Positions 1-64,000 of a stretch of 64,000 nt of DNA are shown here, piece by piece. The translations under genes were made by a program, and so were the position numbers. The DNA is from Minisyncoccota bacterium. Its GTDB lineage: Bacteria; Patescibacteriota; Minisyncoccia; Phycocordibacterales; UBA1006. The stretch is taken from NCBI GenBank assembly GCA_021734445.1, contig JAIPIY010000001.1:110814-174813 (forward strand). Direction: 5' to 3'. The number at the start of each line of letters is the position of its first letter. Position 1 is the first letter of the stretch. The notes beneath the pieces are model-generated. The model saw nothing but the letters and a program-made list of their open reading frames with translations, did not search any database and was not told where the DNA came from.

Positions 1-860
1 ATACCATCAAAATCAGAACCCAATGCCACATGGTCAATTCCACACAAAGAAATAACATGCTCTATGTGTGCAACAATATCACGAACCGAAGCATCTGTAC
101 CAACGGGATTTAAAAATTCTGGAACAAATGCCACACCAATAACGGCATCTTTTTCTGCCAACAATGCAAACTGGTCATCTTTTAAATTTCGAACATGAGG
201 ATTCAACATATGTGCACAGGTATGAGAATTAATAACCACACCATTAAACAAACGCAGACAATCATAAAACATTGTTTCATTCATGTGCGCTGTATCCAAA
301 GCTATCCCCAGGGATTCCATTTTTTTCAAAAGATGTTCACCTGCAGGTAATAATCCATTTGCAGATAATGTCCCTCCCCCAAAATGATTATCACGATTCC
401 AGACAGGGCCAATAATACGTAAACCTTTTTTATATAATTGCTCCAAATTAGATAGGTCTGCCGCAATCCCCAAAGCATCTTCCAACAACAACACAATACC
501 CAACACACCATCGGTAGTGAATACAAAATCAAGATCTTGTTTCGAAGTGATGATTTTTATTTTTCCATCGCTTTTTTCTGCAAGACCATGATAAAAATCT
601 AATTGTCGTATTGTTTCTTGTTGTGCAAATTCTGGATCAGAGTGAATATCTTTTCCATCAAATGAATAAGGAAAAGTAACACCATATACAATTTTTACAC
701 CCGACCCCGCCAGTCGGACATAATCAACCTGATTTAACTGTTTTTCTGAAAATATTTGAGATGCATCAAATTGATTTTCCATAAAAAAATCCTTGCCCGT
801 TACGTGCAATGTATTAAAAGAAATATCCTGATGGGAATCGATAATCATGTGTTTTTTCAT
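1..860 (-). CDS. Membrane dipeptidase, peptidase M19 (renal dipeptidase) family. Start codon at 858-860; the C-terminal part runs off the window.
   Basis: Uninterrupted minus-strand frame from ATG (cat at 858-860) to position 1, not in the ORF track. My translation MKKHMIIDSHQDISFN...VALGSDFDG shows M19-like D-x-H-x-D and GSDFDG motifs. Confidence 0.6.
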   Translation of the reverse strand, partial: MKKHMIIDSHQDISFNTLHVTGKDFFMENQFDASQIFSEKQLNQVDYVRLAGSGVKIVYGVTFPYSFDGKDIHSDPEFAQQETIRQLDFYHGLAEKSDGKIKIITSKQDLDFVFTTDGVLGIVLLLEDALGIAADLSNLEQLYKKGLRIIGPVWNRDNHFGGGTLSANGLLPAGEHLLKKMESLGIALDTAHMNETMFYDCLRLFNGVVINSHTCAHMLNPHVRNLKDDQFALLAEKDAVIGVAFVPEFLNPVGTDASVRDIVAHIEHVISLCGIDHVALGSDFDG

Positions 861-943
861 ATATATAAACTATACACATAAATAAAGAAAATAAAAAGGG
901 CGCGTTCCATAATGGAAACGCGCCCGATGATACATCACCCTAG

Positions 944-2257
944 TTACTTGTGTACATGAAATAGCTGCTGTATCTTTTCGAAAGACATGGGCATTAATTT
1001 CGTAAGCAGATCTGCTGGTACACGTTCTCCATTCAAAAGATCATATTGACTAAATCCCCTTCTGGATTCAAGCTCAGAAACATATTCTGTGCGAACACTG
1101 ACCATCTTTTGAGACAAGATTTTATTCTGATGAATTAATCCCTGAGGAAAAATAGTGGGATACCGATTTTTAGATTCGGCAATCCTTGTATTCAGAAAAC
1201 CTTTCTCTGTTGATATATCCAGCAACGAACGAACCGAATTTCTCAACTCACGTTCTGCGCAAGATGGAAGAAATCGGAATAATCCCCCTGGAACAATCGT
1301 GTGTCGAAGATGCTTTGGTAACCATGGAAATGTTCCACTGTTTTGCAAAACTTCGAACATCCGAGAAAAGACATTCCGAATTGGTTTACCCTTGAGATAA
1401 TGAATCATGTCAATACCAGAAACGGTGAATGTATCCCCAACCAATACTGAAGGTTCAGCAATTCCCCGTTGCACCTGTTGCCAATAACATGTAATGGCAT
1501 CAAGCATAATCAGGGATTCTTTGATCGGCAAATACCCGCCAATTTCCAATACTACATCTTTTTCGATCATGTATTTGTGACTCTTTTTCATTTCCAAAAA
1601 AGAATCTATCACATCAAAAGACGTAGCTGGTGAAATTTTAGTAACACACCCCATAGGAGAAACAATACGATTAAAAATCCCTGTTTCATACCCCTGCAAG
1701 ATGTATTCCTGATTCGTGATGATAATCTTGAAGAAGTCCCGTACAAATGGAAAATCCAAAAGATCTGCATCAAGAATCACATTTTGATATCCAAGAGCTT
1801 TTTTCTTTGCAATATGGTGCACATGCCCCAGATTGGAACATTGTGCAAATTGTCTGGCCGAAATAAAACCATTGGATAATACTTTTTCGGAACTCAATTG
1901 CAAATATGGAGATAAAACCGCATCATGCTGAATAGCACAATAATGCTTACTGCCACCTTCGAAAATTGTTTCCGGTTCATCAGCGGTATCTCGTACCGAT
2001 TGATTCCCCATGTAATCACAAATGGTGACACCCATGTGTGGATACATGTTATTACTGGGCCAATGAAGCCCAATGTGCGGTGTAGCAAGAATAGACACAC
2101 CTAGAGATGTAAGATGAGAGATATCATCCCCACAAAGCTGGTAAGAGCTACCACCCCAGGGATTTAATCTATCAAAACCAATGATGTGAAATCCAGATTC
2201 CGAAAGAGAAGGATTTTCTTGTTTCCACATTTTCTGCAAAATTTCATGCGTTTTCAT
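944..2257 (-). CDS. Metallophosphoesterase-like protein (calcineurin-type motifs GDDISH ... LGHVHH); function unknown.
   Basis: 437-aa ORF. Motif pattern GDxxH / GNx / GHxHH is read by eye; there is no partner gene in an operon. Confidence 0.4.
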   Translation of the reverse strand: MKTHEILQKMWKQENPSLSESGFHIIGFDRLNPWGGSSYQLCGDDISHLTSLGVSILATPHIGLHWPSNNMYPHMGVTICDYMGNQSVRDTADEPETIFEGGSKHYCAIQHDAVLSPYLQLSSEKVLSNGFISARQFAQCSNLGHVHHIAKKKALGYQNVILDADLLDFPFVRDFFKIIITNQEYILQGYETGIFNRIVSPMGCVTKISPATSFDVIDSFLEMKKSHKYMIEKDVVLEIGGYLPIKESLIMLDAITCYWQQVQRGIAEPSVLVGDTFTVSGIDMIHYLKGKPIRNVFSRMFEVLQNSGTFPWLPKHLRHTIVPGGLFRFLPSCAERELRNSVRSLLDISTEKGFLNTRIAESKNRYPTIFPQGLIHQNKILSQKMVSVRTEYVSELESRRGFSQYDLLNGERVPADLLTKLMPMSFEKIQQLFHVHK

Positions 2258-2513
2258 GATGTTTGAATTTAGGTGATGTTTATGAAATTGTTAAAAAACA
2301 AAAACCAAACCCCAGATTGCTCGGGGGTTTGTTGGTATCAATAAATTTTTTGAGAAATTATATTTTATTCAGACAAACAAAACCCCGAGCGGAAAGCCAG
2401 ATAGGGCGGTACAAGAAACACATGTTTGTGTGAATATGACTATTCATAATATATATACTATAGAAACGAAGTTTTTTGTCAAGAAAAATTAAGACAACAA
2501 AAATCTATCTTAT

Positions 2514-2816
2514 TTATAAAAATACAGAAACAATTAGAAGAACTGTTCCTATAAAAAGCCAGATAGCACCACGAATTGGAGATTCTAAATCAGAACGCGT
2601 TTCAATTTCCTTATATTCACCACCCTCAAACAAAGACATCGCGTCTTGTTTATTTTTAATATTCACCAATAAGCCAACAAAACGATTCCACACAGAAGGT
2701 TTTTTATACAACCATTGCTTTGCAATTAACATGGAAATATCTCCAGATGCAAATGTTATTGAGGCAGCTGATAAACAAAGTGTTCCTATTATAATTATCA
2801 AACTTTGAATATTCAC
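2514..2816 (-). CDS. Small membrane protein, hypothetical.
   Basis: 100-aa ORF with hydrophobic N- and C-terminal segments, co-oriented with its neighbours. The overlapping + strand ORF 2476-2808 is Lys-rich and less plausible. Confidence 0.35.
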   Translation of the reverse strand: MNIQSLIIIIGTLCLSAASITFASGDISMLIAKQWLYKKPSVWNRFVGLLVNIKNKQDAMSLFEGGEYKEIETRSDLESPIRGAIWLFIGTVLLIVSVFL

Positions 2817-2843
2817 AAAAAGAAAAGACTTTAGTTTTAAATT

Positions 2844-3734
2844 TCACGCAGAAGCTGGAGTGCAAACATTAAAACCTGTACCGCCAACACAAGAGATTAT
2901 ACTAAATCCACTATTTATTTCTGTAGACCCAGATTCATTCTCAGCACGAATAATCACCTTATAATTAAAACCTTTTGGTAAAGTAGTTTGAATCTCGTGA
3001 TTTCTACTATTACGTTTTTTAGACTCAAGAGAAGAATATATCTTTGAATCATTACCTTGGTAAATTTTTATAGAACTTTCCGAAGGATAATTTGTTTTCC
3101 AAGAAATTATACATTTTTCTGCATTACAAGAATGATTAACCTCATCAATTTTTAAAGGTGTTTGCTTTGTAGAAAAGGTAACGCGCTCTGTTTTCCAAGA
3201 ATTATCTGCAAGGGCTGTTATATTACCCATATAAGGAATATCACTTTCTAGTCCACCAATATTAACAACGTGATATTTACCAACCCCTTTTTCAGAAAAA
3301 TAAGTATCCCCTTCAATCATTATTTTTGATTCAGAATCTATTGTTGTTTCCCATTTTATTTTTACTGAATACGCTTCGGCATCTGCTTCAATATTCCTAA
3401 TTGAAAGAGTATTTAAATTCGATTCTACTGGCGTTACGTTAGAAGCTACAATAGGGGTAATTATGGGTATAACAGGAGGCTGATAATCTGAAACTAGATT
3501 AATCTTTTTCTCAGTTTCTTTTGATAGAATAGGTGTTTTTTCTTTATCTATAATAACCTTTGATTCCACGGGAGCAACTTCTGCCTCTATCACCACTTCA
3601 TGTTTAGATTCTGAAACCTTTTTATCCTTCTTAAACCAAGAAAATGGGTTCCACCATACGGCAAGTGTTATACTTGGGTAAATTAATACAACTAAAAATA
3701 CAATCAAAATAATCTTTTTATATTCATTTTTCAT
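2844..3734 (-). CDS. Secreted/membrane-anchored hypothetical protein.
   Basis: 296 aa with an N-terminal TM/signal anchor (IILIVFLVVLIYPSITLAVWW). ATG confirmed at 3732-3734. Confidence 0.5.
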   Translation of the reverse strand: MKNEYKKIILIVFLVVLIYPSITLAVWWNPFSWFKKDKKVSESKHEVVIEAEVAPVESKVIIDKEKTPILSKETEKKINLVSDYQPPVIPIITPIVASNVTPVESNLNTLSIRNIEADAEAYSVKIKWETTIDSESKIMIEGDTYFSEKGVGKYHVVNIGGLESDIPYMGNITALADNSWKTERVTFSTKQTPLKIDEVNHSCNAEKCIISWKTNYPSESSIKIYQGNDSKIYSSLESKKRNSRNHEIQTTLPKGFNYKVIIRAENESGSTEINSGFSIISCVGGTGFNVCTPASA

Positions 3735-3764
3735 AATACATTAATTAAACCAATAAACCAGTAG

Positions 3765-3784
3765 TGGGTGACTATCGGGAATCG
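3765..3784. repeat. 20-nt direct copy of the tRNA-His 3' end (identical to 3960-3979), followed by GTCAC.
   Basis: Exact match tgggtgactatcgggaatcg at both positions. The copy begins at T-loop position C56 of the tRNA. Confidence 0.75.
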
Positions 3785-3833
3785 GTCACTCTTGTGGATT
3801 TTCTTTCAGAAAATCTCACGCCATTGACCTCCA
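3785..3833. repeat. Diverged copy of the conserved tRNA-downstream element (GTCAC ... GATTTTCTGAAAGAAAATC hairpin).
   Basis: Starts with gtcac and contains the AATTTTC/GAAAATT-type hairpin, as in the copies at 7309, 10093, 10355 and 15621. Confidence 0.45.
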
Positions 3834-3900
3834 CTCGCCCGCCAGGCTACGCCTGACTTTGTGCGGGCTCGGTTCGATTCCCTCTCGAAAACTTTGTTTT
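3826..3900 (+). other. Degenerate tRNA-like fragment (T-arm consensus GGTTCGATTCC, no complete cloverleaf).
   Basis: ctcggttcgattccctctcg resembles the tRNA-His T-arm, but I cannot build the stems. Confidence 0.25.
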
Positions 3901-3924
3901 CTCGTAGTCACTTTTAGACATAAC

Positions 3925-3952
3925 AAAAACGCAAGCAAAAGCCTGCGTTTTT
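3925..3952. terminator. Bidirectional hairpin terminator (AAAAACGCAAGC aaaa GCCTGCGTTTTT).
   Basis: 12-bp stem with one G.T mismatch and T-runs on both strands, immediately 3' of tRNA-His. Confidence 0.5.
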
Positions 3953-3961
3953 GTTATGCTG

Positions 3962-4034
3962 GGTGACTATCGGGAATCGAACCCGAATCAGAGGCTCCAC
4001 AAACCCCTGTGTTAACCGTTACACCATAGTCACC
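3962..4034 (-). tRNA. tRNA-His (anticodon GTG) with an encoded G-1.
   Basis: Cloverleaf built by hand: acceptor GTGACTA/TAGTCAC with an extra 5' G pairing discriminator C73, anticodon loop TTGTGGA, T-loop TTCGATT. Confidence 0.85.
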
Positions 4035-4105
4035 AATATAAAACACAAGAAAATATCTCTCCTGTGTTGCTTTGTTATACCAAAAAAATCAAATAAAAGC
4101 CAGCC

Positions 4106-5113
4106 CTAGAAAGAAATCTTTTTTCTAGCAATCAGATTTTCCAAATACAACCCTGCGATAGAAGCCAAAATAACAATAGCTAAATACACCAAAAACAATC
4201 CCCAGTATGACCAATTTGATTCTCCTATTTTTACCAAAACAAACATAACATACCATGACACCACTGAAACACTACCAAAAATAAAAACTATCTTTCGCAT
4301 CATTTCAAATGCATGTTTTTCGCCTGTGATATGTGGCTGATCAAAAGGAATTTCCGATAACTGATGACCCACCAATAGATTTACCATGACGCTATTCATA
4401 ATCAACACCAATGTAATAGTCATCACCATTAACATACTACTGGATTCCAATATTGCAGGACCAAATGATGCGTAATATCCGATTCCTACCAAGACAAACA
4501 ATCCCAGGATAAACCACAACAACTGATAGAAAAATCCAATAGTTCCTGCTTCACCTTTTGAAACATGATGATCATGCAATGAACGAAAGAAATACAAATC
4601 TGTCAGGGTCGCAATACCCACACCCAAAGCCAACGCCAACGAATATCCCACAAATAAGATATGTTGATAGGTTGCCAAAATTTCAACCAAACTAAATGGA
4701 AATGAGAACAACGAAATAACAAAAATAAATAATGAAATAGTTGCCGACCCCAAACACCATGAACACCATTCACGCAAAGCAAAAGCCTGGATAGCAACCA
4801 AATACACTGAAAACAACATTGCTAATGTTGTAATGACAATAAATACAAACATCACGCCTGGTGTACCCAAACTAGGCATAATCATGATAGTCGCATATGC
4901 CAAAGCAATCAGAGAATAATAGAAAATTCCCATCCATTCTACTGGTATACCCAAGAAATTTGAAAACCGGCTGTAAATTACCGTATCGCAATTTGCATCC
5001 AAAGGACAAATCATCTTTTCATGTTTTGCTTTTTTGTGTCGAATAAAACTGGCTAAAAAGAATCCTGCAAACGCAAGAAAAACAAGAACAATTTTTGCAA
5101 CTAATGGTGACAT
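4106..5113 (-). CDS. VKOR (vitamin K epoxide reductase) family membrane protein with an extra C-terminal multi-TM domain.
   Basis: Cys pair in the loop (CPLDANCD) and an in-membrane CSWC CxxC motif; many TM segments. Confidence 0.55.
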   Translation of the reverse strand: MSPLVAKIVLVFLAFAGFFLASFIRHKKAKHEKMICPLDANCDTVIYSRFSNFLGIPVEWMGIFYYSLIALAYATIMIMPSLGTPGVMFVFIVITTLAMLFSVYLVAIQAFALREWCSWCLGSATISLFIFVISLFSFPFSLVEILATYQHILFVGYSLALALGVGIATLTDLYFFRSLHDHHVSKGEAGTIGFFYQLLWFILGLFVLVGIGYYASFGPAILESSSMLMVMTITLVLIMNSVMVNLLVGHQLSEIPFDQPHITGEKHAFEMMRKIVFIFGSVSVVSWYVMFVLVKIGESNWSYWGLFLVYLAIVILASIAGLYLENLIARKKISF

Positions 5114-5147
5114 ATGATGAGATTATATACTAAAAACACCTTCAAAG

Positions 5148-7235
5148 CTAGAATTCCGTTACCGGCAAAGGTTCCGTTTCAGTTTCTGTTTCTGTTGGCA
5201 CATTTTCATCATTGCTAACAGATTGTTTTAATTCTGGAAATAAAATTTGAACATCTTCTGGAATAACTGAGACAATTTGATTATTAGCCAACGATGTTAA
5301 TTGCAAAGTATGCTGTACAGACATGGTATCAAAATTACTGGATCCTGAAAAACCATATGGGATAAATGTATTCTCTCGTAGAGATACCAGCCCGGTAAGA
5401 TTTTTTACGGTACGCATAAAATCAGTTTCTAATATTGTTACCATTTCACCAAAAGATTGTATCCTCATAGGATATTGATACATGGGAAGATTCATAACTG
5501 AATGTGACACACCAGGATTTTCTAATACGATAGATTGCAACCCATCTGAAACAGTGTTCACAACACCAGCTATTATTTGAACACTGTCTGGTAATGGTGT
5601 TTCTTCAGGTATGGTATGTATTACCGGTAATCGATACCAAATATCTTTTTGTATATTCAAGTGAGTAAGAATTTCTAGTGATGCTTCTCCGAAAGATACA
5701 TAAGTAAATTCTTGATCAAGTATAAATTTCATACGAACACGCTCCATACCTGATTCACGCGGTATCTCCAACGTAATATTTCCTTCTGATTGTATTCCTG
5801 TATCCCCATTACGTAACCACCCATCCACAGATAACAATGATTCTACAGGTTGTATTACAGGAATTTCTGCGTTCAAATCTTCGGTCACTATTTCTTCTCC
5901 TGCTACTTGCCCTGTTGTAACATCTGAAGATTCTGTTATTTCAACCTCTCCTTGTTCATCATTCATAGGAAAAAACAATGACTGAAATATATCTTTTTCT
6001 GATGTAATACTACCCACATAAGAAAACTGCATTCCTGAATTTGCGGGTAGAATATTTTTCAACGAAGCAAAAGCTTGTTCCGCCAAAGGAACTTCAATCA
6101 CAGTAGTTTCTTCAACAGGCGTTTCTTGATTCAAAAAACCAGAAAACAGCCCCTGTGTATATCCATACAATCCAAAACCAAATATTGCCAACACTAATAA
6201 AATAATAACCGTGATACCTATAATTTTTTGTACAGGATTATGTTTTTTGATAATTACACCATCATCATGTATTTCAGTATCAGGCGTAATTGCCATACCT
6301 CCAAAAGCTGGTGAAGCCTGGGGTGGATTAAAGGATGCCCCTGGATTAACCACAGGAGAAACTGGTTCTGATTTTGTATACCATTCTTGTGCAAAATTTT
6401 GTGCTGGTTTAGGTGCTATCACAGGATCTATAGACTTTGGTGCAATGTTTGATTCAGATGTTTTCATTACCGGTACTGATTCTTTTTCTTGAACCATACC
6501 CACAGGAACGATGGTTGGTTCTGGAATATAAGCCGATGATTGCATTGTATTTTGCATAACCGGCTGCTGTGCCAGTGTTTCTTTTACTGCAATAGATGCG
6601 GGTTGTATACGTGGATCAAAAGAATCAACTGGCTGTACAGGAGGCATCACAACAGGAGTTTTTTCTTCAACAACTGATTGCAAAGGTTCTTCTGCTGGCA
6701 TTTCTTTTACTGGATTTTCAAATGAAATACCTGCAATTTCTTCAGTAGGAGAAGACAAAGAAACATCATTCATTTGTTTTTCATTTAAACTATCAGGAGT
6801 ATTTTGTGTAACAGATTCAATCCCCGCTTGTTCCAAAGAATCATTATCCAAATCTAATACAGTAGACATTTCTTCTTGGGTTTCTGGAATATCTTTCTGT
6901 ACCAATGGAGAATGATCTTTTTCAGAAGAAACAGAAACATCTCCACCTAAATCAACATTTACAACGGGTGCTTGTTCAACCTCTTTGGATTCATACGATG
7001 GTTTTTGTGATGAAATAACTTCATCTTTGTTTTCACCTGTTTTTATTACAGATGATTCCATGGACGCCATAGGGACATCTTGTTCTGAAACACCTACTGA
7101 TTTGAATACTTCATCAACATCATCATGTGTCCATCCACCATATGCGAATAAATCTTTACGAATAATATCAAGGTGATGACCTTTTGCGATACGTAATTGA
7201 ATATAATTTACAAGTTCTGGTGTAATCATACACAC
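5148..7235 (-). CDS. Hypothetical single-TM protein with a long low-complexity (E/P/S/V/Q-rich) linker and a C-terminal extracytoplasmic domain.
   Basis: 695-aa ORF with a central hydrophobic segment IIGITVIILLVLAIFGFGLYGY. Confidence 0.45.
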   Translation of the reverse strand: MCMITPELVNYIQLRIAKGHHLDIIRKDLFAYGGWTHDDVDEVFKSVGVSEQDVPMASMESSVIKTGENKDEVISSQKPSYESKEVEQAPVVNVDLGGDVSVSSEKDHSPLVQKDIPETQEEMSTVLDLDNDSLEQAGIESVTQNTPDSLNEKQMNDVSLSSPTEEIAGISFENPVKEMPAEEPLQSVVEEKTPVVMPPVQPVDSFDPRIQPASIAVKETLAQQPVMQNTMQSSAYIPEPTIVPVGMVQEKESVPVMKTSESNIAPKSIDPVIAPKPAQNFAQEWYTKSEPVSPVVNPGASFNPPQASPAFGGMAITPDTEIHDDGVIIKKHNPVQKIIGITVIILLVLAIFGFGLYGYTQGLFSGFLNQETPVEETTVIEVPLAEQAFASLKNILPANSGMQFSYVGSITSEKDIFQSLFFPMNDEQGEVEITESSDVTTGQVAGEEIVTEDLNAEIPVIQPVESLLSVDGWLRNGDTGIQSEGNITLEIPRESGMERVRMKFILDQEFTYVSFGEASLEILTHLNIQKDIWYRLPVIHTIPEETPLPDSVQIIAGVVNTVSDGLQSIVLENPGVSHSVMNLPMYQYPMRIQSFGEMVTILETDFMRTVKNLTGLVSLRENTFIPYGFSGSSNFDTMSVQHTLQLTSLANNQIVSVIPEDVQILFPELKQSVSNDENVPTETETETEPLPVTEF

Positions 7236-7308
7236 AGTGTACCATATTTATTTTTTATTTTTTACAAAAGGTGTGTAAAAGATTTAAAACAACAAAGGAG
7301 AAGGCTTG

Positions 7309-7358
7309 GTCACAAATAATTTTCCTACAGAAAATTTTCGCGACCCCGCCTCGTCTGC
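7309..7358. repeat. Conserved tRNA-downstream element copy (3' of tRNA-Leu), preceded by a degenerate copy of the tRNA-Leu 3' end (about 7291-7308).
   Basis: gtcacaaataattttcctacagaaaattttcgcgaccccgcctcg, near-identical to the copy at 10355. Anchored to ORF 7306. Confidence 0.6.
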
Positions 7359-7391
7359 CTTGGGCATAACTCCGACCTTCAAGATCCTCAC

Positions 7392-7413
7392 GCGAGCAAA
7401 GCAGTTTGCTCGC
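7392..7413. terminator. Hairpin (GCGAGCAAA gcag TTTGCTCGC) 3' of tRNA-Leu.
   Basis: 9-bp perfect stem. Confidence 0.4.
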
Positions 7414-7438
7414 TTCCTGCGCACAGATGTTCACATTG

Positions 7439-7522
7439 TGCGCAGGAGAGGACTTGAACCTCCACGCCCTTGCGGGCACATCCACCTCAAGGATGCTTGT
7501 CTACCAGTTTCAACACCTGCGC
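7439..7522 (-). tRNA. tRNA-Leu (anticodon GAG), long variable arm.
   Basis: Acceptor GCGCAGG/CCTGCGC, anticodon stem CATCC/GGATG, loop TTGAGGT, variable arm TGCCCGCAAGGGCG, T-loop TTCAAGT. Coordinates anchored via ORF 7306. Confidence 0.85.
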
Positions 7523-7596
7523 AATGTTTTGATTATACATTTTTCGATGATTTTTACAATTTAAAAACCCTGACCATTTCGGGTAGGGTTTTTAAA

Positions 7597-8109
7597 TTAT
7601 TCAGAATCTTTTTGTGTATCTTCTGTTGTTACTACTGGTTCTGATTCTACTGTTGATTCTTCTGGAGCTTCATCAGTTGGTTCATCTTCCGGAAGGATGG
7701 TTGTCAAAAATGGAATAAGATTTCGCATTTTTCGTTTAATATCACGGGCAACCTTGGTTCGAACGTAATATAGTTTAGATCGTCTTACTTTTGATCGACG
7801 TACTACTTCTATTTTTTCAATAGATGGTGAATATAATGGGAAGATACGTTCTACACCTACACCACTGGCTACCTTGCGAACAGTAAAAGTTGCACCAGGT
7901 TCTGTTCCATGTTTTCGCGCGATTAAAAGACCTTCAAAAAGCTGAATACGGGTTTTTCCTTTTTCTTCAATTTTTACATGCACACGAACAGTATCCCCTG
8001 CACGCAGGTCAATATTTTTTCGTTCATGTATTGATACGGGCGTAAAAGCCACAGTTGTACTTGCTGTCATAACGTGAGAAACTATAACATATCCAATTTT
8101 GTTTTGCAA
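7597..8109 (-). CDS. rplS: 50S ribosomal protein L19 with an N-terminal and an acidic C-terminal extension.
   Basis: [31 protein letters not shown]...[21 protein letters not shown] is typical L19. Confidence 0.8.
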
Positions 8110-8822
8110 TAGACCAAAGCATCTTCAAAATCTTTTGGAAAAGGAGCTTCAAAATGGACCCTTTCTCCTGATAAGGTAATAAAATCTATTGCACGCGCAT
8201 GCAATGCCTGACGTTTAAAACCTAACAGATTTGGTCGGTTTGGTGCATATAATGTATCCGCTAACATAGGATGTTGTAGATATTGCATATGCACGCGCAG
8301 TTGGTGGGTTCTTCCTGTTTCTGGCAATAAAACAATATAAGAAACCAAATCATCCTGTAATCGATATTTTGTTCGATAATGAGTTACCGCCTGACGCTCT
8401 TGTCCACGTTTTCCCCTGCCGGCACTATAACGACGAAAATCACGCGGGCTACGCGCAATAGGTGCATCAACGGTCCCTGCATCTTTTTTTACTATACCGT
8501 GCACAAATGCATGATATTCTTTGGTGATCGTATGATTTTGGAATTGTTCTTTGAGATGGAGAAACATTTCAGGAGTTCGTGCAACAATCAAAATTCCCGA
8601 AGTATCTTTATCCAAACGATGCACAATACCAGGACGATCGATAACCGTTCCGTCTTTTAATCTCATGGGTTCTCCTACACCAACAATGTCAGGAAATTGT
8701 TCCACCAAAAAATCCACCAATGTTTTTTCATCGGTGTGTCCATCCGCGTGCACCAACAAACCAGCGGGTTTATTGATGATGAGGAAATGTGGGTCGGTGT
8801 GAAGAATATTTAGATATTTCAT
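8082..8822 (-). CDS. RluA-family pseudouridine synthase.
   Basis: [15 protein letters not shown] catalytic motif. Start moved to the internal ATG MKYLNIL (8822); the ORF-track start at 8984 would overlap the divergent gene. Confidence 0.75.
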
Positions 8823-8844
8823 ATAATATGTTATAGTATACAAT

Positions 8845-9549
8845 ATGAATATAAATTTTGATATAGAAAAATCCCCTATTAAAAAGGAGACTATCAGAAA
8901 ACCTTGGTCTGATGAAAATATTGGGTTTCTCTTAGGAAACATGCACATATTAAAAAACAAAGAGAAAGCGCTCAATGATCCCAATAATTACAGAGAAAAA
9001 AGCATCGAAACATTTAACGAGCTTGATACTTTCCTTAGAGACAATGGGGGCACTCATTATGAAAATATTAATGATTTATATAATCAATATAACAGTACAA
9101 CAAAACCGCTTATTGTAAGAAGAGAAGATCCGATACGTATTGTTAACCTCATAAAAGGTGATTCTATTAAAATGGAATTTGATCCAGAAGTTGTTGGTGA
9201 TAGAGGGGATAAATATGCTAATTCTGCATTATGGCCATATGGACCTATTAATAAAACAAGTGGAATTGCAAATGCATTTCTTGAAGGTCGAGGTGCCGCT
9301 GGACCAATAGTGATCGTTGCTGGATACACACACAACCAAGATCATATGACAATTGAAGACCCTCATGAGCACATGGCAGAAGTTGGGACAATTCAAAGAC
9401 ATGCAATAAAAATCCTTTCAGGAGAAATAGAGACCAAAGATCTAGAATTTCTTATAGTCAGGGCACCAAAAAAGTTTTTTGATCCAACAAAACTAAAACC
9501 AGAAGAACAACATTCAGAGCAAATTTTTAGAGGGTATAAATTTAAATAA
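8845..9549 (+). CDS. Hypothetical protein.
   Basis: 234-aa ORF with no motif I recognise. Confidence 0.4.
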   Translation: MNINFDIEKSPIKKETIRKPWSDENIGFLLGNMHILKNKEKALNDPNNYREKSIETFNELDTFLRDNGGTHYENINDLYNQYNSTTKPLIVRREDPIRIVNLIKGDSIKMEFDPEVVGDRGDKYANSALWPYGPINKTSGIANAFLEGRGAAGPIVIVAGYTHNQDHMTIEDPHEHMAEVGTIQRHAIKILSGEIETKDLEFLIVRAPKKFFDPTKLKPEEQHSEQIFRGYKFK

Positions 9550-9578
9550 AAAAATAGGCTGAAATGATGTAAATCACC

Positions 9579-9923
9579 TCAGCCTTGTTTGTTTTTTGTC
9601 ACTAATACATCAACACAAGAAACGCACGTAAGTGCACCGGGTACCAATCTTAACCTGGCGACCGGTATATCCTGAGAGCATTTTTTACAAATACCATATT
9701 TCCCATCTTTTATAGCATTCAATGCTTCGATGAGAAATGGGGTAACTACCTGTGTTTTTCTTTGTTGATATGGAGTCAAATCTCCTAAAGTAAGAATCTG
9801 CTCTGCAATAAGATCTTTATCATTATAACGATCAATACGAGCTTGAATAATTTCTTTTTGAATTTTTACAAAAGAAGTCCAACCGGGACCATTTCTCACA
9901 AGAATTTCTTCTTTTTCCTCCAT
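9579..9923 (-). CDS. DksA/TraR-family C4 zinc-finger protein.
   Basis: C-terminal CKKCSQDIPVARLRLVPGALTCVSC four-Cys finger; ~114 aa. Confidence 0.6.
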   Translation of the reverse strand: MEEKEEILVRNGPGWTSFVKIQKEIIQARIDRYNDKDLIAEQILTLGDLTPYQQRKTQVVTPFLIEALNAIKDGKYGICKKCSQDIPVARLRLVPGALTCVSCVDVLVTKNKQG

Positions 9924-10039
9924 GGGTGTACAGTTTTTATTCTTTGATATTATACTTTAAAATAATAATAAAGTCAATACCATGCATATTATCTTATTTA
10001 AAACTTATATTTAGAGAAAAACATCATCATGGCAAAAAA

Positions 10040-10059
10040 GCGACCACCTTCGTGGCCGC
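10040..10059. terminator. Hairpin GCGACCAC cttc GTGGCCGC followed by a T-run.
   Basis: 8-bp stem with one mismatch, between the DksA-like gene and the tRNA cluster. Confidence 0.35.
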
Positions 10060-10067
10060 CTTCTTTG

Positions 10068-10092
10068 TTTTATGTGCGCGATGAGGGACTTG
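10068..10092. repeat. 25-nt direct copy of the tRNA-Val 3' end plus 4 trailer nt (identical to 10238-10262), followed by GTCAC.
   Basis: Exact identity confirmed through two overlapping ORF-track frames (10072 and 10215). The copy starts at T-loop C56. Confidence 0.85.
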
Positions 10093-10140
10093 GTCACGAA
10101 TATTTTGCTTTACAAAATTTCTCGACCCCGACTCGGCGAC
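10093..10140. repeat. Conserved tRNA-downstream element copy (3' of tRNA-Val).
   Basis: gtcacgaatattttgctttacaaaatttctcgaccccgactcggcgac. Confidence 0.6.
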
Positions 10141-10244
10141 AATTTTGTAAGACAAAATCGTAAACCGCCTCCGTCTTTCAAGTCCCAATCTCTTGGTAAA
10201 ATACAAAAGCCCGAATGCTTTGCATCCGGACCTTGTATTTTATG

Positions 10245-10317
10245 TGCGCGATGAGGGACTTGAACCCCCGACCTTCTCGGTGTAAACGAGCTGCTCTACC
10301 AACTGAGCTAATCGCGC
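10245..10317 (-). tRNA. tRNA-Val (anticodon TAC).
   Basis: Acceptor GCGCGAT/ATCGCGC, D-arm GCTC AGTTGGTA GAGC, anticodon loop TTTACAC, T-loop TTCAAGT. Confidence 0.85.
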
Positions 10318-10354
10318 TATGTTTTTATTATAAAGAAAAATCTTTACTCCGTGT

Positions 10355-10399
10355 GTCACAAATAATTTTCCTAGCGAAAATTTTCGCGACCCCGACTCG
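10355..10399. repeat. Conserved tRNA-downstream element copy (3' of tRNA-Arg-TCT; the flanking tRNA-end copy is eroded).
   Basis: gtcacaaataattttcctagcgaaaattttcgcgaccccgactcg. Confidence 0.6.
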
Positions 10400-10447
10400 C
10401 CTGTGTTCCAAGTATTCACACTACGGCTCCGTCCGCACACTTCGCTC

Positions 10448-10469
10448 GAATGTAAAGAAATTTACATTC
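10448..10469. terminator. Hairpin GAATGTAAA gaaa TTTACATTC, 3' of tRNA-Arg.
   Basis: 9-bp perfect stem. Confidence 0.4.
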
Positions 10470-10481
10470 TTTACGCTCGTG

Positions 10482-10553
10482 TGCCCCCGCTAGGAATCGA
10501 ACCTAGATTAACGGCTTAGAAGTCCGCAGTTCTATCCATTGAACTACAGGGGC
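10482..10553 (-). tRNA. tRNA-Arg (anticodon TCT).
   Basis: Acceptor GCCCCTG/CGGGGGC, D-arm GTTC AATGGATA GAAC, anticodon loop CTTCTAA (one A.G mismatch at the stem base), T-loop TTCGATT. Confidence 0.7.
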
Positions 10554-10621
10554 ATCTTACCCTATCAGACCGTATACACGGTACCTAAAACGAAGGACCA
10601 ACAAAGTATAGCATATTTCGT

Positions 10622-10933
10622 TTATTGGTCAATATATTCGTTTGCCACCGGACGCATATCATTACGCTCTTCGAGAATTTCCAAAACTTTGTCCAAATTA
10701 TCTTGATGCAACACAGGAACGATCTGATCTGAAATAATTTCTTCTTCTACATGGATACGATCAGATACCACATAATAACGATATACAATTGCTGTAATCC
10801 CGAGGATTATAACGAAGCCAATAAAAAATCCTACTACAGACCATTGCCAAACAATAGTTGGTCGAAATCGTGAACGAATTTTTTTAATCGTTTCCTCAAG
10901 AGTGTTTATTGCTGTATCTGTTTTTATTATCAT
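10622..10933 (-). CDS. Small single-TM protein, first gene downstream of pilO (possible pilus assembly accessory).
   Basis: 103 aa with one TM (WSVVGFFIGFVIILGITAIVY). Confidence 0.4.
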   Translation of the reverse strand: MIIKTDTAINTLEETIKKIRSRFRPTIVWQWSVVGFFIGFVIILGITAIVYRYYVVSDRIHVEEEIISDQIVPVLHQDNLDKVLEILEERNDMRPVANEYIDQ

Positions 10934-10937
10934 ATTT

Positions 10938-11459
10938 TTATATCTGAGGAATAAAACTTGTCATACGACCAGTAATCACCAATCTCCACTGATCAATAAC
11001 TGGATCCTCCCCCTGAAACGGAGCAACAGAAACCTGATCAAGATCAATCACATAGGGTAATACTTCAAAGCGATGCAAGGCACGTGCGATGTTTTCAAAA
11101 TCCCCTCGAAAATCTACCCCCATCAATAAATGTGGTTCTTTTTCCTGTATGATATCCAACTGTGAAAGAGACAACACTACACCTTCTTCTGATGCCAGTG
11201 TTTCTAATTCTTTTATCAAATCAACGATATGCTGTTCTTCGATATGCATATTGTTTAATTGACTTTCAATAGAATCAATATCGCGTGTCATAATTCGTAA
11301 CGATTCAATTTGTTTTGTTTTTTGTTGCTCTTGTGCAAATTGTTTTTGAATTTCTTGGGTTTGTATTACAGTTTCTCGCACTTGTATCACCAAAAAAATA
11401 AACCCTGCAAGGATAAGAAGGCAAAAGATGCTACTGGTAATAAGGAGAGAATGTTTCAT
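10938..11459 (-). CDS. pilO: Type IV pilus assembly protein PilO-like.
   Basis: N-terminal TM plus coiled coil. Position after pilM/pilN. Confidence 0.5.
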   Translation of the reverse strand: MKHSLLITSSIFCLLILAGFIFLVIQVRETVIQTQEIQKQFAQEQQKTKQIESLRIMTRDIDSIESQLNNMHIEEQHIVDLIKELETLASEEGVVLSLSQLDIIQEKEPHLLMGVDFRGDFENIARALHRFEVLPYVIDLDQVSVAPFQGEDPVIDQWRLVITGRMTSFIPQI

Positions 11460-11460
11460 A

Positions 11461-12021
11461 TTATTGTGGTTCAGCTAATATTGCTGATAAAGAAAACGTC
11501 ACATCGTTTCCCGCTACAAAATGTGATACTGGAACAACAACATCAAGAAACGCGGGGTGATTTTTTATCGTTTGTATAAAAAATAATAAATCTTCTCGAG
11601 TCTGTGCAATACCACGCATAAACACAGTACCAGGGTTATCTTCTGTTGATTGAACAATACGTATTTCTTGTAATGCAATTCCTGCTGATGCTTTTTCACC
11701 CAGAACTATAACAATATCTGAAATGGTCGGCTGTTGAAAAGTAACCAAAGCTTTTTTTGTTTTTGTATTCACATCACGGATTCTTTTTACAATATCGCGA
11801 TATTCTTGATTTTCATCTTGATCCAATAACGTTTGCAAAGAAGCTTCTGCAATAGAGTAATTAACCCGTGCATACATATATAATCCCGAAAAAAGAATCC
11901 CCGCACACAACAACAGCGCCATACCCATATACAACACAATCATAACCGAACGTTTTTTCATTTCTCGATCGATTTGTTTTTTGTATTCTGTTGTTAAAAT
12001 ATTAATAGTCATATATTTCAC
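11461..12021 (-). CDS. pilN: Type IV pilus assembly protein PilN-like.
   Basis: Single TM after a short cytoplasmic N-terminus, then a periplasmic coiled coil. Overlaps the pilM stop. Confidence 0.5.
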   Translation of the reverse strand: MKYMTINILTTEYKKQIDREMKKRSVMIVLYMGMALLLCAGILFSGLYMYARVNYSIAEASLQTLLDQDENQEYRDIVKRIRDVNTKTKKALVTFQQPTISDIVIVLGEKASAGIALQEIRIVQSTEDNPGTVFMRGIAQTREDLLFFIQTIKNHPAFLDVVVPVSHFVAGNDVTFSLSAILAEPQ

Positions 12022-13102
12022 CTAATGCCAAACCCAAAGCAGTGGCATATGATAACGATTCTTCTTGGGATAATGCTGGAATATCTTCATCAAAAGACAA
12101 AATATTTTTCCATACCGAAGCTACCGTAACGGGCATATGCATCGTCGATGATAAATATTCTGCAAATCCAGGTAATAACGATCCTCCTCCCACCAAATAC
12201 ATTCCATCAATAGTTCCAGAAACTCCTGGTAATTTACCATGGGCGGTATGCCAATATAGGTAGTGTTTATTTATTTCATCACGCAATGCACTAATATTAT
12301 TAATCACGGTAAAGAAATAATCTTGGTCATCCGTATTGTGTAATAATCCTCGTGATTGTTTTATGGTTTCTGCTTCTTCTTTTGAAATCTGAAAATATTT
12401 TGCGATGGCTTCGGTTAATGAATCAGATCCAATATCCAATGTCGATGTAAACACCGTAGCGCCAGAAACGATAATAGAAAAACCTGATCGATTCTTTCCA
12501 TAGTCAACCAAAATATACGTTCCTGCATCATGTCGAGGAACTGTAACCCGTGATAATGCATGCACCTCTAATTCCCCCACTAATGGACGCAATCCAGCTG
12601 ATAGAAAAGCACGCGTATAGGTTTCAATAATTTCTCGTGGAAATGCAGTAACGCTGATTAATAACGAATCCTCGTGTTCACGAAAAATTTCATATCCAAA
12701 AGAAATATCGGATTCTGGCAAAGGAACATGTTCTTCTATCTGCAAACGAATAGCTTCTTCTAAATGAGGTAAAGCTTTTTTAGGTAACATAATCGAAAAA
12801 ACATACGCATGTTCTTCAGGTAAAGAAAACCGAACCCAACTGGCTTTTGTTTTTTGTTGAATAGAACGCAATGCCGAAGTAAAAGCAGGAATATCATGAA
12901 CAACACCTGAAACAACAATATCTTTTTGGAGAGCATGTTCTCCATATTCTCCTAATTTCAGAGATGTATTTTTTCTTTTCAGGGTAGCAAAACGTAATGT
13001 GTCATCAGAAATATCAATAGACAATGCAGGCATACGTGCAAACGCAGGTGCAGGGAAAAGTTTTTGAATCACGTGAGAAAACTTCATAGATATAGTATAC
13101 AC
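12002..13102 (-). CDS. pilM: Type IV pilus assembly ATPase-fold protein PilM.
   Basis: 366 aa with an actin-like fold signature (LSIDISDDTLRFATLK ... MYLVGGGSLLPGFAEYL). Confidence 0.65.
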   Translation of the reverse strand: MYTISMKFSHVIQKLFPAPAFARMPALSIDISDDTLRFATLKRKNTSLKLGEYGEHALQKDIVVSGVVHDIPAFTSALRSIQQKTKASWVRFSLPEEHAYVFSIMLPKKALPHLEEAIRLQIEEHVPLPESDISFGYEIFREHEDSLLISVTAFPREIIETYTRAFLSAGLRPLVGELEVHALSRVTVPRHDAGTYILVDYGKNRSGFSIIVSGATVFTSTLDIGSDSLTEAIAKYFQISKEEAETIKQSRGLLHNTDDQDYFFTVINNISALRDEINKHYLYWHTAHGKLPGVSGTIDGMYLVGGGSLLPGFAEYLSSTMHMPVTVASVWKNILSFDEDIPALSQEESLSYATALGLALGEIYDY

Positions 13103-13120
13103 GAAATATCTCTCTTGGGT

Positions 13121-13699
13121 CTAGTTTTTTAAAACAAAATAAAGAATTACCATACACACAAATAATATAGTTATCATGCGCAGATGTTTTACATAATGCG
13201 ACAATACGATTCGCGCTCGATCTCCAAATAAAAATACAATATACGCTTCGATATAAAAACGTAATCCACGACCCAACACTGAACCCAAAATAAACGGTAT
13301 CAAAGGGACCTGAAAAAATCCGCCTAAAATGGTAAATAATTTAAACGGAATAGGGGTAAACGCTGTGATAAACATGGTGACAAAAGTAGCTGATGCAAAC
13401 AAATGTGCAATCGTTGTGATATAATTTTTTGTATCATAAAACTGCACCAATGATTCAGCAAAACCTTCAAAAAGAAAAAAACCCAACGCATAACCAGCCA
13501 GCCCGCCCAAGATAGAAGCAACAGTGGTAATACCTGCATATCGCCACCATGCGTGTTTATTAGCAAAAACCATAGGTATCAGTAATATATCAGCTGGAAT
13601 CGGGAAAAAGGAACTTTCTATAAAAGATACAATCGCCAAAACCCATACCGAAGTACGTGATACAAGCCAATTTTGTACTATATGCAACCACCGATTCAT
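13121..13699 (-). CDS. DedA/VTT-domain family membrane protein.
   Basis: FIESSFFPIPADILLIPM ... GRGLRFYIEAYIVFLFGDR are typical DedA motifs. Confidence 0.65.
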   Translation of the reverse strand: MNRWLHIVQNWLVSRTSVWVLAIVSFIESSFFPIPADILLIPMVFANKHAWWRYAGITTVASILGGLAGYALGFFLFEGFAESLVQFYDTKNYITTIAHLFASATFVTMFITAFTPIPFKLFTILGGFFQVPLIPFILGSVLGRGLRFYIEAYIVFLFGDRARIVLSHYVKHLRMITILFVCMVILYFVLKN

Positions 13700-13703
13700 A
13701 TAA

Positions 13704-14051
13704 TTATCGAACCACGGTACCGGGTGCCACAGATGTTTCTGGAACTAAAAATACTGGTTTTCCATCGATACCATCCACCGCCATCAACATACCATTACTG
13801 GTCACACCGCGAATATCACGTGGTTCCAGATTAGTTACATACAATAATTGTTTCCCAACCAATAGTTCATATTCGGGATAATATTCTCGAATTCCAGATA
13901 CAATCTGTCGCAAGACTGAATTCCCTTCGTCATCTTTTTCTCCAAAATCAATCTCACAACGCAATAACTTATCAGACCCCTCGACCGGTTCAACTAATTT
14001 CACAGTACCAATTTGCATGGTTAATTTTTTAAAATCATCGTAGGTAATCAT
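13704..14051 (-). CDS. tRNA-binding domain protein (CsaA/Trbp111/EMAP-like OB fold).
   Basis: LLVGKQLLYVTNLEPRDIRGVTSNGMLMAVDG. Confidence 0.6.
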   Translation of the reverse strand: MITYDDFKKLTMQIGTVKLVEPVEGSDKLLRCEIDFGEKDDEGNSVLRQIVSGIREYYPEYELLVGKQLLYVTNLEPRDIRGVTSNGMLMAVDGIDGKPVFLVPETSVAPGTVVR

Positions 14052-14076
14052 AGGGTTTATAGTAAAGGTTAATCTA

Positions 14077-14493
14077 TTATTTTTGTTTGTCTAAATATCT
14101 TTGTAACATAATCGCAGCTGCTAATGCATCGTCTTCGCCAGTTGGCTTTTTTGCACGACTACGTGACACATTTTTTTCTGGAACCAAAGACTGCAAAGCT
14201 GATCTGGTAGTAAAATCTTCACGTTGAGTATCAATAGGAATCTGCACCAAAAATGACATTTGCCCTATGAAATCTCGCACGTCATCCATAATCGCATTAT
14301 CGTTTCCTTTTGCATCTTTTGATTCTCCTATAATGATTTTTTCTACTCGTTCATCTGATACAATTTTTGCAATCACATGATGAATATCTGCTGTTGTTGG
14401 AATCACTTTGTAAGCAAAAGCCATAGAACCATCATCGTCTGACAATGCTAATCCTATTTTCTTTTTTCCATAATCAATTCCCAAATACCGCAT
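14077..14493 (-). CDS. ruvX: Holliday junction resolvase-like YqgF/RuvX.
   Basis: MRYLGIDYGKKKIGLALSDDDGSMAFAYKVI; 138 aa. Confidence 0.75.
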   Translation of the reverse strand: MRYLGIDYGKKKIGLALSDDDGSMAFAYKVIPTTADIHHVIAKIVSDERVEKIIIGESKDAKGNDNAIMDDVRDFIGQMSFLVQIPIDTQREDFTTRSALQSLVPEKNVSRSRAKKPTGEDDALAAAIMLQRYLDKQK

Positions 14494-14494
14494 A

Positions 14495-15262
14495 TTATTC
14501 AGAAGCTACCGTAATAGGTAACATACATTCATGAGATTGCCCTTCGTCTGGACCAGCAGGATTATTATCAGTAAAAATTAACTGTGCGTTCATATCTGCT
14601 GGAATAGATGATAATGCAGGCACAACCAAAGAGAATGGTTTTGGATTTCCATTCATCCAATCAACAGACAGACTCATCAAAACAGGTCCAGCCAATACGG
14701 TACCCTGCATATCTTTGATCACTACATGACCTGCTTCCCCTTCGAATACAGTCCAATCCTGAGGGTTTGATGTAGGATGAATAAATCCTGAAACTTCTAA
14801 CGGAAAAGAAAGATTTTCTAATGTTGTTGGTTGTGCAATAGCCAACCCTAAACAAGCTTGTGCTTCGTTTTCATTTTCAAATGTGTATTCTGTTTCTTGA
14901 ATTTTCGCATGTAATGCCTGTCTGGTCAGTAGATCCACAATACCAGTTTGTGGTACACCTGCATCCAACTGAAATGCCAACACTGCATCTTCGGTATACG
15001 AATAATAATGCCCGTTTGGTTCCCCATTCAGATATCCATGATCGATAAGAAATTCTTGTAATTTTCGAATCTCTTCGTTGTTCTCCATTCCGTACTGTAA
15101 ATTTTGTGTAAACACAGGAACAAAAGATTCGTCCAATTCTTCGAAATCAACTTCGGAAATAACTTGAACCGGTTCGTCTTTTGATTTTGTATATACTGCG
15201 ATACCAATACCCACGAGAACGATTATAAACAAGCTAAAGAAAAATTTAAATGGTGTTGTCAT
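14495..15262 (-). CDS. Secreted protein with a peptidoglycan-binding (PG_binding_1-like) domain.
   Basis: N-terminal TM/signal; motif YSYTEDAVLAFQLDAGVPQTGIVDLLTRQAL. Confidence 0.5.
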   Translation of the reverse strand: MTTPFKFFFSLFIIVLVGIGIAVYTKSKDEPVQVISEVDFEELDESFVPVFTQNLQYGMENNEEIRKLQEFLIDHGYLNGEPNGHYYSYTEDAVLAFQLDAGVPQTGIVDLLTRQALHAKIQETEYTFENENEAQACLGLAIAQPTTLENLSFPLEVSGFIHPTSNPQDWTVFEGEAGHVVIKDMQGTVLAGPVLMSLSVDWMNGNPKPFSLVVPALSSIPADMNAQLIFTDNNPAGPDEGQSHECMLPITVASE

Positions 15263-15430
15263 ATAAAAAAATAAGTGATAAAAACGGGATTAACCTTGAA
15301 TATAGTATAGCATATATACACTCACCTGAAAAAATTGCAGACTTTTGCTGTATATGATAGGATGCTTTTGTATACATATGTTATACAAAGACCTATCTTA
15401 TAAAGGCAATAATGCTTTTAAAAAGATATT

Positions 15431-15517
15431 GGAGGAGTGGCAGAGAGGTCGATTGCACTTGTCTTGAAAACAAGAGTCTGGGGAACCGGACCGTGAGTTC
15501 GAATCTCACCTCCTCCG
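15431..15517 (+). tRNA. tRNA-Ser (anticodon TGA), type II.
   Basis: Acceptor GGAGGAG/CTCCTCC+G, anticodon stem CTTGT/ACAAG, loop CTTGAAA, long variable arm, T-loop TTCGAAT. Anchored via ORF 15412. Confidence 0.85.
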
Positions 15518-15620
15518 CAACGACCCGAAAGGGTGATGTCTATTACCCGATTGGGTTGTCGGCGCGTGAGAATGTGAGATTCGAAAGACGGAGGCGCGAA
15601 GCCGATTCGCAGAATCGTTG

Positions 15621-15664
15621 CCGAGTCAGGGTCGTGAAATTTTGCGTAGCAAAATATTCCTGAC
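15621..15664. repeat. Conserved tRNA-downstream element copy (3' of tRNA-Ser), ending in CTGAC.
   Basis: ccgagtcagggtcgtgaaattttgcgtagcaaaatattcctgac. Confidence 0.6.
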
Positions 15665-15685
15665 CGAATCTCACCTCCTCCGCAA
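15665..15685. repeat. 21-nt direct copy of the tRNA-Ser 3' end (identical to 15500-15520), beginning at T-loop C56.
   Basis: Exact identity verified through the ORF 15412 frame. Confidence 0.85.
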
Positions 15686-15731
15686 TTAGTATTTAGTATC
15701 GGAGTGACCCAAGAGCTTATAATCAATAAAC

Positions 15732-16148
15732 ATGGCTGAAGACTTTTCTAAAAATTTGGTCAAAGAATACTCGCATTGGAGTATCTATGTGCATGACAAT
15801 CAAGGGTATCTCGGACGATGTGTTATTTGGTGCAAAAGAGAAGATGCTCTCGACATGGTGGATGCAACTGAGGATGAGCAGAGAGAACTCTTTCTAGTAT
15901 TGAGAGATCTCCAAAAAGCTTCCAAAGATTGCTTTAATCCCGACTGGTTCAACTATGCCTTTTTGGGAAACGAAACTCGCCACCTACATGGCCACTTTAT
16001 TCCTCGGTACAAAGAGCCGAAGACTTTTATGGATACTACTTTTGAAGATAAATTATGGGGTCATAACTATAAAACCGACCACTCTTTCATTATTTCAGAC
16101 GAGCTATTGCAAGCGGTTAGAAATAAACTCAAAGCTTCTCTTGGATAG
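15732..16148 (+). CDS. HIT-family (histidine triad) hydrolase-like protein.
   Basis: HLHGHFIPR triad motif; 138 aa. Confidence 0.55.
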   Translation: MAEDFSKNLVKEYSHWSIYVHDNQGYLGRCVIWCKREDALDMVDATEDEQRELFLVLRDLQKASKDCFNPDWFNYAFLGNETRHLHGHFIPRYKEPKTFMDTTFEDKLWGHNYKTDHSFIISDELLQAVRNKLKASLG

Positions 16149-16290
16149 AAATATCTCAACTGACCCGAGTACCTCAAACAAGTCCTCAGAATTACTCTGA
16201 AATACCCTTATGGTGTCTCACCGCTCTGGTACTGAACCCAAGTGGTCCACTATTAACAGATAGCACGACATACCATATGTTAAAGCAAAC

Positions 16291-16316
16291 AAAAAGCACA
16301 AAATTCTGTGCTTTTT
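16291..16316. terminator. Bidirectional hairpin AAAAAGCACA aaattc TGTGCTTTTT between convergent genes.
   Basis: 10-bp stem flanked by A and T runs. Confidence 0.5.
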
Positions 16317-16327
16317 GTTTTACCTAA

Positions 16328-16885
16328 TTATTTGATTATTACCTTGAATTCGTATTCTTGCAAAAATACTGTCTCCATTCCATCACCATACCCGTTTAGT
16401 TTATCTTTCTTGTCTTCTGTATAATGCGGAATCATACGAATTGGAAGAATCTTTAGTCCTTCCAAAACCTGATCGGCATGAGGACTATAAAAGTAAGTGG
16501 AAAATATGTTGGCTCCCGCTGATTCTCCTGCGACAATCTTCTCTTTGAAATAAGAAGACAAATCACCATAAGGCTTGAGCGCCTCTAGTAATTTAGTACT
16601 TACTCCTCCGTGAAAATATATAACATCAGCACCTGCAAGTTGCTTGAGAAAATCATCGTGAGTAGCTACAGTTATATGCAAAATCTTTCCATCAGACACA
16701 ATTTGGAACTCTTTCGAGATTTTTTCTGTGGCAGGGATAATTCTATCCTCATCTTTTGCGAATGGTACAAGAAGAATATTTGTATCATCAGATGCATCTT
16801 TTAGGATCTCAGAATAAAACAGACGATTATCCTCATTTGTTTTGTTTTTATCAAAACCGCCATGGAGAATGAATTTAGTAGCCAT
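16328..16885 (-). CDS. Peptidase S51 (dipeptidase E/cyanophycinase-like) family protein.
   Basis: VIYFHGG ... GESAGANI nucleophile-elbow motif. Confidence 0.5.
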   Translation of the reverse strand: MATKFILHGGFDKNKTNEDNRLFYSEILKDASDDTNILLVPFAKDEDRIIPATEKISKEFQIVSDGKILHITVATHDDFLKQLAGADVIYFHGGVSTKLLEALKPYGDLSSYFKEKIVAGESAGANIFSTYFYSPHADQVLEGLKILPIRMIPHYTEDKKDKLNGYGDGMETVFLQEYEFKVIIK

Positions 16886-16887
16886 AA

Positions 16888-17811
16888 TTAGTTTACTTTG
16901 TTGTTATCAGTTCCTATAGTTAATAAATTGATCATCGATTTGGTGGCCATATCGCTACATAACCTTATCTCTGTTGCCGTATTAAACGCATTCGAAGCAT
17001 TGAAACAATACCAAACTCCCATTGGCAGGTTATTTGATTCTTGGTTATGGATTGGGTGATCAGAAACTCCACGAATACGACCTGTTTTGAGTTCAGCAAG
17101 TAGCGCCTCCTCATCAATAATATTTTCTGCCATAAAAGTCACGAGAAGTGCACCGTCTTTCATTTGTGCCAATTGGTCTTTCCCAAAGAAATTTTTGCCC
17201 GCATCTTTTGAGACACACAAAAATACTATATCGCTATCCTTGAGTAGAGTGTCTAACTCCTTGTATTCAATTTGGGAATCATCGTGTTTATGTTTACTGA
17301 AATATGAAATTGAAGCTGGTCGAAACGGCTGTAGCATTTTTTCAATTTCTTTTCCGATTCTTCCAAGCCCTACGATACCGATATGTTGATTTTCAATCCC
17401 TTTACTCGTCATAAATTTCTTCTCACCGGCACGGCCTAAGTCAAAAACATTTCGATTCATAGCAAGTGCCATGGTCACTGCCCACTCTGCAACAGCATGA
17501 GTTGGAGCATCAGGGGTGTTTGCGATAATAATTCCTTTACTGGTCACATACTCATGATTTGGAATGAAATCCTTGTATCCGATTCCAGTAAACACGATTG
17601 CTTTGAGATTATCAGCTGAATCAATAATCTTATCAGTTAGCGTTTCAATGCCTCCAAGGATATATCCATCTTTTCCCTTAATAGCCTCAATCAACTCTTC
17701 CTCAGTTGCCTGTGGCTTGTCCAAGCGTTCAATCTCAAAACCAGCGTCACGGAGCTTTTCCTCGTGTTCTGAGAGTATGAATAGAGAGTCTGTTATTAGT
17801 ATTGATTTCAT
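16888..17811 (-). CDS. D-isomer-specific 2-hydroxyacid dehydrogenase family, NAD-binding.
   Basis: GIVGLGRIGKEIEKML Rossmann motif; 307 aa. Confidence 0.7.
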   Translation of the reverse strand: MKSILITDSLFILSEHEEKLRDAGFEIERLDKPQATEEELIEAIKGKDGYILGGIETLTDKIIDSADNLKAIVFTGIGYKDFIPNHEYVTSKGIIIANTPDAPTHAVAEWAVTMALAMNRNVFDLGRAGEKKFMTSKGIENQHIGIVGLGRIGKEIEKMLQPFRPASISYFSKHKHDDSQIEYKELDTLLKDSDIVFLCVSKDAGKNFFGKDQLAQMKDGALLVTFMAENIIDEEALLAELKTGRIRGVSDHPIHNQESNNLPMGVWYCFNASNAFNTATEIRLCSDMATKSMINLLTIGTDNNKVN

Positions 17812-17854
17812 AAATCCATTTTAACATTTTTTCAGCTTTTTTTCTATGAGAAAT

Positions 17855-18058
17855 TTATTTTTTATATTCTAAAATATCTCCAGGCTGACAATCTAATGCT
17901 TTGCAAATTGCCTCCAAGGTTCCTAACCGAACAGCTTTTGCCTTTCCATTTTTTAATATAGAAATATTGGCCATGGTTATCCCAACCCTGTCTGCCAGTT
18001 CAGTGACGCTCATTTTTCTTTTTGCCAGCATTACGTCTATGTTGATTATTATTGCCAT
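17855..18058 (-). CDS. XRE-family helix-turn-helix transcriptional regulator.
   Basis: MLAKRKMSVTELADRVGITMANISILKNGKAKAVRLGTLEAICKALDCQPGDIL. Confidence 0.8.
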   Translation of the reverse strand: MAIIINIDVMLAKRKMSVTELADRVGITMANISILKNGKAKAVRLGTLEAICKALDCQPGDILEYKK

Positions 18059-18065
18059 ACTATTT

Positions 18066-18578
18066 TTAAACAGTTAAATCGTTTTCCGACTTTATATCTA
18101 TTGCATGTTGTAATAACCTCTCTAGAATCGCAACAAAAACTGCAACAGTAAATGATGCCCCTACAAAGACAAGCCCAATAACAACAATCCCTGGTGCATC
18201 ATCGGCGTCCGCCAATATAAAGAACTGTGGTAGAGACGCCACATACAAGACACTAATCGTAACAGCACAGTATTTTATTTTTTTCAAAGTCTCTCGGGAA
18301 AATTCCGAAAAAGCGATATTTTTGTCTATACAATTAAGAAGTTTCCAAGCTTGGAACAATGCTATATAAAAAGGAATTGCAGTAAACCAAATAGTAAGAA
18401 CAAGAGGACTAACTAATCGGTCGAAATACGACATATTTCGTATCCCTTCCCCCGCCAAGCCGACAAACATAATAATACACAAGCCCAGCACCATAAGCCC
18501 CAGAACAACGAGAGCCAGCCGGAGAAAAATTGTTGACCCTCGTTTTATAGATAGTATTGATTTATGTTGTATATTCAT
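18066..18578 (-). CDS. Multi-TM membrane protein (DUF2975-like) that usually pairs with short XRE regulators.
   Basis: 170 aa, 4 predicted TM segments, immediately downstream of the XRE gene. Confidence 0.5.
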   Translation of the reverse strand: MNIQHKSILSIKRGSTIFLRLALVVLGLMVLGLCIIMFVGLAGEGIRNMSYFDRLVSPLVLTIWFTAIPFYIALFQAWKLLNCIDKNIAFSEFSRETLKKIKYCAVTISVLYVASLPQFFILADADDAPGIVVIGLVFVGASFTVAVFVAILERLLQHAIDIKSENDLTV

Positions 18579-18783
18579 AGTGCTATCTTAATTTATTATA
18601 TATCGTTTGTCAATATATTATTATTATTATTAAAACAAAAAGTGGTTTTCAAAGAATATTAAGGCAGGAAATGACTGCCAAAAGCTATTGTGCGACATTC
18701 ATAAAACAAGAAAGCGACATTACGGCTTTAATCTTTTATTGTGCGACATTCAAATTCCCTTTCTCTACTTGATCAACATACAA

Positions 18784-19452
18784 TTACGCATCCCCTTCTA
18801 TCTCTTGCCCAACAATATATGTGCACCCTTGGTTGCCTACAATAGCACCGTGCTCAACACCGACAGGAACATCGAATCTTTCCCATTTTGAAACAGTCTT
18901 GTTTATTCCTCCAGAAAAGGTTACCGATCCATCGACAACGAAAAATGATACTCTACCTTGGTGTTTATGGTTTTCATATAGTGTATTTGGTGCGTCGGTC
19001 CATTCGTAGACAATCGGGAAACCTTCAGTTGTCAGAATTTTTTTCAAATACTCATTCCAGATGACAGGTTTATTTTTCCAATACTTTTTTATATGACTAA
19101 ATGATTTTCTTTTGTTGAGATAATCCAAATCAAACATATTATTGTATGCTTCTTGTTCCGTAGAACGTAATAGATATCCCTCCATTCCATATTTACCTTT
19201 TGTGCACAAAATATAAAAATATTCAAAAATATGAAATATCCAACCACCTATAATAAACATTTCTTTTTGTTGGGCAAAGTGAATCAACTCATGATTGATG
19301 AAATAGGGTCTCATCTTTGGGTGGATTTTATTTGTTGTTATAAGAAAAGGATAAAAAGCAGCAGCTTTTGCGTTGCCATGAGTTCCAGTTAATTTGCTGT
19401 ACCAATACAATAATGTATCTGCTTTTATTTCAATATGCCAAATATTTTTCAT
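18784..19452 (-). CDS. Hypothetical protein with an HExxH-type motif (NHELIHFAQQ) and a C-terminal cupin-like region.
   Basis: Motif seen in the translation; function unknown. Confidence 0.4.
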   Translation of the reverse strand: MKNIWHIEIKADTLLYWYSKLTGTHGNAKAAAFYPFLITTNKIHPKMRPYFINHELIHFAQQKEMFIIGGWIFHIFEYFYILCTKGKYGMEGYLLRSTEQEAYNNMFDLDYLNKRKSFSHIKKYWKNKPVIWNEYLKKILTTEGFPIVYEWTDAPNTLYENHKHQGRVSFFVVDGSVTFSGGINKTVSKWERFDVPVGVEHGAIVGNQGCTYIVGQEIEGDA

Positions 19453-20198
19453 ATTTTTTTACAAACAAAAATAAATGTTGCTGGAATCTTATTTGCTTTC
19501 TCTATTGAATAATATTTTTGTGGGTCCCAATATCTTTCTTCATTTGTCTTTGGTTTTGGTTCATAGTACCCAACAACCTCAAAACCAGTCTCTCTAAGTA
19601 ACTTAAACCAGGTTGCGGTTTTGCGATATGTGATATGGGCATCAACACCTCTTTCTTTCCAATTTCTAAGTGTCACTAATTCTTCATCATGATATGAATA
19701 TTCTACAACATATTGACCTTCTTTGTATTGAACATCAGTAAAAATCGTATGATCCCAACTCCAAATAAAAGTCCCACCTGTTTTAAGATAAGCATGAATA
19801 TTTCCAAATGTAACTTTTGGATTTGTTGTCCATCCAATACCATAAACAGAAAATACAACATCTACTGGATCAATATTCAGTTTGTCTTCCATGGCTCCTT
19901 TAAAAACTTCAACTTTCCCAAGTTCTATTCCTTCTTCGTTGAATTTTCGAGCTTCTTCTATTTGAGAGGCCGAGAGATCAAGGGCATGAACTTTTTCAGA
20001 CCCGTTGTCTGTCAGATATTTTATTGAACGACCACTACCACAACCAATTTCAAGAAATCTTTTTCCTTTTATTTCTGGAATTAGATTTAAATCATCACCA
20101 ACTCCAAAAGGGCCCCACACAGGCAAATGACTTGCTTCCATGAAAAGATTTGCTACCACATCCCATGTTTTTTCATTTTCTTGAATGATATGCTTCAT
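19449..20198 (-). CDS. Class I SAM-dependent methyltransferase.
   Basis: FLEIGCGSGRSIKYL motif I; 4-nt overlap with its neighbours. Confidence 0.7.
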   Translation of the reverse strand: MKHIIQENEKTWDVVANLFMEASHLPVWGPFGVGDDLNLIPEIKGKRFLEIGCGSGRSIKYLTDNGSEKVHALDLSASQIEEARKFNEEGIELGKVEVFKGAMEDKLNIDPVDVVFSVYGIGWTTNPKVTFGNIHAYLKTGGTFIWSWDHTIFTDVQYKEGQYVVEYSYHDEELVTLRNWKERGVDAHITYRKTATWFKLLRETGFEVVGYYEPKPKTNEERYWDPQKYYSIEKANKIPATFIFVCKKI

Positions 20199-20632
20199 AA
20201 TTTTTTCTTACGATTAACTCGATCTGCTAATGGTCTATGTTTACGATAATATTTTCTCCACGTTGGATATAATAAAAAGATAACAACTCCAGCCAATGCT
20301 GACCACGCTCCCAATAATACAAAATACCCGAACCAAAGAACTTCTTTTATAAGGAAATTTTGCCCCAGTTTTGAATAACATTCTACGGTAACCGTGTGCA
20401 GTCCATCTCTGATAGCTCTTTCTGCTTCTGCCTCTTGTAGTCTTTCGCTGATGATCGTGTGCTTAAAGGTAAAAAATACTGCTAAAACACCAATCCATTC
20501 TATGGGACCTTTTCCAGCAAAAATACCTACTAGTATCAACGAAATTAATACCACCCCCTCTTCTATGTGGTAGGTGCGAATTTTTGGATGAAGTTTTTTT
20601 ATCCTGTCGATTATTTTTAAAATGAATTTCAT
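20195..20632 (-). CDS. Small membrane protein, hypothetical.
   Basis: 3 TM segments. Start moved to the internal ATG (MKFILKII) to avoid a 65-nt overlap. Confidence 0.4.
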   Translation of the reverse strand: MKFILKIIDRIKKLHPKIRTYHIEEGVVLISLILVGIFAGKGPIEWIGVLAVFFTFKHTIISERLQEAEAERAIRDGLHTVTVECYSKLGQNFLIKEVLWFGYFVLLGAWSALAGVVIFLLYPTWRKYYRKHRPLADRVNRKKKL

Positions 20633-20633
20633 A

Positions 20634-21074
20634 CTATTTTTTCCAAGGCAAAATATACTTTTGACTTGGGTTAGACTCTCTATTGTCGAACAGGGCAAAG
20701 TTTTCTACAGCAACCTTATAAAAACCAGGAATCTCAAGGATTTTTTCATCTTTATTTAATTGATTTTTAAAGAGATGATAAACCTTACTGCCCTTGGTTA
20801 TGTTGTTTAACAATTCAGCACCACCTTCAAAATAAACCCCTCTTACCTTTGACCCCAAAGTGTGCTGAGCGACAATATTACCAGCAACAAATTGATTGCT
20901 CTTTATTTCCTTGCTATGCCGACGATCTAATTTTGAATGAAAATAAATATTCAAATCATCATCATATACAAAATGCACTTCACAAACCCAAGGCTTGTTA
21001 TTTACACATGTTGCAAGAGACATATGACAAATCTCTTTTAAACATTCTCTGATTGCTTTTTCTACATCCAACAT
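20634..21074 (-). CDS. Pyridoxamine 5'-phosphate oxidase-like FMN-binding protein.
   Basis: MSLATCVNNKPWVCEVHFVYDDD ... split-barrel signature. Confidence 0.5.
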   Translation of the reverse strand: MLDVEKAIRECLKEICHMSLATCVNNKPWVCEVHFVYDDDLNIYFHSKLDRRHSKEIKSNQFVAGNIVAQHTLGSKVRGVYFEGGAELLNNITKGSKVYHLFKNQLNKDEKILEIPGFYKVAVENFALFDNRESNPSQKYILPWKK

Positions 21075-21079
21075 ATGTA

Positions 21080-21658
21080 TTATGATTTCAAAATTAATTC
21101 TAATAATTCTGGAAATTCTTTTGTACCTAAATCTGGCTCAGTAAAATGCCCCTTGTCGCTAAATACATGCATGATTATATTGGGTAATTCTTTTTGAATT
21201 CTATCCACTGAATCAAGAATATTTTGTTCATCATCAGTTGAATACATGCAATGCAATTCTATTCTTTCGGACAATGTCGGATCAATAGTAAAATCAAAAT
21301 AATCAGAATCCGGATTTAATCCTTTCAAATACCCTTCAGGATCTAACCATGGTGCAACAAGAATAACCTTCTTTGGTGATAATTCAGAGTGCTCAGATAA
21401 GTAACGTAGCAAAAATCCCCCACCACAACTGTGCCCCGCTAAAATAGTTTCATCTGAAATTTCCATTTGATTCAAAACCTGTTCATGTTCCACATACACA
21501 GGGTCATATGATCGGGGCATTTCCGGGGCCTGAGACAATATACCCTGCTGTGTTAATTGCTGTTGTATCCAAGGAAACCAGTGTGCAGCTGATGACAAGA
21601 TGCCATTCAAAACCTCTTCTTTGTCTGGCAATCCATGAATGAGTATTACTTGTTTCAT
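21080..21658 (-). CDS. Alpha/beta hydrolase (YdeN/RBBP9-like serine hydrolase).
   Basis: GHSCGGGFLLRYL nucleophile elbow; 192 aa. Confidence 0.6.
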   Translation of the reverse strand: MKQVILIHGLPDKEEVLNGILSSAAHWFPWIQQQLTQQGILSQAPEMPRSYDPVYVEHEQVLNQMEISDETILAGHSCGGGFLLRYLSEHSELSPKKVILVAPWLDPEGYLKGLNPDSDYFDFTIDPTLSERIELHCMYSTDDEQNILDSVDRIQKELPNIIMHVFSDKGHFTEPDLGTKEFPELLELILKS

Positions 21659-21661
21659 AAA

Positions 21662-22417
21662 TTATTTCTCATCTCCTACAAAATAATAAACCTTCCACTC
21701 ATCAAAGATATCTTTATATCCTTGCTCAATAAATAATTTTTTAACAGCTTTATAGATTTTTGCTTGTGTTTCAAAATTTCCAGTTCGTGAAATTTCCAGA
21801 TAATCAGCAATAAATTCTTCTACATCAAAAGGTAAAAATTTCAACGGATGATTTTTCAATTCCCATTCAAAATATTTATTATATGGTTTAACTCTTCCTT
21901 CTAATGCATACAAAGCTGCCATAAGAAAAGGCAGAGATTCTACCGCGTCCAGATACCCCGCCATATCTTTTCCATCTCGATAATATTTTGCAGAACGGTA
22001 TACTTCGTTAATGTATGCATCAAGAGAATCTTTAATAACTGACGCTTTTACGTTTTCAGGTAATAACCCCTTTTCTTCCATGATTTTTTCTATTTCTCCT
22101 GTTTTATCAATAATTGGTTTATTGTGTGCAAAATTATATCTATCCCATTCATGACTACCACCCCAAGTTGCGTGATTTTTTAATTCAGTTATATGCATAA
22201 CTCTTATTTCAACCCAACTTGATACATAGCTTTCCATTTTTTCTTTTACTTCTTTTGGTGCTGAATCAGACAAAATCACATAAATATCCATATCTGAATT
22301 TTCTGTGATAAAGTCATCACTTTTCCCCCGTGAACCACCCCAAAACAACCCGATGATATGTTCATTTTCGGTACAATCTTTCAAGACAGATTGATATTTT
22401 TGCTCTAGATTTTCCAT
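21662..22417 (-). CDS. Nucleotidyltransferase-domain protein (ANT/LinB-like).
   Basis: GLFWGGSRGKSDDFITENSDMDIYVIL (GS ... DxD) motif. Confidence 0.5.
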   Translation of the reverse strand: MENLEQKYQSVLKDCTENEHIIGLFWGGSRGKSDDFITENSDMDIYVILSDSAPKEVKEKMESYVSSWVEIRVMHITELKNHATWGGSHEWDRYNFAHNKPIIDKTGEIEKIMEEKGLLPENVKASVIKDSLDAYINEVYRSAKYYRDGKDMAGYLDAVESLPFLMAALYALEGRVKPYNKYFEWELKNHPLKFLPFDVEEFIADYLEISRTGNFETQAKIYKAVKKLFIEQGYKDIFDEWKVYYFVGDEK

Positions 22418-22491
22418 AAATTCATAGTATCATTTTTGCTCTTTTTTTCATAGAAACAATCTCCTTTCCCTTTTATGCAAAATCATTTATA

Positions 22492-22896
22492 GTGTATTTC
22501 ATGAAAAAAGATTCTCTCACCATAACCTTTTTACGAAGCCCAGAAATGGAACAGCGATATTTAGAACAACGAAGATTGCGGACAAAACATCCAGAATTAT
22601 ATCCACCATTTTCTCCTACAGAAAAAGATGCACTAAAAGTTTTTGATTATTGGATAATTATTCCAAATGAATTTCCTTATGATGCAGTGGCAGAACAACA
22701 TGACATGCTATTTACGCGAAGAGTCGTGGCATTTGATTGGGACCTTTTGACCCCCCAAGAATTACATGAACTACAAGAATTAAAGAAATCCTACATAGCA
22801 GATACGTATGATGTATTATATGAAAATCTTCCCCGAGGACGAACCGTTCCCGGTCATTTTCATCTTCATCTCTTGAAATTACGCAGATCTGTATAA
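22492..22896 (+). CDS. HIT-like protein (GHFHLHLL histidine triad).
   Basis: Triad motif near the C-terminus; divergent from the nucleotidyltransferase gene. Confidence 0.45.
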   Translation: MYFMKKDSLTITFLRSPEMEQRYLEQRRLRTKHPELYPPFSPTEKDALKVFDYWIIIPNEFPYDAVAEQHDMLFTRRVVAFDWDLLTPQELHELQELKKSYIADTYDVLYENLPRGRTVPGHFHLHLLKLRRSV

Positions 22897-23103
22897 AAAA
22901 AGCCCCTCCACCTTTACGATGGGGGGCCGAAGCTTGTTCTGGTTTTATTGAAGCCTACCTGGAGGGCCGTTAACCCTCTGTTAGCGAAATGACTGCTTCC
23001 AAGCCAAGCAATCAGGCAGTACCAATACCGAAGAACACCTTTCTGATTGAAAATATACCATATTAATGTATCTTTTTCAACGGATAATTATACAGTCTGA
23101 CTA

Positions 23104-23499
23104 CTATATAAAATCAACTGTAAAATTATACATTCCCATACTACAAAGCCCCTGCATGGTACCCGCCTCGGGAATAGCTAAATCAATAATCTCTTCTCCT
23201 GTTTGGGGTAACATTTTCTGATAACCTATTGATTTTATAACCAAAGCAGAAGAACAATCATATGTTTTATTTGTTTTAACAATTAATTTTGTTGGAATAC
23301 CCGCCTGTGCTATAGATACGCTGGGTGAATACCCTCCTTTTGCATATACGGTGACATATTGAATTCCATCTTTTATTTCAACATTCTCAATAGGTTGATC
23401 ATTACTGAATTCAGGATTATTTTTGGGTTCCATAAAAAAGACAATACCAATTCCGATACAAATAGCAATCGTGATAATAATTGAAGCAGTTTTATTCAT
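23104..23499 (-). CDS. Small secreted/membrane-anchored protein in the copper cluster (putative metal-binding).
   Basis: N-terminal TM (IIITIAICIGIGIVFF). Start moved to MNKTAS. Last gene of the csoR-copA operon. Confidence 0.4.
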   Translation of the reverse strand: MNKTASIIITIAICIGIGIVFFMEPKNNPEFSNDQPIENVEIKDGIQYVTVYAKGGYSPSVSIAQAGIPTKLIVKTNKTYDCSSALVIKSIGYQKMLPQTGEEIIDLAIPEAGTMQGLCSMGMYNFTVDFI

Positions 23500-23506
23500 A
23501 GTGTAA

Positions 23507-24535
23507 TTATATAGTAAATAATGGACTAATAATACCCAACCCCGCAAGACCTGAAAGAAGTGCAAACAATCCCAACCCAATCACGACAATACCCGCTGTT
23601 TTAAAAAACAAAGGAGCATGTTTTCCATGAGCAAACGAAGCTGACCCAAATGACAAAAATGCCAGCATGGGTAATGTTCCCAAAGCAAATGCAAACATAA
23701 TGAAAAATCCTGACGTAAATGACCCACTGCTGATGGCTGACACCTGCATTGATTGTGTAAAACCACATGGCAAGAAAAATGTAGCGAAACCAATAATTAA
23801 TGGTGTCAGTGTTTTATGTTCAATCTTTCTAAAAAAGTTAAACATACCTGAACCGAACGTAAGCTTGTTTTTTGCAAATATTCCCACAAGATTTAATCCC
23901 AGCAACAACATTACCAAAGAAGCAACAATTCCCAATAGAGCTGCCAAAGTAAAATTCATACCAATTACACCACCAATCATTCCCAATACCCCACCCAATA
24001 CTGCAAAACTAACCAATCTTCCTGTATGAAATAATACAAGAGTTTTTGTATCACTAATATCATCCTGTGAAATTTTTGCGGAAAGAGACAAAACCAATCC
24101 ACCAACAATTGCCAGACAGCTTGATACCGATGCAATCAAACCAATAATGAAACTGGTTACCGGAGTTATTTGTTCTCCAATACCAACATTGAGAACACCT
24201 GATTTTTGAAGGAGAAAAAATAACAAGAGAAATCCAAAACCCAAAGGTAAAGCTTTCCATAGTATATCGTTATTTGTCTGTCCCGCAGGCAGATTTTGTT
24301 TTTCTTGTGATTTTTTATCTACTGATACAACATATCCATGAGATTTAATTTTTGTTGTCAGAATTGTTGCAAAATCTTCTGGATTTTGATTGTCACTGGT
24401 TTCAATTTTCAAGGTTTCATTTTTGAGATCAACGTACGCACTTTGAATACCATCTTGTTCTTGTACAATATCTTCGATAAAAATTTTACAAGATGGACAA
24501 TGGGTGCCAGAAACGTGAAATGTGTATGTCTTCAT
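23507..24535 (-). CDS. HMA (heavy-metal-associated) domain fused to a CcdA/DsbD-like transmembrane domain.
   Basis: N-terminal GTHCPSCK metal-binding motif. TM region has SSCLAIVGG and FFLPCGFTQS Cys motifs. Start moved to MKTYTFHV. Confidence 0.5.
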   Translation of the reverse strand: MKTYTFHVSGTHCPSCKIFIEDIVQEQDGIQSAYVDLKNETLKIETSDNQNPEDFATILTTKIKSHGYVVSVDKKSQEKQNLPAGQTNNDILWKALPLGFGFLLLFFLLQKSGVLNVGIGEQITPVTSFIIGLIASVSSCLAIVGGLVLSLSAKISQDDISDTKTLVLFHTGRLVSFAVLGGVLGMIGGVIGMNFTLAALLGIVASLVMLLLGLNLVGIFAKNKLTFGSGMFNFFRKIEHKTLTPLIIGFATFFLPCGFTQSMQVSAISSGSFTSGFFIMFAFALGTLPMLAFLSFGSASFAHGKHAPLFFKTAGIVVIGLGLFALLSGLAGLGIISPLFTI

Positions 24536-24539
24536 ATAA

Positions 24540-26834
24540 TTATAATTTTTTAGACTTAATTCGTAATGAATTACCCACAACAGACACTGACGACATCGCC
24601 ATAGCAAATCCTGCAAAAATTGGATTTAATACCCACCCAAAGATAGGATAAAAAGCTCCCGCTGCAAGAGGAATCCCCACGATGTTATAAATGAATGCCC
24701 AAAAAAGATTTTGTTTGATGCCTCGCATGGTTATGTTCGATAAATTAATTGCCTTGGCAAGCTTTGAAATATCTCCACCCAACAAGGTAATTCCAGCCGA
24801 TTCTATCGCTACATCTGTTCCCGTACCCATAGCAATACCCACATTTGCCTGGGCCAGTGCAGGTGCATCATTTACACCATCTCCAGCCATTGCAACGATT
24901 CGACCCTGTGATTGTAATTCTTTTATTTTTGCTAATTTATCTTGTGGCAATACATGGGCAATCACATCATCAATACCAACCAATGATGCCATATGTTTTG
25001 CGGCTTTTTCATCATCACCTGTAAGCATAATAACCGTGATGCCCAGTTTATGCAGATCAGCGACAGCCTGTTTTGATTCAGGCTTTATTTCATCAGCCAC
25101 CATCACAAAACCAAGAACTGCATCTTTGGTTGCAAGAATAACAGGAGTTTTTCCCTGCATAGTATATTGATCTAACTGCGTAGTATCGAAATTAATCCCA
25201 AGATCTGCAATCAGTTTTGCATTACCTACAAAATATTCAGTATTGTTTATTGTTCCTTTTAATCCCTTGCCCTGGATACCTTCAAAGTTTGAAATTTCTT
25301 TTGCTTCTATATTCTTGCCACTCGCATAATTCACAATAGCGTGCGCAATTGGGTGTTCTGATTTTTTCTCAAGAGATGCTAATACAGAAATCATTTCTTC
25401 GTCTGTTATTGTTGAAAAATTTTGTATATCAACCAGCGTTGGTTTTCCTTTGGTGATTGTTCCTGTTTTATCAACAACGACCGTATTTACCTTGTGAAGT
25501 TTTTCCAGGGTTGCAGCATCTTTTATGAGAATTCCTTCTTTTGCTCCCTTGCCGACACCTACGATAATAGCGGTTGGAGTAGCCAACCCCAAAGCACATG
25601 GACACGCAATAACTAATATTCCAACAAATGACACCAATCCAAACGAAAGAGCTTCAGAAAATCCCAAATACTGCGACCCAACCACAAGCCACACCCCCAG
25701 CGTAAGAAAGGCAAACCCTATCACAATAGGTACAAATACTGCAGAAATTTTATCAGCCAATGCCTGAATAGGAGCCTTGCTACCCTGAGCTTCTTCTACC
25801 ATATGAATAATCTGTGCCAAGAGTGTTTCTAATCCAACTTTTGTTGCTTTGAATACAAATGATCCACTGGTATTCATCGTTCCTGATACAACACTGTCAC
25901 CGATTTTTTTCTGCACAGGCATTGGTTCTCCGGTAACCATGGATTCATCAATAAAAGAATCACCATCAGTAATAACACCATCAACTGGTATTTTTGCACC
26001 CGGTTTCATAATAATCAAATCACCATGTTTGACATCATTCACTGAAATTTCAACCTCTTTACCATCTCGCATCACAAGAGCAGTTTTTGCCTGCAAATTA
26101 AGAAGTTTTTCAATAGCATCTCCTGTTTTTATTTTTGAACGCATTTCAAGATATTTCCCCAAAGCAATAAAAGTAATCACCACAATCGTTACATCGTAAT
26201 ATTGATAGGTCACATTGATAAAAGGTTCTAACAGTTCTTCAAAGGCGCTGACAACAAAACTATAGAGAAAAGCAGCAACTGTCCCAATACCAACCAGTGT
26301 ATCCATGTTCGCCTTGCCATAACGAAGAAATCTATGTAATCCCAGTAAATACGGTTTACCCACAACAAAGAGAATATACGTTGCAAATATTGGTAACAGA
26401 TGATGCATGAATGTAGACACTACAGAACCCATCATCGGAAGGTTTGTAAACTGTGGCAATATTTCCCACACCATAAAAATTACCGAAATAAAAGCAAGGG
26501 GTAATGCTGAAAACACCATTGTACGCATATCGGCTACTTCTGCCAATTTTTCTGCTTTGGATTGATTCAATCCTAAATGCGCAGCGTGTTCATCTTCGCT
26601 CATACCCATTTGACTTGCTGTAGCTGGAATATCCAAAGAATATCCAAGAGGTTCAATGTGTTTGGAAAGATCATGAGGGTTTGTTTTTAATGGATCAAAA
26701 GAAACTTTTGCTTTTTCTGTGCCATAGTTTACTTCTGCCAATTCCACTCCATCAATTTTTTTAAAGGTTTTTTCAATAATCGACGAACAAGAAGCGCAAT
26801 GCATTCCTTTTATGTTATATGTTTGTGTGTGCAT
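24540..26834 (-). CDS. copA: Copper-translocating P1B-type ATPase.
   Basis: N-terminal HMA GMHCASCS, CPC motif ACPCALGLATP, DKTGTIT phosphorylation site, GDGVNDAP hinge. Confidence 0.9.
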   Translation of the reverse strand: MHTQTYNIKGMHCASCSSIIEKTFKKIDGVELAEVNYGTEKAKVSFDPLKTNPHDLSKHIEPLGYSLDIPATASQMGMSEDEHAAHLGLNQSKAEKLAEVADMRTMVFSALPLAFISVIFMVWEILPQFTNLPMMGSVVSTFMHHLLPIFATYILFVVGKPYLLGLHRFLRYGKANMDTLVGIGTVAAFLYSFVVSAFEELLEPFINVTYQYYDVTIVVITFIALGKYLEMRSKIKTGDAIEKLLNLQAKTALVMRDGKEVEISVNDVKHGDLIIMKPGAKIPVDGVITDGDSFIDESMVTGEPMPVQKKIGDSVVSGTMNTSGSFVFKATKVGLETLLAQIIHMVEEAQGSKAPIQALADKISAVFVPIVIGFAFLTLGVWLVVGSQYLGFSEALSFGLVSFVGILVIACPCALGLATPTAIIVGVGKGAKEGILIKDAATLEKLHKVNTVVVDKTGTITKGKPTLVDIQNFSTITDEEMISVLASLEKKSEHPIAHAIVNYASGKNIEAKEISNFEGIQGKGLKGTINNTEYFVGNAKLIADLGINFDTTQLDQYTMQGKTPVILATKDAVLGFVMVADEIKPESKQAVADLHKLGITVIMLTGDDEKAAKHMASLVGIDDVIAHVLPQDKLAKIKELQSQGRIVAMAGDGVNDAPALAQANVGIAMGTGTDVAIESAGITLLGGDISKLAKAINLSNITMRGIKQNLFWAFIYNIVGIPLAAGAFYPIFGWVLNPIFAGFAMAMSSVSVVGNSLRIKSKKL

Positions 26835-26835
26835 A

Positions 26836-27102
26836 TTATTTTCTCTTTAATTTATATACTTTAATAATTTCATCTTTTGCTTTTTGCCCTTGACCCGAAG
26901 TAATCTGATTAATAACACAATGACCAAGATGATTTTCCAAAAGCATATCTTCGACATTAGAGATGCCTTGCTTTACTGCAGATGTTTGTGTAATAACATC
27001 AATACAATAAGTATCATTTTCTACCATCTTTTGTAATCCACGAATTTGACCTTCTATTAATTTTAAACGCCGAATAATGTTTGGTTTGGTGTCATGTTTC
27101 AT
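26836..27102 (-). CDS. csoR: CsoR/RcnR-family metal-sensing repressor.
   Basis: MKHDTKPNIIRRLKLIEGQIRGLQKMVENDTYCIDVITQ ... HLGHCV. The start is moved to MKHD because the ORF-track N-terminal extension covers the operator palindrome. Confidence 0.8.
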   Translation of the reverse strand: MKHDTKPNIIRRLKLIEGQIRGLQKMVENDTYCIDVITQTSAVKQGISNVEDMLLENHLGHCVINQITSGQGQKAKDEIIKVYKLKRK

Positions 27103-27112
27103 ACTGGTAGTA

Positions 27113-27132
27113 TATACCCCCATGGGGGTATA
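27113..27132. promoter_or_regulatory. Perfect 20-bp palindrome TATACCCCCATGGGGGTATA, a putative CsoR operator 10 nt upstream of the csoR start.
   Basis: Self-complementary sequence read directly. It matches the G/C-tract inverted repeat of known CsoR operators. Confidence 0.7.
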
Positions 27133-27234
27133 GTCAAGCATCATCAAATTTATTATAAAATTGTCTATCTGAACAGAATCCCTCGATGTATCTTTTACCC
27201 TTAATCTTTGCTAGAATGCGATTACAAAACACCT

Positions 27235-28500
27235 ATGAATACAAGTACCAAAAACACCATATATGACGTTATTGTTGTCGGAGGCGGAGCATCAGGTATG
27301 ATGGCTGCTGGATCTGCTGGTACCACAGGGAAAAAGGTACTCTTGATCGAGAAAAACAAAAACCTGGGGGAAAAACTGAAAATCACCGGGGGTGGCAGAT
27401 GTAATATCACCAATGCTGAATATGATGAACATGCACTGTTATCACACTATGGCGAGGCAAATCAATATCTGTATTCCCCTTTTTCTCAATTTGGAGTCAA
27501 AGATACGTTTTCATTTTTTAAAAATCTTGATCTTGATATCGTTGTCGAAGCCAGAAAACGCGCATTCCCTGCTACACAAAAAGCTGTTGATGTATACAAT
27601 GCAATGGCAAAATTTGTAGAAAAAAATAATGTTGAAATTACTACTAATTCCCCTATTGTAAAAATCCATACTGAAAATAATTTGATTCAATATATAGAAG
27701 ACAAATATGGTAAACGACACTATGCAAAAAATTACATCTTTGCAACGGGTGGATATTCACGCCCAGAAACAGGATCAACCGGCGATGGATTTCATTGGTT
27801 ATCAGATTTAGGACACACTGTACACAAGCCAACCCCATCTATTGTTCCATTACAAACAAAAGAACCCTGGGTTGCAGATATTTCTGGTGTATCGTTATCA
27901 TTCATGAAAATTACTTTTTTTGTAGATAATAAAAAAGCTTTTGCGAAAAAGGGGAAAATTTTGTTTACCCATTTTGGTCTGTCATCCCCATTAATTCTCA
28001 ATTCCTCGAAACAAGTTGGAGATTTATTGCACACCGGCGAAGTAACTGCAACCATCGACATGTATCCCGATACTGATATTGGATCTTTGGACAAACAACT
28101 GATAAAAACATTTGATCAGAACAAAAATAAATCTTTTAAAAATATCGCAAAAGAAATCACCCCAACGGGCATGCATGCACTGGTTATTAAATTATTATCT
28201 GAACAATTTGATACGGATAAAAAAGTCCACAGCATCACCAAAGAAGAACGCCGAATGATTATCGATTTATTAAAAGGCCTTCAGGTAACCATTGTAGGAT
28301 TAATGGGTTTTGACCGCGCTGTTATTGCAGATGGTGGAATTCCCATGTCAGAAATAGATACACGTACCATGCAATCAAAAAAAATTTCTAATCTATTTTT
28401 AACCGGAGATTTATTGCACGTAAACCGCCCATCGGGTGGATATTCCCTGCAGCTGTGTTGGACAACAGGACATGTCGCCGGAAAATCCGCATCTTTGTAA
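27235..28500 (+). CDS. FAD-dependent flavoprotein, HI0933/BaiN-like family.
   Basis: DVIVVGGGASGMMAAG dinucleotide-binding motif. Start moved to MNTSTKN. Confidence 0.65.
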   Translation: MNTSTKNTIYDVIVVGGGASGMMAAGSAGTTGKKVLLIEKNKNLGEKLKITGGGRCNITNAEYDEHALLSHYGEANQYLYSPFSQFGVKDTFSFFKNLDLDIVVEARKRAFPATQKAVDVYNAMAKFVEKNNVEITTNSPIVKIHTENNLIQYIEDKYGKRHYAKNYIFATGGYSRPETGSTGDGFHWLSDLGHTVHKPTPSIVPLQTKEPWVADISGVSLSFMKITFFVDNKKAFAKKGKILFTHFGLSSPLILNSSKQVGDLLHTGEVTATIDMYPDTDIGSLDKQLIKTFDQNKNKSFKNIAKEITPTGMHALVIKLLSEQFDTDKKVHSITKEERRMIIDLLKGLQVTIVGLMGFDRAVIADGGIPMSEIDTRTMQSKKISNLFLTGDLLHVNRPSGGYSLQLCWTTGHVAGKSASL

Positions 28501-28503
28501 AAA

Positions 28504-28947
28504 CTATTTTTTACTTTCTTTAATTTTTTGATACACTTGAATAATAATCCTCTTGGTATATTCAGGAATGGATATTTTTTCTATTAATCCTATGAAATTT
28601 TCCTGAGGTAAATATCCTTCTATTATGTGATATTTTATTTCATTACTGTCGGGCCCATTATGATGTGCCGTCAAAAAATGATCACACGTAACCAACGATT
28701 CTAATCTGGTAACAATATCACGTGATCGATAATTATCTATACAAACAACCAAATCTTTTTCCAGATCCTGGGTCATGTCATATACTATTTCTAAATCATC
28801 TAAATCTTTTGCTTCAAGTTCAGTTTCTTCTACTATCTTTTTTGCAATATCATTTATTACAAAATGAAAATCTGCCTTGATAACTGGAGGGGTATCAATT
28901 GTGGACTGATCTTTTTTATATTGTTCAAAATTGGGTTTGAATTTCAT
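28504..28947 (-). CDS. Hypothetical protein, downstream partner of the 1144-aa gene.
   Basis: 147-aa ORF separated from the upstream gene by 5 nt. Confidence 0.4.
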   Translation of the reverse strand: MKFKPNFEQYKKDQSTIDTPPVIKADFHFVINDIAKKIVEETELEAKDLDDLEIVYDMTQDLEKDLVVCIDNYRSRDIVTRLESLVTCDHFLTAHHNGPDSNEIKYHIIEGYLPQENFIGLIEKISIPEYTKRIIIQVYQKIKESKK

Positions 28948-28952
28948 ATGTA

Positions 28953-31900
28953 TTATTTTGCGTTATATTCTAACCATTCTTGCGATCTTCTATCTCTTTC
29001 TCGTTCACGGCCTTTTGATTGCAATAATTCCTGCATGTGATTATAAAATTCATTCAATAGAATCTGAGATTTATGTATAATCATTTCTTCTGAAGCTCCC
29101 TGTACATAATAATATCCATCGCCAAGTCTTTTTTGATTATCAAACAAAGAATCTTCAACCCGATTTTCCATAACACCTCCGTATCCTGCATGTTTTTTTG
29201 TATCCAACACTGATTTTGCATTGACTGGACTATTTTCATCCCCCTGAGGTGGTTTCAAAAATATATTATTCACAGCAGTTAATGCATTTACAAAATCGCT
29301 ACGCTGCGAAGAAAATAATGCATCATTGCTAATCATAATAGACTGTTTAAATTCTTCTGATTCGATATTCTTACCTTCAACTAATTTTTTATTTCGAACA
29401 ACATCAACATGTTCAGCAGTATCAATATATTCCCCTTGAGGAGTTAATATATAACCATGAAATTCACTATCAACAAAAGAATTATTATGTTGACCCACAG
29501 CATCAATGGTATCTCTTTTTAATTTCATCCACGCATATACGATATCTCTTTCCTGATCTGAGGCAAAAGATTGTAACAAAGAACCAGTAGTCATTAACAT
29601 TTTTTCAAAATCTTGGGGATTATTTCCTGTTTCACCAAATAAAATAGCCTCCTTACCCAAATATTTATCACACAACTGTATTGCAATTCCCGCATAATGC
29701 GAAGCCATAATAGATTTTTCAAATTGCTCTACGCTGTCAGTTGCCATACCTTTTATCTCACAACGTTCACCAGATTGAATATAATCGGTAAAATTTTCAA
29801 AACTTTTACTATGTATATTTTTTGTATGTATTATTTCCTTTCCGGCAGTTACACCAGTTAATTGTGTCATAGTAAGAAGATTGTTTAAAAAATACATATT
29901 TTCATTCACATGTAATCCATTATCACCCACCAATGACAGATGATATCCCCGAGGAGCATCTTTGTACTGTTTGAAATTTAAATCCATAAACCCCGCTTCT
30001 TGTAATAACCTTACTTCGGCCATCAACATATATGGATTATAGTTTGGTTTTAATGCAATTTCATGAATTGCATCTGCTCCAGTACCGATATTTGTACTCT
30101 CGCTAACCAATTGAATATCTTTTTTATATCCTAAAAAGCTTTCTTCCTTATACATATTTGCAATAGAACCAGTTACTTCATATTCAATACCCATAGAAAC
30201 TTTACACCCATCTGGAATTGCTTCAGGATTATATTGATTCAAAATATTTTCAAATGTATGCATACGACGCGCAAAACCATCAGGATTTTCTGTACCATAT
30301 GCAGTAATTGCCAACGCAATCAAGTGTCTCCCCTTGTCTCCATATTGATTTTCAAATTTTTCTAAAGTGGCCAATATGGGAGTCGGAAGTTTTTCTGGGC
30401 TATTCGTAACCCAAAATGATTCTTGTATGTTTTTCAATCGCGTTTCTTTTATTTGTTGTTCTTGATCTTCTTTTGCATGTAACCGAGAAGCCGAAATAAG
30501 TTTTTCAAAAAGAATATCTTGTATAGAGACATCATCTGTGTATCCCTCTCGTAAAAAAGAAAATCGAGGATTTCCAATAAGGTTTTTCGAAGCGCCATAA
30601 TTCCCTGTTTCTAAAAATACCTGAAAGGCTGATTTTACTTTTTCTACCGCACCAGGTAAAGATAATAATGTTTCAACATCCTTGTACGAGCATACTTGGA
30701 CCGCAAATTCATCATCCCGGGCATTTTGTAATGCGATTTGTAGAAAAGGATTTTTTGCTTCGCTATCTTTATGAAAAAGAACGGTAAGTGCCGTATGGCT
30801 ATTAAGTTCAAATGATTTCTTAATTTTTTCTTCTGCGCCAGACAAATGCAGTAAATTAACGAGAGCTTTTTCTTTTTCAAATACTAAGCCCGTAAAAATG
30901 CCTGGTGAAAGAGTCATTATTGCCCTTTCTTTTAATTCCTTTGTAATCTCTTTTTTTTCTGACAACAATATCGTCTTTGCAATGTTTGGTTTATCGGATA
31001 TTAGGAATTCGACAGAAACCCCAAGAAAATCAGCATACTCAAAAATTTGATCAGCTGATACATTTGGATTCTGAAGAAATTGTTCAACATACTTTTGCTT
31101 TTCTTGCACAGAAAAGTAATTAGGAATTAAAGATATTGGAATAATATAATTGCTCCCCAGAAAGGTGCTTACAAAAGCATTTTCTGAAATTTCTTTTTTC
31201 AAAAGTTTTTCAATCGTATCAGTATTACGTATAATGCTTCGCATCCAAACAGGAATAATGTCCTCACTGTCACTTATCTTATAGCTAGACGCGACACGAA
31301 GAAAATCTAATTTATTTTTAATATCAAAAATCTGTGTATATTGTCCTTCTTGATCAAGTTTTTGTATATATGTTTTAATCTTCTCCATATGCGGAGCCAT
31401 CTCAGATCTACTCAAAGATATTTCTGGATTCTGCTCCCATGCAGATAATATTTCTTCTGCTGAAAAATTCTGCATCTCTACTTCTTTTCCTGTTTTAATT
31501 CTTGCTTGTAATAAAGAGAATATTTTTTCATCAACATCTAATACTGAAATCTTATCATTATATACTTCAATAATCCTATATATATCTATATCTTCATTCT
31601 CAACAGCTGCAGAAAAAATTGATTTTTTTATCAAAATATCATGAAATTCATCCAAAGAATCTAAGACAAAATCTCCATATAATGAATGATTATTTGTTAG
31701 CATATCTAAATCTTTATCGAGATGCATAGACTCTGCAAGTGTTTGTATTTCAGAGAAAATTCTTGATTCCTCTTCATTCGTAGAATGTTCATATTCTACA
31801 TAGGCCAGAAAATCTATACCATAACTGGCAAGACGTTGATTAATTATCTCCCACCCAGAAAGAGTTCTGTTTTTAATTTCTTCGAATTCTTTTCTTATAG

Positions 31901-32387
31901 ATTCTTTATCTTGAATTTCATTAATAGTTTCTTTTTCTAATACAATTTTTGAAATTCCACCATCTTGATCCAATAATGATAATTTTCCTTTTGCTTTTAC
32001 CACCTCTAATTCAGCAAGGCTAACTTTGATTTGATAACCATTCGAATCTTCTTTATTTGATTCTAATTCGGCCAAATTTTTCTCTGCACGATTAAGATTT
32101 TGTTGTAATATGACACGCAATGTTTCTTTTTCTAATTTTTGTGCCTCTGTATGTAATTCATTTATCTTTTTTGTAATCTGTAGTTCTTTTTCTATTTGTT
32201 GTGCAATTTCTGGATTTTTTAGATTGGCAGAACTTACAATTTCTTGGATTTGATTATCTTGGTCTATAAATTCTTTTGTTTTTGCGTGAATTTCTTGTTG
32301 TGTTTTTTTTTGAATTTCAGAAAAAACTTCTTGCTGTGGAGAATTTTCAGATGCTTTTTCTTGATTGTCTTTGTGTTCGATACTCAT
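28953..32387 (-). CDS. Large cytoplasmic protein with an N-terminal coiled coil and, in the C-terminal third, glutamine synthetase-fold amidoligase-like (GCS2/YbdK-like) motifs.
   Basis: 1144 aa with no signal peptide. Motifs VSMGIEYEVTG and RGYHLSLVGDNGLHVNE resemble carboxylate-amine ligase GxExE and GxHxHxG, by eye only. Confidence 0.5.
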   Translation of the reverse strand: MSIEHKDNQEKASENSPQQEVFSEIQKKTQQEIHAKTKEFIDQDNQIQEIVSSANLKNPEIAQQIEKELQITKKINELHTEAQKLEKETLRVILQQNLNRAEKNLAELESNKEDSNGYQIKVSLAELEVVKAKGKLSLLDQDGGISKIVLEKETINEIQDKESIRKEFEEIKNRTLSGWEIINQRLASYGIDFLAYVEYEHSTNEEESRIFSEIQTLAESMHLDKDLDMLTNNHSLYGDFVLDSLDEFHDILIKKSIFSAAVENEDIDIYRIIEVYNDKISVLDVDEKIFSLLQARIKTGKEVEMQNFSAEEILSAWEQNPEISLSRSEMAPHMEKIKTYIQKLDQEGQYTQIFDIKNKLDFLRVASSYKISDSEDIIPVWMRSIIRNTDTIEKLLKKEISENAFVSTFLGSNYIIPISLIPNYFSVQEKQKYVEQFLQNPNVSADQIFEYADFLGVSVEFLISDKPNIAKTILLSEKKEITKELKERAIMTLSPGIFTGLVFEKEKALVNLLHLSGAEEKIKKSFELNSHTALTVLFHKDSEAKNPFLQIALQNARDDEFAVQVCSYKDVETLLSLPGAVEKVKSAFQVFLETGNYGASKNLIGNPRFSFLREGYTDDVSIQDILFEKLISASRLHAKEDQEQQIKETRLKNIQESFWVTNSPEKLPTPILATLEKFENQYGDKGRHLIALAITAYGTENPDGFARRMHTFENILNQYNPEAIPDGCKVSMGIEYEVTGSIANMYKEESFLGYKKDIQLVSESTNIGTGADAIHEIALKPNYNPYMLMAEVRLLQEAGFMDLNFKQYKDAPRGYHLSLVGDNGLHVNENMYFLNNLLTMTQLTGVTAGKEIIHTKNIHSKSFENFTDYIQSGERCEIKGMATDSVEQFEKSIMASHYAGIAIQLCDKYLGKEAILFGETGNNPQDFEKMLMTTGSLLQSFASDQERDIVYAWMKLKRDTIDAVGQHNNSFVDSEFHGYILTPQGEYIDTAEHVDVVRNKKLVEGKNIESEEFKQSIMISNDALFSSQRSDFVNALTAVNNIFLKPPQGDENSPVNAKSVLDTKKHAGYGGVMENRVEDSLFDNQKRLGDGYYYVQGASEEMIIHKSQILLNEFYNHMQELLQSKGRERERDRRSQEWLEYNAK

Positions 32388-32633
32388 GGTTTAGTGGTTT
32401 TTTATATCATTTTGAATCTCTCTTATTTTCTCTGTTTCAATTTTTTCTCGAAACAGCCGAAGGATGCTATTTTTTGCAATCAATAAATTTGAAAATTTTT
32501 GATAAAAGTCTTTTTTTGCAGACTGTATATACTCAATATCTTTTTCACCAGCGGGCAATTGCATATCGCTAGTATATCATTTTTCTTCTTTTTCCTCTAT
32601 GCATCTTGTGTGGCTATGGTATACTGTACACAT

Positions 32634-33116
32634 ATGGAAAAAGAGTCTCGCAAACCAACATTGCTTTCTTGGAAAACTTTGGAACATGTGCACCGACCGC
32701 GTACAAAAGACTGGTACTGGGGTCTAGGTCTGACAACAATCGCTGGGATTGTAATAGCTATCTTGATTGGAAATGCACTGATTGGAGTCATGATTGTTAT
32801 TATTGCATTTACGATATTATTGTATACATTTCATCCCCCTATTACATTGAATATTGCAGTAAACGAAGATGGAATTAAAATCAATAACAAAATGTATCCT
32901 TTTGAAAATGTTCATGCATATGATATCCATGATTACAAAGAAGAAACATCTTTGTTCATTGTTTTAAAAGAAGGTATTTCTCCTTTGATTATTATTCCTA
33001 TCAATAAAGATATTATTGCTCTGGATGATATTCATGAAATATTCCAGGAATTTATTCCCCAGGAACACATGCGGACACCCTTGATTCATCAAATCATGCA
33101 TTATTTGAATATCTAA
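32634..33116 (+). CDS. Small membrane protein, hypothetical.
   Basis: Start moved to the internal ATG (MEKESRKP); 2 TM segments. Confidence 0.4.
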   Translation: MEKESRKPTLLSWKTLEHVHRPRTKDWYWGLGLTTIAGIVIAILIGNALIGVMIVIIAFTILLYTFHPPITLNIAVNEDGIKINNKMYPFENVHAYDIHDYKEETSLFIVLKEGISPLIIIPINKDIIALDDIHEIFQEFIPQEHMRTPLIHQIMHYLNI

Positions 33117-33187
33117 TCTGATATTGCTAAAATTATAAATCAATGCTATAAAATACAGGCATATCCAGGCCTTTTGCAGGATAGATC

Positions 33188-33259
33188 GCTCTCGTCGTTC
33201 AATGGATAGGACATGACTTTGCGGAAGTTAAAATATAGGTTCGATTCCTATCGAGAGCA
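33188..33259 (+). tRNA. tRNA-Arg, anticodon read as GCG (unusual for bacteria).
   Basis: Acceptor GCTCTCG/CGAGAGC+A, D-arm GTTC/GGAC, anticodon stem TGACT/AGTTA, loop TTGCGGA, T-loop TTCGATT. Anchored via ORF 33199. Confidence 0.65.
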
Positions 33260-33266
33260 CATAATA

Positions 33267-33965
33267 TTATAAAACACCCACAGCATAAGAAATCCTTATT
33301 GCCTCTTTTTCTTTTTTTATTTTCCTGATTTTTATTGAGACTATTTGATTCAAATACGCCACATGCGTACCTCCGCAAGGAATACAAAAATCACCATAAA
33401 ACACCGTACGCATAGGTTTCCCATTTTGCAGTTTCGTATCATCAAAAACCAATGTTGTTTTTATATCTCGAGAAATAATAGCATTACATGATTGCTCTAA
33501 TTCGGATAGCAATGTATCAATAGATATATTTTCCATATCGGCCACATATTCAACATAAGATCCCTCTGGGAAATGATATCCTTTTCCCGGCACCCAAGAT
33601 ATTTGCAATTCTTTTAATGCCATATCTATCACATGACCTGCGCTGTGCAGCCGCGAATGTAGTATTCTTTTTTCTTTATCTACAAAACACAATATTTCCA
33701 TACCAACCGATATATCACCCTGTTCTAGTATTCCAATATGATGCACAGCATCGTCTATATACCGAACTTGTTGTACCCGAAATACTACAGCACCATCGGA
33801 TGTTTTTATCACCCCAGTATCATACGGCTGACCACCACCCTGTGGGTAAAAAACCGTTTGATCAAGGATCACAGTAACGCCAATTTCATTTTTTTGTATA
33901 GAGATAATTTTCGCGGAACATTCTGTTTGTTCCATATTTTTCATGTATAAAAGTTCTGTTTTCAT
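33267..33965 (-). CDS. AlaX-like alanyl-tRNA editing protein (tRNA_SAD domain).
   Basis: HSAGHVID ... CGGTHV zinc-binding motifs; 232 aa. Confidence 0.7.
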   Translation of the reverse strand: MKTELLYMKNMEQTECSAKIISIQKNEIGVTVILDQTVFYPQGGGQPYDTGVIKTSDGAVVFRVQQVRYIDDAVHHIGILEQGDISVGMEILCFVDKEKRILHSRLHSAGHVIDMALKELQISWVPGKGYHFPEGSYVEYVADMENISIDTLLSELEQSCNAIISRDIKTTLVFDDTKLQNGKPMRTVFYGDFCIPCGGTHVAYLNQIVSIKIRKIKKEKEAIRISYAVGVL

Positions 33966-34024
33966 ATATCACATAGTATATAAGTTTATAAAAAAGAGGA
34001 AGCTGTACTAGCCCCCTCTTTGCA

Positions 34025-34564
34025 TTAATTCAGCACCGGCATAATTTTGCCATCTCTCTTGAATTCAATTCGTAGTTCGTTCCCCATTTTATAAGGAATA
34101 ATACCCATAATATTATTCCTATCATTATGCAACCGTGGAAGCAGTAGTGGAAATGTTCCACTGGGTAAAGTATTTACATCTTTCTTGATTTCATAACGAG
34201 CAACTTGGGTTGCAAAACCCCCAGCACTGTTACATTCCCAAATTGATACACTATGGATATCTACAGTAGTCTCGAAAAGATTTACGGTATATTCTCGATT
34301 ATACTTACTATACGATAAAGGTTTCAATTCAGGCCCCGCAATAACGCAAAAATTAGCCCGGCAACACATAATTGCATCCATATCGGATATTGTTGCATTA
34401 AATCTTCCCATCTTGATATTGTTTTGTAGACCGAATGCAATATCAGAAACATTTTTAAATGCTGGAAACTTCAATGCAATTACTTCAACCGTCTCCTGGC
34501 TTAATGGGAGAACAAACATGTCTTGATTCATGATTTTATTTTTTAAGTGAACAATCTGATTCAA
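34025..34564 (-). CDS. Hypothetical protein.
   Basis: 179-aa ORF. Confidence 0.35.
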   Translation of the reverse strand: MNQIVHLKNKIMNQDMFVLPLSQETVEVIALKFPAFKNVSDIAFGLQNNIKMGRFNATISDMDAIMCCRANFCVIAGPELKPLSYSKYNREYTVNLFETTVDIHSVSIWECNSAGGFATQVARYEIKKDVNTLPSGTFPLLLPRLHNDRNNIMGIIPYKMGNELRIEFKRDGKIMPVLN

Positions 34565-34651
34565 GTATAGACAAGCGAAAGCAATAAATGAAATTTTATA
34601 TCAAAAGAAACATATTTGTATCTTTTTGTTATATATGATAGATTACAAAAT

Positions 34652-35299
34652 ATGATTAAAATACATGATGTTGTAGAATCTATTTTGTATAAAGACGAAG
34701 AAGCTCTGACTGCCCTGTCTATGGGGTATATGAATCTCTCTCAATATGCAAAGCAAATAAAAAATCAGGTCGAGGATATGACAAAAAAAGATGTTGGCGT
34801 TGCAGGAATTGTTGTTACCCTGTCTCGTATTGCAAAGAAATTAAATGGAAAAAATCCATTAATCCAAGATATCCAAATCAAAAACATAACCACAAAATCC
34901 CCTCTTTCAGAGATTGTATACAGTAAAACCACTGAATCTATTTCCAAATTGGCAAAGATTTATGAAAAGGTAAAAACTGATACTGATGATTTTTTTACTA
35001 TTACTCTTTCCACCACAGAAATTACTGTCATTTGTAGTGATAGAATTAAAATAGAAATAGAAAAAATATTAAAAGAAAAGCCACTTATGGTGGTGAAAAA
35101 TCTGGCATCTATTGGATTGGCATTAGATCCAAAATATTACCCCATGCCCAATATAACCTTTTCTTTAATTCGTAAAATCGCACAAAAAAGAATTCCTTTA
35201 GCAGAAACCATTACCACCCGCACTGAAATAATCTTTATCTTTGAACAAAAATACCTTGCCCAAATGATTGGACTGTACATACCAAAAGATAATGGATAA
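34652..35299 (+). CDS. Hypothetical protein (possibly ACT-like regulatory fold).
   Basis: Start at MIKIHD; the ORF-track start at 34616 is an alternative. Confidence 0.35.
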   Translation: MIKIHDVVESILYKDEEALTALSMGYMNLSQYAKQIKNQVEDMTKKDVGVAGIVVTLSRIAKKLNGKNPLIQDIQIKNITTKSPLSEIVYSKTTESISKLAKIYEKVKTDTDDFFTITLSTTEITVICSDRIKIEIEKILKEKPLMVVKNLASIGLALDPKYYPMPNITFSLIRKIAQKRIPLAETITTRTEIIFIFEQKYLAQMIGLYIPKDNG

Positions 35300-35310
35300 T
35301 ATTAACTTTT

Positions 35311-35568
35311 TTATTTCAATAACTTCTTCTTTACAAAAAAAGAAACACTCATTAACAGTATTCCTAATACAACAGGAAACAATAAAAAGACAAAGAGTTG
35401 ATATGGCCCGCTGCCAAAATTATTATAAGGTGCCGGACCACTTATAATCCATATATAACGTTCATAATTACCATGTATCCACCAATACAATAAAACAGGA
35501 CTAATTAGTAGGATCAAACCTATTCCCAATAGAAGCGATATTAATATATCGAGTAAATATTTTTTCAT
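35311..35568 (-). CDS. Small two-TM membrane protein.
   Basis: 85 aa, hydrophobic. Confidence 0.4.
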   Translation of the reverse strand: MKKYLLDILISLLLGIGLILLISPVLLYWWIHGNYERYIWIISGPAPYNNFGSGPYQLFVFLLFPVVLGILLMSVSFFVKKKLLK

Positions 35569-35618
35569 ATTAAATTAAAAATATTACCACAATAGTAATT
35601 TGAACAACATATAGAAAG

Positions 35619-36242
35619 CTAGTCTTTCTTAAACTGAATAAAACCATTTTTCTGCAACCACGACCACAATATATCAGCGCTTCGACCTTCTTTGATTTCT
35701 CTTTGTGAAAGCTTTTCAAAAATCTCTTCTGCGGACAAAATAACTGTTTCAATATCACCCTGTTCATATTCTTCTAATTCTTGTTCTCCAATATCAGCAT
35801 TTTTTACAAGATAATAATGCAAATCCCATTCTACAGAGGCTCCTGCTTTTGAAACTTCCATAGGAATAAATTCACCACCAGAAATTCCCGCTTCTTCTTT
35901 TCCTTCTTTTTTTGCAGCTATTTCTGCCAAGGGTTCAATAGAATTACCTGATTCTCGATGCTGATCTAATTCGCCCAATGAATCAAACACCTTTCCACCA
36001 GGCAGACGAAAATCAAATCCATTTGCTTCGCGACGGATTTCACGGGTCATAAGAAGAGCTTTTCTGCCGTCTTTTTCTGTTTCGATGATTAATCTCACTC
36101 CGGGTGCACGAACTGCGGCTTCGAATGTTACCCCTGGTTTTCCTTCCCAGGTGACAATTTCAAACATCTTGCCCCGGTATGCAATCTCAAATTTTGGCTT
36201 CATGGTTAGTGTATTTTTACCTGCATGAGATATAGGTTCCAT
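35619..36242 (-). CDS. NUDIX hydrolase.
   Basis: Nudix box GGKVFDSLGELDQHRESGNSIEPLAEIAAKKEGKEEAGI. Confidence 0.6.
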   Translation of the reverse strand: MEPISHAGKNTLTMKPKFEIAYRGKMFEIVTWEGKPGVTFEAAVRAPGVRLIIETEKDGRKALLMTREIRREANGFDFRLPGGKVFDSLGELDQHRESGNSIEPLAEIAAKKEGKEEAGISGGEFIPMEVSKAGASVEWDLHYYLVKNADIGEQELEEYEQGDIETVILSAEEIFEKLSQREIKEGRSADILWSWLQKNGFIQFKKD

Positions 36243-36327
36243 TTTTTCATCATATCATGTTGTAATTATTTTATCTATTTTTTTATGATATAATATAATT
36301 CAATCACTTATTAGTAAGATTTTATAT

Positions 36328-37038
36328 ATGGAACCAGAAACACAAAAACAAGCATTCACCATAAATACACCCACTGCGGTTATTATAGGTAGTATTATTA
36401 TCGCAGTTGCAGTATTCTTTTCAAACGGAGGATCTTTTAAAAAAGAACTAACACCCGAAGAGCTTCATGAAAAACAAGTATCAGCAATGCTACAAATCCA
36501 AGAAGATGATTATGTACGTGGAAACAAAGATGCAGAAATCATTGTCTACGAATATTCTGACATTGATTGCCCTTATTGCCGTGAATTCCACAAAACAATG
36601 AACGAAGCTATGGAGCAAAATGATAACGTAGCTTGGGTATACCGTCATTTCCCATTAGATTCATTGCACCCATTAGCACGCCAAAAAGCAGAAGCTGTAG
36701 AATGTATCGGCAGTATCGGTGGAGAGGATGCATTTTGGGGAGTATTAGATACATTATTCGAAGATGAATCTTTTCATAATGTTTTTGATATTGAAAAAAT
36801 ATCAGCTCTTGGAGAAACATTTGGAGTATCAAAAGATGCATTACAACAATGTATTTCTGATAACACTTTTGCAGAAAAAATTATGGCCCAGCAAAACCAA
36901 GCAACAGATGCCGGAGCCCAAGGAACCCCTTATTCAGTATTGGGAGATAAAGAAGGTAATTTTCTTCTAGAGCTACCTGGATATGTAGATACGGCAACCA
37001 TGAATCAAATACTTAGTAACCCTAACGCATTACAATAA
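36328..37038 (+). CDS. DsbA-family thiol:disulfide oxidoreductase (secreted, CPYC active site).
   Basis: N-terminal TM, YSDIDCPYCREFH thioredoxin-fold motif. Confidence 0.7.
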   Translation: MEPETQKQAFTINTPTAVIIGSIIIAVAVFFSNGGSFKKELTPEELHEKQVSAMLQIQEDDYVRGNKDAEIIVYEYSDIDCPYCREFHKTMNEAMEQNDNVAWVYRHFPLDSLHPLARQKAEAVECIGSIGGEDAFWGVLDTLFEDESFHNVFDIEKISALGETFGVSKDALQQCISDNTFAEKIMAQQNQATDAGAQGTPYSVLGDKEGNFLLELPGYVDTATMNQILSNPNALQ

Positions 37039-37040
37039 TC

Positions 37041-37502
37041 ATGAAATTTTCAACAAATACATCTTTAATTATTATCGTACTATTAGTTGTTGGTGCGGGG
37101 TTTGGAATCTGGTCAGCAGTTAAAAACGCTGATGCTGAAGCAGAATTAACACCCTTTGCACAATGTCTTGGTGAAACTGATACTAAATTCTATGGGGCAT
37201 TCTGGTGTCCACATTGCCAAAGCCAAAAAGAACTATTTGGAAAAGCTAAAAAAGACCTTCCGTATATAGAATGTTCAACAGCTAGTCGATCTCAAAAACA
37301 AGAATGTACTGATGCAGGAATAGAAAGCTACCCTACATGGGTTTTTGCAGATGAATCAGTATTAACTGGTGAAATCTCATTAGAGACACTTTCTGAAAAA
37401 ACAGGATGTATATTACCAGGACAAGAAGAATCTATGACCGAGATTGAAGTTGAAATTGAAACACCTGTCGCAGAAGGTGAAATAATCAAAACAGAAGAAT
37501 AA
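37041..37502 (+). CDS. Thioredoxin-like membrane-anchored protein (CPHC), of the kind often found with VKOR/DsbB.
   Basis: N-terminal TM, GAFWCPHCQSQKELF. Confidence 0.55.
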   Translation: MKFSTNTSLIIIVLLVVGAGFGIWSAVKNADAEAELTPFAQCLGETDTKFYGAFWCPHCQSQKELFGKAKKDLPYIECSTASRSQKQECTDAGIESYPTWVFADESVLTGEISLETLSEKTGCILPGQEESMTEIEVEIETPVAEGEIIKTEE

Positions 37503-37503
37503 T

Positions 37504-38028
37504 ATGTACCCTGTATTTGATACCATTATGGGCTCAGGAATACTGGTATTAGGTATACTGTCCATAATTATATTAGTTCTCTATTTTGTTTCACCAAAAT
37601 ATGCAATCATTTTATGGATACAGAATAATATTTTGATTGTAGGATTTGTTATTGCGTTAGGTGGTGTAATGGGATCTCTTATCTATTCAGAGATTATTGG
37701 ATTCGAACCATGTCGCCTGTGTTGGTATCAAAGAGTTGCATTATTCCCTATTGCACTATTGTCTGGAATAGCAATCATCAAAAAACACTCGTGGATAACC
37801 CTGTATGGATTGGTATTGTCCATTATTGGCGGAATTATCGCCATATATCATATTATTCTAGAAAAAAATATATTTGGTGATGCGGTAAATCTACCCTGTG
37901 CAGCAGATGCGGTATCTTGTACTGTCCAATACGTCTATGTGTTTGATGGTCTGATTACCATCCCATCTATGTCTTTTGTCGTGTTCTTTGCCCTGTTTAC
38001 GGTATTCTTTATTGGTTCAAAAAAATAA
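37504..38028 (+). CDS. Disulfide bond formation protein B (DsbB/BdbC family).
   Basis: EPCRLCWYQR motif plus a second Cys pair (CAADAVSC); 4 TM segments. Confidence 0.7.
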   Translation: MYPVFDTIMGSGILVLGILSIIILVLYFVSPKYAIILWIQNNILIVGFVIALGGVMGSLIYSEIIGFEPCRLCWYQRVALFPIALLSGIAIIKKHSWITLYGLVLSIIGGIIAIYHIILEKNIFGDAVNLPCAADAVSCTVQYVYVFDGLITIPSMSFVVFFALFTVFFIGSKK

Positions 38029-38104
38029 AAACCAGACAATCAAAAATCCCCCATCTGATGATGGGGGATTTTTGCGTCTATTACCAATAAGTGCTATGTA
38101 GTAG

Positions 38105-38731
38105 TTAAACCGAAACAGTGAAAATATTATCCATGGTACGCATTACTTTCTGCGCATAATCAGGGACAATTGATGGTGGATTATACGTTTGCAAAATTTG
38201 AAACGTATCTTTGTCTTTATAATATCGAGAGGTAGAAGGAACATGACCACCTAAATGTTGAGAGATTCTGTCGATTGCTTCTTCATAACTTGAAAAAGAA
38301 ATCTTACATGACCCCCAGCCAAAAGCGGCATACGTTGCCTTTTTACAAGCGAACTTGCCTCCTGTAGATTCAATGAATCCAATAGAAGCCAATAGTCGCC
38401 AATCGATGCCAGAAGCGTCAGCAGCGCGTACAAAGTGAATTCCATATCCAGCCAAAGGAAGATTCCCTTTGCGGATAAAAAAGTCATCAATATATGCAGC
38501 CCGTTCTTCTTCTGTTAGACCATCTACAAGATGTAGATCCTCTGAACCATCTTTTCGTGTTTCGGACACTATGACCATTGCATCATCCGGCGCCAAAGCG
38601 GCAGTTGCATGCAACCCGATTCCCATAGCAAGGAAAAAGATTGCAACAACCAATACATAAGCCGGAGATACAAATCGTATATGCAATTGATAAGGCATAA
38701 CTAGCGATATGAGCTTCGCAAAACTATCCAT
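38105..38731 (-). CDS. Secreted hypothetical protein (possible cell-wall hydrolase-like).
   Basis: N-terminal TM/signal; motif WRLLASIGFIESTGG. Function not established. Confidence 0.35.
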   Translation of the reverse strand: MDSFAKLISLVMPYQLHIRFVSPAYVLVVAIFFLAMGIGLHATAALAPDDAMVIVSETRKDGSEDLHLVDGLTEEERAAYIDDFFIRKGNLPLAGYGIHFVRAADASGIDWRLLASIGFIESTGGKFACKKATYAAFGWGSCKISFSSYEEAIDRISQHLGGHVPSTSRYYKDKDTFQILQTYNPPSIVPDYAQKVMRTMDNIFTVSV

Positions 38732-38952
38732 ACAGGCAGCAGATATCTTTTTTTGAAATGGGTTTCTCTCTTTTGCACGTAGAGATACTTTTCATTCCAA
38801 TAAAAAAGACCTGCATTACAGGACTTCGGAACTGCTATAAGTGTAGCATATTGCAAGAGAAAAGTCAAGCTACTACAACATAATTAATATTATGTCAAAT
38901 CATCCTCTACCCTCAAAAAAGTCTTGTAAATAAAGGGTTTTTCTACAAAAAA

Positions 38953-38972
38953 AGACCCCGGTGAAGGGGCCT
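38953..38972. terminator. Hairpin plus T-run immediately after the rplE stop (end of the ribosomal operon in this locus).
   Basis: AGACCCCGG tgaa GGGGCCT with flanking A/T runs. Confidence 0.5.
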
Positions 38973-38978
38973 TTTTTA

Positions 38979-39557
38979 TTATTTTTTCTTTTTAACAACT
39001 TTCTTTTTCTTTTCGTCTTCTTTTTTAAATGGAACACCTAGGTATTCAAAATATGCCATAGCTTCGGCTCGATTTTTTGCAGTAGTTCCCACAGTAATTG
39101 ATAGACCAAATACATCTTTGATTTCTTCGTCAGGGGTTTCTGGGAAGATAGTGTGTTCGCGAATACCCAATGTCATGTTTCCGATTTCGTCCACGCTTGA
39201 TCGATTTACTCCACGAAAGTCTTTTGTCCGAGGTAATGCAATATGTACTAATTTATCAAAAAAAGATTTCATTCGTGCTCCACGCAAGGTAACCATAACA
39301 CCAACAGGATCTCCCGTACGAATTTTAAATGTCGCAATAGATTTTTTTGCACCACGAATAGAACCTTTTTGACCAGTGATTTTTCCTAATCTATCAACAA
39401 CCAACTGATTGCGATTTTTGTCAGATTTCATACCACGACCTGTACCCACAGACACAACAATCTTTGTTACGTGTGGTACTTGTAATGCATTTTTATACCC
39501 AAATTTTTCTTTTAGGACAGCGAATGCGTTTTTTTGTTTTTGTGTTAATGATTCCAT
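38979..39557 (-). CDS. rplE: 50S ribosomal protein L5 with a Lys-rich C-terminal tail.
   Basis: Classic L5 sequence; ends KKEDEKKKKVVKKKK. Confidence 0.9.
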   Translation of the reverse strand: MESLTQKQKNAFAVLKEKFGYKNALQVPHVTKIVVSVGTGRGMKSDKNRNQLVVDRLGKITGQKGSIRGAKKSIATFKIRTGDPVGVMVTLRGARMKSFFDKLVHIALPRTKDFRGVNRSSVDEIGNMTLGIREHTIFPETPDEEIKDVFGLSITVGTTAKNRAEAMAYFEYLGVPFKKEDEKKKKVVKKKK

Positions 39558-39580
39558 ACTCTGTGCAAACGAATAAATTA

Positions 39581-39886
39581 CTAAATTTCTTGACCGCTTT
39601 TACGTGCAATACGAACGTATGAGTCTCCGACTTTTTTCTTTCCAATACGAGAAGCTTTTTTGGTTTTTGGATCAACGATCATTACATTTGAAACATGCAT
39701 TGGTTTTGCTATTTCAATAACGCCCCCATCTTTGTTCGCAGATGTTTTCTTTACATGTTTTTTCACCTTGTTAAGACCATCTACGATAACTTGATCTGTA
39801 GTAGGAAAAACTTTGGCAATAATACCTGTTTTGCCTTTTTCTTTACCTGTTCGCACTATTACATTGTCTCCTTTTTTTATTTTCAT
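39581..39886 (-). CDS. rplX: 50S ribosomal protein L24.
   Basis: MKIKKGDNVIVRTGKEKGKTGII KOW motif. Confidence 0.85.
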   Translation of the reverse strand: MKIKKGDNVIVRTGKEKGKTGIIAKVFPTTDQVIVDGLNKVKKHVKKTSANKDGGVIEIAKPMHVSNVMIVDPKTKKASRIGKKKVGDSYVRIARKSGQEI

Positions 39887-39891
39887 ATGCA

Positions 39892-40260
39892 TTAAATTAC
39901 TTCTGGTGCTGATGAAGCTATTTTTTGATATCCACGTTCAGCTATCTCTCTTGGGATAGGACCAAACACACGACCACCTCGAGGTTCTTTTTTTGCGTCA
40001 ATCAATACTACTGCATTGTCATCAAAACGAATATATGAACCATCTTTACGTCGAAAAGCTTTTCGTTGACGAACCACAACACCTTTTACTACGTCTTTTT
40101 TCTTTACTCCTTTTCGAGGTTCTGCAACCTTTACAGACAACACAACAACATCACCCAATTCAGCATATCGGCGCTTTGAACCACCAAGGATTTTAAAAAC
40201 CTTTCCTACTTTTCCTCCCGAGTTATCGGTTATTTTTACAACAGTTTCTACTTGAATCAT
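39892..40260 (-). CDS. rplN: 50S ribosomal protein L14.
   Basis: MIQVETVVKITDNSGGK ... ; 122 aa. Confidence 0.9.
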   Translation of the reverse strand: MIQVETVVKITDNSGGKVGKVFKILGGSKRRYAELGDVVVLSVKVAEPRKGVKKKDVVKGVVVRQRKAFRRKDGSYIRFDDNAVVLIDAKKEPRGGRVFGPIPREIAERGYQKIASSAPEVI

Positions 40261-40264
40261 AAGC

Positions 40265-40528
40265 CTATGCGTTTTTTACAATAAATTTTTTATCTTTCGA
40301 ATACGGTCGTGTTTCCTCGATAGAAACATTATCACCCACTTTGAAGGCATTTACCTCGTCATGAGCTTTGTATCGTTTATCGCGCTTGTAATACTTGCCA
40401 TATTTAGGGTGCTTCACAAACTGAGTTACTTTTACAACAACGGTTTTATCCATAGCATCAGAAACCACAACACCTTTGAATGTCTTTTTTAGTGGTTGTT
40501 TTAAATTTTCTTGTGTTTCTTTTTTCAT
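40265..40528 (-). CDS. rpsQ: 30S ribosomal protein S17.
   Basis: [16 protein letters not shown] ... 87 aa. Confidence 0.85.
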
Positions 40529-40547
40529 ATGTTGTAATAATAAGGTG

Positions 40548-40742
40548 TTATGCTTGTGTTTCTTTTTGTGATTGTTGCAATGTCAGTATCCGTGCAATAT
40601 CTTTCTTTAAATTTCGAATCGCTTTTGTATTTGATCCTTTGCTTCCTGATATATCAAATCGTATTTTTTGCAATTCTTTTCTTTTTTCGCCCAAGATTGC
40701 AACCAATTCTTCTTTTTTCTTTTTTAGTAGGTCTTTCATCAT
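40548..40742 (-). CDS. rpmC: 50S ribosomal protein L29.
   Basis: 64 aa, helical, [12 protein letters not shown]; position between L16 and S17. Confidence 0.75.
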
Positions 40743-40746
40743 AGGC

Positions 40747-41169
40747 TTATACTTCGCGAGAAACGATTTTTGTTTTTACTGGTAATTTTGCTCCTGCTTT
40801 TCGTAGTGCTTCGTAAGCAATTTCCTTACTTACTCCATCTACTTCAAACAAAATACGGCCTGGTCGAACTTCGAAACAAAATCCATCTGGATCTCCCTTA
40901 CCTTTACCCATGGGAACTTCGGCAGCTTTTGATGTAATTGGTCGATCTGGGAAGATACGAATCCAATAACGTCCAATTTTGTTCACCATACGTGTAACTG
41001 CTTTTCGGGCAGATTCGATCTGATTAGAACGAATACGCGCTGCAGTCATGGCTTTGAGACCATATGATCCATAAGCCAAGGTAACACCTCGTGTATCAGG
41101 AGTCAACAGTGCCACATCCTTTCGGTGTCTTTGCCATTTTCTGTGTTTTACTTTTTTTGGGAATAACAT
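40747..41169 (-). CDS. rplP: 50S ribosomal protein L16.
   Basis: [16 protein letters not shown] ... typical L16. Confidence 0.9.
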
Positions 41170-41178
41170 AAGCCAATA

Positions 41179-41850
41179 TTACGCGTTATCTTCTTTCTTT
41201 TCTAGAGAATCACCCTTATAAATCCAAACCTTGATTCCAATATCGCCGTATGGAAGATGAGCTTTTTCTGTCGTATAATCAACATCACCTCGTAAAAACT
41301 GCAGCGGGGTTGATCCTCGTTTGATCTTTTCAACTCGAGCCATTTCAGCACCACCTAATCTTCCTGATAAGGTCATTTTGAAACCTTGCACACCTCGGAC
41401 GCCCATAACTTTTTCAGCTGTTTGTTTCATTACCCGTCGAAATGGCATTCTTTTTTCCAAAGCTTCTGCCGACATTTGTGCAACAATAGCTGCATTAGCA
41501 TCAGGTTCTTTTACTTCGATGATATCAATATTGAATTCTTCTGGAATAGGAAGTTTTTTACGCTTCATTTCTTTCATGATATCGCTTTTTAGGCGAATCA
41601 TGTTTTCTCCACTACGTCCGATTACCATACCAGGACGAGATGTTGCAATAGCAACACGCATTGATTTTCGACTACGTTCAATATCAATAGAAGCAACATA
41701 ATTACCTCGAAGTCGTTTGTGTAAAAATTCTCGCAACAGAACATCACCTCGAAGAAAATCTCGGTATTTTTTACCTACTGCAAACCATCGTGATTTCCAA
41801 TCGCGAAGGATGATAAGACGTTGTGAATAAGGGTGTGATACTTGTGACAT
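41179..41850 (-). CDS. rpsC: 30S ribosomal protein S3.
   Basis: KH plus S3-C domains; 223 aa. Confidence 0.9.
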   Translation of the reverse strand: MSQVSHPYSQRLIILRDWKSRWFAVGKKYRDFLRGDVLLREFLHKRLRGNYVASIDIERSRKSMRVAIATSRPGMVIGRSGENMIRLKSDIMKEMKRKKLPIPEEFNIDIIEVKEPDANAAIVAQMSAEALEKRMPFRRVMKQTAEKVMGVRGVQGFKMTLSGRLGGAEMARVEKIKRGSTPLQFLRGDVDYTTEKAHLPYGDIGIKVWIYKGDSLEKKEDNA

Positions 41851-41855
41851 AAGCG

Positions 41856-42311
41856 TTATGATTCTTTGGTAACTTTTTTAGTAGTTTTTTTCGACGTTGT
41901 TTTCTTTGGTGCAGAAACTTTTTCTGGTTCTGGAGTTTCTTTCTTTGCTACCGGTGTTGATTTTTCTTTTGGTGTAACTGCATCAGAACCAGCAACGCCT
42001 AGAACCAACGTTACATGACTACTTCTTTTTAAAATTTGTGCTGCACGACCACGAGCACGAGCACGCCATCGTTTTATCACAGGTGCTTCGTTTACTTCGA
42101 TAGAAGAAACAATAAGACCACGAGATACACCGTTATTTTGAGCCGCATTTGCAACAGCTGATTGTAATAGTTTAATCAATGCAGAAGATGCTCGTTTTGA
42201 GACGAATGAAAGTTGTACCATTGCGTCATCTACTTTTTTACCTCGAATAAGGTCAGCGATAAGGCGGACTTTACGTGGTGATTGTCGATAATTTTTTAGA
42301 ATTGCTTTCAT
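41856..42311 (-). CDS. rplV: 50S ribosomal protein L22 with a Lys/Thr-rich C-terminal extension.
   Basis: MKAILKNYRQSPRKVRLIADLIRGKKV ... tail KKTTSKKTTKKVTKES. Confidence 0.85.
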   Translation of the reverse strand: MKAILKNYRQSPRKVRLIADLIRGKKVDDAMVQLSFVSKRASSALIKLLQSAVANAAQNNGVSRGLIVSSIEVNEAPVIKRWRARARGRAAQILKRSSHVTLVLGVAGSDAVTPKEKSTPVAKKETPEPEKVSAPKKTTSKKTTKKVTKES

Positions 42312-42314
42312 ATA

Positions 42315-42659
42315 CTATTTCTTTTTAGAATCCCCACTTGATTTTGCTGCTTTTGCTGCTGCGATATCTGATTCACGTTTCTTTTGTTCAAGTTCTTTTT
42401 GCATTTTACCTCCGTGTCGTACGAATACTTTTGAAGGTGCAAATTCTCCTAATCGGTGACCAATCATATCTTCTTCTACAAGAACTTCGATATGTTTTTT
42501 ACCGTTATGAACACCAAAAGTAAATCCAACCATTTCCGGAGAAATCATTGAACTACGTGCCCAAGTTTTAACAACCCCTGTTTCTAAGGGTTTTTTTCCT
42601 TCTATTTTTGATAGAAGTTTTGCATCAATATATGGTCCTTTTTTTAAGCTTCGTGACAT
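42315..42659 (-). CDS. rpsS: 30S ribosomal protein S19 with a Lys-rich C-terminal tail.
   Basis: [12 protein letters not shown] ... [10 protein letters not shown]. Start at the internal ATG (42657-42659 confirmed). Confidence 0.85.
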
Positions 42660-42772
42660 AATGTGTATCAAAATAAAGCAAGCTCTGTATGAGCTCGCAT
42701 GTGCATAGTATCAGACTGAAAGAAAATGTCAACAGATAACCTCTGGAAAACCAAAATAGACCACAGGAATAT

Positions 42773-45700
42773 CTATTCATCAATACTGTTATTAGATTCT
42801 GCACCACTATCCTGATCTGCATCACCGGATTCCGAAGAAGAATCTGATTCGGTATTCTGTTCAGGTGATGATTCTGTTGGCGCATCATCTTGCGTCGACT
42901 GGTCTTCTGATGGGAATTCGTCAATAGTTGCATCATTAGTGTCTCCATCAGCTTCTTCTTCAATAATTAGTTCAGATTCAGAAGAATCGTTATTCTCTTC
43001 TTCTCCTTCGTCATCAGGCAACTCATCAATAATTAGTTCATCTGTATCGCCAGAATCATTTTGATTATTATTATTTGATGTATAGATAACCTGTTTTGTA
43101 GATCCATTCATCACTGATTCTAATTCGTCCCCTGTTACGCAAAAATCAGTTCCATCAGATTTTGCAACACAAATTTCTTCTGTATAAATTTCTTTTGCAA
43201 AGAATTTTTGTATCCCATTCCCCGCATCAGCAAACCAATTTCGTATACGTGAAAGAAGTGTTTCATCTGAAAGAGTTTGAATATCCATGAGTTTCAAATC
43301 CATTTCTTTAATTGCTTGTGTAATAACTGCAGTCATCTGAGCATAGTACACTGCTTTGTATCCATCTTCTCTTTCAATTACTAATTCAGGGAAATATTGT
43401 TCTAAATCTTGAGCAATGAACCCGATACGAGTTTTATTTGATTGATCACTGTTGAGAGTATATGAAACTGTTCTTACATTCAAAAGTTTAGAAAGAACAC
43501 CTGAAGATAGGTCGTTAACATTTGATTTTAATTGTTCGTCAGATGCAATAGAAGCAGAATCATACCAAGCTAAAACACCTGAACCATTTGTACCTAACAC
43601 ATAATCCATAGCACCATCTGTTGTTGGCCAATACCAATTTGTAGTACTTGATCCATCATTGTTTGTTAATATCAAACCACTCTCTTGCGCCCTAATACCA
43701 GCAGAACTATTGAGTGAAGGATCTGACCAACTTAATTGTGCATAATTACTAGCAGTAACAATAGCAGAATCTGTATTTGCACCAGCATAACTCATTGATG
43801 CAAAACCACTGTACACACCAATATTCGAAGAAAGACCACCGGGTTCGTCATATCTTAATATGGAACCACTTGAGTCTAAGAGTAACCGCCGAATATCTCC
43901 GCCTCCAAAATCAACAATACCAGAAATTGTATCATTTAAATTATTAACACTAAAACGAGTATCATCTCCAGTATAAAAAATACTATCATCATTATTCCAT
44001 GTGAAAGAATTACTTTGTGCGAGTACTCCGCCATCACCTACAAATAAAATGCTATTTGCATTAGCACTCCCAATTGTATCACCAATAGAGAGAGACCCTC
44101 CTCCACCCGGCACCCAAGTCATTATTCCTTCATCAGTAGAAGAAAGGAAATATCCACTTGCTACTGGATATGCAGTTGGCAATGTATATGTATCTCCTTG
44201 GAATTTCCATTTTGTAATTACATCAGGAATTGCAAATTCGTTTGAAACCGCTATTGCACCTGCACCAAGAGCAATTGCGTCTGAAGCAAACCATTCACCT
44301 ATGTCTGCACCTGCTCCTATTATTGTATTACCAGAACCAGAAACAAGACCAGCTCCTGCCGAATATCCATATGCAGTATTCGAACTTCCAATAGTATTAT
44401 TATATCCAGAATTATAACCAGTAAACACGTTATTAGAGCCTTCTGTATTAAAGAAACCAGCAGAAGGGCCAGAAAAGATATTATTAGAACCTTCTGTGTT
44501 TGCATAGCCAGAATGAGATCCAGAGAAGATGTTACTAGAACCAGTGGTATTTGCATTACCGGCGTTAATACCAGAAAAAATGTTCTCTGTACCTGTAGTG
44601 TTTGAATAACCCGCGTTAGTACCTAAAAAGATGTTATTAGCACTAGATGTATTTGAATGCCCAGCATTATATCCTATAAATATATTATAGTCTCCCCCGG
44701 CATTACTGTATCCCGCTTCGTAACCTTGAAAAATATTGTGACTACCTGTTGTATTCGCAGTTCCTGTATAATTTCCCAAAAAAATATTATGTACTCCCGT
44801 ATCATTTAATACCCCTGCGCCAGTTCCTACAAAAAAGTTACCGACTCCGGTCATAGTCTCATTACCAGATCGATTGTCGAATAAGTTCGTACCGAGAAGT
44901 GTAAATAAACTACCCCCACCTCCCGCTGGAGTTTCCCATGTCAAATTTCCAGAACCATCATTCGTCAGAACTTCTCCTGCACCACCCTGAGCATCTGGCA
45001 TGATCCAGTTGACACCTCGCATATTGAACTGAGTATAAGCTGGTCCAATTAAAAATTGATTTGATGCAGTATTGGTTGCTTGATATCCTAAACCGATACT
45101 GTTCGAATATCCTCCGGTTGAAGTATCATCACCAATTAATATTGAAGTGCCGATACTAGTATTATCAACAGAATCATTCAGCCCTGCATTTTCACCAATA
45201 AAAATACTATTGGCAGCATTTACTGCAGAATTACCTGCATCATATCCAATGAAAATTGACCGAAATGCAGAATACGCGGAATTACCCGCATTATATCCAA
45301 TGAAATTTGACAAATGAGCCCCTTCGGCATATTGGCCTGAACCAGCTCCTAGAAAATTAGAACCATACGCATTTTCTGCCTGATATCCTGCATATTGCCC
45401 GAGGAAGTTTGAACTTGAAGCATTCGTTGCACTGTTCCCTGCATAGACACCTAAAAAGTTTGAGTTGTTTGCGTTAGTTGCATTTTGACCAGATTGTTGT
45501 CCAAAGAAATTGGAATAAGTAGCATCAGTTGCGCCAAGACCAGCAGACCTACCAAAGAAGTTTGAGAATGACGCATTTGTTGCATCACGACCTGTTTGAT
45601 ATCCCAAAAAAACTGAATCTTGTGCGTCAGAATTTAATCCTGCTTCTAATTCTCCACCTGAAAACAAACCAAATATATTAACAAGTGAAATTGCAGATGA

Positions 45701-46741
45701 TCCTCCACCAGAAACTGCCTCCCAAGTTAAATTCCCTGAACCATCATTAGTTAAAACTGTATTAGATCCACCTTGAGTATCTGTCCAATCATAGCTCACA
45801 CCATTAATATAATGTAAATTACCAACTCCAAGATTACCTGGAACACCAACAACTCCTAATGGGTATTGACCGTAAGAGCCTAAGACAGAAAAAAGTGGAC
45901 TATCTCCATTTCCAGAATCAAGAATATTAAAAGCACTAGCATTACTTGCCCAGAAATTCATTTGCCCTCCCGAGTTAATCTGAAACAAATTACCTCCGCT
46001 AGAATTTTGTATCAATAATGGATCTACATCTTCATATGTATCAGACGTTCCTGGAACTTCTGGTGTCCCTTCGGCAAATGTTAACATATAGAAATTATCT
46101 TCGGGTTGTCCTCCAGCATCTATAACAATAGGTGAGTGTCCTGTACCGCTTGCAAAGGTAACAAAGATACCAGAAAAATCAAGATCGACGAGAGGCATGG
46201 GAACACCCGGAGTAATTTCTATCACATCATCAGGAATATCTAATCCACCACAGTTTCCTCCATAGGCAATACGATCATTAGCAAACCCATTATCTGGTGC
46301 TGTATCCCAAATACCGAAAATTAACATACAACCTTCTGGTCCATCGTATTCTCCTGAGAATGTCGCGTCTTGAAGCCCCGCACCAGTATAGTCGACACTG
46401 GCAACAGAACCTGGTGTGCCCGGAATCGTAGGAGTCCCCGGTACAAGAACCTGACCTGTTTGAATGTGTAATTGCGCCAATGGGGAATCTATACCAATAC
46501 CAACCAACCCTTCATCAAAAAATATATCAGTATCATTTGATGCAAAAGACCAAAGAGAACCACCGTCACCAATATCAATAATACAATCTGGATCAGCTGG
46601 TCCTGTACATAAATTATCTCCTACGGGATCTAAAGTTTCTCCTGGTGTAATAGCTGAAACAACAATACCTCCGTAGAGAGTAAGAGCAATGAGAAGAAAG
46701 AAAAAAATGGCGTGTTTTTTTAATGTTGTGAGTAGTTGCAT
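42773..46741 (-). CDS. Giant secreted repeat protein, paralog 1 (~1320 aa). Signal peptide; Cys-containing N-terminal motif AITPGETLDP; two blocks of 17-residue Gly/Asn-rich tandem repeats; C-terminal peptidase S74 intramolecular-chaperone autoprocessing domain; polyacidic tail.
   Basis: S74 signature ASDEQLKSNV ... IGFIAQDLEQYFPELV ... AVYYAQMTAV encoded near 43300-43546. Repeats such as SNFLGVYAGNSATNASS x7 and NNIFLGTNAGYSNTTGT x9. Start set at MQLLTTLKK (46741); the alternative ATG is at 46759. Confidence 0.8.
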   Translation of the reverse strand: MQLLTTLKKHAIFFFLLIALTLYGGIVVSAITPGETLDPVGDNLCTGPADPDCIIDIGDGGSLWSFASNDTDIFFDEGLVGIGIDSPLAQLHIQTGQVLVPGTPTIPGTPGSVASVDYTGAGLQDATFSGEYDGPEGCMLIFGIWDTAPDNGFANDRIAYGGNCGGLDIPDDVIEITPGVPMPLVDLDFSGIFVTFASGTGHSPIVIDAGGQPEDNFYMLTFAEGTPEVPGTSDTYEDVDPLLIQNSSGGNLFQINSGGQMNFWASNASAFNILDSGNGDSPLFSVLGSYGQYPLGVVGVPGNLGVGNLHYINGVSYDWTDTQGGSNTVLTNDGSGNLTWEAVSGGGSSAISLVNIFGLFSGGELEAGLNSDAQDSVFLGYQTGRDATNASFSNFFGRSAGLGATDATYSNFFGQQSGQNATNANNSNFLGVYAGNSATNASSSNFLGQYAGYQAENAYGSNFLGAGSGQYAEGAHLSNFIGYNAGNSAYSAFRSIFIGYDAGNSAVNAANSIFIGENAGLNDSVDNTSIGTSILIGDDTSTGGYSNSIGLGYQATNTASNQFLIGPAYTQFNMRGVNWIMPDAQGGAGEVLTNDGSGNLTWETPAGGGGSLFTLLGTNLFDNRSGNETMTGVGNFFVGTGAGVLNDTGVHNIFLGNYTGTANTTGSHNIFQGYEAGYSNAGGDYNIFIGYNAGHSNTSSANNIFLGTNAGYSNTTGTENIFSGINAGNANTTGSSNIFSGSHSGYANTEGSNNIFSGPSAGFFNTEGSNNVFTGYNSGYNNTIGSSNTAYGYSAGAGLVSGSGNTIIGAGADIGEWFASDAIALGAGAIAVSNEFAIPDVITKWKFQGDTYTLPTAYPVASGYFLSSTDEGIMTWVPGGGGSLSIGDTIGSANANSILFVGDGGVLAQSNSFTWNNDDSIFYTGDDTRFSVNNLNDTISGIVDFGGGDIRRLLLDSSGSILRYDEPGGLSSNIGVYSGFASMSYAGANTDSAIVTASNYAQLSWSDPSLNSSAGIRAQESGLILTNNDGSSTTNWYWPTTDGAMDYVLGTNGSGVLAWYDSASIASDEQLKSNVNDLSSGVLSKLLNVRTVSYTLNSDQSNKTRIGFIAQDLEQYFPELVIEREDGYKAVYYAQMTAVITQAIKEMDLKLMDIQTLSDETLLSRIRNWFADAGNGIQKFFAKEIYTEEICVAKSDGTDFCVTGDELESVMNGSTKQVIYTSNNNNQNDSGDTDELIIDELPDDEGEEENNDSSESELIIEEEADGDTNDATIDEFPSEDQSTQDDAPTESSPEQNTESDSSSESGDADQDSGAESNNSIDE
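44290..44820 (-). repeat. Coding tandem repeat: 51-bp units encoding the 17-aa xNIFxGxxAGxxNTxGS repeats (about 9 units).
   Basis: Periodicity read from the translation. Coordinates are approximate. Confidence 0.6.
45150..45600 (-). repeat. Coding tandem repeat: 51-bp units encoding the 17-aa xSNFxGxxAGxxATNAx repeats (about 7 units).
   Basis: Verified by back-translating 45160-45300 to IGYNAGNSAYSAFRSIFIGYDAGNSAVNAANSIFIGENAG. Confidence 0.6.
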
Positions 46742-46767
46742 ATGGTTGTAGTATAGCATGTTACTAT

Positions 46768-46801
46768 AAAAAGAAAATCCCCTATAGGGGATTTTCTTTT
46801 T
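46768..46801. terminator. Perfect hairpin AAAAAGAAAATCCCC tata GGGGATTTTCTTTTT between the rplB stop and the giant gene 1 start.
   Basis: 15-bp stem. It ends 9 nt before ATG 46759. Confidence 0.6.
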
Positions 46802-46805
46802 ATAT

Positions 46806-47642
46806 TTATCGTTTACCAGTTTTTCTTCGAGAAACAATATTTTTATTTGAGTATTTTTTAGGAGTTCTTGTTTTAACACCGTATGCTAATTTCCCATGAC
46901 GAGTTTTTGGACCACGACGTAAACCGATACCTTGACGTCCTTCTCCACCTCCGTGCGGGTGATCAACAGGGTTCATCGCAGATCCACGCACAGTAGGTCG
47001 AATACCTAACCATCGTGAACGACCAGCTTTTCCAAGATTTCGTAATTTATGTGATTCATTTGAAACTTCTCCGATAGATGCATATGATTTATCAGATACT
47101 TTTCGAATTTCAGTTGATGGCATTTTCAAGTGAGCGTACCCACGATCATGTGCAACTACCTGAGCATAGGTTCCAGCAGAACGAGCTAATTTCGAACCTC
47201 CTTGCGGTTTTAATTCAATGTTATATACAAAAGTACCTACAGAGATTTTTTCCAACGGAAGACGGTTACCTACGGTTACCGGAGCATCTTCGCTAACGAT
47301 AAATGTATCACCTACTTTCATTTTTTGTGGAATAATAACATACCGTCGTTCTCCATCGTGGTAACATACCAAAGCGATAAATGATGAACGGTTGGGATCA
47401 TATTCAACAGTTTCTATTTTTGCAGGAATATTGTGTTTATTGTACAAGAAATCAATTTCTCGATATTTTCTTTTGTGTCCACCCCCTTTGTGTGGGGTAG
47501 TAATGCGTCCTTGATTATTTCTTCCCACATGTCGTTTACCACCTTTTGTCAAAGCTTTGTGTGGTGTACGTGTTGTTAATTCGCTGTAACTTACAGTAAC
47601 TAATTGTCGACGTGATGGGGTTGTTGGTTTATATTTTTTCAT
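46806..47642 (-). CDS. rplB: 50S ribosomal protein L2.
   Basis: 278 aa, GRNNQGRITTPHKGGGHKRKYR ... SAMNPVDHPHGGGEGR. Confidence 0.95.
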   Translation of the reverse strand: MKKYKPTTPSRRQLVTVSYSELTTRTPHKALTKGGKRHVGRNNQGRITTPHKGGGHKRKYREIDFLYNKHNIPAKIETVEYDPNRSSFIALVCYHDGERRYVIIPQKMKVGDTFIVSEDAPVTVGNRLPLEKISVGTFVYNIELKPQGGSKLARSAGTYAQVVAHDRGYAHLKMPSTEIRKVSDKSYASIGEVSNESHKLRNLGKAGRSRWLGIRPTVRGSAMNPVDHPHGGGEGRQGIGLRRGPKTRHGKLAYGVKTRTPKKYSNKNIVSRRKTGKR

Positions 47643-47650
47643 ACCTATGG

Positions 47651-47983
47651 TTATACAAATTCAATAACAGATCCTTCTGCAAGATATACGACTGCTTTTT
47701 TGCCACCAGATTTTGTTCCTTTGATTCCTCTTCGTGCAACTGCCTTAGAAGGAATTTGTGTTACGGAAACTTTGATTGGTGAAACCTTGTAGATTTGTTC
47801 AATAGCCTGAACGATATCTCGTTTTGTAGACCGAGGACTTACCACAAAAGTATACGCACGTCCTTCTGACAATCGAGCAGTTTTTTCAGTAATTCGTGGA
47901 TTTCGTAATACCCAAGAAAGATCTCGAGTTGATTCCACGATTTCTTTTGCTTTTTTATTTTTTCCTGATTGAAATAATGCCAT
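47651..47983 (-). CDS. rplW: 50S ribosomal protein L23.
   Basis: 110 aa; position between L4 and L2; VLRNPRITEKT. Confidence 0.85.
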   Translation of the reverse strand: MALFQSGKNKKAKEIVESTRDLSWVLRNPRITEKTARLSEGRAYTFVVSPRSTKRDIVQAIEQIYKVSPIKVSVTQIPSKAVARRGIKGTKSGGKKAVVYLAEGSVIEFV

Positions 47984-47987
47984 ATAT

Positions 47988-48689
47988 TTATGCTTCTACA
48001 GCGGTTTTCTTTTTCGACTGAGCTACTTTTTTCTCTAACACAGCAATGGTATCTTTCGGTTGCACGAATACTATATACTGATGTGCCGCAACATCCAAAG
48101 CATTAATCTTTGAAAGAGTACGCACAGACAATTTAGGAATATTTCGCATACTTTTTCGAACATTTTCAGCTAATTCTGGACATACCACCAATGTGCTTTT
48201 TCGTTTTTCACCAGAAAGACCAGTGAATCCATCCAAAGAAGACAATGATGTTAATACAGAAGAAGCATCTTTTGTTTTTATTGCAGGAAACCGTAGGTCT
48301 TCTACAAACAAAATCATTCCCGCTTTTAGCTTATCAGACAATACATGGAAAAGTGCTTTTCGGCGAACTTTTTCGTTGATTTTTTTGTCATAATTTTTAT
48401 CAGCGCGTGGACCGTGCGTAATACCTCCACCAATCCAAATTGGCGAACGATTAGATCCATGACGAGCTCGTCCTGTACCTTTTTGTTTCCATGGTTTTTT
48501 ACCACCACCACTGACTTCGGCTTTGTTTTTTGTATGAGCTGTTCCAGCACGAGCATTTGATTGCAAAGAAACAATTACTTGGTGCACAAGGTCGGTATTT
48601 TTTCGAAGACCAAATACTGATTCAGGAAGAGTTACTTTTCCTGCAGGTTTTGCATCTTGCGTATATACATTTGAGGTAAGAGAAGTCAT
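47988..48689 (-). CDS. rplD: 50S ribosomal protein L4.
   Basis: 233 aa; GGGKKPWKQKGTGRARHGS. Confidence 0.9.
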   Translation of the reverse strand: MTSLTSNVYTQDAKPAGKVTLPESVFGLRKNTDLVHQVIVSLQSNARAGTAHTKNKAEVSGGGKKPWKQKGTGRARHGSNRSPIWIGGGITHGPRADKNYDKKINEKVRRKALFHVLSDKLKAGMILFVEDLRFPAIKTKDASSVLTSLSSLDGFTGLSGEKRKSTLVVCPELAENVRKSMRNIPKLSVRTLSKINALDVAAHQYIVFVQPKDTIAVLEKKVAQSKKKTAVEA

Positions 48690-48693
48690 ATAA

Positions 48694-49314
48694 TTATGCA
48701 GTTGCAGTGATTTCTAGTAATGTTCCTCGACGACCTGGCACTGCACCTCCTAGCAATAATTCGCCAGAAGCAGAATCAATAGAAAGAACTTTTAGGTTTT
48801 TTACCGTAATACGATTACCACCCATTCTTCCTGCCATTCGTGTACCTTTCAATACTCGTTGGATACCTCCGGCTCCGATAGAACCTGGTTCACGTTCCGA
48901 GTGTTTTTGACCATGACTACGACGTCCACCGTGGAAACCATGTCGTTTTACACCTCCTTGGAAACCTTTACCTTTTGAAATACCTGAAACGGTAATCATA
49001 TCACCAGCAATGAAATTTTCTAGCAAAATTTCATCACCCACTTTGTAGCTATCTATTTCTTCAGGAGAAACTCGAAATTCTTTTACGTATTTGAAATCTC
49101 CTAAATCTTTGATATGCCCAATGAAAGGTTTTTTCATTCTATCTTTTTTTTGTACACCAAATCCTACTTGAACTGCGGTATAACCGTCGTTTTCAATAGT
49201 TTTGACTTGCGTAACAACAACTTTTCCAACAAAAATACGTGTTGCAGGATGCACCGTACCAGTGGCATCGAAAAATTGCGTCATTTCTTTTTTTTCTCCA
49301 ATTATAAACTTCAT
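48694..49314 (-). CDS. rplC: 50S ribosomal protein L3.
   Basis: 206 aa; GISKGKGFQGGVKRHGFHGG. Confidence 0.9.
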   Translation of the reverse strand: MKFIIGEKKEMTQFFDATGTVHPATRIFVGKVVVTQVKTIENDGYTAVQVGFGVQKKDRMKKPFIGHIKDLGDFKYVKEFRVSPEEIDSYKVGDEILLENFIAGDMITVSGISKGKGFQGGVKRHGFHGGRRSHGQKHSEREPGSIGAGGIQRVLKGTRMAGRMGGNRITVKNLKVLSIDSASGELLLGGAVPGRRGTLLEITATA

Positions 49315-49336
49315 AAGCAGGACATTACTGAATGTA

Positions 49337-49687
49337 TTACATCATTTTGACATCAATTTCAACACCTGAAGGCAAATTTACGTTCGTGAGTGATTCGATC
49401 ACTTTTGGTGATGGGTTGATAATATCGATCAAGCGTTTATGTACTCGTATTTCAAATTGCTCTCGTGCATTTTTGTATACGAACGATGCTCGGTTTACAG
49501 TATACTTCTTTATTTCTGTAGGAAGTGGAACTGGGCCACGCACTTCTGCGTCATGACGCAAAGCAATATCCATAATTTGTTTTACAGAAGTATCAAGAAT
49601 TTTATTCTCGTACGCTCGAACACGAATGCGCAAACGTACTGCAGTTTCTTGTGAATCTCCTTTTTTTGTTTTTGATACTGTCTTCAT
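49337..49687 (-). CDS. rpsJ: 30S ribosomal protein S10.
   Basis: RIRVRAYENKILDTS ... PLPTEIKKYTVNRASFVYK. Confidence 0.9.
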   Translation of the reverse strand: MKTVSKTKKGDSQETAVRLRIRVRAYENKILDTSVKQIMDIALRHDAEVRGPVPLPTEIKKYTVNRASFVYKNAREQFEIRVHKRLIDIINPSPKVIESLTNVNLPSGVEIDVKMM

Positions 49688-49720
49688 ATGACGCTTGTTA
49701 GATATCGTTAGATCAAAATA

Positions 49721-50920
49721 TTAAGCAATAATTTTTGTACAAACACCGGCACCAACGGTTCGACCTCCTTCACGAATAGCGAAGCGTTGTTGTTCTTCTA
49801 GGGCAACTGGCACTAATAGTTTCACTTTCAATTTAACTGTATCTCCTGGCATAACCATTTCTGCACCTTCTGGAAGTGTTACTTCACCAGTTACGTCAGT
49901 TGTACGGATATAAAATTGAGGTTTATATCCTTTAAAGAAAGGAGTGTGTCGTCCACCTTCATCTTTTTTCAAGATGTACACTTCACATTCGAATTCTGTA
50001 TGAGGAGTCAAAGTACCTGGTTTTGACAATACTTGTCCACGTGTGATGTCTTCTTTTTTAAGACCTCGCAATAGAATACCAGCGTTGTCTCCAGCCATAC
50101 CTTCTTGTAATTGTTTATTGAACATTTCAACTCCAGTTACGGTAGTTTTTTGTGTAGCAGCCATTCCAACGATTTCGATTTCTTCACCAACTTTGATGAT
50201 TCCTCGTTCGATTTTACCAGTTACTACGGTTCCACGACCTTCGATAGAGAAGATATCTTCTACAGGCATCAAGAAAGGCTTGTCAGTTTCACGAACTGGC
50301 ATTGGAATATAAGAATCCAAAGTTTCAGCCAATTCGATAATTTTCTTAGCCCATTCATCATCCGCAGATGTTGCATCAAGAGCTTTCAAACCTGAACCTT
50401 TAATAACAGGAGCATTAGCACCATCAAATTCGTATTTTGTAAGCAATTCACGAACCTCTTCTTCAACTAATTCGATCAAATCTGGATCGTCAACCATATC
50501 ACATTTGTTCAAGAAAACGATGATTTTAGGTACACCAACCTGTCGAGCCAACAAAATGTGTTCTCGAGTTTGTGGCATTACACCATCTGTTGCAGCAACT
50601 ACGATGATAGCACCGTCCATCTGAGCCGCACCAGTAATCATGTTTTTAATGTAGTCAGCGTGACCAGGAGCGTCAATGTGAGCATAGTGACGATTTGGTG
50701 TTTCGTATTCATTATGAGAAAGCGCGATAGTAATTCCACGTGCTTTTTCTTCAGGAGCCGAGTCGATTTGACTTACGTCCTTGATTTTTGATGAATAACC
50801 ATTACCTGCAAGGTTAAGAACGTGCAGGATAGCCGCTGTTAATGTTGTTTTTCCGTGGTCAACGTGTCCAATAGTACCTACGTTAACGTGTGGTTTTGAT
50901 CGATCAAATATTTCTGCCAT
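49721..50920 (-). CDS. tuf: Elongation factor Tu.
   Basis: [27 protein letters not shown] ... Start at ATG 50918-50920 confirmed. Confidence 0.97.
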
Positions 50921-51063
50921 GATAATTTGCACTCAGAGGTTCAAAGAGAACATGAGTTAATTAATGAATAATTATAATAAAAACGATTTTTTCGTTTGAG
51001 GTTCGCTTCTTGGATTACAAAAAGTAACACAATGTGCGATAAAACGCATCTTATACTAAAATG

Positions 51064-51096
51064 AAAAAAGAGTCAAGGGGTCTTGACTCTTTTTTG
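51064..51096. terminator. Bidirectional hairpin AGAGTCAAG gggt CTTGACTCT with A-run/T-run flanks, between the 223-aa hypothetical gene and tuf.
   Basis: 9-bp perfect stem. Confidence 0.6.
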
Positions 51097-51114
51097 CATA
51101 GTATTTAGTTTAAA

Positions 51115-51786
51115 TTAATAACCCCTACCACCATTTGGTAATTTGTTTGCATTAAGATGTGGATTTTGATGTGTCGTTGACTGATTCGTTACACCAGCAG
51201 AAGCTTTGCGCCCTTTCTCATTTCCAACTACAGTTAAAACAGTACCTGTTAGGTTTAAGGCACTTCCAGTAATTAATGCAGCATTTTGAACTTTTGGATC
51301 TTTGGAAGCTATACCAATTGCAGTTGCTATTCCACCAGCTATCTGAGTATACGTTCCAGCGGTTTTTAAGTCTTGACCAGTTTTAAGGTCTTTTTGTCTT
51401 TTTTGTTCTGCTGTCCATTGTTCTGGTGTCATTTGTACCGTATTACCAGAAGTATTAGCAGTAGACCCAGCAAATTGCCAAGAGCCATTCACCTTTACCC
51501 ACTGACCCTGAGATTGTGCTGAAGCATCTTCAATATTCCCCATAAGAGTCAATAAACCCATAAATACAGGCAAAACGATTTTTGCTCGTGATGCTAATTC
51601 TGGTGAGAATTTCAAGTTTTCAACATTTTCTCCCAATGAATCAAATTGTGATTGTAATTTTCCAAACAAAGATTGCATACTTTCTAATTTACCACCAATA
51701 AAATCTTGGATTGTTTCCATCTTATTTATAGGTATATTTTCTTGAGCTGTCTTTGGAGTTTGTTTTTTAAAGGGGTTTTCAAACAT
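51115..51786 (-). CDS. Hypothetical protein inserted between fusA and tuf (central hydrophobic segment, Gly-rich C-terminal half).
   Basis: 223-aa ORF with its own downstream terminator. Confidence 0.5.
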   Translation of the reverse strand: MFENPFKKQTPKTAQENIPINKMETIQDFIGGKLESMQSLFGKLQSQFDSLGENVENLKFSPELASRAKIVLPVFMGLLTLMGNIEDASAQSQGQWVKVNGSWQFAGSTANTSGNTVQMTPEQWTAEQKRQKDLKTGQDLKTAGTYTQIAGGIATAIGIASKDPKVQNAALITGSALNLTGTVLTVVGNEKGRKASAGVTNQSTTHQNPHLNANKLPNGGRGY

Positions 51787-51807
51787 GGTAGTGTAGATAT
51801 TAAATTA

Positions 51808-51951
51808 TTAAACAGATTGTTCAGCTATTTCTTCTGATACTTGATCGAGAACGCTGGTAACTTCGTTAATAAATTGTTCTTTGTCTTGTTCAGATACGTT
51901 TTCTCCTGATGCAATACGGTCTGCAAGAGCTTGTAATTCTTCGTTATTCAT
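51808..51951 (-). CDS. Small acidic 47-aa ORF (MNNEELQALADRIASGENVSEQDKEQFINEVTSVLDQVSEEIAEQSV), immediately upstream of the 223-aa gene.
   Basis: Translated by hand. It is below the ORF-track size cut-off and is supported only by its position in a tight gene pair. Confidence 0.3.
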   Translation of the reverse strand: MNNEELQALADRIASGENVSEQDKEQFINEVTSVLDQVSEEIAEQSV

Positions 51952-52017
51952 GGTCTAATTTTAGCACACATTATACTCAAAAGTCAAGTCTTTTTATTCA
52001 GCTGCTGTGTATAACAC

Positions 52018-52046
52018 AAAAATCGCCTGTATTACAGACGATTTTT
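52018..52046. terminator. Hairpin AAAAATCG ... CGATTTTT after the fusA stop.
   Basis: 8-bp stem with a 13-nt loop; a weak terminator. Confidence 0.3.
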
Positions 52047-52066
52047 GGTAGATATAAAATTTTCTT

Positions 52067-54220
52067 TTATCTTCGTCCAGCTCGAGATCCTGCAATATCA
52101 GCAGCAATATTCGATGGAACAACATCATATCGAGAAAATTCCATAGTAAATGAACCACGCCCTGATGTCATAGATCGAAGACTGTTCATATATCCGAACA
52201 TTTCTGACAATGGAACGGTTGCGCGAATAGCCTGAACCATACCGCGATCTTCTGAACCTTCGATTAATCCTCGCTTAGAAGAAATATCTCCTGTTACATC
52301 ACCAACGAAATCTGGCGGAACTACTACTTCGACACGCATCATAGGTTCGAGAATTACGGGACGAGCTTGTTTTGCAGCATCTTGAAATGCCTGAGAAGCA
52401 GCGATTTTAAAGGCAATTTCAGAAGAGTCTACATCATGATATGAACCATCATACAATTCAACAGAAATATCGGTCATTTGATATCCAGCAGAAACCCCTC
52501 GTTGCATTCCTTCTTTGATACCTTTTTCAACAGCAGGAATATATTCCAATGGAACAACCCCTCCTTTGATATTGTTAATGAATTCAAATCCTTCACTTCG
52601 TTTTACGTTCTTTGGTATTTTTTCCATATCAACATCTTTTTCAAGAGGTTTGATTCTGATTTTTACGTGTCCATATTGACCACGACCACCTGATTGTTTT
52701 ACATATTTATGTTCAACATCGGCATTTCCTGTAATAGTTTCTCGATACGCAACCTGTGGTTTTCCAACTGTTGCTTCTACACCAAATTCTCGCTTCATAC
52801 GATCAACCAAAATTTCAAGATGTAATTCACCCATACCTGCAATAATAGTATCCATAGTCTCTGTATCTGTTGAAACTTTGAATGTTGGATCTTCAGCAGA
52901 CAATCGAGATAATGCCATACCCATTTTTTCTTGATCTGCCTTTGTTTTTGGTTCAATCTTTAATTGTACTACTGGTTCTGGAAAATCAATACCTTCTAGT
53001 GTTACTACATGATCTTCATCACACAATGTATCTCCCGTAGTTACATCTTTTAATCCAACCGCAGCAGCAATTTCACCAGCAAATACTTGTTTTACTTCTT
53101 CTCGTTCGTTTGCATGCATACGCAAAATACGTCCGATACGTTCACGTTGTTCTGTACGAGGATTGTACACATATGAACCCGCTTCAAGAATACCAGAATA
53201 TACACGGATATAGGTTAACTGACCAACAAATGGATCTGTTTGTAATTTAAATGCTAATGCAGCAAAAGGCGCAGTATCGTCAGATGGACGTTCTACTTCT
53301 TCTTTTGTTTCTGGGTTTACCCCTTTGATTGGTGGAACATCAATAGGTGATGGAAGATAATCAATAACACCATCCAATACCAACTGTACTCCCTTGTTTT
53401 TTAGTGCTGTTCCACAGAACACAGGAACCAACTGGTTTGCAATAACAGCTTTTCGAGCAGTAGTTTTCAATTCATCCACAGTTATTTCTCCACCTTCAAG
53501 ATAACGATTCATTAATGCTTCGTCATTTTCAACGATTTTTTCAACCAATTCAGAACGATACATATCAGATTCTTCTTTGTATTCTGCAGGAATTTCGTGT
53601 TCTACAATTTGAGAACCCATTTCACCTTCAAAGGTGTATGCCTTCATGCGAATAAAATCAATTACTCCTTTCATGTTTTCTTCTTCTCCCCAAGGCATTT
53701 GAAAACGGACAGCATTTTGGGTAAGACGTTGAAGAATGGATTTGTACGCTTTTTCAAAAGAAGCTCCTGTTCGGTCTAATTTGTTAATAAAACACATACG
53801 AGGAACTTTGTATTTGTCTGCTTGACGCCAAACAGTTTCAGACTGAGGCTCCACACCAGCAACACCATCAAACACAGTTACCGCACCATCCAGAACCTTT
53901 AACGACCGTTCTACCTCTACAGTAAAGTCCACGTGACCAGGGGTGTCAATAATATTGAAACGGTGTTCTCGGTCTTTTGTTCCTGAAGTATCATATGAGG
54001 GTTTCCAGAAACAAGTAGTAGCAGCAGAAGTAATAGTAATACCTCGCTCTTGTTCTTGTTCCATCCAGTCCATGACAGCTGCACCGTCATGCACTTCACC
54101 AATTTTATGTGATACACCTGTGTAAAATAGTACACGTTCTGATGTTGTTGTTTTACCCGCATCGATGTGGGCAATAATTCCAAAGTTTCTTACTTTTTGT
54201 AGTGGATAATCTCGCTTCAT
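52067..54220 (-). CDS. fusA: Elongation factor G.
   Basis: 717 aa; [24 protein letters not shown] ... full five-domain EF-G. Confidence 0.97.
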
Positions 54221-54369
54221 AATGTATGTTCTGTTTTATGTGTTATGTTGTGTGAATAAAAAGAGCGTTCCAGCCGATACAGCGTGCATCAGAAAAGATA
54301 TCATCTTTTTGGAGCGCCCAGATAGGGTTACTATACTATATTTAGATTTTTTTGCAATCGTGTGCAAAA

Positions 54370-56787
54370 TTATTCAATACTGTCCGATTGCTCTTCTGGT
54401 GTTTCAACTGTTTCTTCTGGATCTTCGGATTCAATTTCATCTACTATTTCAGATTGTTCAACCTCATCTTCTGATTCTAAAACTTCTAGGATTTCAATTG
54501 TTGATTCTTCTTCGATCAGAGGAATATCTTCATCTGATATAGATTCTTCGTCTACAACAACATTTTCATCATTAATTATCACATCTCCTTCTTCCAAATC
54601 ATCAGAATCAGTAATAACACCTGTATGAATTAATCGTTTTAACATTTCAGCTTCTTCTTTGTCAAAACACACATTCTCTACACACAACTCTTCGGTCGTA
54701 ATCTTCTTTGCAAAGATGTTTTGAATACCGTTACCTACGTCAGCAAGGAAATCTTTAGCTAAAGTAGTTAATAATGCTAATGAAAATCCACCAGATGCAA
54801 TGGTTTGAGATTCTAAGATGGAAACCTTGAGATCTAACTCTCTAACCGCCTCTACTAATATTGGAGCCATTTGTGCATAATACACGGATTTAAATCCTTC
54901 TTCATTGGTTGCAACCAGCTCTGGGAAATATTGTTCAAGATTTTGAGCAAGAAAACCAATTTGCGGATGTGTTTCGGGTTTGTCATTCCAGTTATAGGTA
55001 ACGGTACGGAGCTGAAGAACTTTATCAAGTATGTTTGACATATCTACAATATTTGTTTTTAATCTTTCGTCAGATGAACATGCAATACCAGTGCCTGTAG
55101 TAATAATACAGTTAGTAGTAGCTGCTTGAATACGTACAGATTCAATTGAACCTGTAGCCAGGGTTGAACCAATCATGAATTGATTTGTAGCAGTGTTGGT
55201 TGCCCCTTTACCAATGGCAATGGAGTTAGAAAATCCTCCAGTAGAGGTTTCATCTCCAATGAGAATAGATGTGAAGTTTGCTGTTGAATTATTTAGTGCA
55301 AGATCTCCTGCTTGAGATCCCGCACTATTTCCAATGAAAATTGAGTTATTTGAATTAGCAGAACCAGCAACACCCACACTAAAAAAACCTGCTTTGGAAC
55401 CAATAAAAGTTGAGTTATAAGCATTAGTCGCACCTTGACCAGCTGAATTACCAAAGAAATTAGAATGCGCAGCATTAGTTGCGCTATTTCCAGCTGTGCG
55501 ACCCAAAAAATTAGAATTACTAGCATTGGTTGCACTATCACCTGCTGAGGCACCAAGGAAGTTTGAACCATTCGCGTTTGAAGCGTTTATACCTGCATTT
55601 GCACCGAAGAAGTTTGAAGAAGAAGCACTTGTTGCACTAGCTCCAGCACCAACTCCAAAGAAGTTTGATTGATATGCGTTTGTTGCATCTTGTCCTGCAC
55701 CATTACCTAGGAAGTTTGACTCAGTAGCATCTACTGCATTTTGACCAGCACCACCTCCCAAGAAGTTTACTGAGTAAACATTTGTTGCACCATTACCAGC
55801 ATTATCTCCTAAGATTATATTTCCACCACCACCTATTGTTCTTCCTTGCCCTGTACCAGAAAGTCCTGATGAATATAGAGTGTCTCCAGATGCACCAATC
55901 GTAATTGATGAAGACCCCCCAGAAACAGTAGCCCAAGAAAGTTGACCATTGCCATCTGTTTGTAATACCTGACCAAGAGCTCCATCAGCTATAGGAAAAG
56001 TATACCAATCTCCACTGAAATCAAAAGTAATACCACTATCATCCAAAGATATACTTTGGGCTCCCGTAATAGTATCTACATATAATTGTGCATATTCACT
56101 GGAAAGAGATAATTCTGATCTATCATTAGCGCCTGTATCTTCATATCTAAAAGAAGCCTCTGTTGCATCAAGTTCCATTGTTGATTCTTTATTGATTACC
56201 AGGTCAGAAAATTGAGATGCAAAACTTGTATCAGTGACATTAAATCCTGTTCGGATATTTCCTCCATCACTCAAAAGAAAGAGTGAAGCTCTTTGAGGAG
56301 CAAATAACATTGTAGAGCTTTCACCACTAGCACCTCCATAACCTACAATTGTCACATGCTCACCAAGACCAAATGCCGTCCCATCACCAACCGCAACAAA
56401 ATTTGATTCGTCAGTAGTCTCATCAACATGAACCATATTAGCACCAGGAATTGTACCATTTGCACTAATTCCCATAATAGTTAAAAAATCAGGAGCCACA
56501 CTATCAGACACCATCATAATTTCACCATTATCAAAATCATAAGTAAAACCTTCAGCAGTTGAAAGTTCACCTGCATTATTTAAAAATAAAACACTATTTG
56601 GATCTAATCCATCATACGGATTAATAGCACATCCAGAATCAGTTGGTCCAGAACACACATTGTTGTGTGTATTTACCGGATCCAATGTTTCCCCTGGCGC
56701 AATAGCAAACACAGCAAATGCAGTAAATGCGATAGAAGAGATGAGTGCACCCAGTATAGACACCTTGTAGTGTGTAGTATAAGACAT
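54370..56787 (-). CDS. Giant secreted repeat protein, paralog 2 (~805 aa). Signal peptide; AIAPGETLDP/CSGPTDSGC N-terminal motif; 17-aa xSNFxGxxAGxxATNAx repeats; peptidase S74 intramolecular-chaperone domain (CSSDERLKTNI); polyacidic tail.
   Basis: S74 signature SSDERLKTNIVDMSNILDKVLQLRTVTYNW ... IGFLAQNLEQYFPELV ... SVYYAQMAP encoded around 55053-55080. Start set at MSYTTHYK (56787); the alternative ATG is at 56805. Confidence 0.8.
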   Translation of the reverse strand: MSYTTHYKVSILGALISSIAFTAFAVFAIAPGETLDPVNTHNNVCSGPTDSGCAINPYDGLDPNSVLFLNNAGELSTAEGFTYDFDNGEIMMVSDSVAPDFLTIMGISANGTIPGANMVHVDETTDESNFVAVGDGTAFGLGEHVTIVGYGGASGESSTMLFAPQRASLFLLSDGGNIRTGFNVTDTSFASQFSDLVINKESTMELDATEASFRYEDTGANDRSELSLSSEYAQLYVDTITGAQSISLDDSGITFDFSGDWYTFPIADGALGQVLQTDGNGQLSWATVSGGSSSITIGASGDTLYSSGLSGTGQGRTIGGGGNIILGDNAGNGATNVYSVNFLGGGAGQNAVDATESNFLGNGAGQDATNAYQSNFFGVGAGASATSASSSNFFGANAGINASNANGSNFLGASAGDSATNASNSNFLGRTAGNSATNAAHSNFFGNSAGQGATNAYNSTFIGSKAGFFSVGVAGSANSNNSIFIGNSAGSQAGDLALNNSTANFTSILIGDETSTGGFSNSIAIGKGATNTATNQFMIGSTLATGSIESVRIQAATTNCIITTGTGIACSSDERLKTNIVDMSNILDKVLQLRTVTYNWNDKPETHPQIGFLAQNLEQYFPELVATNEEGFKSVYYAQMAPILVEAVRELDLKVSILESQTIASGGFSLALLTTLAKDFLADVGNGIQNIFAKKITTEELCVENVCFDKEEAEMLKRLIHTGVITDSDDLEEGDVIINDENVVVDEESISDEDIPLIEEESTIEILEVLESEDEVEQSEIVDEIESEDPEETVETPEEQSDSIE
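55370..55800 (-). repeat. Coding tandem repeat: 51-bp units encoding the 17-aa SNF/GAG/ATNA repeats (about 8 units).
   Basis: Back-translation of 55381-55440 gives GQGATNAYNSTFIGSKAGFF. Confidence 0.6.
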
Positions 56788-56816
56788 ATGAGAATAGTAT
56801 AGCATGATATCCAAAT

Positions 56817-56845
56817 AAAAAAATCCCCACTCGGGGGATTTTTTT
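56817..56845. terminator. Perfect hairpin AAAAAAATCCCC actcg GGGGATTTTTTT between the rpsG stop and the giant gene 2 start.
   Basis: 12-bp stem; same GGGGAT core as the hairpin at 46768. Confidence 0.6.
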
Positions 56846-56864
56846 ATTTGGAGTATTAATTTTC

Positions 56865-57335
56865 TTACCAAGCAAAGTGTGCAAATGCTTTGTTTGCTTC
56901 TGCCATTTTCAAAGTGTTTTCTTTTCGTTTTACTGCTTCACCTTCGTTTTTACTAGCCAAGATAATTTCATCAGACAATTTGATGTACATTGGTTGCCCT
57001 TTTTTCTTTCGAGCAGCTTCCATGATCCATCGCATAGCCAAAGCCAATCGTCGTTCTGGTCGAACTTCTCGTGGAACTTGGTAGTTTGCACCCCCAACAC
57101 GTCGTGATCGAACTTCTAGTGCAGGGCCTGCATTTTTAAAAGCCAAATCAACAACTTCTAGTGGGTTTGGGTTTTCAGATTCTTTTTTGATTCGTTCCAA
57201 AGCTTGATAGACAACAGCACGAGCTGTTTCTTTTCGCCCATCCAACATAACATAGTTAATAAGACGACCTATTTTCTGAGAATTATAGATTGAATCTGGC
57301 CCTGGAATATTTCGATTTTTTACTGGTCTTCGCAT
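56865..57335 (-). CDS. rpsG: 30S ribosomal protein S7.
   Basis: MRRPVKNRNIPGPDSIYNSQKIGRLINYVMLDGRKETARAVVYQALERI. Confidence 0.9.
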   Translation of the reverse strand: MRRPVKNRNIPGPDSIYNSQKIGRLINYVMLDGRKETARAVVYQALERIKKESENPNPLEVVDLAFKNAGPALEVRSRRVGGANYQVPREVRPERRLALAMRWIMEAARKKKGQPMYIKLSDEIILASKNEGEAVKRKENTLKMAEANKAFAHFAW

Positions 57336-57371
57336 AATGAGAAACTAAATAAGAGATAATGAATAGATTAA

Positions 57372-57788
57372 TTATGATTCTTTTGGTCGTTTACGTCCGT
57401 ATTTACTACGAGATTGTCGTCGTTTGTCTACACCCTGAGCATCCAACACACCACGAACGATGTGATATCGTACCCCGATCAAGTCTTTTACACGACCTCC
57501 TCGCAACATTACTACCGAGTGTTCCTGCAGGTTGTGACCCATACCTGGGATGTATGCGGTAACTTCCATACCATTCGTAAGACGTACACGAGCGATTTTT
57601 CGCAAAGCCGAGTTAGGTTTTTTAGGGGTTGTTGTAGATACTTTTGTACACACACCTCGTTTAAAAGGAGAGTTGTGATATACAGGCTTGTTTTTAAGCG
57701 TATTAAAAGAATACGTCATAGCAACAGCCTTTGTTTTTTTAGAGACTTTTGTTCTTGGTTTTCTTCGTAATTGATTGATTGTTGACAT
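57372..57788 (-). CDS. rpsL: 30S ribosomal protein S12.
   Basis: [12 protein letters not shown] ... [22 protein letters not shown] 57786-57788 confirmed. Confidence 0.95.
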
Positions 57789-57865
57789 AATTTTTATGAT
57801 TTGAAAAAAGAGCATACATTGCTCTTTTACATGAACAAAAACAGTATACAGAAAAGTTTTAAAAA

Positions 57866-57910
57866 AGCAAGCCCCTCTACGGAAGAATATTCTCGTAGAG
57901 GGGCTTTGCT
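57866..57910. terminator. Long hairpin AGCAAGCCCCTCTACG ... CGTAGAGGGGCTTTGCT after the 663-aa gene, upstream of the rpsL promoter region.
   Basis: ~16-bp stem with a one-nt bulge. Confidence 0.55.
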
Positions 57911-57922
57911 TATCACTAAAGA

Positions 57923-59914
57923 TTAAGAGACCGTGAAATTCTGATTAATCACACCCTTTGTGGCTTTGAATGGTTGCGAAGTATACACATGTGCATAGGT
58001 ACCATCAGCGTTTTTGCGTTCAATTGTTACATAGTATTCACCCTTTTGCACCAAACAGTAATATTTTCCATCAGCATCGGAAACTTTGTGAGCGACTTCT
58101 TTTTGCAATCGTGCATTAAAGATACGCATAATCGCAAAAGACAAAGGATACCCTGCGCTGTCGGTCAAAATACCATGTGGTTTTGGATGTAATCCAACGA
58201 TATACAAGAACAACATAACAATATACAAACCAACGATAATACCATTAAATATTGACTGAGAAGAAAAGAATGCCAACAACGAAGTAACGAAACCAACTAC
58301 ATACAAAATATTAATAACCCGAATCAACAAAGCATCATGTTTTTTAAAGAAGTTAGCTACCTTCATTTCTTTTTTCGCCTGTTCGTTCCAATCGACCCCT
58401 TCGGCGTCCATAGGAATATTTTTTGTAATCACCTGTCCTTGCTCTGTTACGGAAATTGGTTCACCAAAATAAAGATTTGGATATAATTCATCAGTGGTTC
58501 GCCCTGATAATTTTAATGAAGGAAATGTATAATGAGTTTTCCCTACGGTAATAGTATACAAACCTGGCGCCACAGGAAATCCAAAACGACCATCAAGATC
58601 AGTAATAGAGCTGGCTACTTCTTTACCTGATGCATCCAACAACGAAACGTATGCAGGATCCAACGGTTGTTTTGTTGCAGAATCAAATACCACACCCCAC
58701 GGTTTGTATCTTCGACGAATTCCCAAGAATGACAATAGAATATTCCAAATTCGCAGGAAAGAAGGAATCATTCCCGCCAATCCCGAAGCCAAAGCAACAG
58801 TAGATATCAATTGCAATGTATTCATTGGAGTCTCTTGTGCAAAATATTTTTTCACATTTTGAACTGTTTCATTTGCTAGGAAAGAATCAATCATATCTGA
58901 CGCACCAGAAAAAATTTCAGACGTAGGGGCATCTGTCCCCGGCGTTCCTGTTGGGCCCGTTGGCGTATCAGGTGGTGATGGCGGTAGAGGAGGTTCTTCA
59001 GGTGGCAATGGGGGTTCTTCTGGCGGCAATGGAGTTACCGGTAAAATACAATCCCCATTCTCATCTACAACAAGATTATTGGGAATGGATGTTTGATTTC
59101 CTGAAATATTAGGGCACATATCAGTGCTGTCAGCGATACACTGACCACCATCCATTGAATATCCTATAGGGACAGATGCTTGTATTCCTGATAGATTTGG
59201 ACAAACATCAGTAGTATCAGCAACACAATTTCCTAAATTATCATAAGAAAATCCTGTTGGCATACTGGATTGTGCCCCGACAATATTGGGGCAAACATCA
59301 ATTAAAATACATGCACTACCCACCAACATATATCCAGATGGTACAGATGATTGATTACCATCAATATTCAAACATACATCAGGTGTAGGTGGAGGAACAA
59401 AAACACCCCCACCACCTGGTGTACTGCCGCCATCATCTGTACATTGAAAATCAGTAACCACACATGCAGATCCTGGACAAGAAAATTCTAACCAACCATT
59501 TGAACCAGACCATGCGTATCCATCAAATTCTCCGTCATCGTTCATGGTTACACCGCCACCCTGTGGTGAAAAGTTTACCCAACCAATTTGACTTCCCCAT
59601 GCGTACCCAGACAATGCACCAGTATCACCTGTACATTGCAAAACAACCCCTGTGCTAGTCGGGTCAAGATTAATCCATCCAGCAACATCACCCCATGCAT
59701 ATCCATTAAATTCCCCTGTAGTGTCATCGATATCGACATTGCCACCTGTTGGATTGAAATTTACCGAACCTTGTTCAGATTCTGTAAATTCAGCACAAGA
59801 ATCATTGGTAGAACAGTTTGTACTGGTACCAATGGTTGCTGCATACACCGTTACAGAAACAAAGCTGACAAGTACGATTAAAAAGCGCAATGATATTTTT
59901 TTTAGTATAAACAT
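57923..59914 (-). CDS. Multi-domain cell-surface protein with internal repeats (3 x GYAW ... GW ~35-aa repeats; 4 x DVCPNIxGxQSSxP ~28-aa Cys repeats), a PLPPEEP proline-rich linker, TM segments and a C-terminal CarboxypepD_reg-like beta-sandwich.
   Basis: Repeats read in the translation; [28 protein letters not shown] motif. Confidence 0.5.
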
Positions 59915-59923
59915 ATGAAATTA

Positions 59924-60604
59924 TTATAACACAAGAAATGACAAAGGAATAAGATTCCCAGCAATAAGTGTGTATAAAAATACTACGACCGGCAAAAGAA
60001 GATCCCATAAAAAGAAAACAAAGAAAATCAGCATGAACATCCAGTATTTTTCAAAAAATATTCGGACCGCATTCCAATGTCTTGGAAACAATGCAAACAT
60101 AATATGGTGTCCGTCCAACGGTGGTATCGGAACCAAATTAAATACAGCCAGAACCGTATTTACAATAATAATAATTCCTGCAATTTTTAGTTCTGGAGAA
60201 ACAAAAATCTCTCCAGTCATCGAAACGGAAACAGGATCTACAATCCCGATTGCGATACCAGCATGAGCAATTAATGAAACAAAAATAGCAATTAAAATGT
60301 TAGAAACCGGCCCAGCCAATGCAACCAATGCAGGTCCATATTTTTTATTATCCAATTGATGCAAATTAAAAGGGACTGGTTTTGCCCAACCAATCAGAAA
60401 ACCAGCCTTGGTAACCACTAGTAACAAGGGAATAATAATAGAACCCCAAAGATCCAAATGTTTTATAGGGTTCAACGTCAAACGTCCCGCCATACGTGGA
60501 GTTGGGTCACCCATTGCTTCGGCTGCGTATCCATGAGACAGTTCGTGTAAAATTACTGAAAATAATAATATGAGAATGTAAAAAATGATATCAATTCCTG
60601 CCAT
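59924..60604 (-). CDS. Site-2 protease-type zinc metalloprotease (peptidase M50 family).
   Basis: ILHELSHGYAAEA HExxH plus NLVPIPPLDGHH LDG motif; 226 aa, polytopic. Confidence 0.75.
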   Translation of the reverse strand: MAGIDIIFYILILLFSVILHELSHGYAAEAMGDPTPRMAGRLTLNPIKHLDLWGSIIIPLLLVVTKAGFLIGWAKPVPFNLHQLDNKKYGPALVALAGPVSNILIAIFVSLIAHAGIAIGIVDPVSVSMTGEIFVSPELKIAGIIIIVNTVLAVFNLVPIPPLDGHHIMFALFPRHWNAVRIFFEKYWMFMLIFFVFFLWDLLLPVVVFLYTLIAGNLIPLSFLVL

Positions 60605-60705
60605 GATGAAACCAGTATACCAAAAGGTATGATGAATTACTAATACAAAATACTAATACAAACAAAAAACCACCCTCGGGTGGTTTTTTGTTTGTATTAA
60701 TTTAT

Positions 60706-62214
60706 TTAGATATTCAATCGAATAACATCTCCCCATTCACTTTCTCCCAAACTATAGCCCTGGTTAGTTTGAGTATCGACATAATCAATATCCTCGATAC
60801 CAATGACGAAACTTAGATCATACGCGATATTGTATGAGGCAACCCCATTAAATATATCTTCTGCAATTACCAAGAAATCTAATACCTCTCCATCTTCCAG
60901 TTCGTATCCTGCATTATTGTTGATGTCAAAACTAAATCCTAGTTTAGCTGGTGCACCGTTCCACCCTGGAGATACATTAACCTCTTCTTCCTCGGCAAGG
61001 ATAGTATTACCACCTGTTTCTTTCATTATTAACTCACCAAAGTGTGGAGTATTCCACAAGCTTAGGACCCCGAAATCAATTGACTCAATCTCAACCTCAT
61101 CACCACAATCATTTTCAATAGTGAATCTACCGAGAACAGGCTCACTACTATTCATAATCCATTCTGTCGCACTATTTTGATTTGAAATATGAGTAACCTC
61201 TAGACATTCATTATCCATAGAAGAATTTTGTGATGCATTGATGGTGAACCTACTATCTGAGTAATCATCAACTGCACCATATTGCAAACCAGTATCAATA
61301 TCTATTACTTGTATCTGATATTCTTTTAATCCTGAAGGATATGGAAATGTTGAATTCCAAATATTAGTTGCAGGCAAAGTAATCACTGCTACTCCATTAT
61401 TTACTGGTATTGGATTTGAATTTAACCAACCTGTGGTCATATTCCCCGGAGCCACCGTATTACTATTTGGGGTTTCTTGAATAACAGATACTGGAATATA
61501 CACAAGCTGTATTGCAACACGATGATTTGCTAGCACATTACAATTTGTCCACTTTACTGTAACCTGCTGGCCTGCAGTATATGTTTCCCCACCATTTGGA
61601 GAAGTAACTTTTATCCGAGGAGCTGAATTTGGTAAACAAAGAGTTTGTGGCAAGACAGGTTGAATAGTAATTCCTCCACCTACCGGCATTGAAGGTGCTG
61701 TGGATGTAGTGGTAGTAGTGGTAGTAGTACCACCTGATTTAGTATAACCCGATTCCCCCCAAGATGTTCCCCAGCTATTATTCATCACACTGATTGTATT
61801 TTTTCCTAACAAACCATCTGCATGAAGTTTATGTGCTGTTTGAAATTGAGAAACAGCCAAAAAGGTAGCCTTGTCATATGTTCCTGGCATATATGATCCG
61901 GATTTAAGAAATCCTAACTTCTCGAGCAATTTTTGTGCTCCAGCTACTTCTACTCCCACAGTATCAGGGCGTAATGTTGCTGAAATAGACAAAGGTTTTA
62001 TCTCTGACGCAGTAGTTACCGATGCTTGTGTTGTAGCTGTAGTATTTACTGTAGTCGCTGATCGTGAAGCTAAACCAGCTAACTGAGTACGAATACTTTC
62101 GATTTGATTAATGATGTTTTGTAATAGTGACGTATCTGTGTTTGCTGAAGCAAATGATATTCCTGAGAAGATGAACGTGAATACGAGAACAGAGGTGATA
62201 AGATATTTTTTCAT
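60706..62214 (-). CDS. Secreted protein with a peptidoglycan-binding domain, a poly-Thr linker and a C-terminal beta-rich domain.
   Basis: Signal peptide; QKLLEKLGFLKSGSYMPGTYDKATFLAVSQFQTAHKLHADGLLG; TTTTTTTTST linker. Confidence 0.5.
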   Translation of the reverse strand: MKKYLITSVLVFTFIFSGISFASANTDTSLLQNIINQIESIRTQLAGLASRSATTVNTTATTQASVTTASEIKPLSISATLRPDTVGVEVAGAQKLLEKLGFLKSGSYMPGTYDKATFLAVSQFQTAHKLHADGLLGKNTISVMNNSWGTSWGESGYTKSGGTTTTTTTTSTAPSMPVGGGITIQPVLPQTLCLPNSAPRIKVTSPNGGETYTAGQQVTVKWTNCNVLANHRVAIQLVYIPVSVIQETPNSNTVAPGNMTTGWLNSNPIPVNNGVAVITLPATNIWNSTFPYPSGLKEYQIQVIDIDTGLQYGAVDDYSDSRFTINASQNSSMDNECLEVTHISNQNSATEWIMNSSEPVLGRFTIENDCGDEVEIESIDFGVLSLWNTPHFGELIMKETGGNTILAEEEEVNVSPGWNGAPAKLGFSFDINNNAGYELEDGEVLDFLVIAEDIFNGVASYNIAYDLSFVIGIEDIDYVDTQTNQGYSLGESEWGDVIRLNI

Positions 62215-62332
62215 AAAAATAATGCGTATATTAATAAATGGGAACTTTAATTATATTGTACCCTCTCCCGAGGTGAGTTGTAAAGGTGAAAGTCTTGCAT
62301 TCTATTGAAATACGTGATAGTATCGTATGCAT

Positions 62333-62578
62333 ATGGCAAAACAATGTCCAATCACAGGAAAATCAAGTATTGTTGCGGGTGGGTATTCCAACCGTATTCG
62401 TGCTACCAAATTTAACCCAACAGGTCTACGACGAACACATGCAAATCTTCAGAAAAAGAAGGTATTTGTTCCAGAAACGGGTCAAACTTTGTCTTTGACA
62501 ATTTCTACTCGTGGAATGAAGACTTTGAAGAAAAACGGTGCATACCAAACTCTTCGAAAAGCTGGATTGATTGCTTAA
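62333..62578 (+). CDS. rpmB: 50S ribosomal protein L28.
   Basis: MAKQCPITGKSSIVAGGYSNRIRATKFNPTGLRRTHANLQKKKVF. Confidence 0.8.
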   Translation: MAKQCPITGKSSIVAGGYSNRIRATKFNPTGLRRTHANLQKKKVFVPETGQTLSLTISTRGMKTLKKNGAYQTLRKAGLIA

Positions 62579-62622
62579 TCTTTTCCAAACATAAAAACAG
62601 TCACCATTGCGGTGGCTGTTTT

Positions 62623-63489
62623 TTATTTACCTAACCAAACATCTTTACCATTACCATACATAGTAACGGTACCCATTTCACAGGTAGACAATATAATAAC
62701 ATCTTCACTGGCCAAATTTTTTGTAACTGTCGGGTGTGGATGACCATACCGATTATCACAACCATACGACAACACCGCAAATTGTGGATCAACCCTTTTT
62801 ACAAATTCCAAACCGGTTGATGTTCCCGATCCATGATGGCCTACTTTTAAAATATCTGAATCCAATGTCCCCGTTTCTGAAACTAATATCTGTTCATTTT
62901 CTAATTCTACATCCCCTGTTAATAAAATTTCATTTTCTCCGTACACTAATCGAAAAACCAAAGACGCAGAATTTCTATCGCCACCCCGTTCGACAGATTC
63001 TGGTAATAATGTTTCTAAAAAGATTCCACGTTTTGCATCTAAAATAAAACGCATACCACGACGTGCAACAATATACGGTATATTTTTTTCTTGCACCAAA
63101 TCAACAAGAGCCTGATCGATATTAGTATCAGCCCGCATGCCATTATCAACAAAAGTGCCAACAGAATATTGTTCGATTACAGGTATCAATCCGGTAATAT
63201 GATCCGCATCCGCATGGGTCGCGATAATCATATCAATATGACGGTCAGAAAAATGCATAAATGCACCCAATTCAGATAATACATTTCTTCCTGGTCCACC
63301 ATCAACCAAAATCTGATTTCCACTGGGAGTTTCAATAAATATTGCATCCCCTTGCCCTACATCAAGAAAAGATACGATCATGGGTTTTGGCTGAAAAAAA
63401 TTCCATCCAACATACCCCAACATACCGATCCCGACAGTAAACGAGAAAACAAAAAAACAAAATCGTGATATACTGATATCATTACTCAT
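62623..63489 (-). CDS. MBL-fold metallo-hydrolase, ComEC C-terminal domain-like.
   Basis: IATHADADHITG (HxHxDH) motif; N-terminal TM. The ORF-track start at 63507 is a TTG; the internal ATG is at 63489. Confidence 0.55.
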   Translation of the reverse strand: MSNDISISRFCFFVFSFTVGIGMLGYVGWNFFQPKPMIVSFLDVGQGDAIFIETPSGNQILVDGGPGRNVLSELGAFMHFSDRHIDMIIATHADADHITGLIPVIEQYSVGTFVDNGMRADTNIDQALVDLVQEKNIPYIVARRGMRFILDAKRGIFLETLLPESVERGGDRNSASLVFRLVYGENEILLTGDVELENEQILVSETGTLDSDILKVGHHGSGTSTGLEFVKRVDPQFAVLSYGCDNRYGHPHPTVTKNLASEDVIILSTCEMGTVTMYGNGKDVWLGK

Positions 63490-63510
63490 ACTAATTACAG
63501 TATACAAAAT

Positions 63511-64000
63511 ATGTCATCATATATTCAACATAATTTTTCACTTCCTAAATTAACAGGTATCTCTGAAAAAACAAATGAAGAACACCTAAAATTGTACGCA
63601 GGGTATGTAAAAAACACAAACGAAATACTAGGGTCAATAAAAGATCTCAGCATTGATCCAGCAAAAAATGCATACGTATTAGGTGAATTATCTCGACGAT
63701 TTGCCTTTGAATTTAATGGCATGAAAAACCATGAATATTATTTTCATTCATTCGAAGGCGGTCACACCGAACCAAATATCGAAAGTAATTTATATAAAGC
63801 AATCGTACAAACATGGGGATCATTTGATGCGTGGATGGAATCTTTTATCCTGTTGGCAAAAACCCGCGGTGTAGGTTGGGCAATTTTATATTACGACAAA
63901 GATACTAATCAATTATTAAACACCTGGGTAGATGAACAACATTTAGGTCATTTAAATTCTTGTCAATATATTGTAGGTATCGATATGTGGGAACACGCAT
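63511..64000 (+). CDS. Fe/Mn superoxide dismutase-like protein, 3' end beyond the window.
   Basis: FSLPKL N-terminus, conserved GIDMWEHA (D ... WEH metal ligands). The HHxKHH block is diverged to EEHLKLY. Confidence 0.5.
   Translation, partial: MSSYIQHNFSLPKLTGISEKTNEEHLKLYAGYVKNTNEILGSIKDLSIDPAKNAYVLGELSRRFAFEFNGMKNHEYYFHSFEGGHTEPNIESNLYKAIVQTWGSFDAWMESFILLAKTRGVGWAILYYDKDTNQLLNTWVDEQHLGHLNSCQYIVGIDMWEHA

Follow-up and report, generated by a model that had tools for sequence, protein, structure and literature searches.

Why would an ultra-small bacterium keep two genes named after phage tail fibres between its ribosomal-protein and elongation-factor genes, and are these genes relics of a phage, copies of a mobile cassette, or part of the cell's own surface? 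We addressed this question in a Ca. Paceibacteria metagenome-assembled genome (Patescibacteria/CPR), using a stretch of 64,000 nucleotides of one contig, hereafter the window.

Two paralogous fibre genes in the str and S10 clusters

The two genes, A between rpsG and fusA and B between rplB and rpsS (Table 1), are separated by genes that we read as tuf and the genes of the S10 operon. A first-pass annotation, made from the letters of the window, had described the gene between rpsG and fusA as a paralog of a second S74-domain repeat protein, and BLASTP comparison of A with B bears this out. The two proteins align over their N-termini (68 aa, 44% identity, E 2e-11), their repeat regions (349 aa, 42% identity, E 7e-50) and the S74 domain together with the segment after it (239 aa, 36% identity, E 9e-40), the similarity being significant at both ends. 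A and B are true paralogs lodged in the str and S10 clusters. The lengths first assigned to them, 833 and 1368 aa, are those of mechanical open reading frames that reach back into rpsG and rplB; the genes themselves encode 805 and 1322 aa. Comparison of A and B at the DNA level found no long near-identical stretch in common, which excludes a recent copy event. GC content is flat over the region holding both genes. Measured against the ribosomal-gene set, their codon adaptation is only middling (0.68 and 0.67), so that codon usage does not of itself point to very high expression.

Table 1. Positions of the fibre genes, their neighbours and the associated features in the window
Feature	Position	Strand	Remarks
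rpsG (ribosomal protein S7), upstream of A	56865..57335	(-)	Pfam Ribosomal_S7, E 1.5e-51
Intrinsic-terminator-like rpsG hairpin	56810..56852	(-)	19 bp, dG -26.2 kcal/mol, z -6.8
Candidate extended -10 element TGCTATACT of A	56796..56804	(-)	
Fibre gene A	54370..56787	(-)	805 aa + stop; NCBI MCF7831440.1, 'tail fiber domain-containing protein'
Putative signal peptide or N-terminal anchor of A	56704..56787	(-)	residues 1-28; read from sequence
Tandem 51-nt (17-aa) SNFxGxxAGxxATNAxx repeats of A, fibre shaft	55298..55821	(-)	
Peptidase_S74 core of A (intramolecular chaperone / autoprotease)	54913..55074	(-)	residues 572-625; Pfam E 1.2e-17
Post-chaperone conserved segment GNGIQNIFAKKITTEELCVENVC of A	54667..54735	(-)	residues 685-707; two conserved Cys
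Acidic low-complexity C-terminal tail of A	54373..54615	(-)	residues ~725-805
Candidate fusA promoter TTGCAA-16-TATAGT	54330..54357	(-)	right after the stop of A
Structured fusA leader ending in U-run	54255..54319	(-)	z -2.5 for whole spacer
fusA (EF-G), downstream of A	52067..54220	(-)	Pfam GTP_EFTU, EFG_III, EFG_IV, EFG_C
rplB (L2), upstream of B	46806..47642	(-)	Pfam Ribosomal_L2_N, Ribosomal_L2_C
Intrinsic-terminator-like rplB hairpin	46765..46804	(-)	18 bp, dG -23.6 kcal/mol, z -8.2
Candidate extended -10 element TGCTATACT of B	46750..46758	(-)	
Fibre gene B	42773..46741	(-)	1322 aa + stop; NCBI MCF7831430.1
Peptidase_S74 core of B	43379-43543	(-)	
Candidate rpsS promoter TTGACA-16-TACTAT with TG	42705..42732	(-)	past the stop of B; kept in L004, L001
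Hairpin GCGAGCUC-AUACA-GAGCUUGC + UUUAUUUU	42670..42698	(-)	between rpsS promoter and rpsS ATG
rpsS (S19), downstream of B	42315..42659	(-)	Pfam Ribosomal_S19; ATG at 42659; orthologs 114 aa

Domain architecture of the fibre proteins

Both proteins have the same layout, which comprises a putative signal peptide, a PGETLDP motif (AIAPGETLDP in A, AITPGETLDP in B), 17-aa repeats, a Peptidase_S74 domain, a Cys-pair segment and an acidic tail; the common elements listed in the first-pass annotation are all present in A and B. Read by eye, the N-terminus of A runs MSYTTHYK, with one Lys in the n-region, followed by 20 hydrophobic residues and then by ...VFA/IAPGETLDP, and signal-peptide features are kept in the family, whose N-terminal consensus is ..VFA-xxP...PGxTLDPxCxPGDxxC. 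The 17-aa (51-nt) tandem repeats were likewise borne out and are homologous to phage tail-fibre shafts. They are followed by the S74 domain, with 140-250 residues beyond it. PF13884 (Peptidase_S74) is matched at 64.3 bits in A and 54.4 bits in B (E 1.5e-14), both above the gathering cut-off of 22 bits, and no other Pfam domain was found in A or B, even at E values up to 10. The SDxxxK motif, as defined in PMC10769870, reads S572-D-E-R-L-K577 in A (context CSSDERLKTNI, with Ser572 encoded at 55074-55072 and Lys577 five residues further) and SDEQLK in B (ASDEQLKSNV), and S572, D573 and K577 are invariant across 78 homologs.

In the segment past the S74 domain (GNGIQNIFAKKITTEELCV in A and GNGIQKFFAKEIYTEEICV in B), N125, G126, I127 and C141 of alignment A2 are nearly invariant and C146 is invariant; no PDB, PHROG or viral-contig match reaches this segment. 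The acidic tail of A contains 29 D/E among its last 60 residues and has a pLDDT <50. In the AF2 model of the A monomer (mean pLDDT 67), the shaft and the S74 domain are confident, with shaft values of 89-98 at residues 330-460, and the N-terminal 200 residues are poorly modelled, including the region after the signal peptide (pLDDT <70).

Predicted terminators, promoters and start codons

Hairpins with a GGGGAT core had been noted after rpsG and rplB, and both are present, with the extents given in Table 1. They begin 12 nt past the rpsG stop and 1 nt past the rplB stop, and form long, perfect stems with a GC core at the gene ends, followed by U7 (rpsG) and U4CU5 (rplB); that of rpsG is made up of an A-run, a CCCCC/GGGG core and a U-run. 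Within the window, the ATCCCC..GGGGAT core is found only at these two hairpins (2 observed against 0.01 expected), and the A-run/C4-loop-G4/U-run form is a generic terminator shape in these AT-rich genomes. Judged by these features, the hairpins are the predicted intrinsic terminators of rpsG and rplB. No convincing terminator belonging to A or B themselves was identified, and read-through into fusA or rpsS, that is, partial co-transcription with ribosomal genes, is plausible.

Both genes are preceded by the exact 11-mer ATGCTATACTA (56795-56805 and 46749-46759). The earlier observation of an identical 5' string before A and B therefore stands, but the string is not unique to them: a third exact copy at 15303-15313(-) (element 15304-15312) lies 41 nt upstream of an unrelated gene, and the motif with one mismatch stands ~50 nt upstream of tRNA genes, as at 10604-10614(-) (element 10605-10613) before tRNA-Arg. 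ATGCTATACTA is the putative consensus extended -10 promoter of this genome (TGnTATAMT). In A and in B (46741 for B), a second ATG lies 8 nt past the -10 element. Across the window, TGnTAWAMT followed by 6-9 nt and an ATG was observed 9 times, five long genes included, against 1.9 +/- 1.4 expected, and a Shine-Dalgarno-like motif, even a weak one, was found at 1 of 74 gene starts.

NCBI places the start of both fibre genes at the second ATG, and the orthologs begin MS(Y/H)T.HYKVSI, with P0005, P0008, P0019 and P0022 sharing the start residue of A. The in-frame upstream ATG of A (56805-56803) consists of the base preceding TGCTATACT and the TG of TGCTATACT itself, and was not found in the more distant orthologs L038 and L045. 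Because NCBI and the orthologs use the second ATG, and the -10 element sits 8 nt ahead of it, the segment MLYY(N/S)HM, first read as the beginning of the protein, is probably untranslated. The companion suggestion, that the TATACT resembles a -10 box so placed that the second ATG could serve as a leaderless start, agrees both with the enrichment and with the NCBI and ortholog starts. The fibre mRNAs are thus probably leaderless or near-leaderless from the second ATG; with the 8-nt spacer, a canonical transcription start 7 nt past the -10 element would give a 2-nt leader rather than none. We infer transcription start, termination and leaderless translation of the fibre genes from these signals in the DNA.

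Downstream of A, the candidate fusA promoter is kept before fusA as TTGCAA-17-TAtAnT in four relatives (L073, L034, L020 and L036), and in L036 it comes after the stop of a fibre gene. Hairpin and U-run leaders upstream of fusA recur in relatives, and the fusA leader matched no Rfam family at the gathering threshold. The hairpin of the rpsS leader, downstream of B, is kept in L001 with pair-preserving changes.

Recurrence and variability of the fibre genes in relatives

Among the loci surveyed, which were the best 80 by similarity to a query that is itself ribosome-linked, members of the fibre family stand within 6 kb of str or S10 genes at 17 of 78 loci, in 16 of 51 genomes, set against a rough expectation of 3-5% near ribosomal genes. 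All are co-oriented with the ribosomal genes, and they occupy four junctions. A second genome, GCA_964489785.1, has both junctions filled, and the position between ribosomal genes is conserved in several species. The central region of the fibre genes is hypervariable, with patchy DNA identity of 65-82% or no possible alignment, between flanks that are 86-93% identical, and flank-level identity extends into both ends of the fibre gene. Modules are mosaic among the paralogs, of which there are up to 4 per genome among the loci kept. What is new here is the linkage of this family to ribosomal clusters at four junctions, and its hypervariability between conserved flanks.

In three relatives that lack a fibre gene at the rpsG-fusA junction (L073, L020 and L034), the rpsG hairpin is followed by the fusA promoter, and L017 and L035 likewise have a terminator after rplB; since hairpin and fusA promoter occur together in the absence of a fibre gene, the fibre genes appear to fill pre-existing terminator-promoter gaps. 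Inspection of the sequence revealed no obvious hairpin in L001, where a fibre gene stands before rpsS and the upstream neighbour is not rplB. The succession of terminator, extended -10, short spacer and ATG recurs before the fibre genes of L003, L004, L038 and L045, and also before an unrelated gene at 60604 of the window; in L018 the hairpin and -10 are present, and the spacer to the nearest ATG read there is longer. In GCA_964489785.1 (L003), an identical copy of hairpin and promoter stands before the second of two tandem fibre genes, and local duplication can therefore bring the 5' region along.

Comparison with known fibre systems

By analogy, the closest known counterparts of A and B are the MAT (mosaic adhesive trimer) adhesive fibres of Bdellovibrio bacteriovorus, in particular the S74 subgroup (e.g. 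Bd3182), which are chromosomal, non-phage genes. In PMC10769870, these proteins are described as having a signal peptide, a conserved N-terminal domain, a trimeric fibre and an S74 domain that carries SDxxxK, and their self-cleavage and surface location as proven by experiment. A and B resemble them in combining a signal peptide (here putative), a conserved N-terminal module, a long phage-type repeat fibre and a C-terminal S74 domain with SDxxxK, and in having many mosaic paralogs per genome in a bacterium living on other cells. The top Foldseek PDB match of the A model is also a Bdellovibrio fibre, Bd2133 (8OND; prob 0.93, E 1.9e-3), at a weak TM of 0.09-0.16 for the monomer. Unlike the MAT fibres, A and B have ~140-250 extra residues past the chaperone (the NGI..LCV..C segment and the acidic tail), and a sequence comparison detected no similarity between them and the solved MAT fragments. 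The N-terminal module of A and B is a short PGxTLDPxCxPGDxxC (PGETLDP / Cys-pair) motif, which may or may not correspond to the conserved ~130-aa beta-rich domain that follows the signal peptide in MAT fibres.

As in phage fibres and tailspikes (K1F endosialidase 3GW6, GA-1 gp12 3GUD, S16 gp37 6F45, 8JOV), the S74 Ser-Lys pair comes after a repeat shaft. The phrog_5668 tail fiber protein matches residues 296-661 of A (E 1.4e-25), the PHROG tail-fibre families spanning shaft and chaperone; the PDB profile matches of A are the solved chaperone domains 8jov, 6f45 and 3gud; and phage records match A at residues 411-699 only (shaft and S74), at 29-46% identity and a coverage of <=31%. In contrast to phage fibres, however, A and B have a putative signal peptide, cellular neighbours and a position conserved across species, and the PHROG, PDB and viral-contig alignments all end with the chaperone domain, short of the A/B extension. 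Neither the N-terminal signal peptide nor the C-terminal extension of A has a PHROG or viral-contig match. To our knowledge, phage chaperone domains form the extreme C-terminus, and phage fibres lack a signal peptide.

The short Gly/Ala/Asn-rich repeats also recall trimeric autotransporter adhesins (YadA/Hep_Hag), and some homologs of A and B have a precomputed PF05658 match or bear the JGI name 'trimeric autotransporter adhesin'. A Pfam search at E up to 10 found neither PF05658 nor an outer-membrane beta-barrel anchor in A and B, whose assembly, unlike that of these adhesins, would use S74 rather than a beta-barrel translocator; these bacteria are not known to possess a classical outer membrane. 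Finally, variable surface-antigen loci such as those for capsule and O-antigen are held between conserved housekeeping flanks. The fibre loci resemble them in their hypervariable centre between 86-93% identical flanks, but differ in having ribosomal-protein genes as flanks and one fibre gene as the variable unit, and recombinational exchange is only conjectural for them.

Proposed function and alternative explanations

We consider it probable (roughly 0.68) that A and B are secreted, phage-tail-fibre-like surface fibres, expressed as leaderless units of their own in pre-existing gaps of the str and S10 clusters, and likely to serve in host attachment. A Sec-type signal peptide would export the chain and the conserved PGETLDP / Cys-pair module would be placed proximal to the cell, while the 17-aa-repeat shaft would trimerise with the aid of the C-terminal S74 intramolecular chaperone. 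This chaperone may then cut itself at the SDxxxK serine (Ser572 in A), thereby freeing the chaperone, Cys-pair segment and acidic tail and exposing the distal tip. By analogy with Bdellovibrio MAT and phage receptor-binding fibres, the most likely task of the fibres would be to bind a host or partner cell at its surface. Each gene would form a separate transcription unit, in which the rpsG or rplB hairpin ends the preceding transcript, TGCTATACT acts as an extended -10 promoter, translation begins at the second ATG with no leader or one of 1-2 nt, and a sigma-70-type promoter of their own takes up transcription of fusA or rpsS again further down; the 5' string common to A and B would reflect the promoter consensus of the genome and not a copied cassette. 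We infer export, trimerisation and self-cleavage of A and B from this architecture, and their adhesin role by analogy only.

The first-pass annotation had instead pointed to the duplication of a cassette together with its 5' control region, and one can picture hairpin, promoter and fibre gene being copied as a block, perhaps a mobile one, into two ribosomal operons. The 61 nt upstream of A and B, start included, do align without gaps at 72% identity, the ATCCCC..GGGGAT core marks only the two fibre sites in the window, and the tandem gene of L003 came with its hairpin and promoter. Block copying is nevertheless distinctly unlikely, given that relatives have the rpsG hairpin without a fibre gene there, and L017 and L035 the rplB terminator, that the fibre gene before rpsS in L001 has a different upstream gene and no obvious hairpin on inspection, that the 11-mer is found before an unrelated gene too and, in a one-mismatch form, before tRNA genes, that the hairpin shape is generic, and that A and B lack long near-identical DNA in common. 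We also think it unlikely that the genes are simply embedded in the operons, the hairpins being weak attenuators, with read-through from strong ribosomal promoters, a first-ATG or internal start, and output coupled to ribosome synthesis. The co-orientation of every ribosome-linked member, the linkage at four junctions and the lack of a clear terminator after either fibre gene would suit such an arrangement, but the hairpins form long, perfect stems of 18-19 bp with U-runs behind them, the extended -10 is suitably spaced from the annotated start, more distant orthologs do not keep the first ATG, and a genome nearly devoid of Shine-Dalgarno-like motifs makes internal initiation signals unclear.

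That A and B are tail-fibre genes left by, or captured from, a phage integrated in the ribosomal cluster is highly improbable, even though NCBI names both 'tail fiber domain-containing protein' and PHROG families match their shaft and S74 domain: the adjoining genes encode ribosomal proteins and elongation factors in the same order in relatives, no phage gene is adjacent, the position is kept in several species, no PHROG or viral-contig match covers the putative signal peptide or the C-terminal extension, phage records reach <=46% identity over <=31% of the protein, and GC content is flat. A doubtful but more serious alternative is that the fibres form a structural surface coat, a cell-cell or matrix scaffold or a phage decoy, and do not bind a host. 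Genomes with many paralogs (as many as 4 each in the set of loci retained), acidic tails and repeats that suit a coat protein, and a tip in which neither Pfam nor the AF2 model recognised a binding domain are consistent with this, whereas mosaic modules and a hypervariable centre between the 86-93% flanks are characteristic of receptor-binding proteins subject to diversifying selection, and the closest characterised cellular analogues are adhesins.

To our preferred reading of host-attachment fibres in pre-existing gaps we add a tentative conjecture, namely that in Paceibacteria the breakpoints of the ribosomal cluster are conserved docking sites for hypervariable, host-recognising fibre genes, whose alleles may be swapped whole by homologous recombination in the near-invariant ribosomal flanks (e.g. 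after natural DNA uptake), with leaky terminators and co-orientation tying fibre output to ribosome synthesis.

Implications for Patescibacteria

How ultra-small CPR/Patescibacteria recognise and attach to their hosts is largely unknown outside the Saccharibacteria, and the literature searched yielded no link between Patescibacteria and S74 or tail-fibre proteins. The hypervariable family described here, with its receptor-binding-fibre architecture, offers concrete candidates for host-range determinants, and its genes can be found in fragmentary metagenome-assembled genomes via the rpsL-rpsG-fusA-tuf and rplB-rpsS junctions. Furthermore, bacteria's most conserved operons appear at this locus to be split into short, terminator-bounded units, and starts that are free of Shine-Dalgarno motifs and often, it seems, leaderless have consequences for how genes are called and expression is modelled in these genomes. 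If the docking-site conjecture were true, the ribosomal cluster would double as a host-range locus of these symbionts.

Two old paralogs within the ribosomal-protein gene clusters

All genes of the A/B region in the window lie on the minus strand (Table). NCBI lists protein A, at 100% identity, as MCF7831440.1, a 'tail fiber domain-containing protein' from a 252-kb contig of a Ca. Pacebacteria/Paceibacterota MAG, and B as MCF7831430.1; a third paralog, P0009, is encoded on the same contig outside the window. The lengths of 833 and 1368 aa given by the first-pass annotation are those of mechanical ORFs that reach back into the upstream ribosomal genes, the real sizes being 805 and 1322 aa. A prophage origin was rejected, given that the neighbours are ribosomal and elongation-factor genes, that GC content is flat at ~37% throughout the region and that the position is conserved among relatives. 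An NCBIfam search returned no matching model, and codon adaptation to the ribosomal-gene set (0.68 for A and 0.67 for B, ranks 8 and 10 among 34 non-reference genes) was uninformative on expression. Between fusA and tuf lie a 47-aa acidic ORF (MNNEELQALADRIASGENV...), 6 nt after a TTGACT-18-TAAAAT (TG) promoter, and a gene for a 223-aa protein without family match, whose counterpart in GCA_964489785.1 is 54% identical.

The proposed paralogy of A and B was borne out by BLASTP alignment of the repeats (42% identity, E 7e-50), of the S74 domain with its downstream segment (36%, E 9e-40) and of the N-termini (44%, E 2e-11). The 17-aa (51-nt) repeats were likewise confirmed, and Pfam Peptidase_S74 (PF13884) scored well over cut-off in both proteins. 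Since A and B share no long near-identical DNA, they are old paralogs.

Architecture of the fibre proteins

The N-terminus of A, as read from the sequence, has one Lys and a 20-residue hydrophobic stretch followed by VFA|IAPGETLDP, and the family consensus here is VFA..P...PGxTLDPxCxPGDxxC; this fits a Sec signal peptide and, after it, a conserved cell-proximal module. The shaft of 17-aa repeats (pLDDT 89-98 in the AF2 model of A) is homologous to phage tail-fibre shafts, with phrog_5668 matching residues 296-661 (E 1.4e-25). The chaperone profile hits 8jov, 6f45 and 3gud, all of them solved chaperone domains, and the SDxxxK residues S572, D573 and K577 are invariant among the 78 homologs. Matches to A in PDB, PHROG and viral contigs all end with the chaperone, at about residue 661. 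Beyond it lie a conserved segment, W.GD..NGI...FAK.I.T..LCV...C, and an acidic tail, which are specific to this cellular fibre family. The top structural match of the A model is 8OND, a Bdellovibrio fibre (Bd2133; probability 0.93, with a weak TM score); this full-length model is a monomer whose N-terminal 200 residues and tail are unreliable, so we draw no fold claims for those parts. A motif, Y/W-x-x-P-x(3)-G-x(2)-G-x-V/L-L-x(3)-G-x-G-x-L-x-W-x(4)-GG, recurs where modules meet and is part of the family consensus; B has four copies and A has one, and the motif may mark the boundaries of fibre segments that can be exchanged.

Hairpins, promoters and start codons

The perfect hairpins reported upstream of A and B were recovered, with stems of 19 and 18 bp, dG of -26.2 and -23.6 kcal/mol and z of -6.8 and -8.2, respectively, each consisting of an A-run, a C/G core and a U-run. 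At gathering threshold, Rfam found tRNAs only and no family for hairpins or leaders. In relatives without a fibre gene between rpsG and fusA (L020, L073 and L034 among the numbered relative loci), a hairpin still stands directly 3' of rpsG and is followed by a TTGCAA-17-TAtAnT promoter and a structured fusA leader ending in a U-run. A terminator also lies 3' of rplB in L017 and L035, both with an S10 cluster interrupted at that point; in L017 a different gene comes next. In L001, where the fibre gene precedes rpsS and follows a phosphoglucomutase gene, inspection upstream of the fibre gene found no obvious hairpin, only TGTTATTAT, 6 nt and ATG. The hairpins appear, from this comparison, to be a property of rpsG and rplB, not of the fibre gene.

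The idea of a duplicated cassette that includes the 5' region is consequently not supported for A and B. One result speaks in its favour: in L003, from GCA_964489785.1, two tandem fibre genes lie 3' of rpsG, the second preceded by an identical copy of hairpin and promoter, so that local duplication can carry the 5' region along. The L003 contig ends inside this second gene; fibre repeats appear to break assemblies, and MAGs probably undercount fibre genes. Beyond the rpsG terminator, L020 and L036 have extra fragments resembling the rpsG 3' end, in inverted orientation in L020 and, in L036, as a partial copy in direct orientation that ends ...tttgcttggtaa; they may be rearrangement scars. The same layout of terminator, extended -10 element, 9 nt and ATG is found at an unrelated window gene of 226 aa, where TGGTATACT comes after an inverted repeat with a CCACCC/GGGTGG core and 29-nt arms that are 90% complementary; the syntenic L003 counterpart of this gene is a Peptidase_M50 gene.

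The shared 5' string, ATGCTATACTA, is indeed exact upstream of both A and B, and its TGCTATACT agrees with the extended -10 consensus TGnTATAAT. The reading of TATACT as a -10 box that places the second ATG as a leaderless start is supported by promoter/start enrichment, by NCBI starts and by orthologs. The window holds 9 instances of TGnTAWAMT with an ATG 6-9 nt further on, versus 1.9 +/- 1.4 in dinucleotide shuffles, and five of the nine sites are starts of long genes (17811, 59914, 60604, 56787 and 46741); further window genes have TATAAT-like boxes 6-8 nt upstream of ATG. NCBI starts both A and B at the second ATG, and the orthologs P0005, P0008, P0019 and P0022 begin MS(Y/H)T.HYKVSI. The same -10 element also lies 41 nt upstream of an unrelated gene and ~50 nt upstream of tRNA genes, once as TGCTAAAAT, and so acts as a general promoter; in more distant orthologs it occurs without a preceding in-frame start. 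On these grounds the in-frame MLYY(N/S)HM, which had been taken as the beginning of both proteins, is probably a by-product of an A next to the TG at fixed spacing. From the 8-nt spacer we infer an A/B mRNA leader of 0-2 nt. A Shine-Dalgarno-like motif, even a weak one, was seen at just 1 of 74 gene starts across the whole window, which suggests that leaderless or Shine-Dalgarno-independent initiation is widespread in this genome. Over the same window, extended -10 elements 6-9 nt upstream of ATG are enriched ~5-fold, and one back-to-back pair in opposite directions has the appearance of two divergent leaderless promoters.

The fusA promoter of the window (TTGCAA-16-TATAGT) is directly 3' of the A stop, and L036, which has the same rpsG-fibre-fusA order, keeps it 3' of its fibre gene. 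The arrangement of TTGCAA-16/17-TAtAnT and a structured leader ending in a U-run is conserved in four relatives; the window copy of the leader has no Rfam match at gathering threshold and is a candidate attenuator or leader of fusA in Paceibacteria. Likewise present in L004 and L001, the rpsS promoter (TTGACA-16-TACTAT with TG) stops 6 nt short of a hairpin and UUUAUUUU, so that the transcript would start on the first stem base. This hairpin, kept with pair-preserving changes in L001, could be a terminator of fibre-gene read-through, a 5' stabiliser or an attenuator. With hairpins after rpsG and rplB and separate fusA and rpsS promoters in relatives, the 'operons' str and S10 of this lineage already consist of short units bounded by terminators, with the fibre genes placed in the gaps.

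Table. Features of the fibre loci in the window and in relatives
Feature	Locus	Position	Strand	Details
rpsL	window	57815-57372	-	
rpsG	window	57335-56865	-	upstream neighbour of A
A	window	54370-56787	-	805 aa
fusA promoter	window	54357-54330	-	
fusA promoter and leader	window	54255-54357	-	
fusA promoter and leader	L073	7760-7890		
fusA promoter and leader	L034	12060-12190		
fusA promoter and leader	L020	9640-9760		
fusA promoter and leader	L036	6670-6770		
fusA	window	54220-52067	-	downstream neighbour of A
fusA to rplB, in order	window		-	47-aa ORF, 223-aa protein, tuf, rpsJ, rplC, rplD, rplW
47-aa ORF with promoter	window	51808-51987	-	
223-aa protein	window	51115-51786	-	
rplB	window	47642-46806	-	upstream neighbour of B
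B	window	42773-46741	-	1322 aa
rpsS promoter and hairpin	window	42670-42732	-	
rpsS promoter and hairpin	L004	9120-9190		
rpsS promoter and hairpin	L001	8560-8640		
rpsS	window	42659-42315	-	downstream neighbour of B; then rplV, rpsC, rplP onward
Y/W..GG motif	B	residues ~320-350, 575-610, 880-910, 1040-1060		
Y/W..GG motif	A	residues ~265-295		
-10 element, unrelated gene	window	15304-15312		
-10 element, tRNA genes	window	10605-10613; 33125-33133		TGCTAAAAT at the latter
Opposed -10 pair	window	32562-32634	-	TGATATACT, 6 nt, ATG of 57-aa ORF
Opposed -10 pair	window	32562-32634	+	TGGTATACT, 8 nt, ATG of 160-aa ORF
Distant ortholog 5' region	L038			TGATAAAAT, 6 nt, ATG
Distant ortholog 5' region	L045			TGATATACT, 8 nt, ATG
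Hairpin after rpsG	L020			aaaaaaatcccc-atct-ggggatttttttt; almost the window sequence; L073, L034 similar
Tandem fibre genes	L003	4983-8434		
Inverted repeat, 226-aa gene	window	60706-60604	-	
rpsG-like fragment	L020	9470-9560		
rpsG-like fragment	L036	2080-2200		
Junction rpsG-fibre-fusA	window, L003/L005, L036, L038			
Junction after fusA or before tuf	L018, L045, L017, L035			
Junction upstream of rpsL	L073, L011, L020, L021, L034, L006, L012, L075			
Junction rplB-fibre-rpsS or fibre-rpsS	window, L004/L043, L001/L002, L028			

Recurrence and variability in relatives

A scan with the C-terminal profile, using one genome per species, yielded 78 loci from 51 genomes. At 17 of these loci (16 of the 51 genomes) the fibre gene had str/S10 genes no more than 6 kb away, in every case in the same orientation. 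Against a rough chance expectation of 3-5% this gives p ~1e-10 to 3e-7; the set behind this figure was selected for closest similarity to a query that is itself ribosome-linked, and its MAG contigs are fragments. In GCA_964489785.1, as in the window, fibre genes fill the rpsG-fusA junction as well as the rplB-rpsS one. Compared between these two genomes, flanking DNA is 86-93% identical and the ribosomal proteins are 95-100% identical; the flank identity extends ~200 nt into the 5' ends of A and B and, in B, returns over the last ~650 nt. Alignment of the fibre centre is patchy (65-82% in A, 65-76% in B) or absent. Module shuffling is seen as well: the protein encoded at rplB-rpsS, P0022, has an A-type N-terminus, and P0008 joins an A-type N-terminus to a B-type C-terminus. 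Furthermore, the ribosome-linked copies do not form one group in a low-resolution neighbour-joining tree of the 150-aa C-terminal module, which we use for this point only, as the domain is short and the tree lacks support values. The variable centre and shuffled modules are the pattern expected of receptor-binding proteins; this pattern suggests, without proving it, that fibre alleles are exchanged through the conserved flanks.

Discussion

By analogy with the Bdellovibrio MAT fibres, the most likely role of A and B is that of trimeric surface fibres that process themselves and bind another cell. The rpsG and rplB transcripts would end at their own hairpins, and A and B would be transcribed from their own extended -10 promoters as leaderless or near-leaderless mRNAs. 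Neither A nor B has a strong terminator of its own, so that some read-through is likely into the fusA and rpsS leaders, which contain hairpin-plus-U-run elements; fusA and rpsS transcription would then restart at their own promoters. The exported protein would trimerise with the help of S74, and cleavage at Ser572 would shed the chaperone, the Cys-pair segment and the acidic tail, leaving the fibre projecting from the cell.

The Bdellovibrio MAT fibres combine a signal peptide, a conserved N-domain, a long trimer and S74 with SDxxxK; self-cleavage and surface display are demonstrated and a role in prey handling is proposed (PMC10769870). The layout predicted for A and B corresponds to this one. 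Domain-level annotation of the A/B protein and cellular S74 fibres in Bdellovibrio are thus already known. What is new is the Patescibacterial variant with an N-terminal PGETLDP module and a post-chaperone extension, the recurrence of this variant, co-oriented with its neighbours, at four ribosomal-cluster breakpoints, the hypervariable fibre centre between conserved ribosomal flanks, and the Shine-Dalgarno-free, apparently leaderless promoter layout documented for this genome. The literature searched had no paper on any of these four points, and nothing that connects the Patescibacteria to S74 or tail-fibre proteins or to leaderless starts. We do not claim a new mechanism; the A/B family is a useful lead for host recognition in the CPR.
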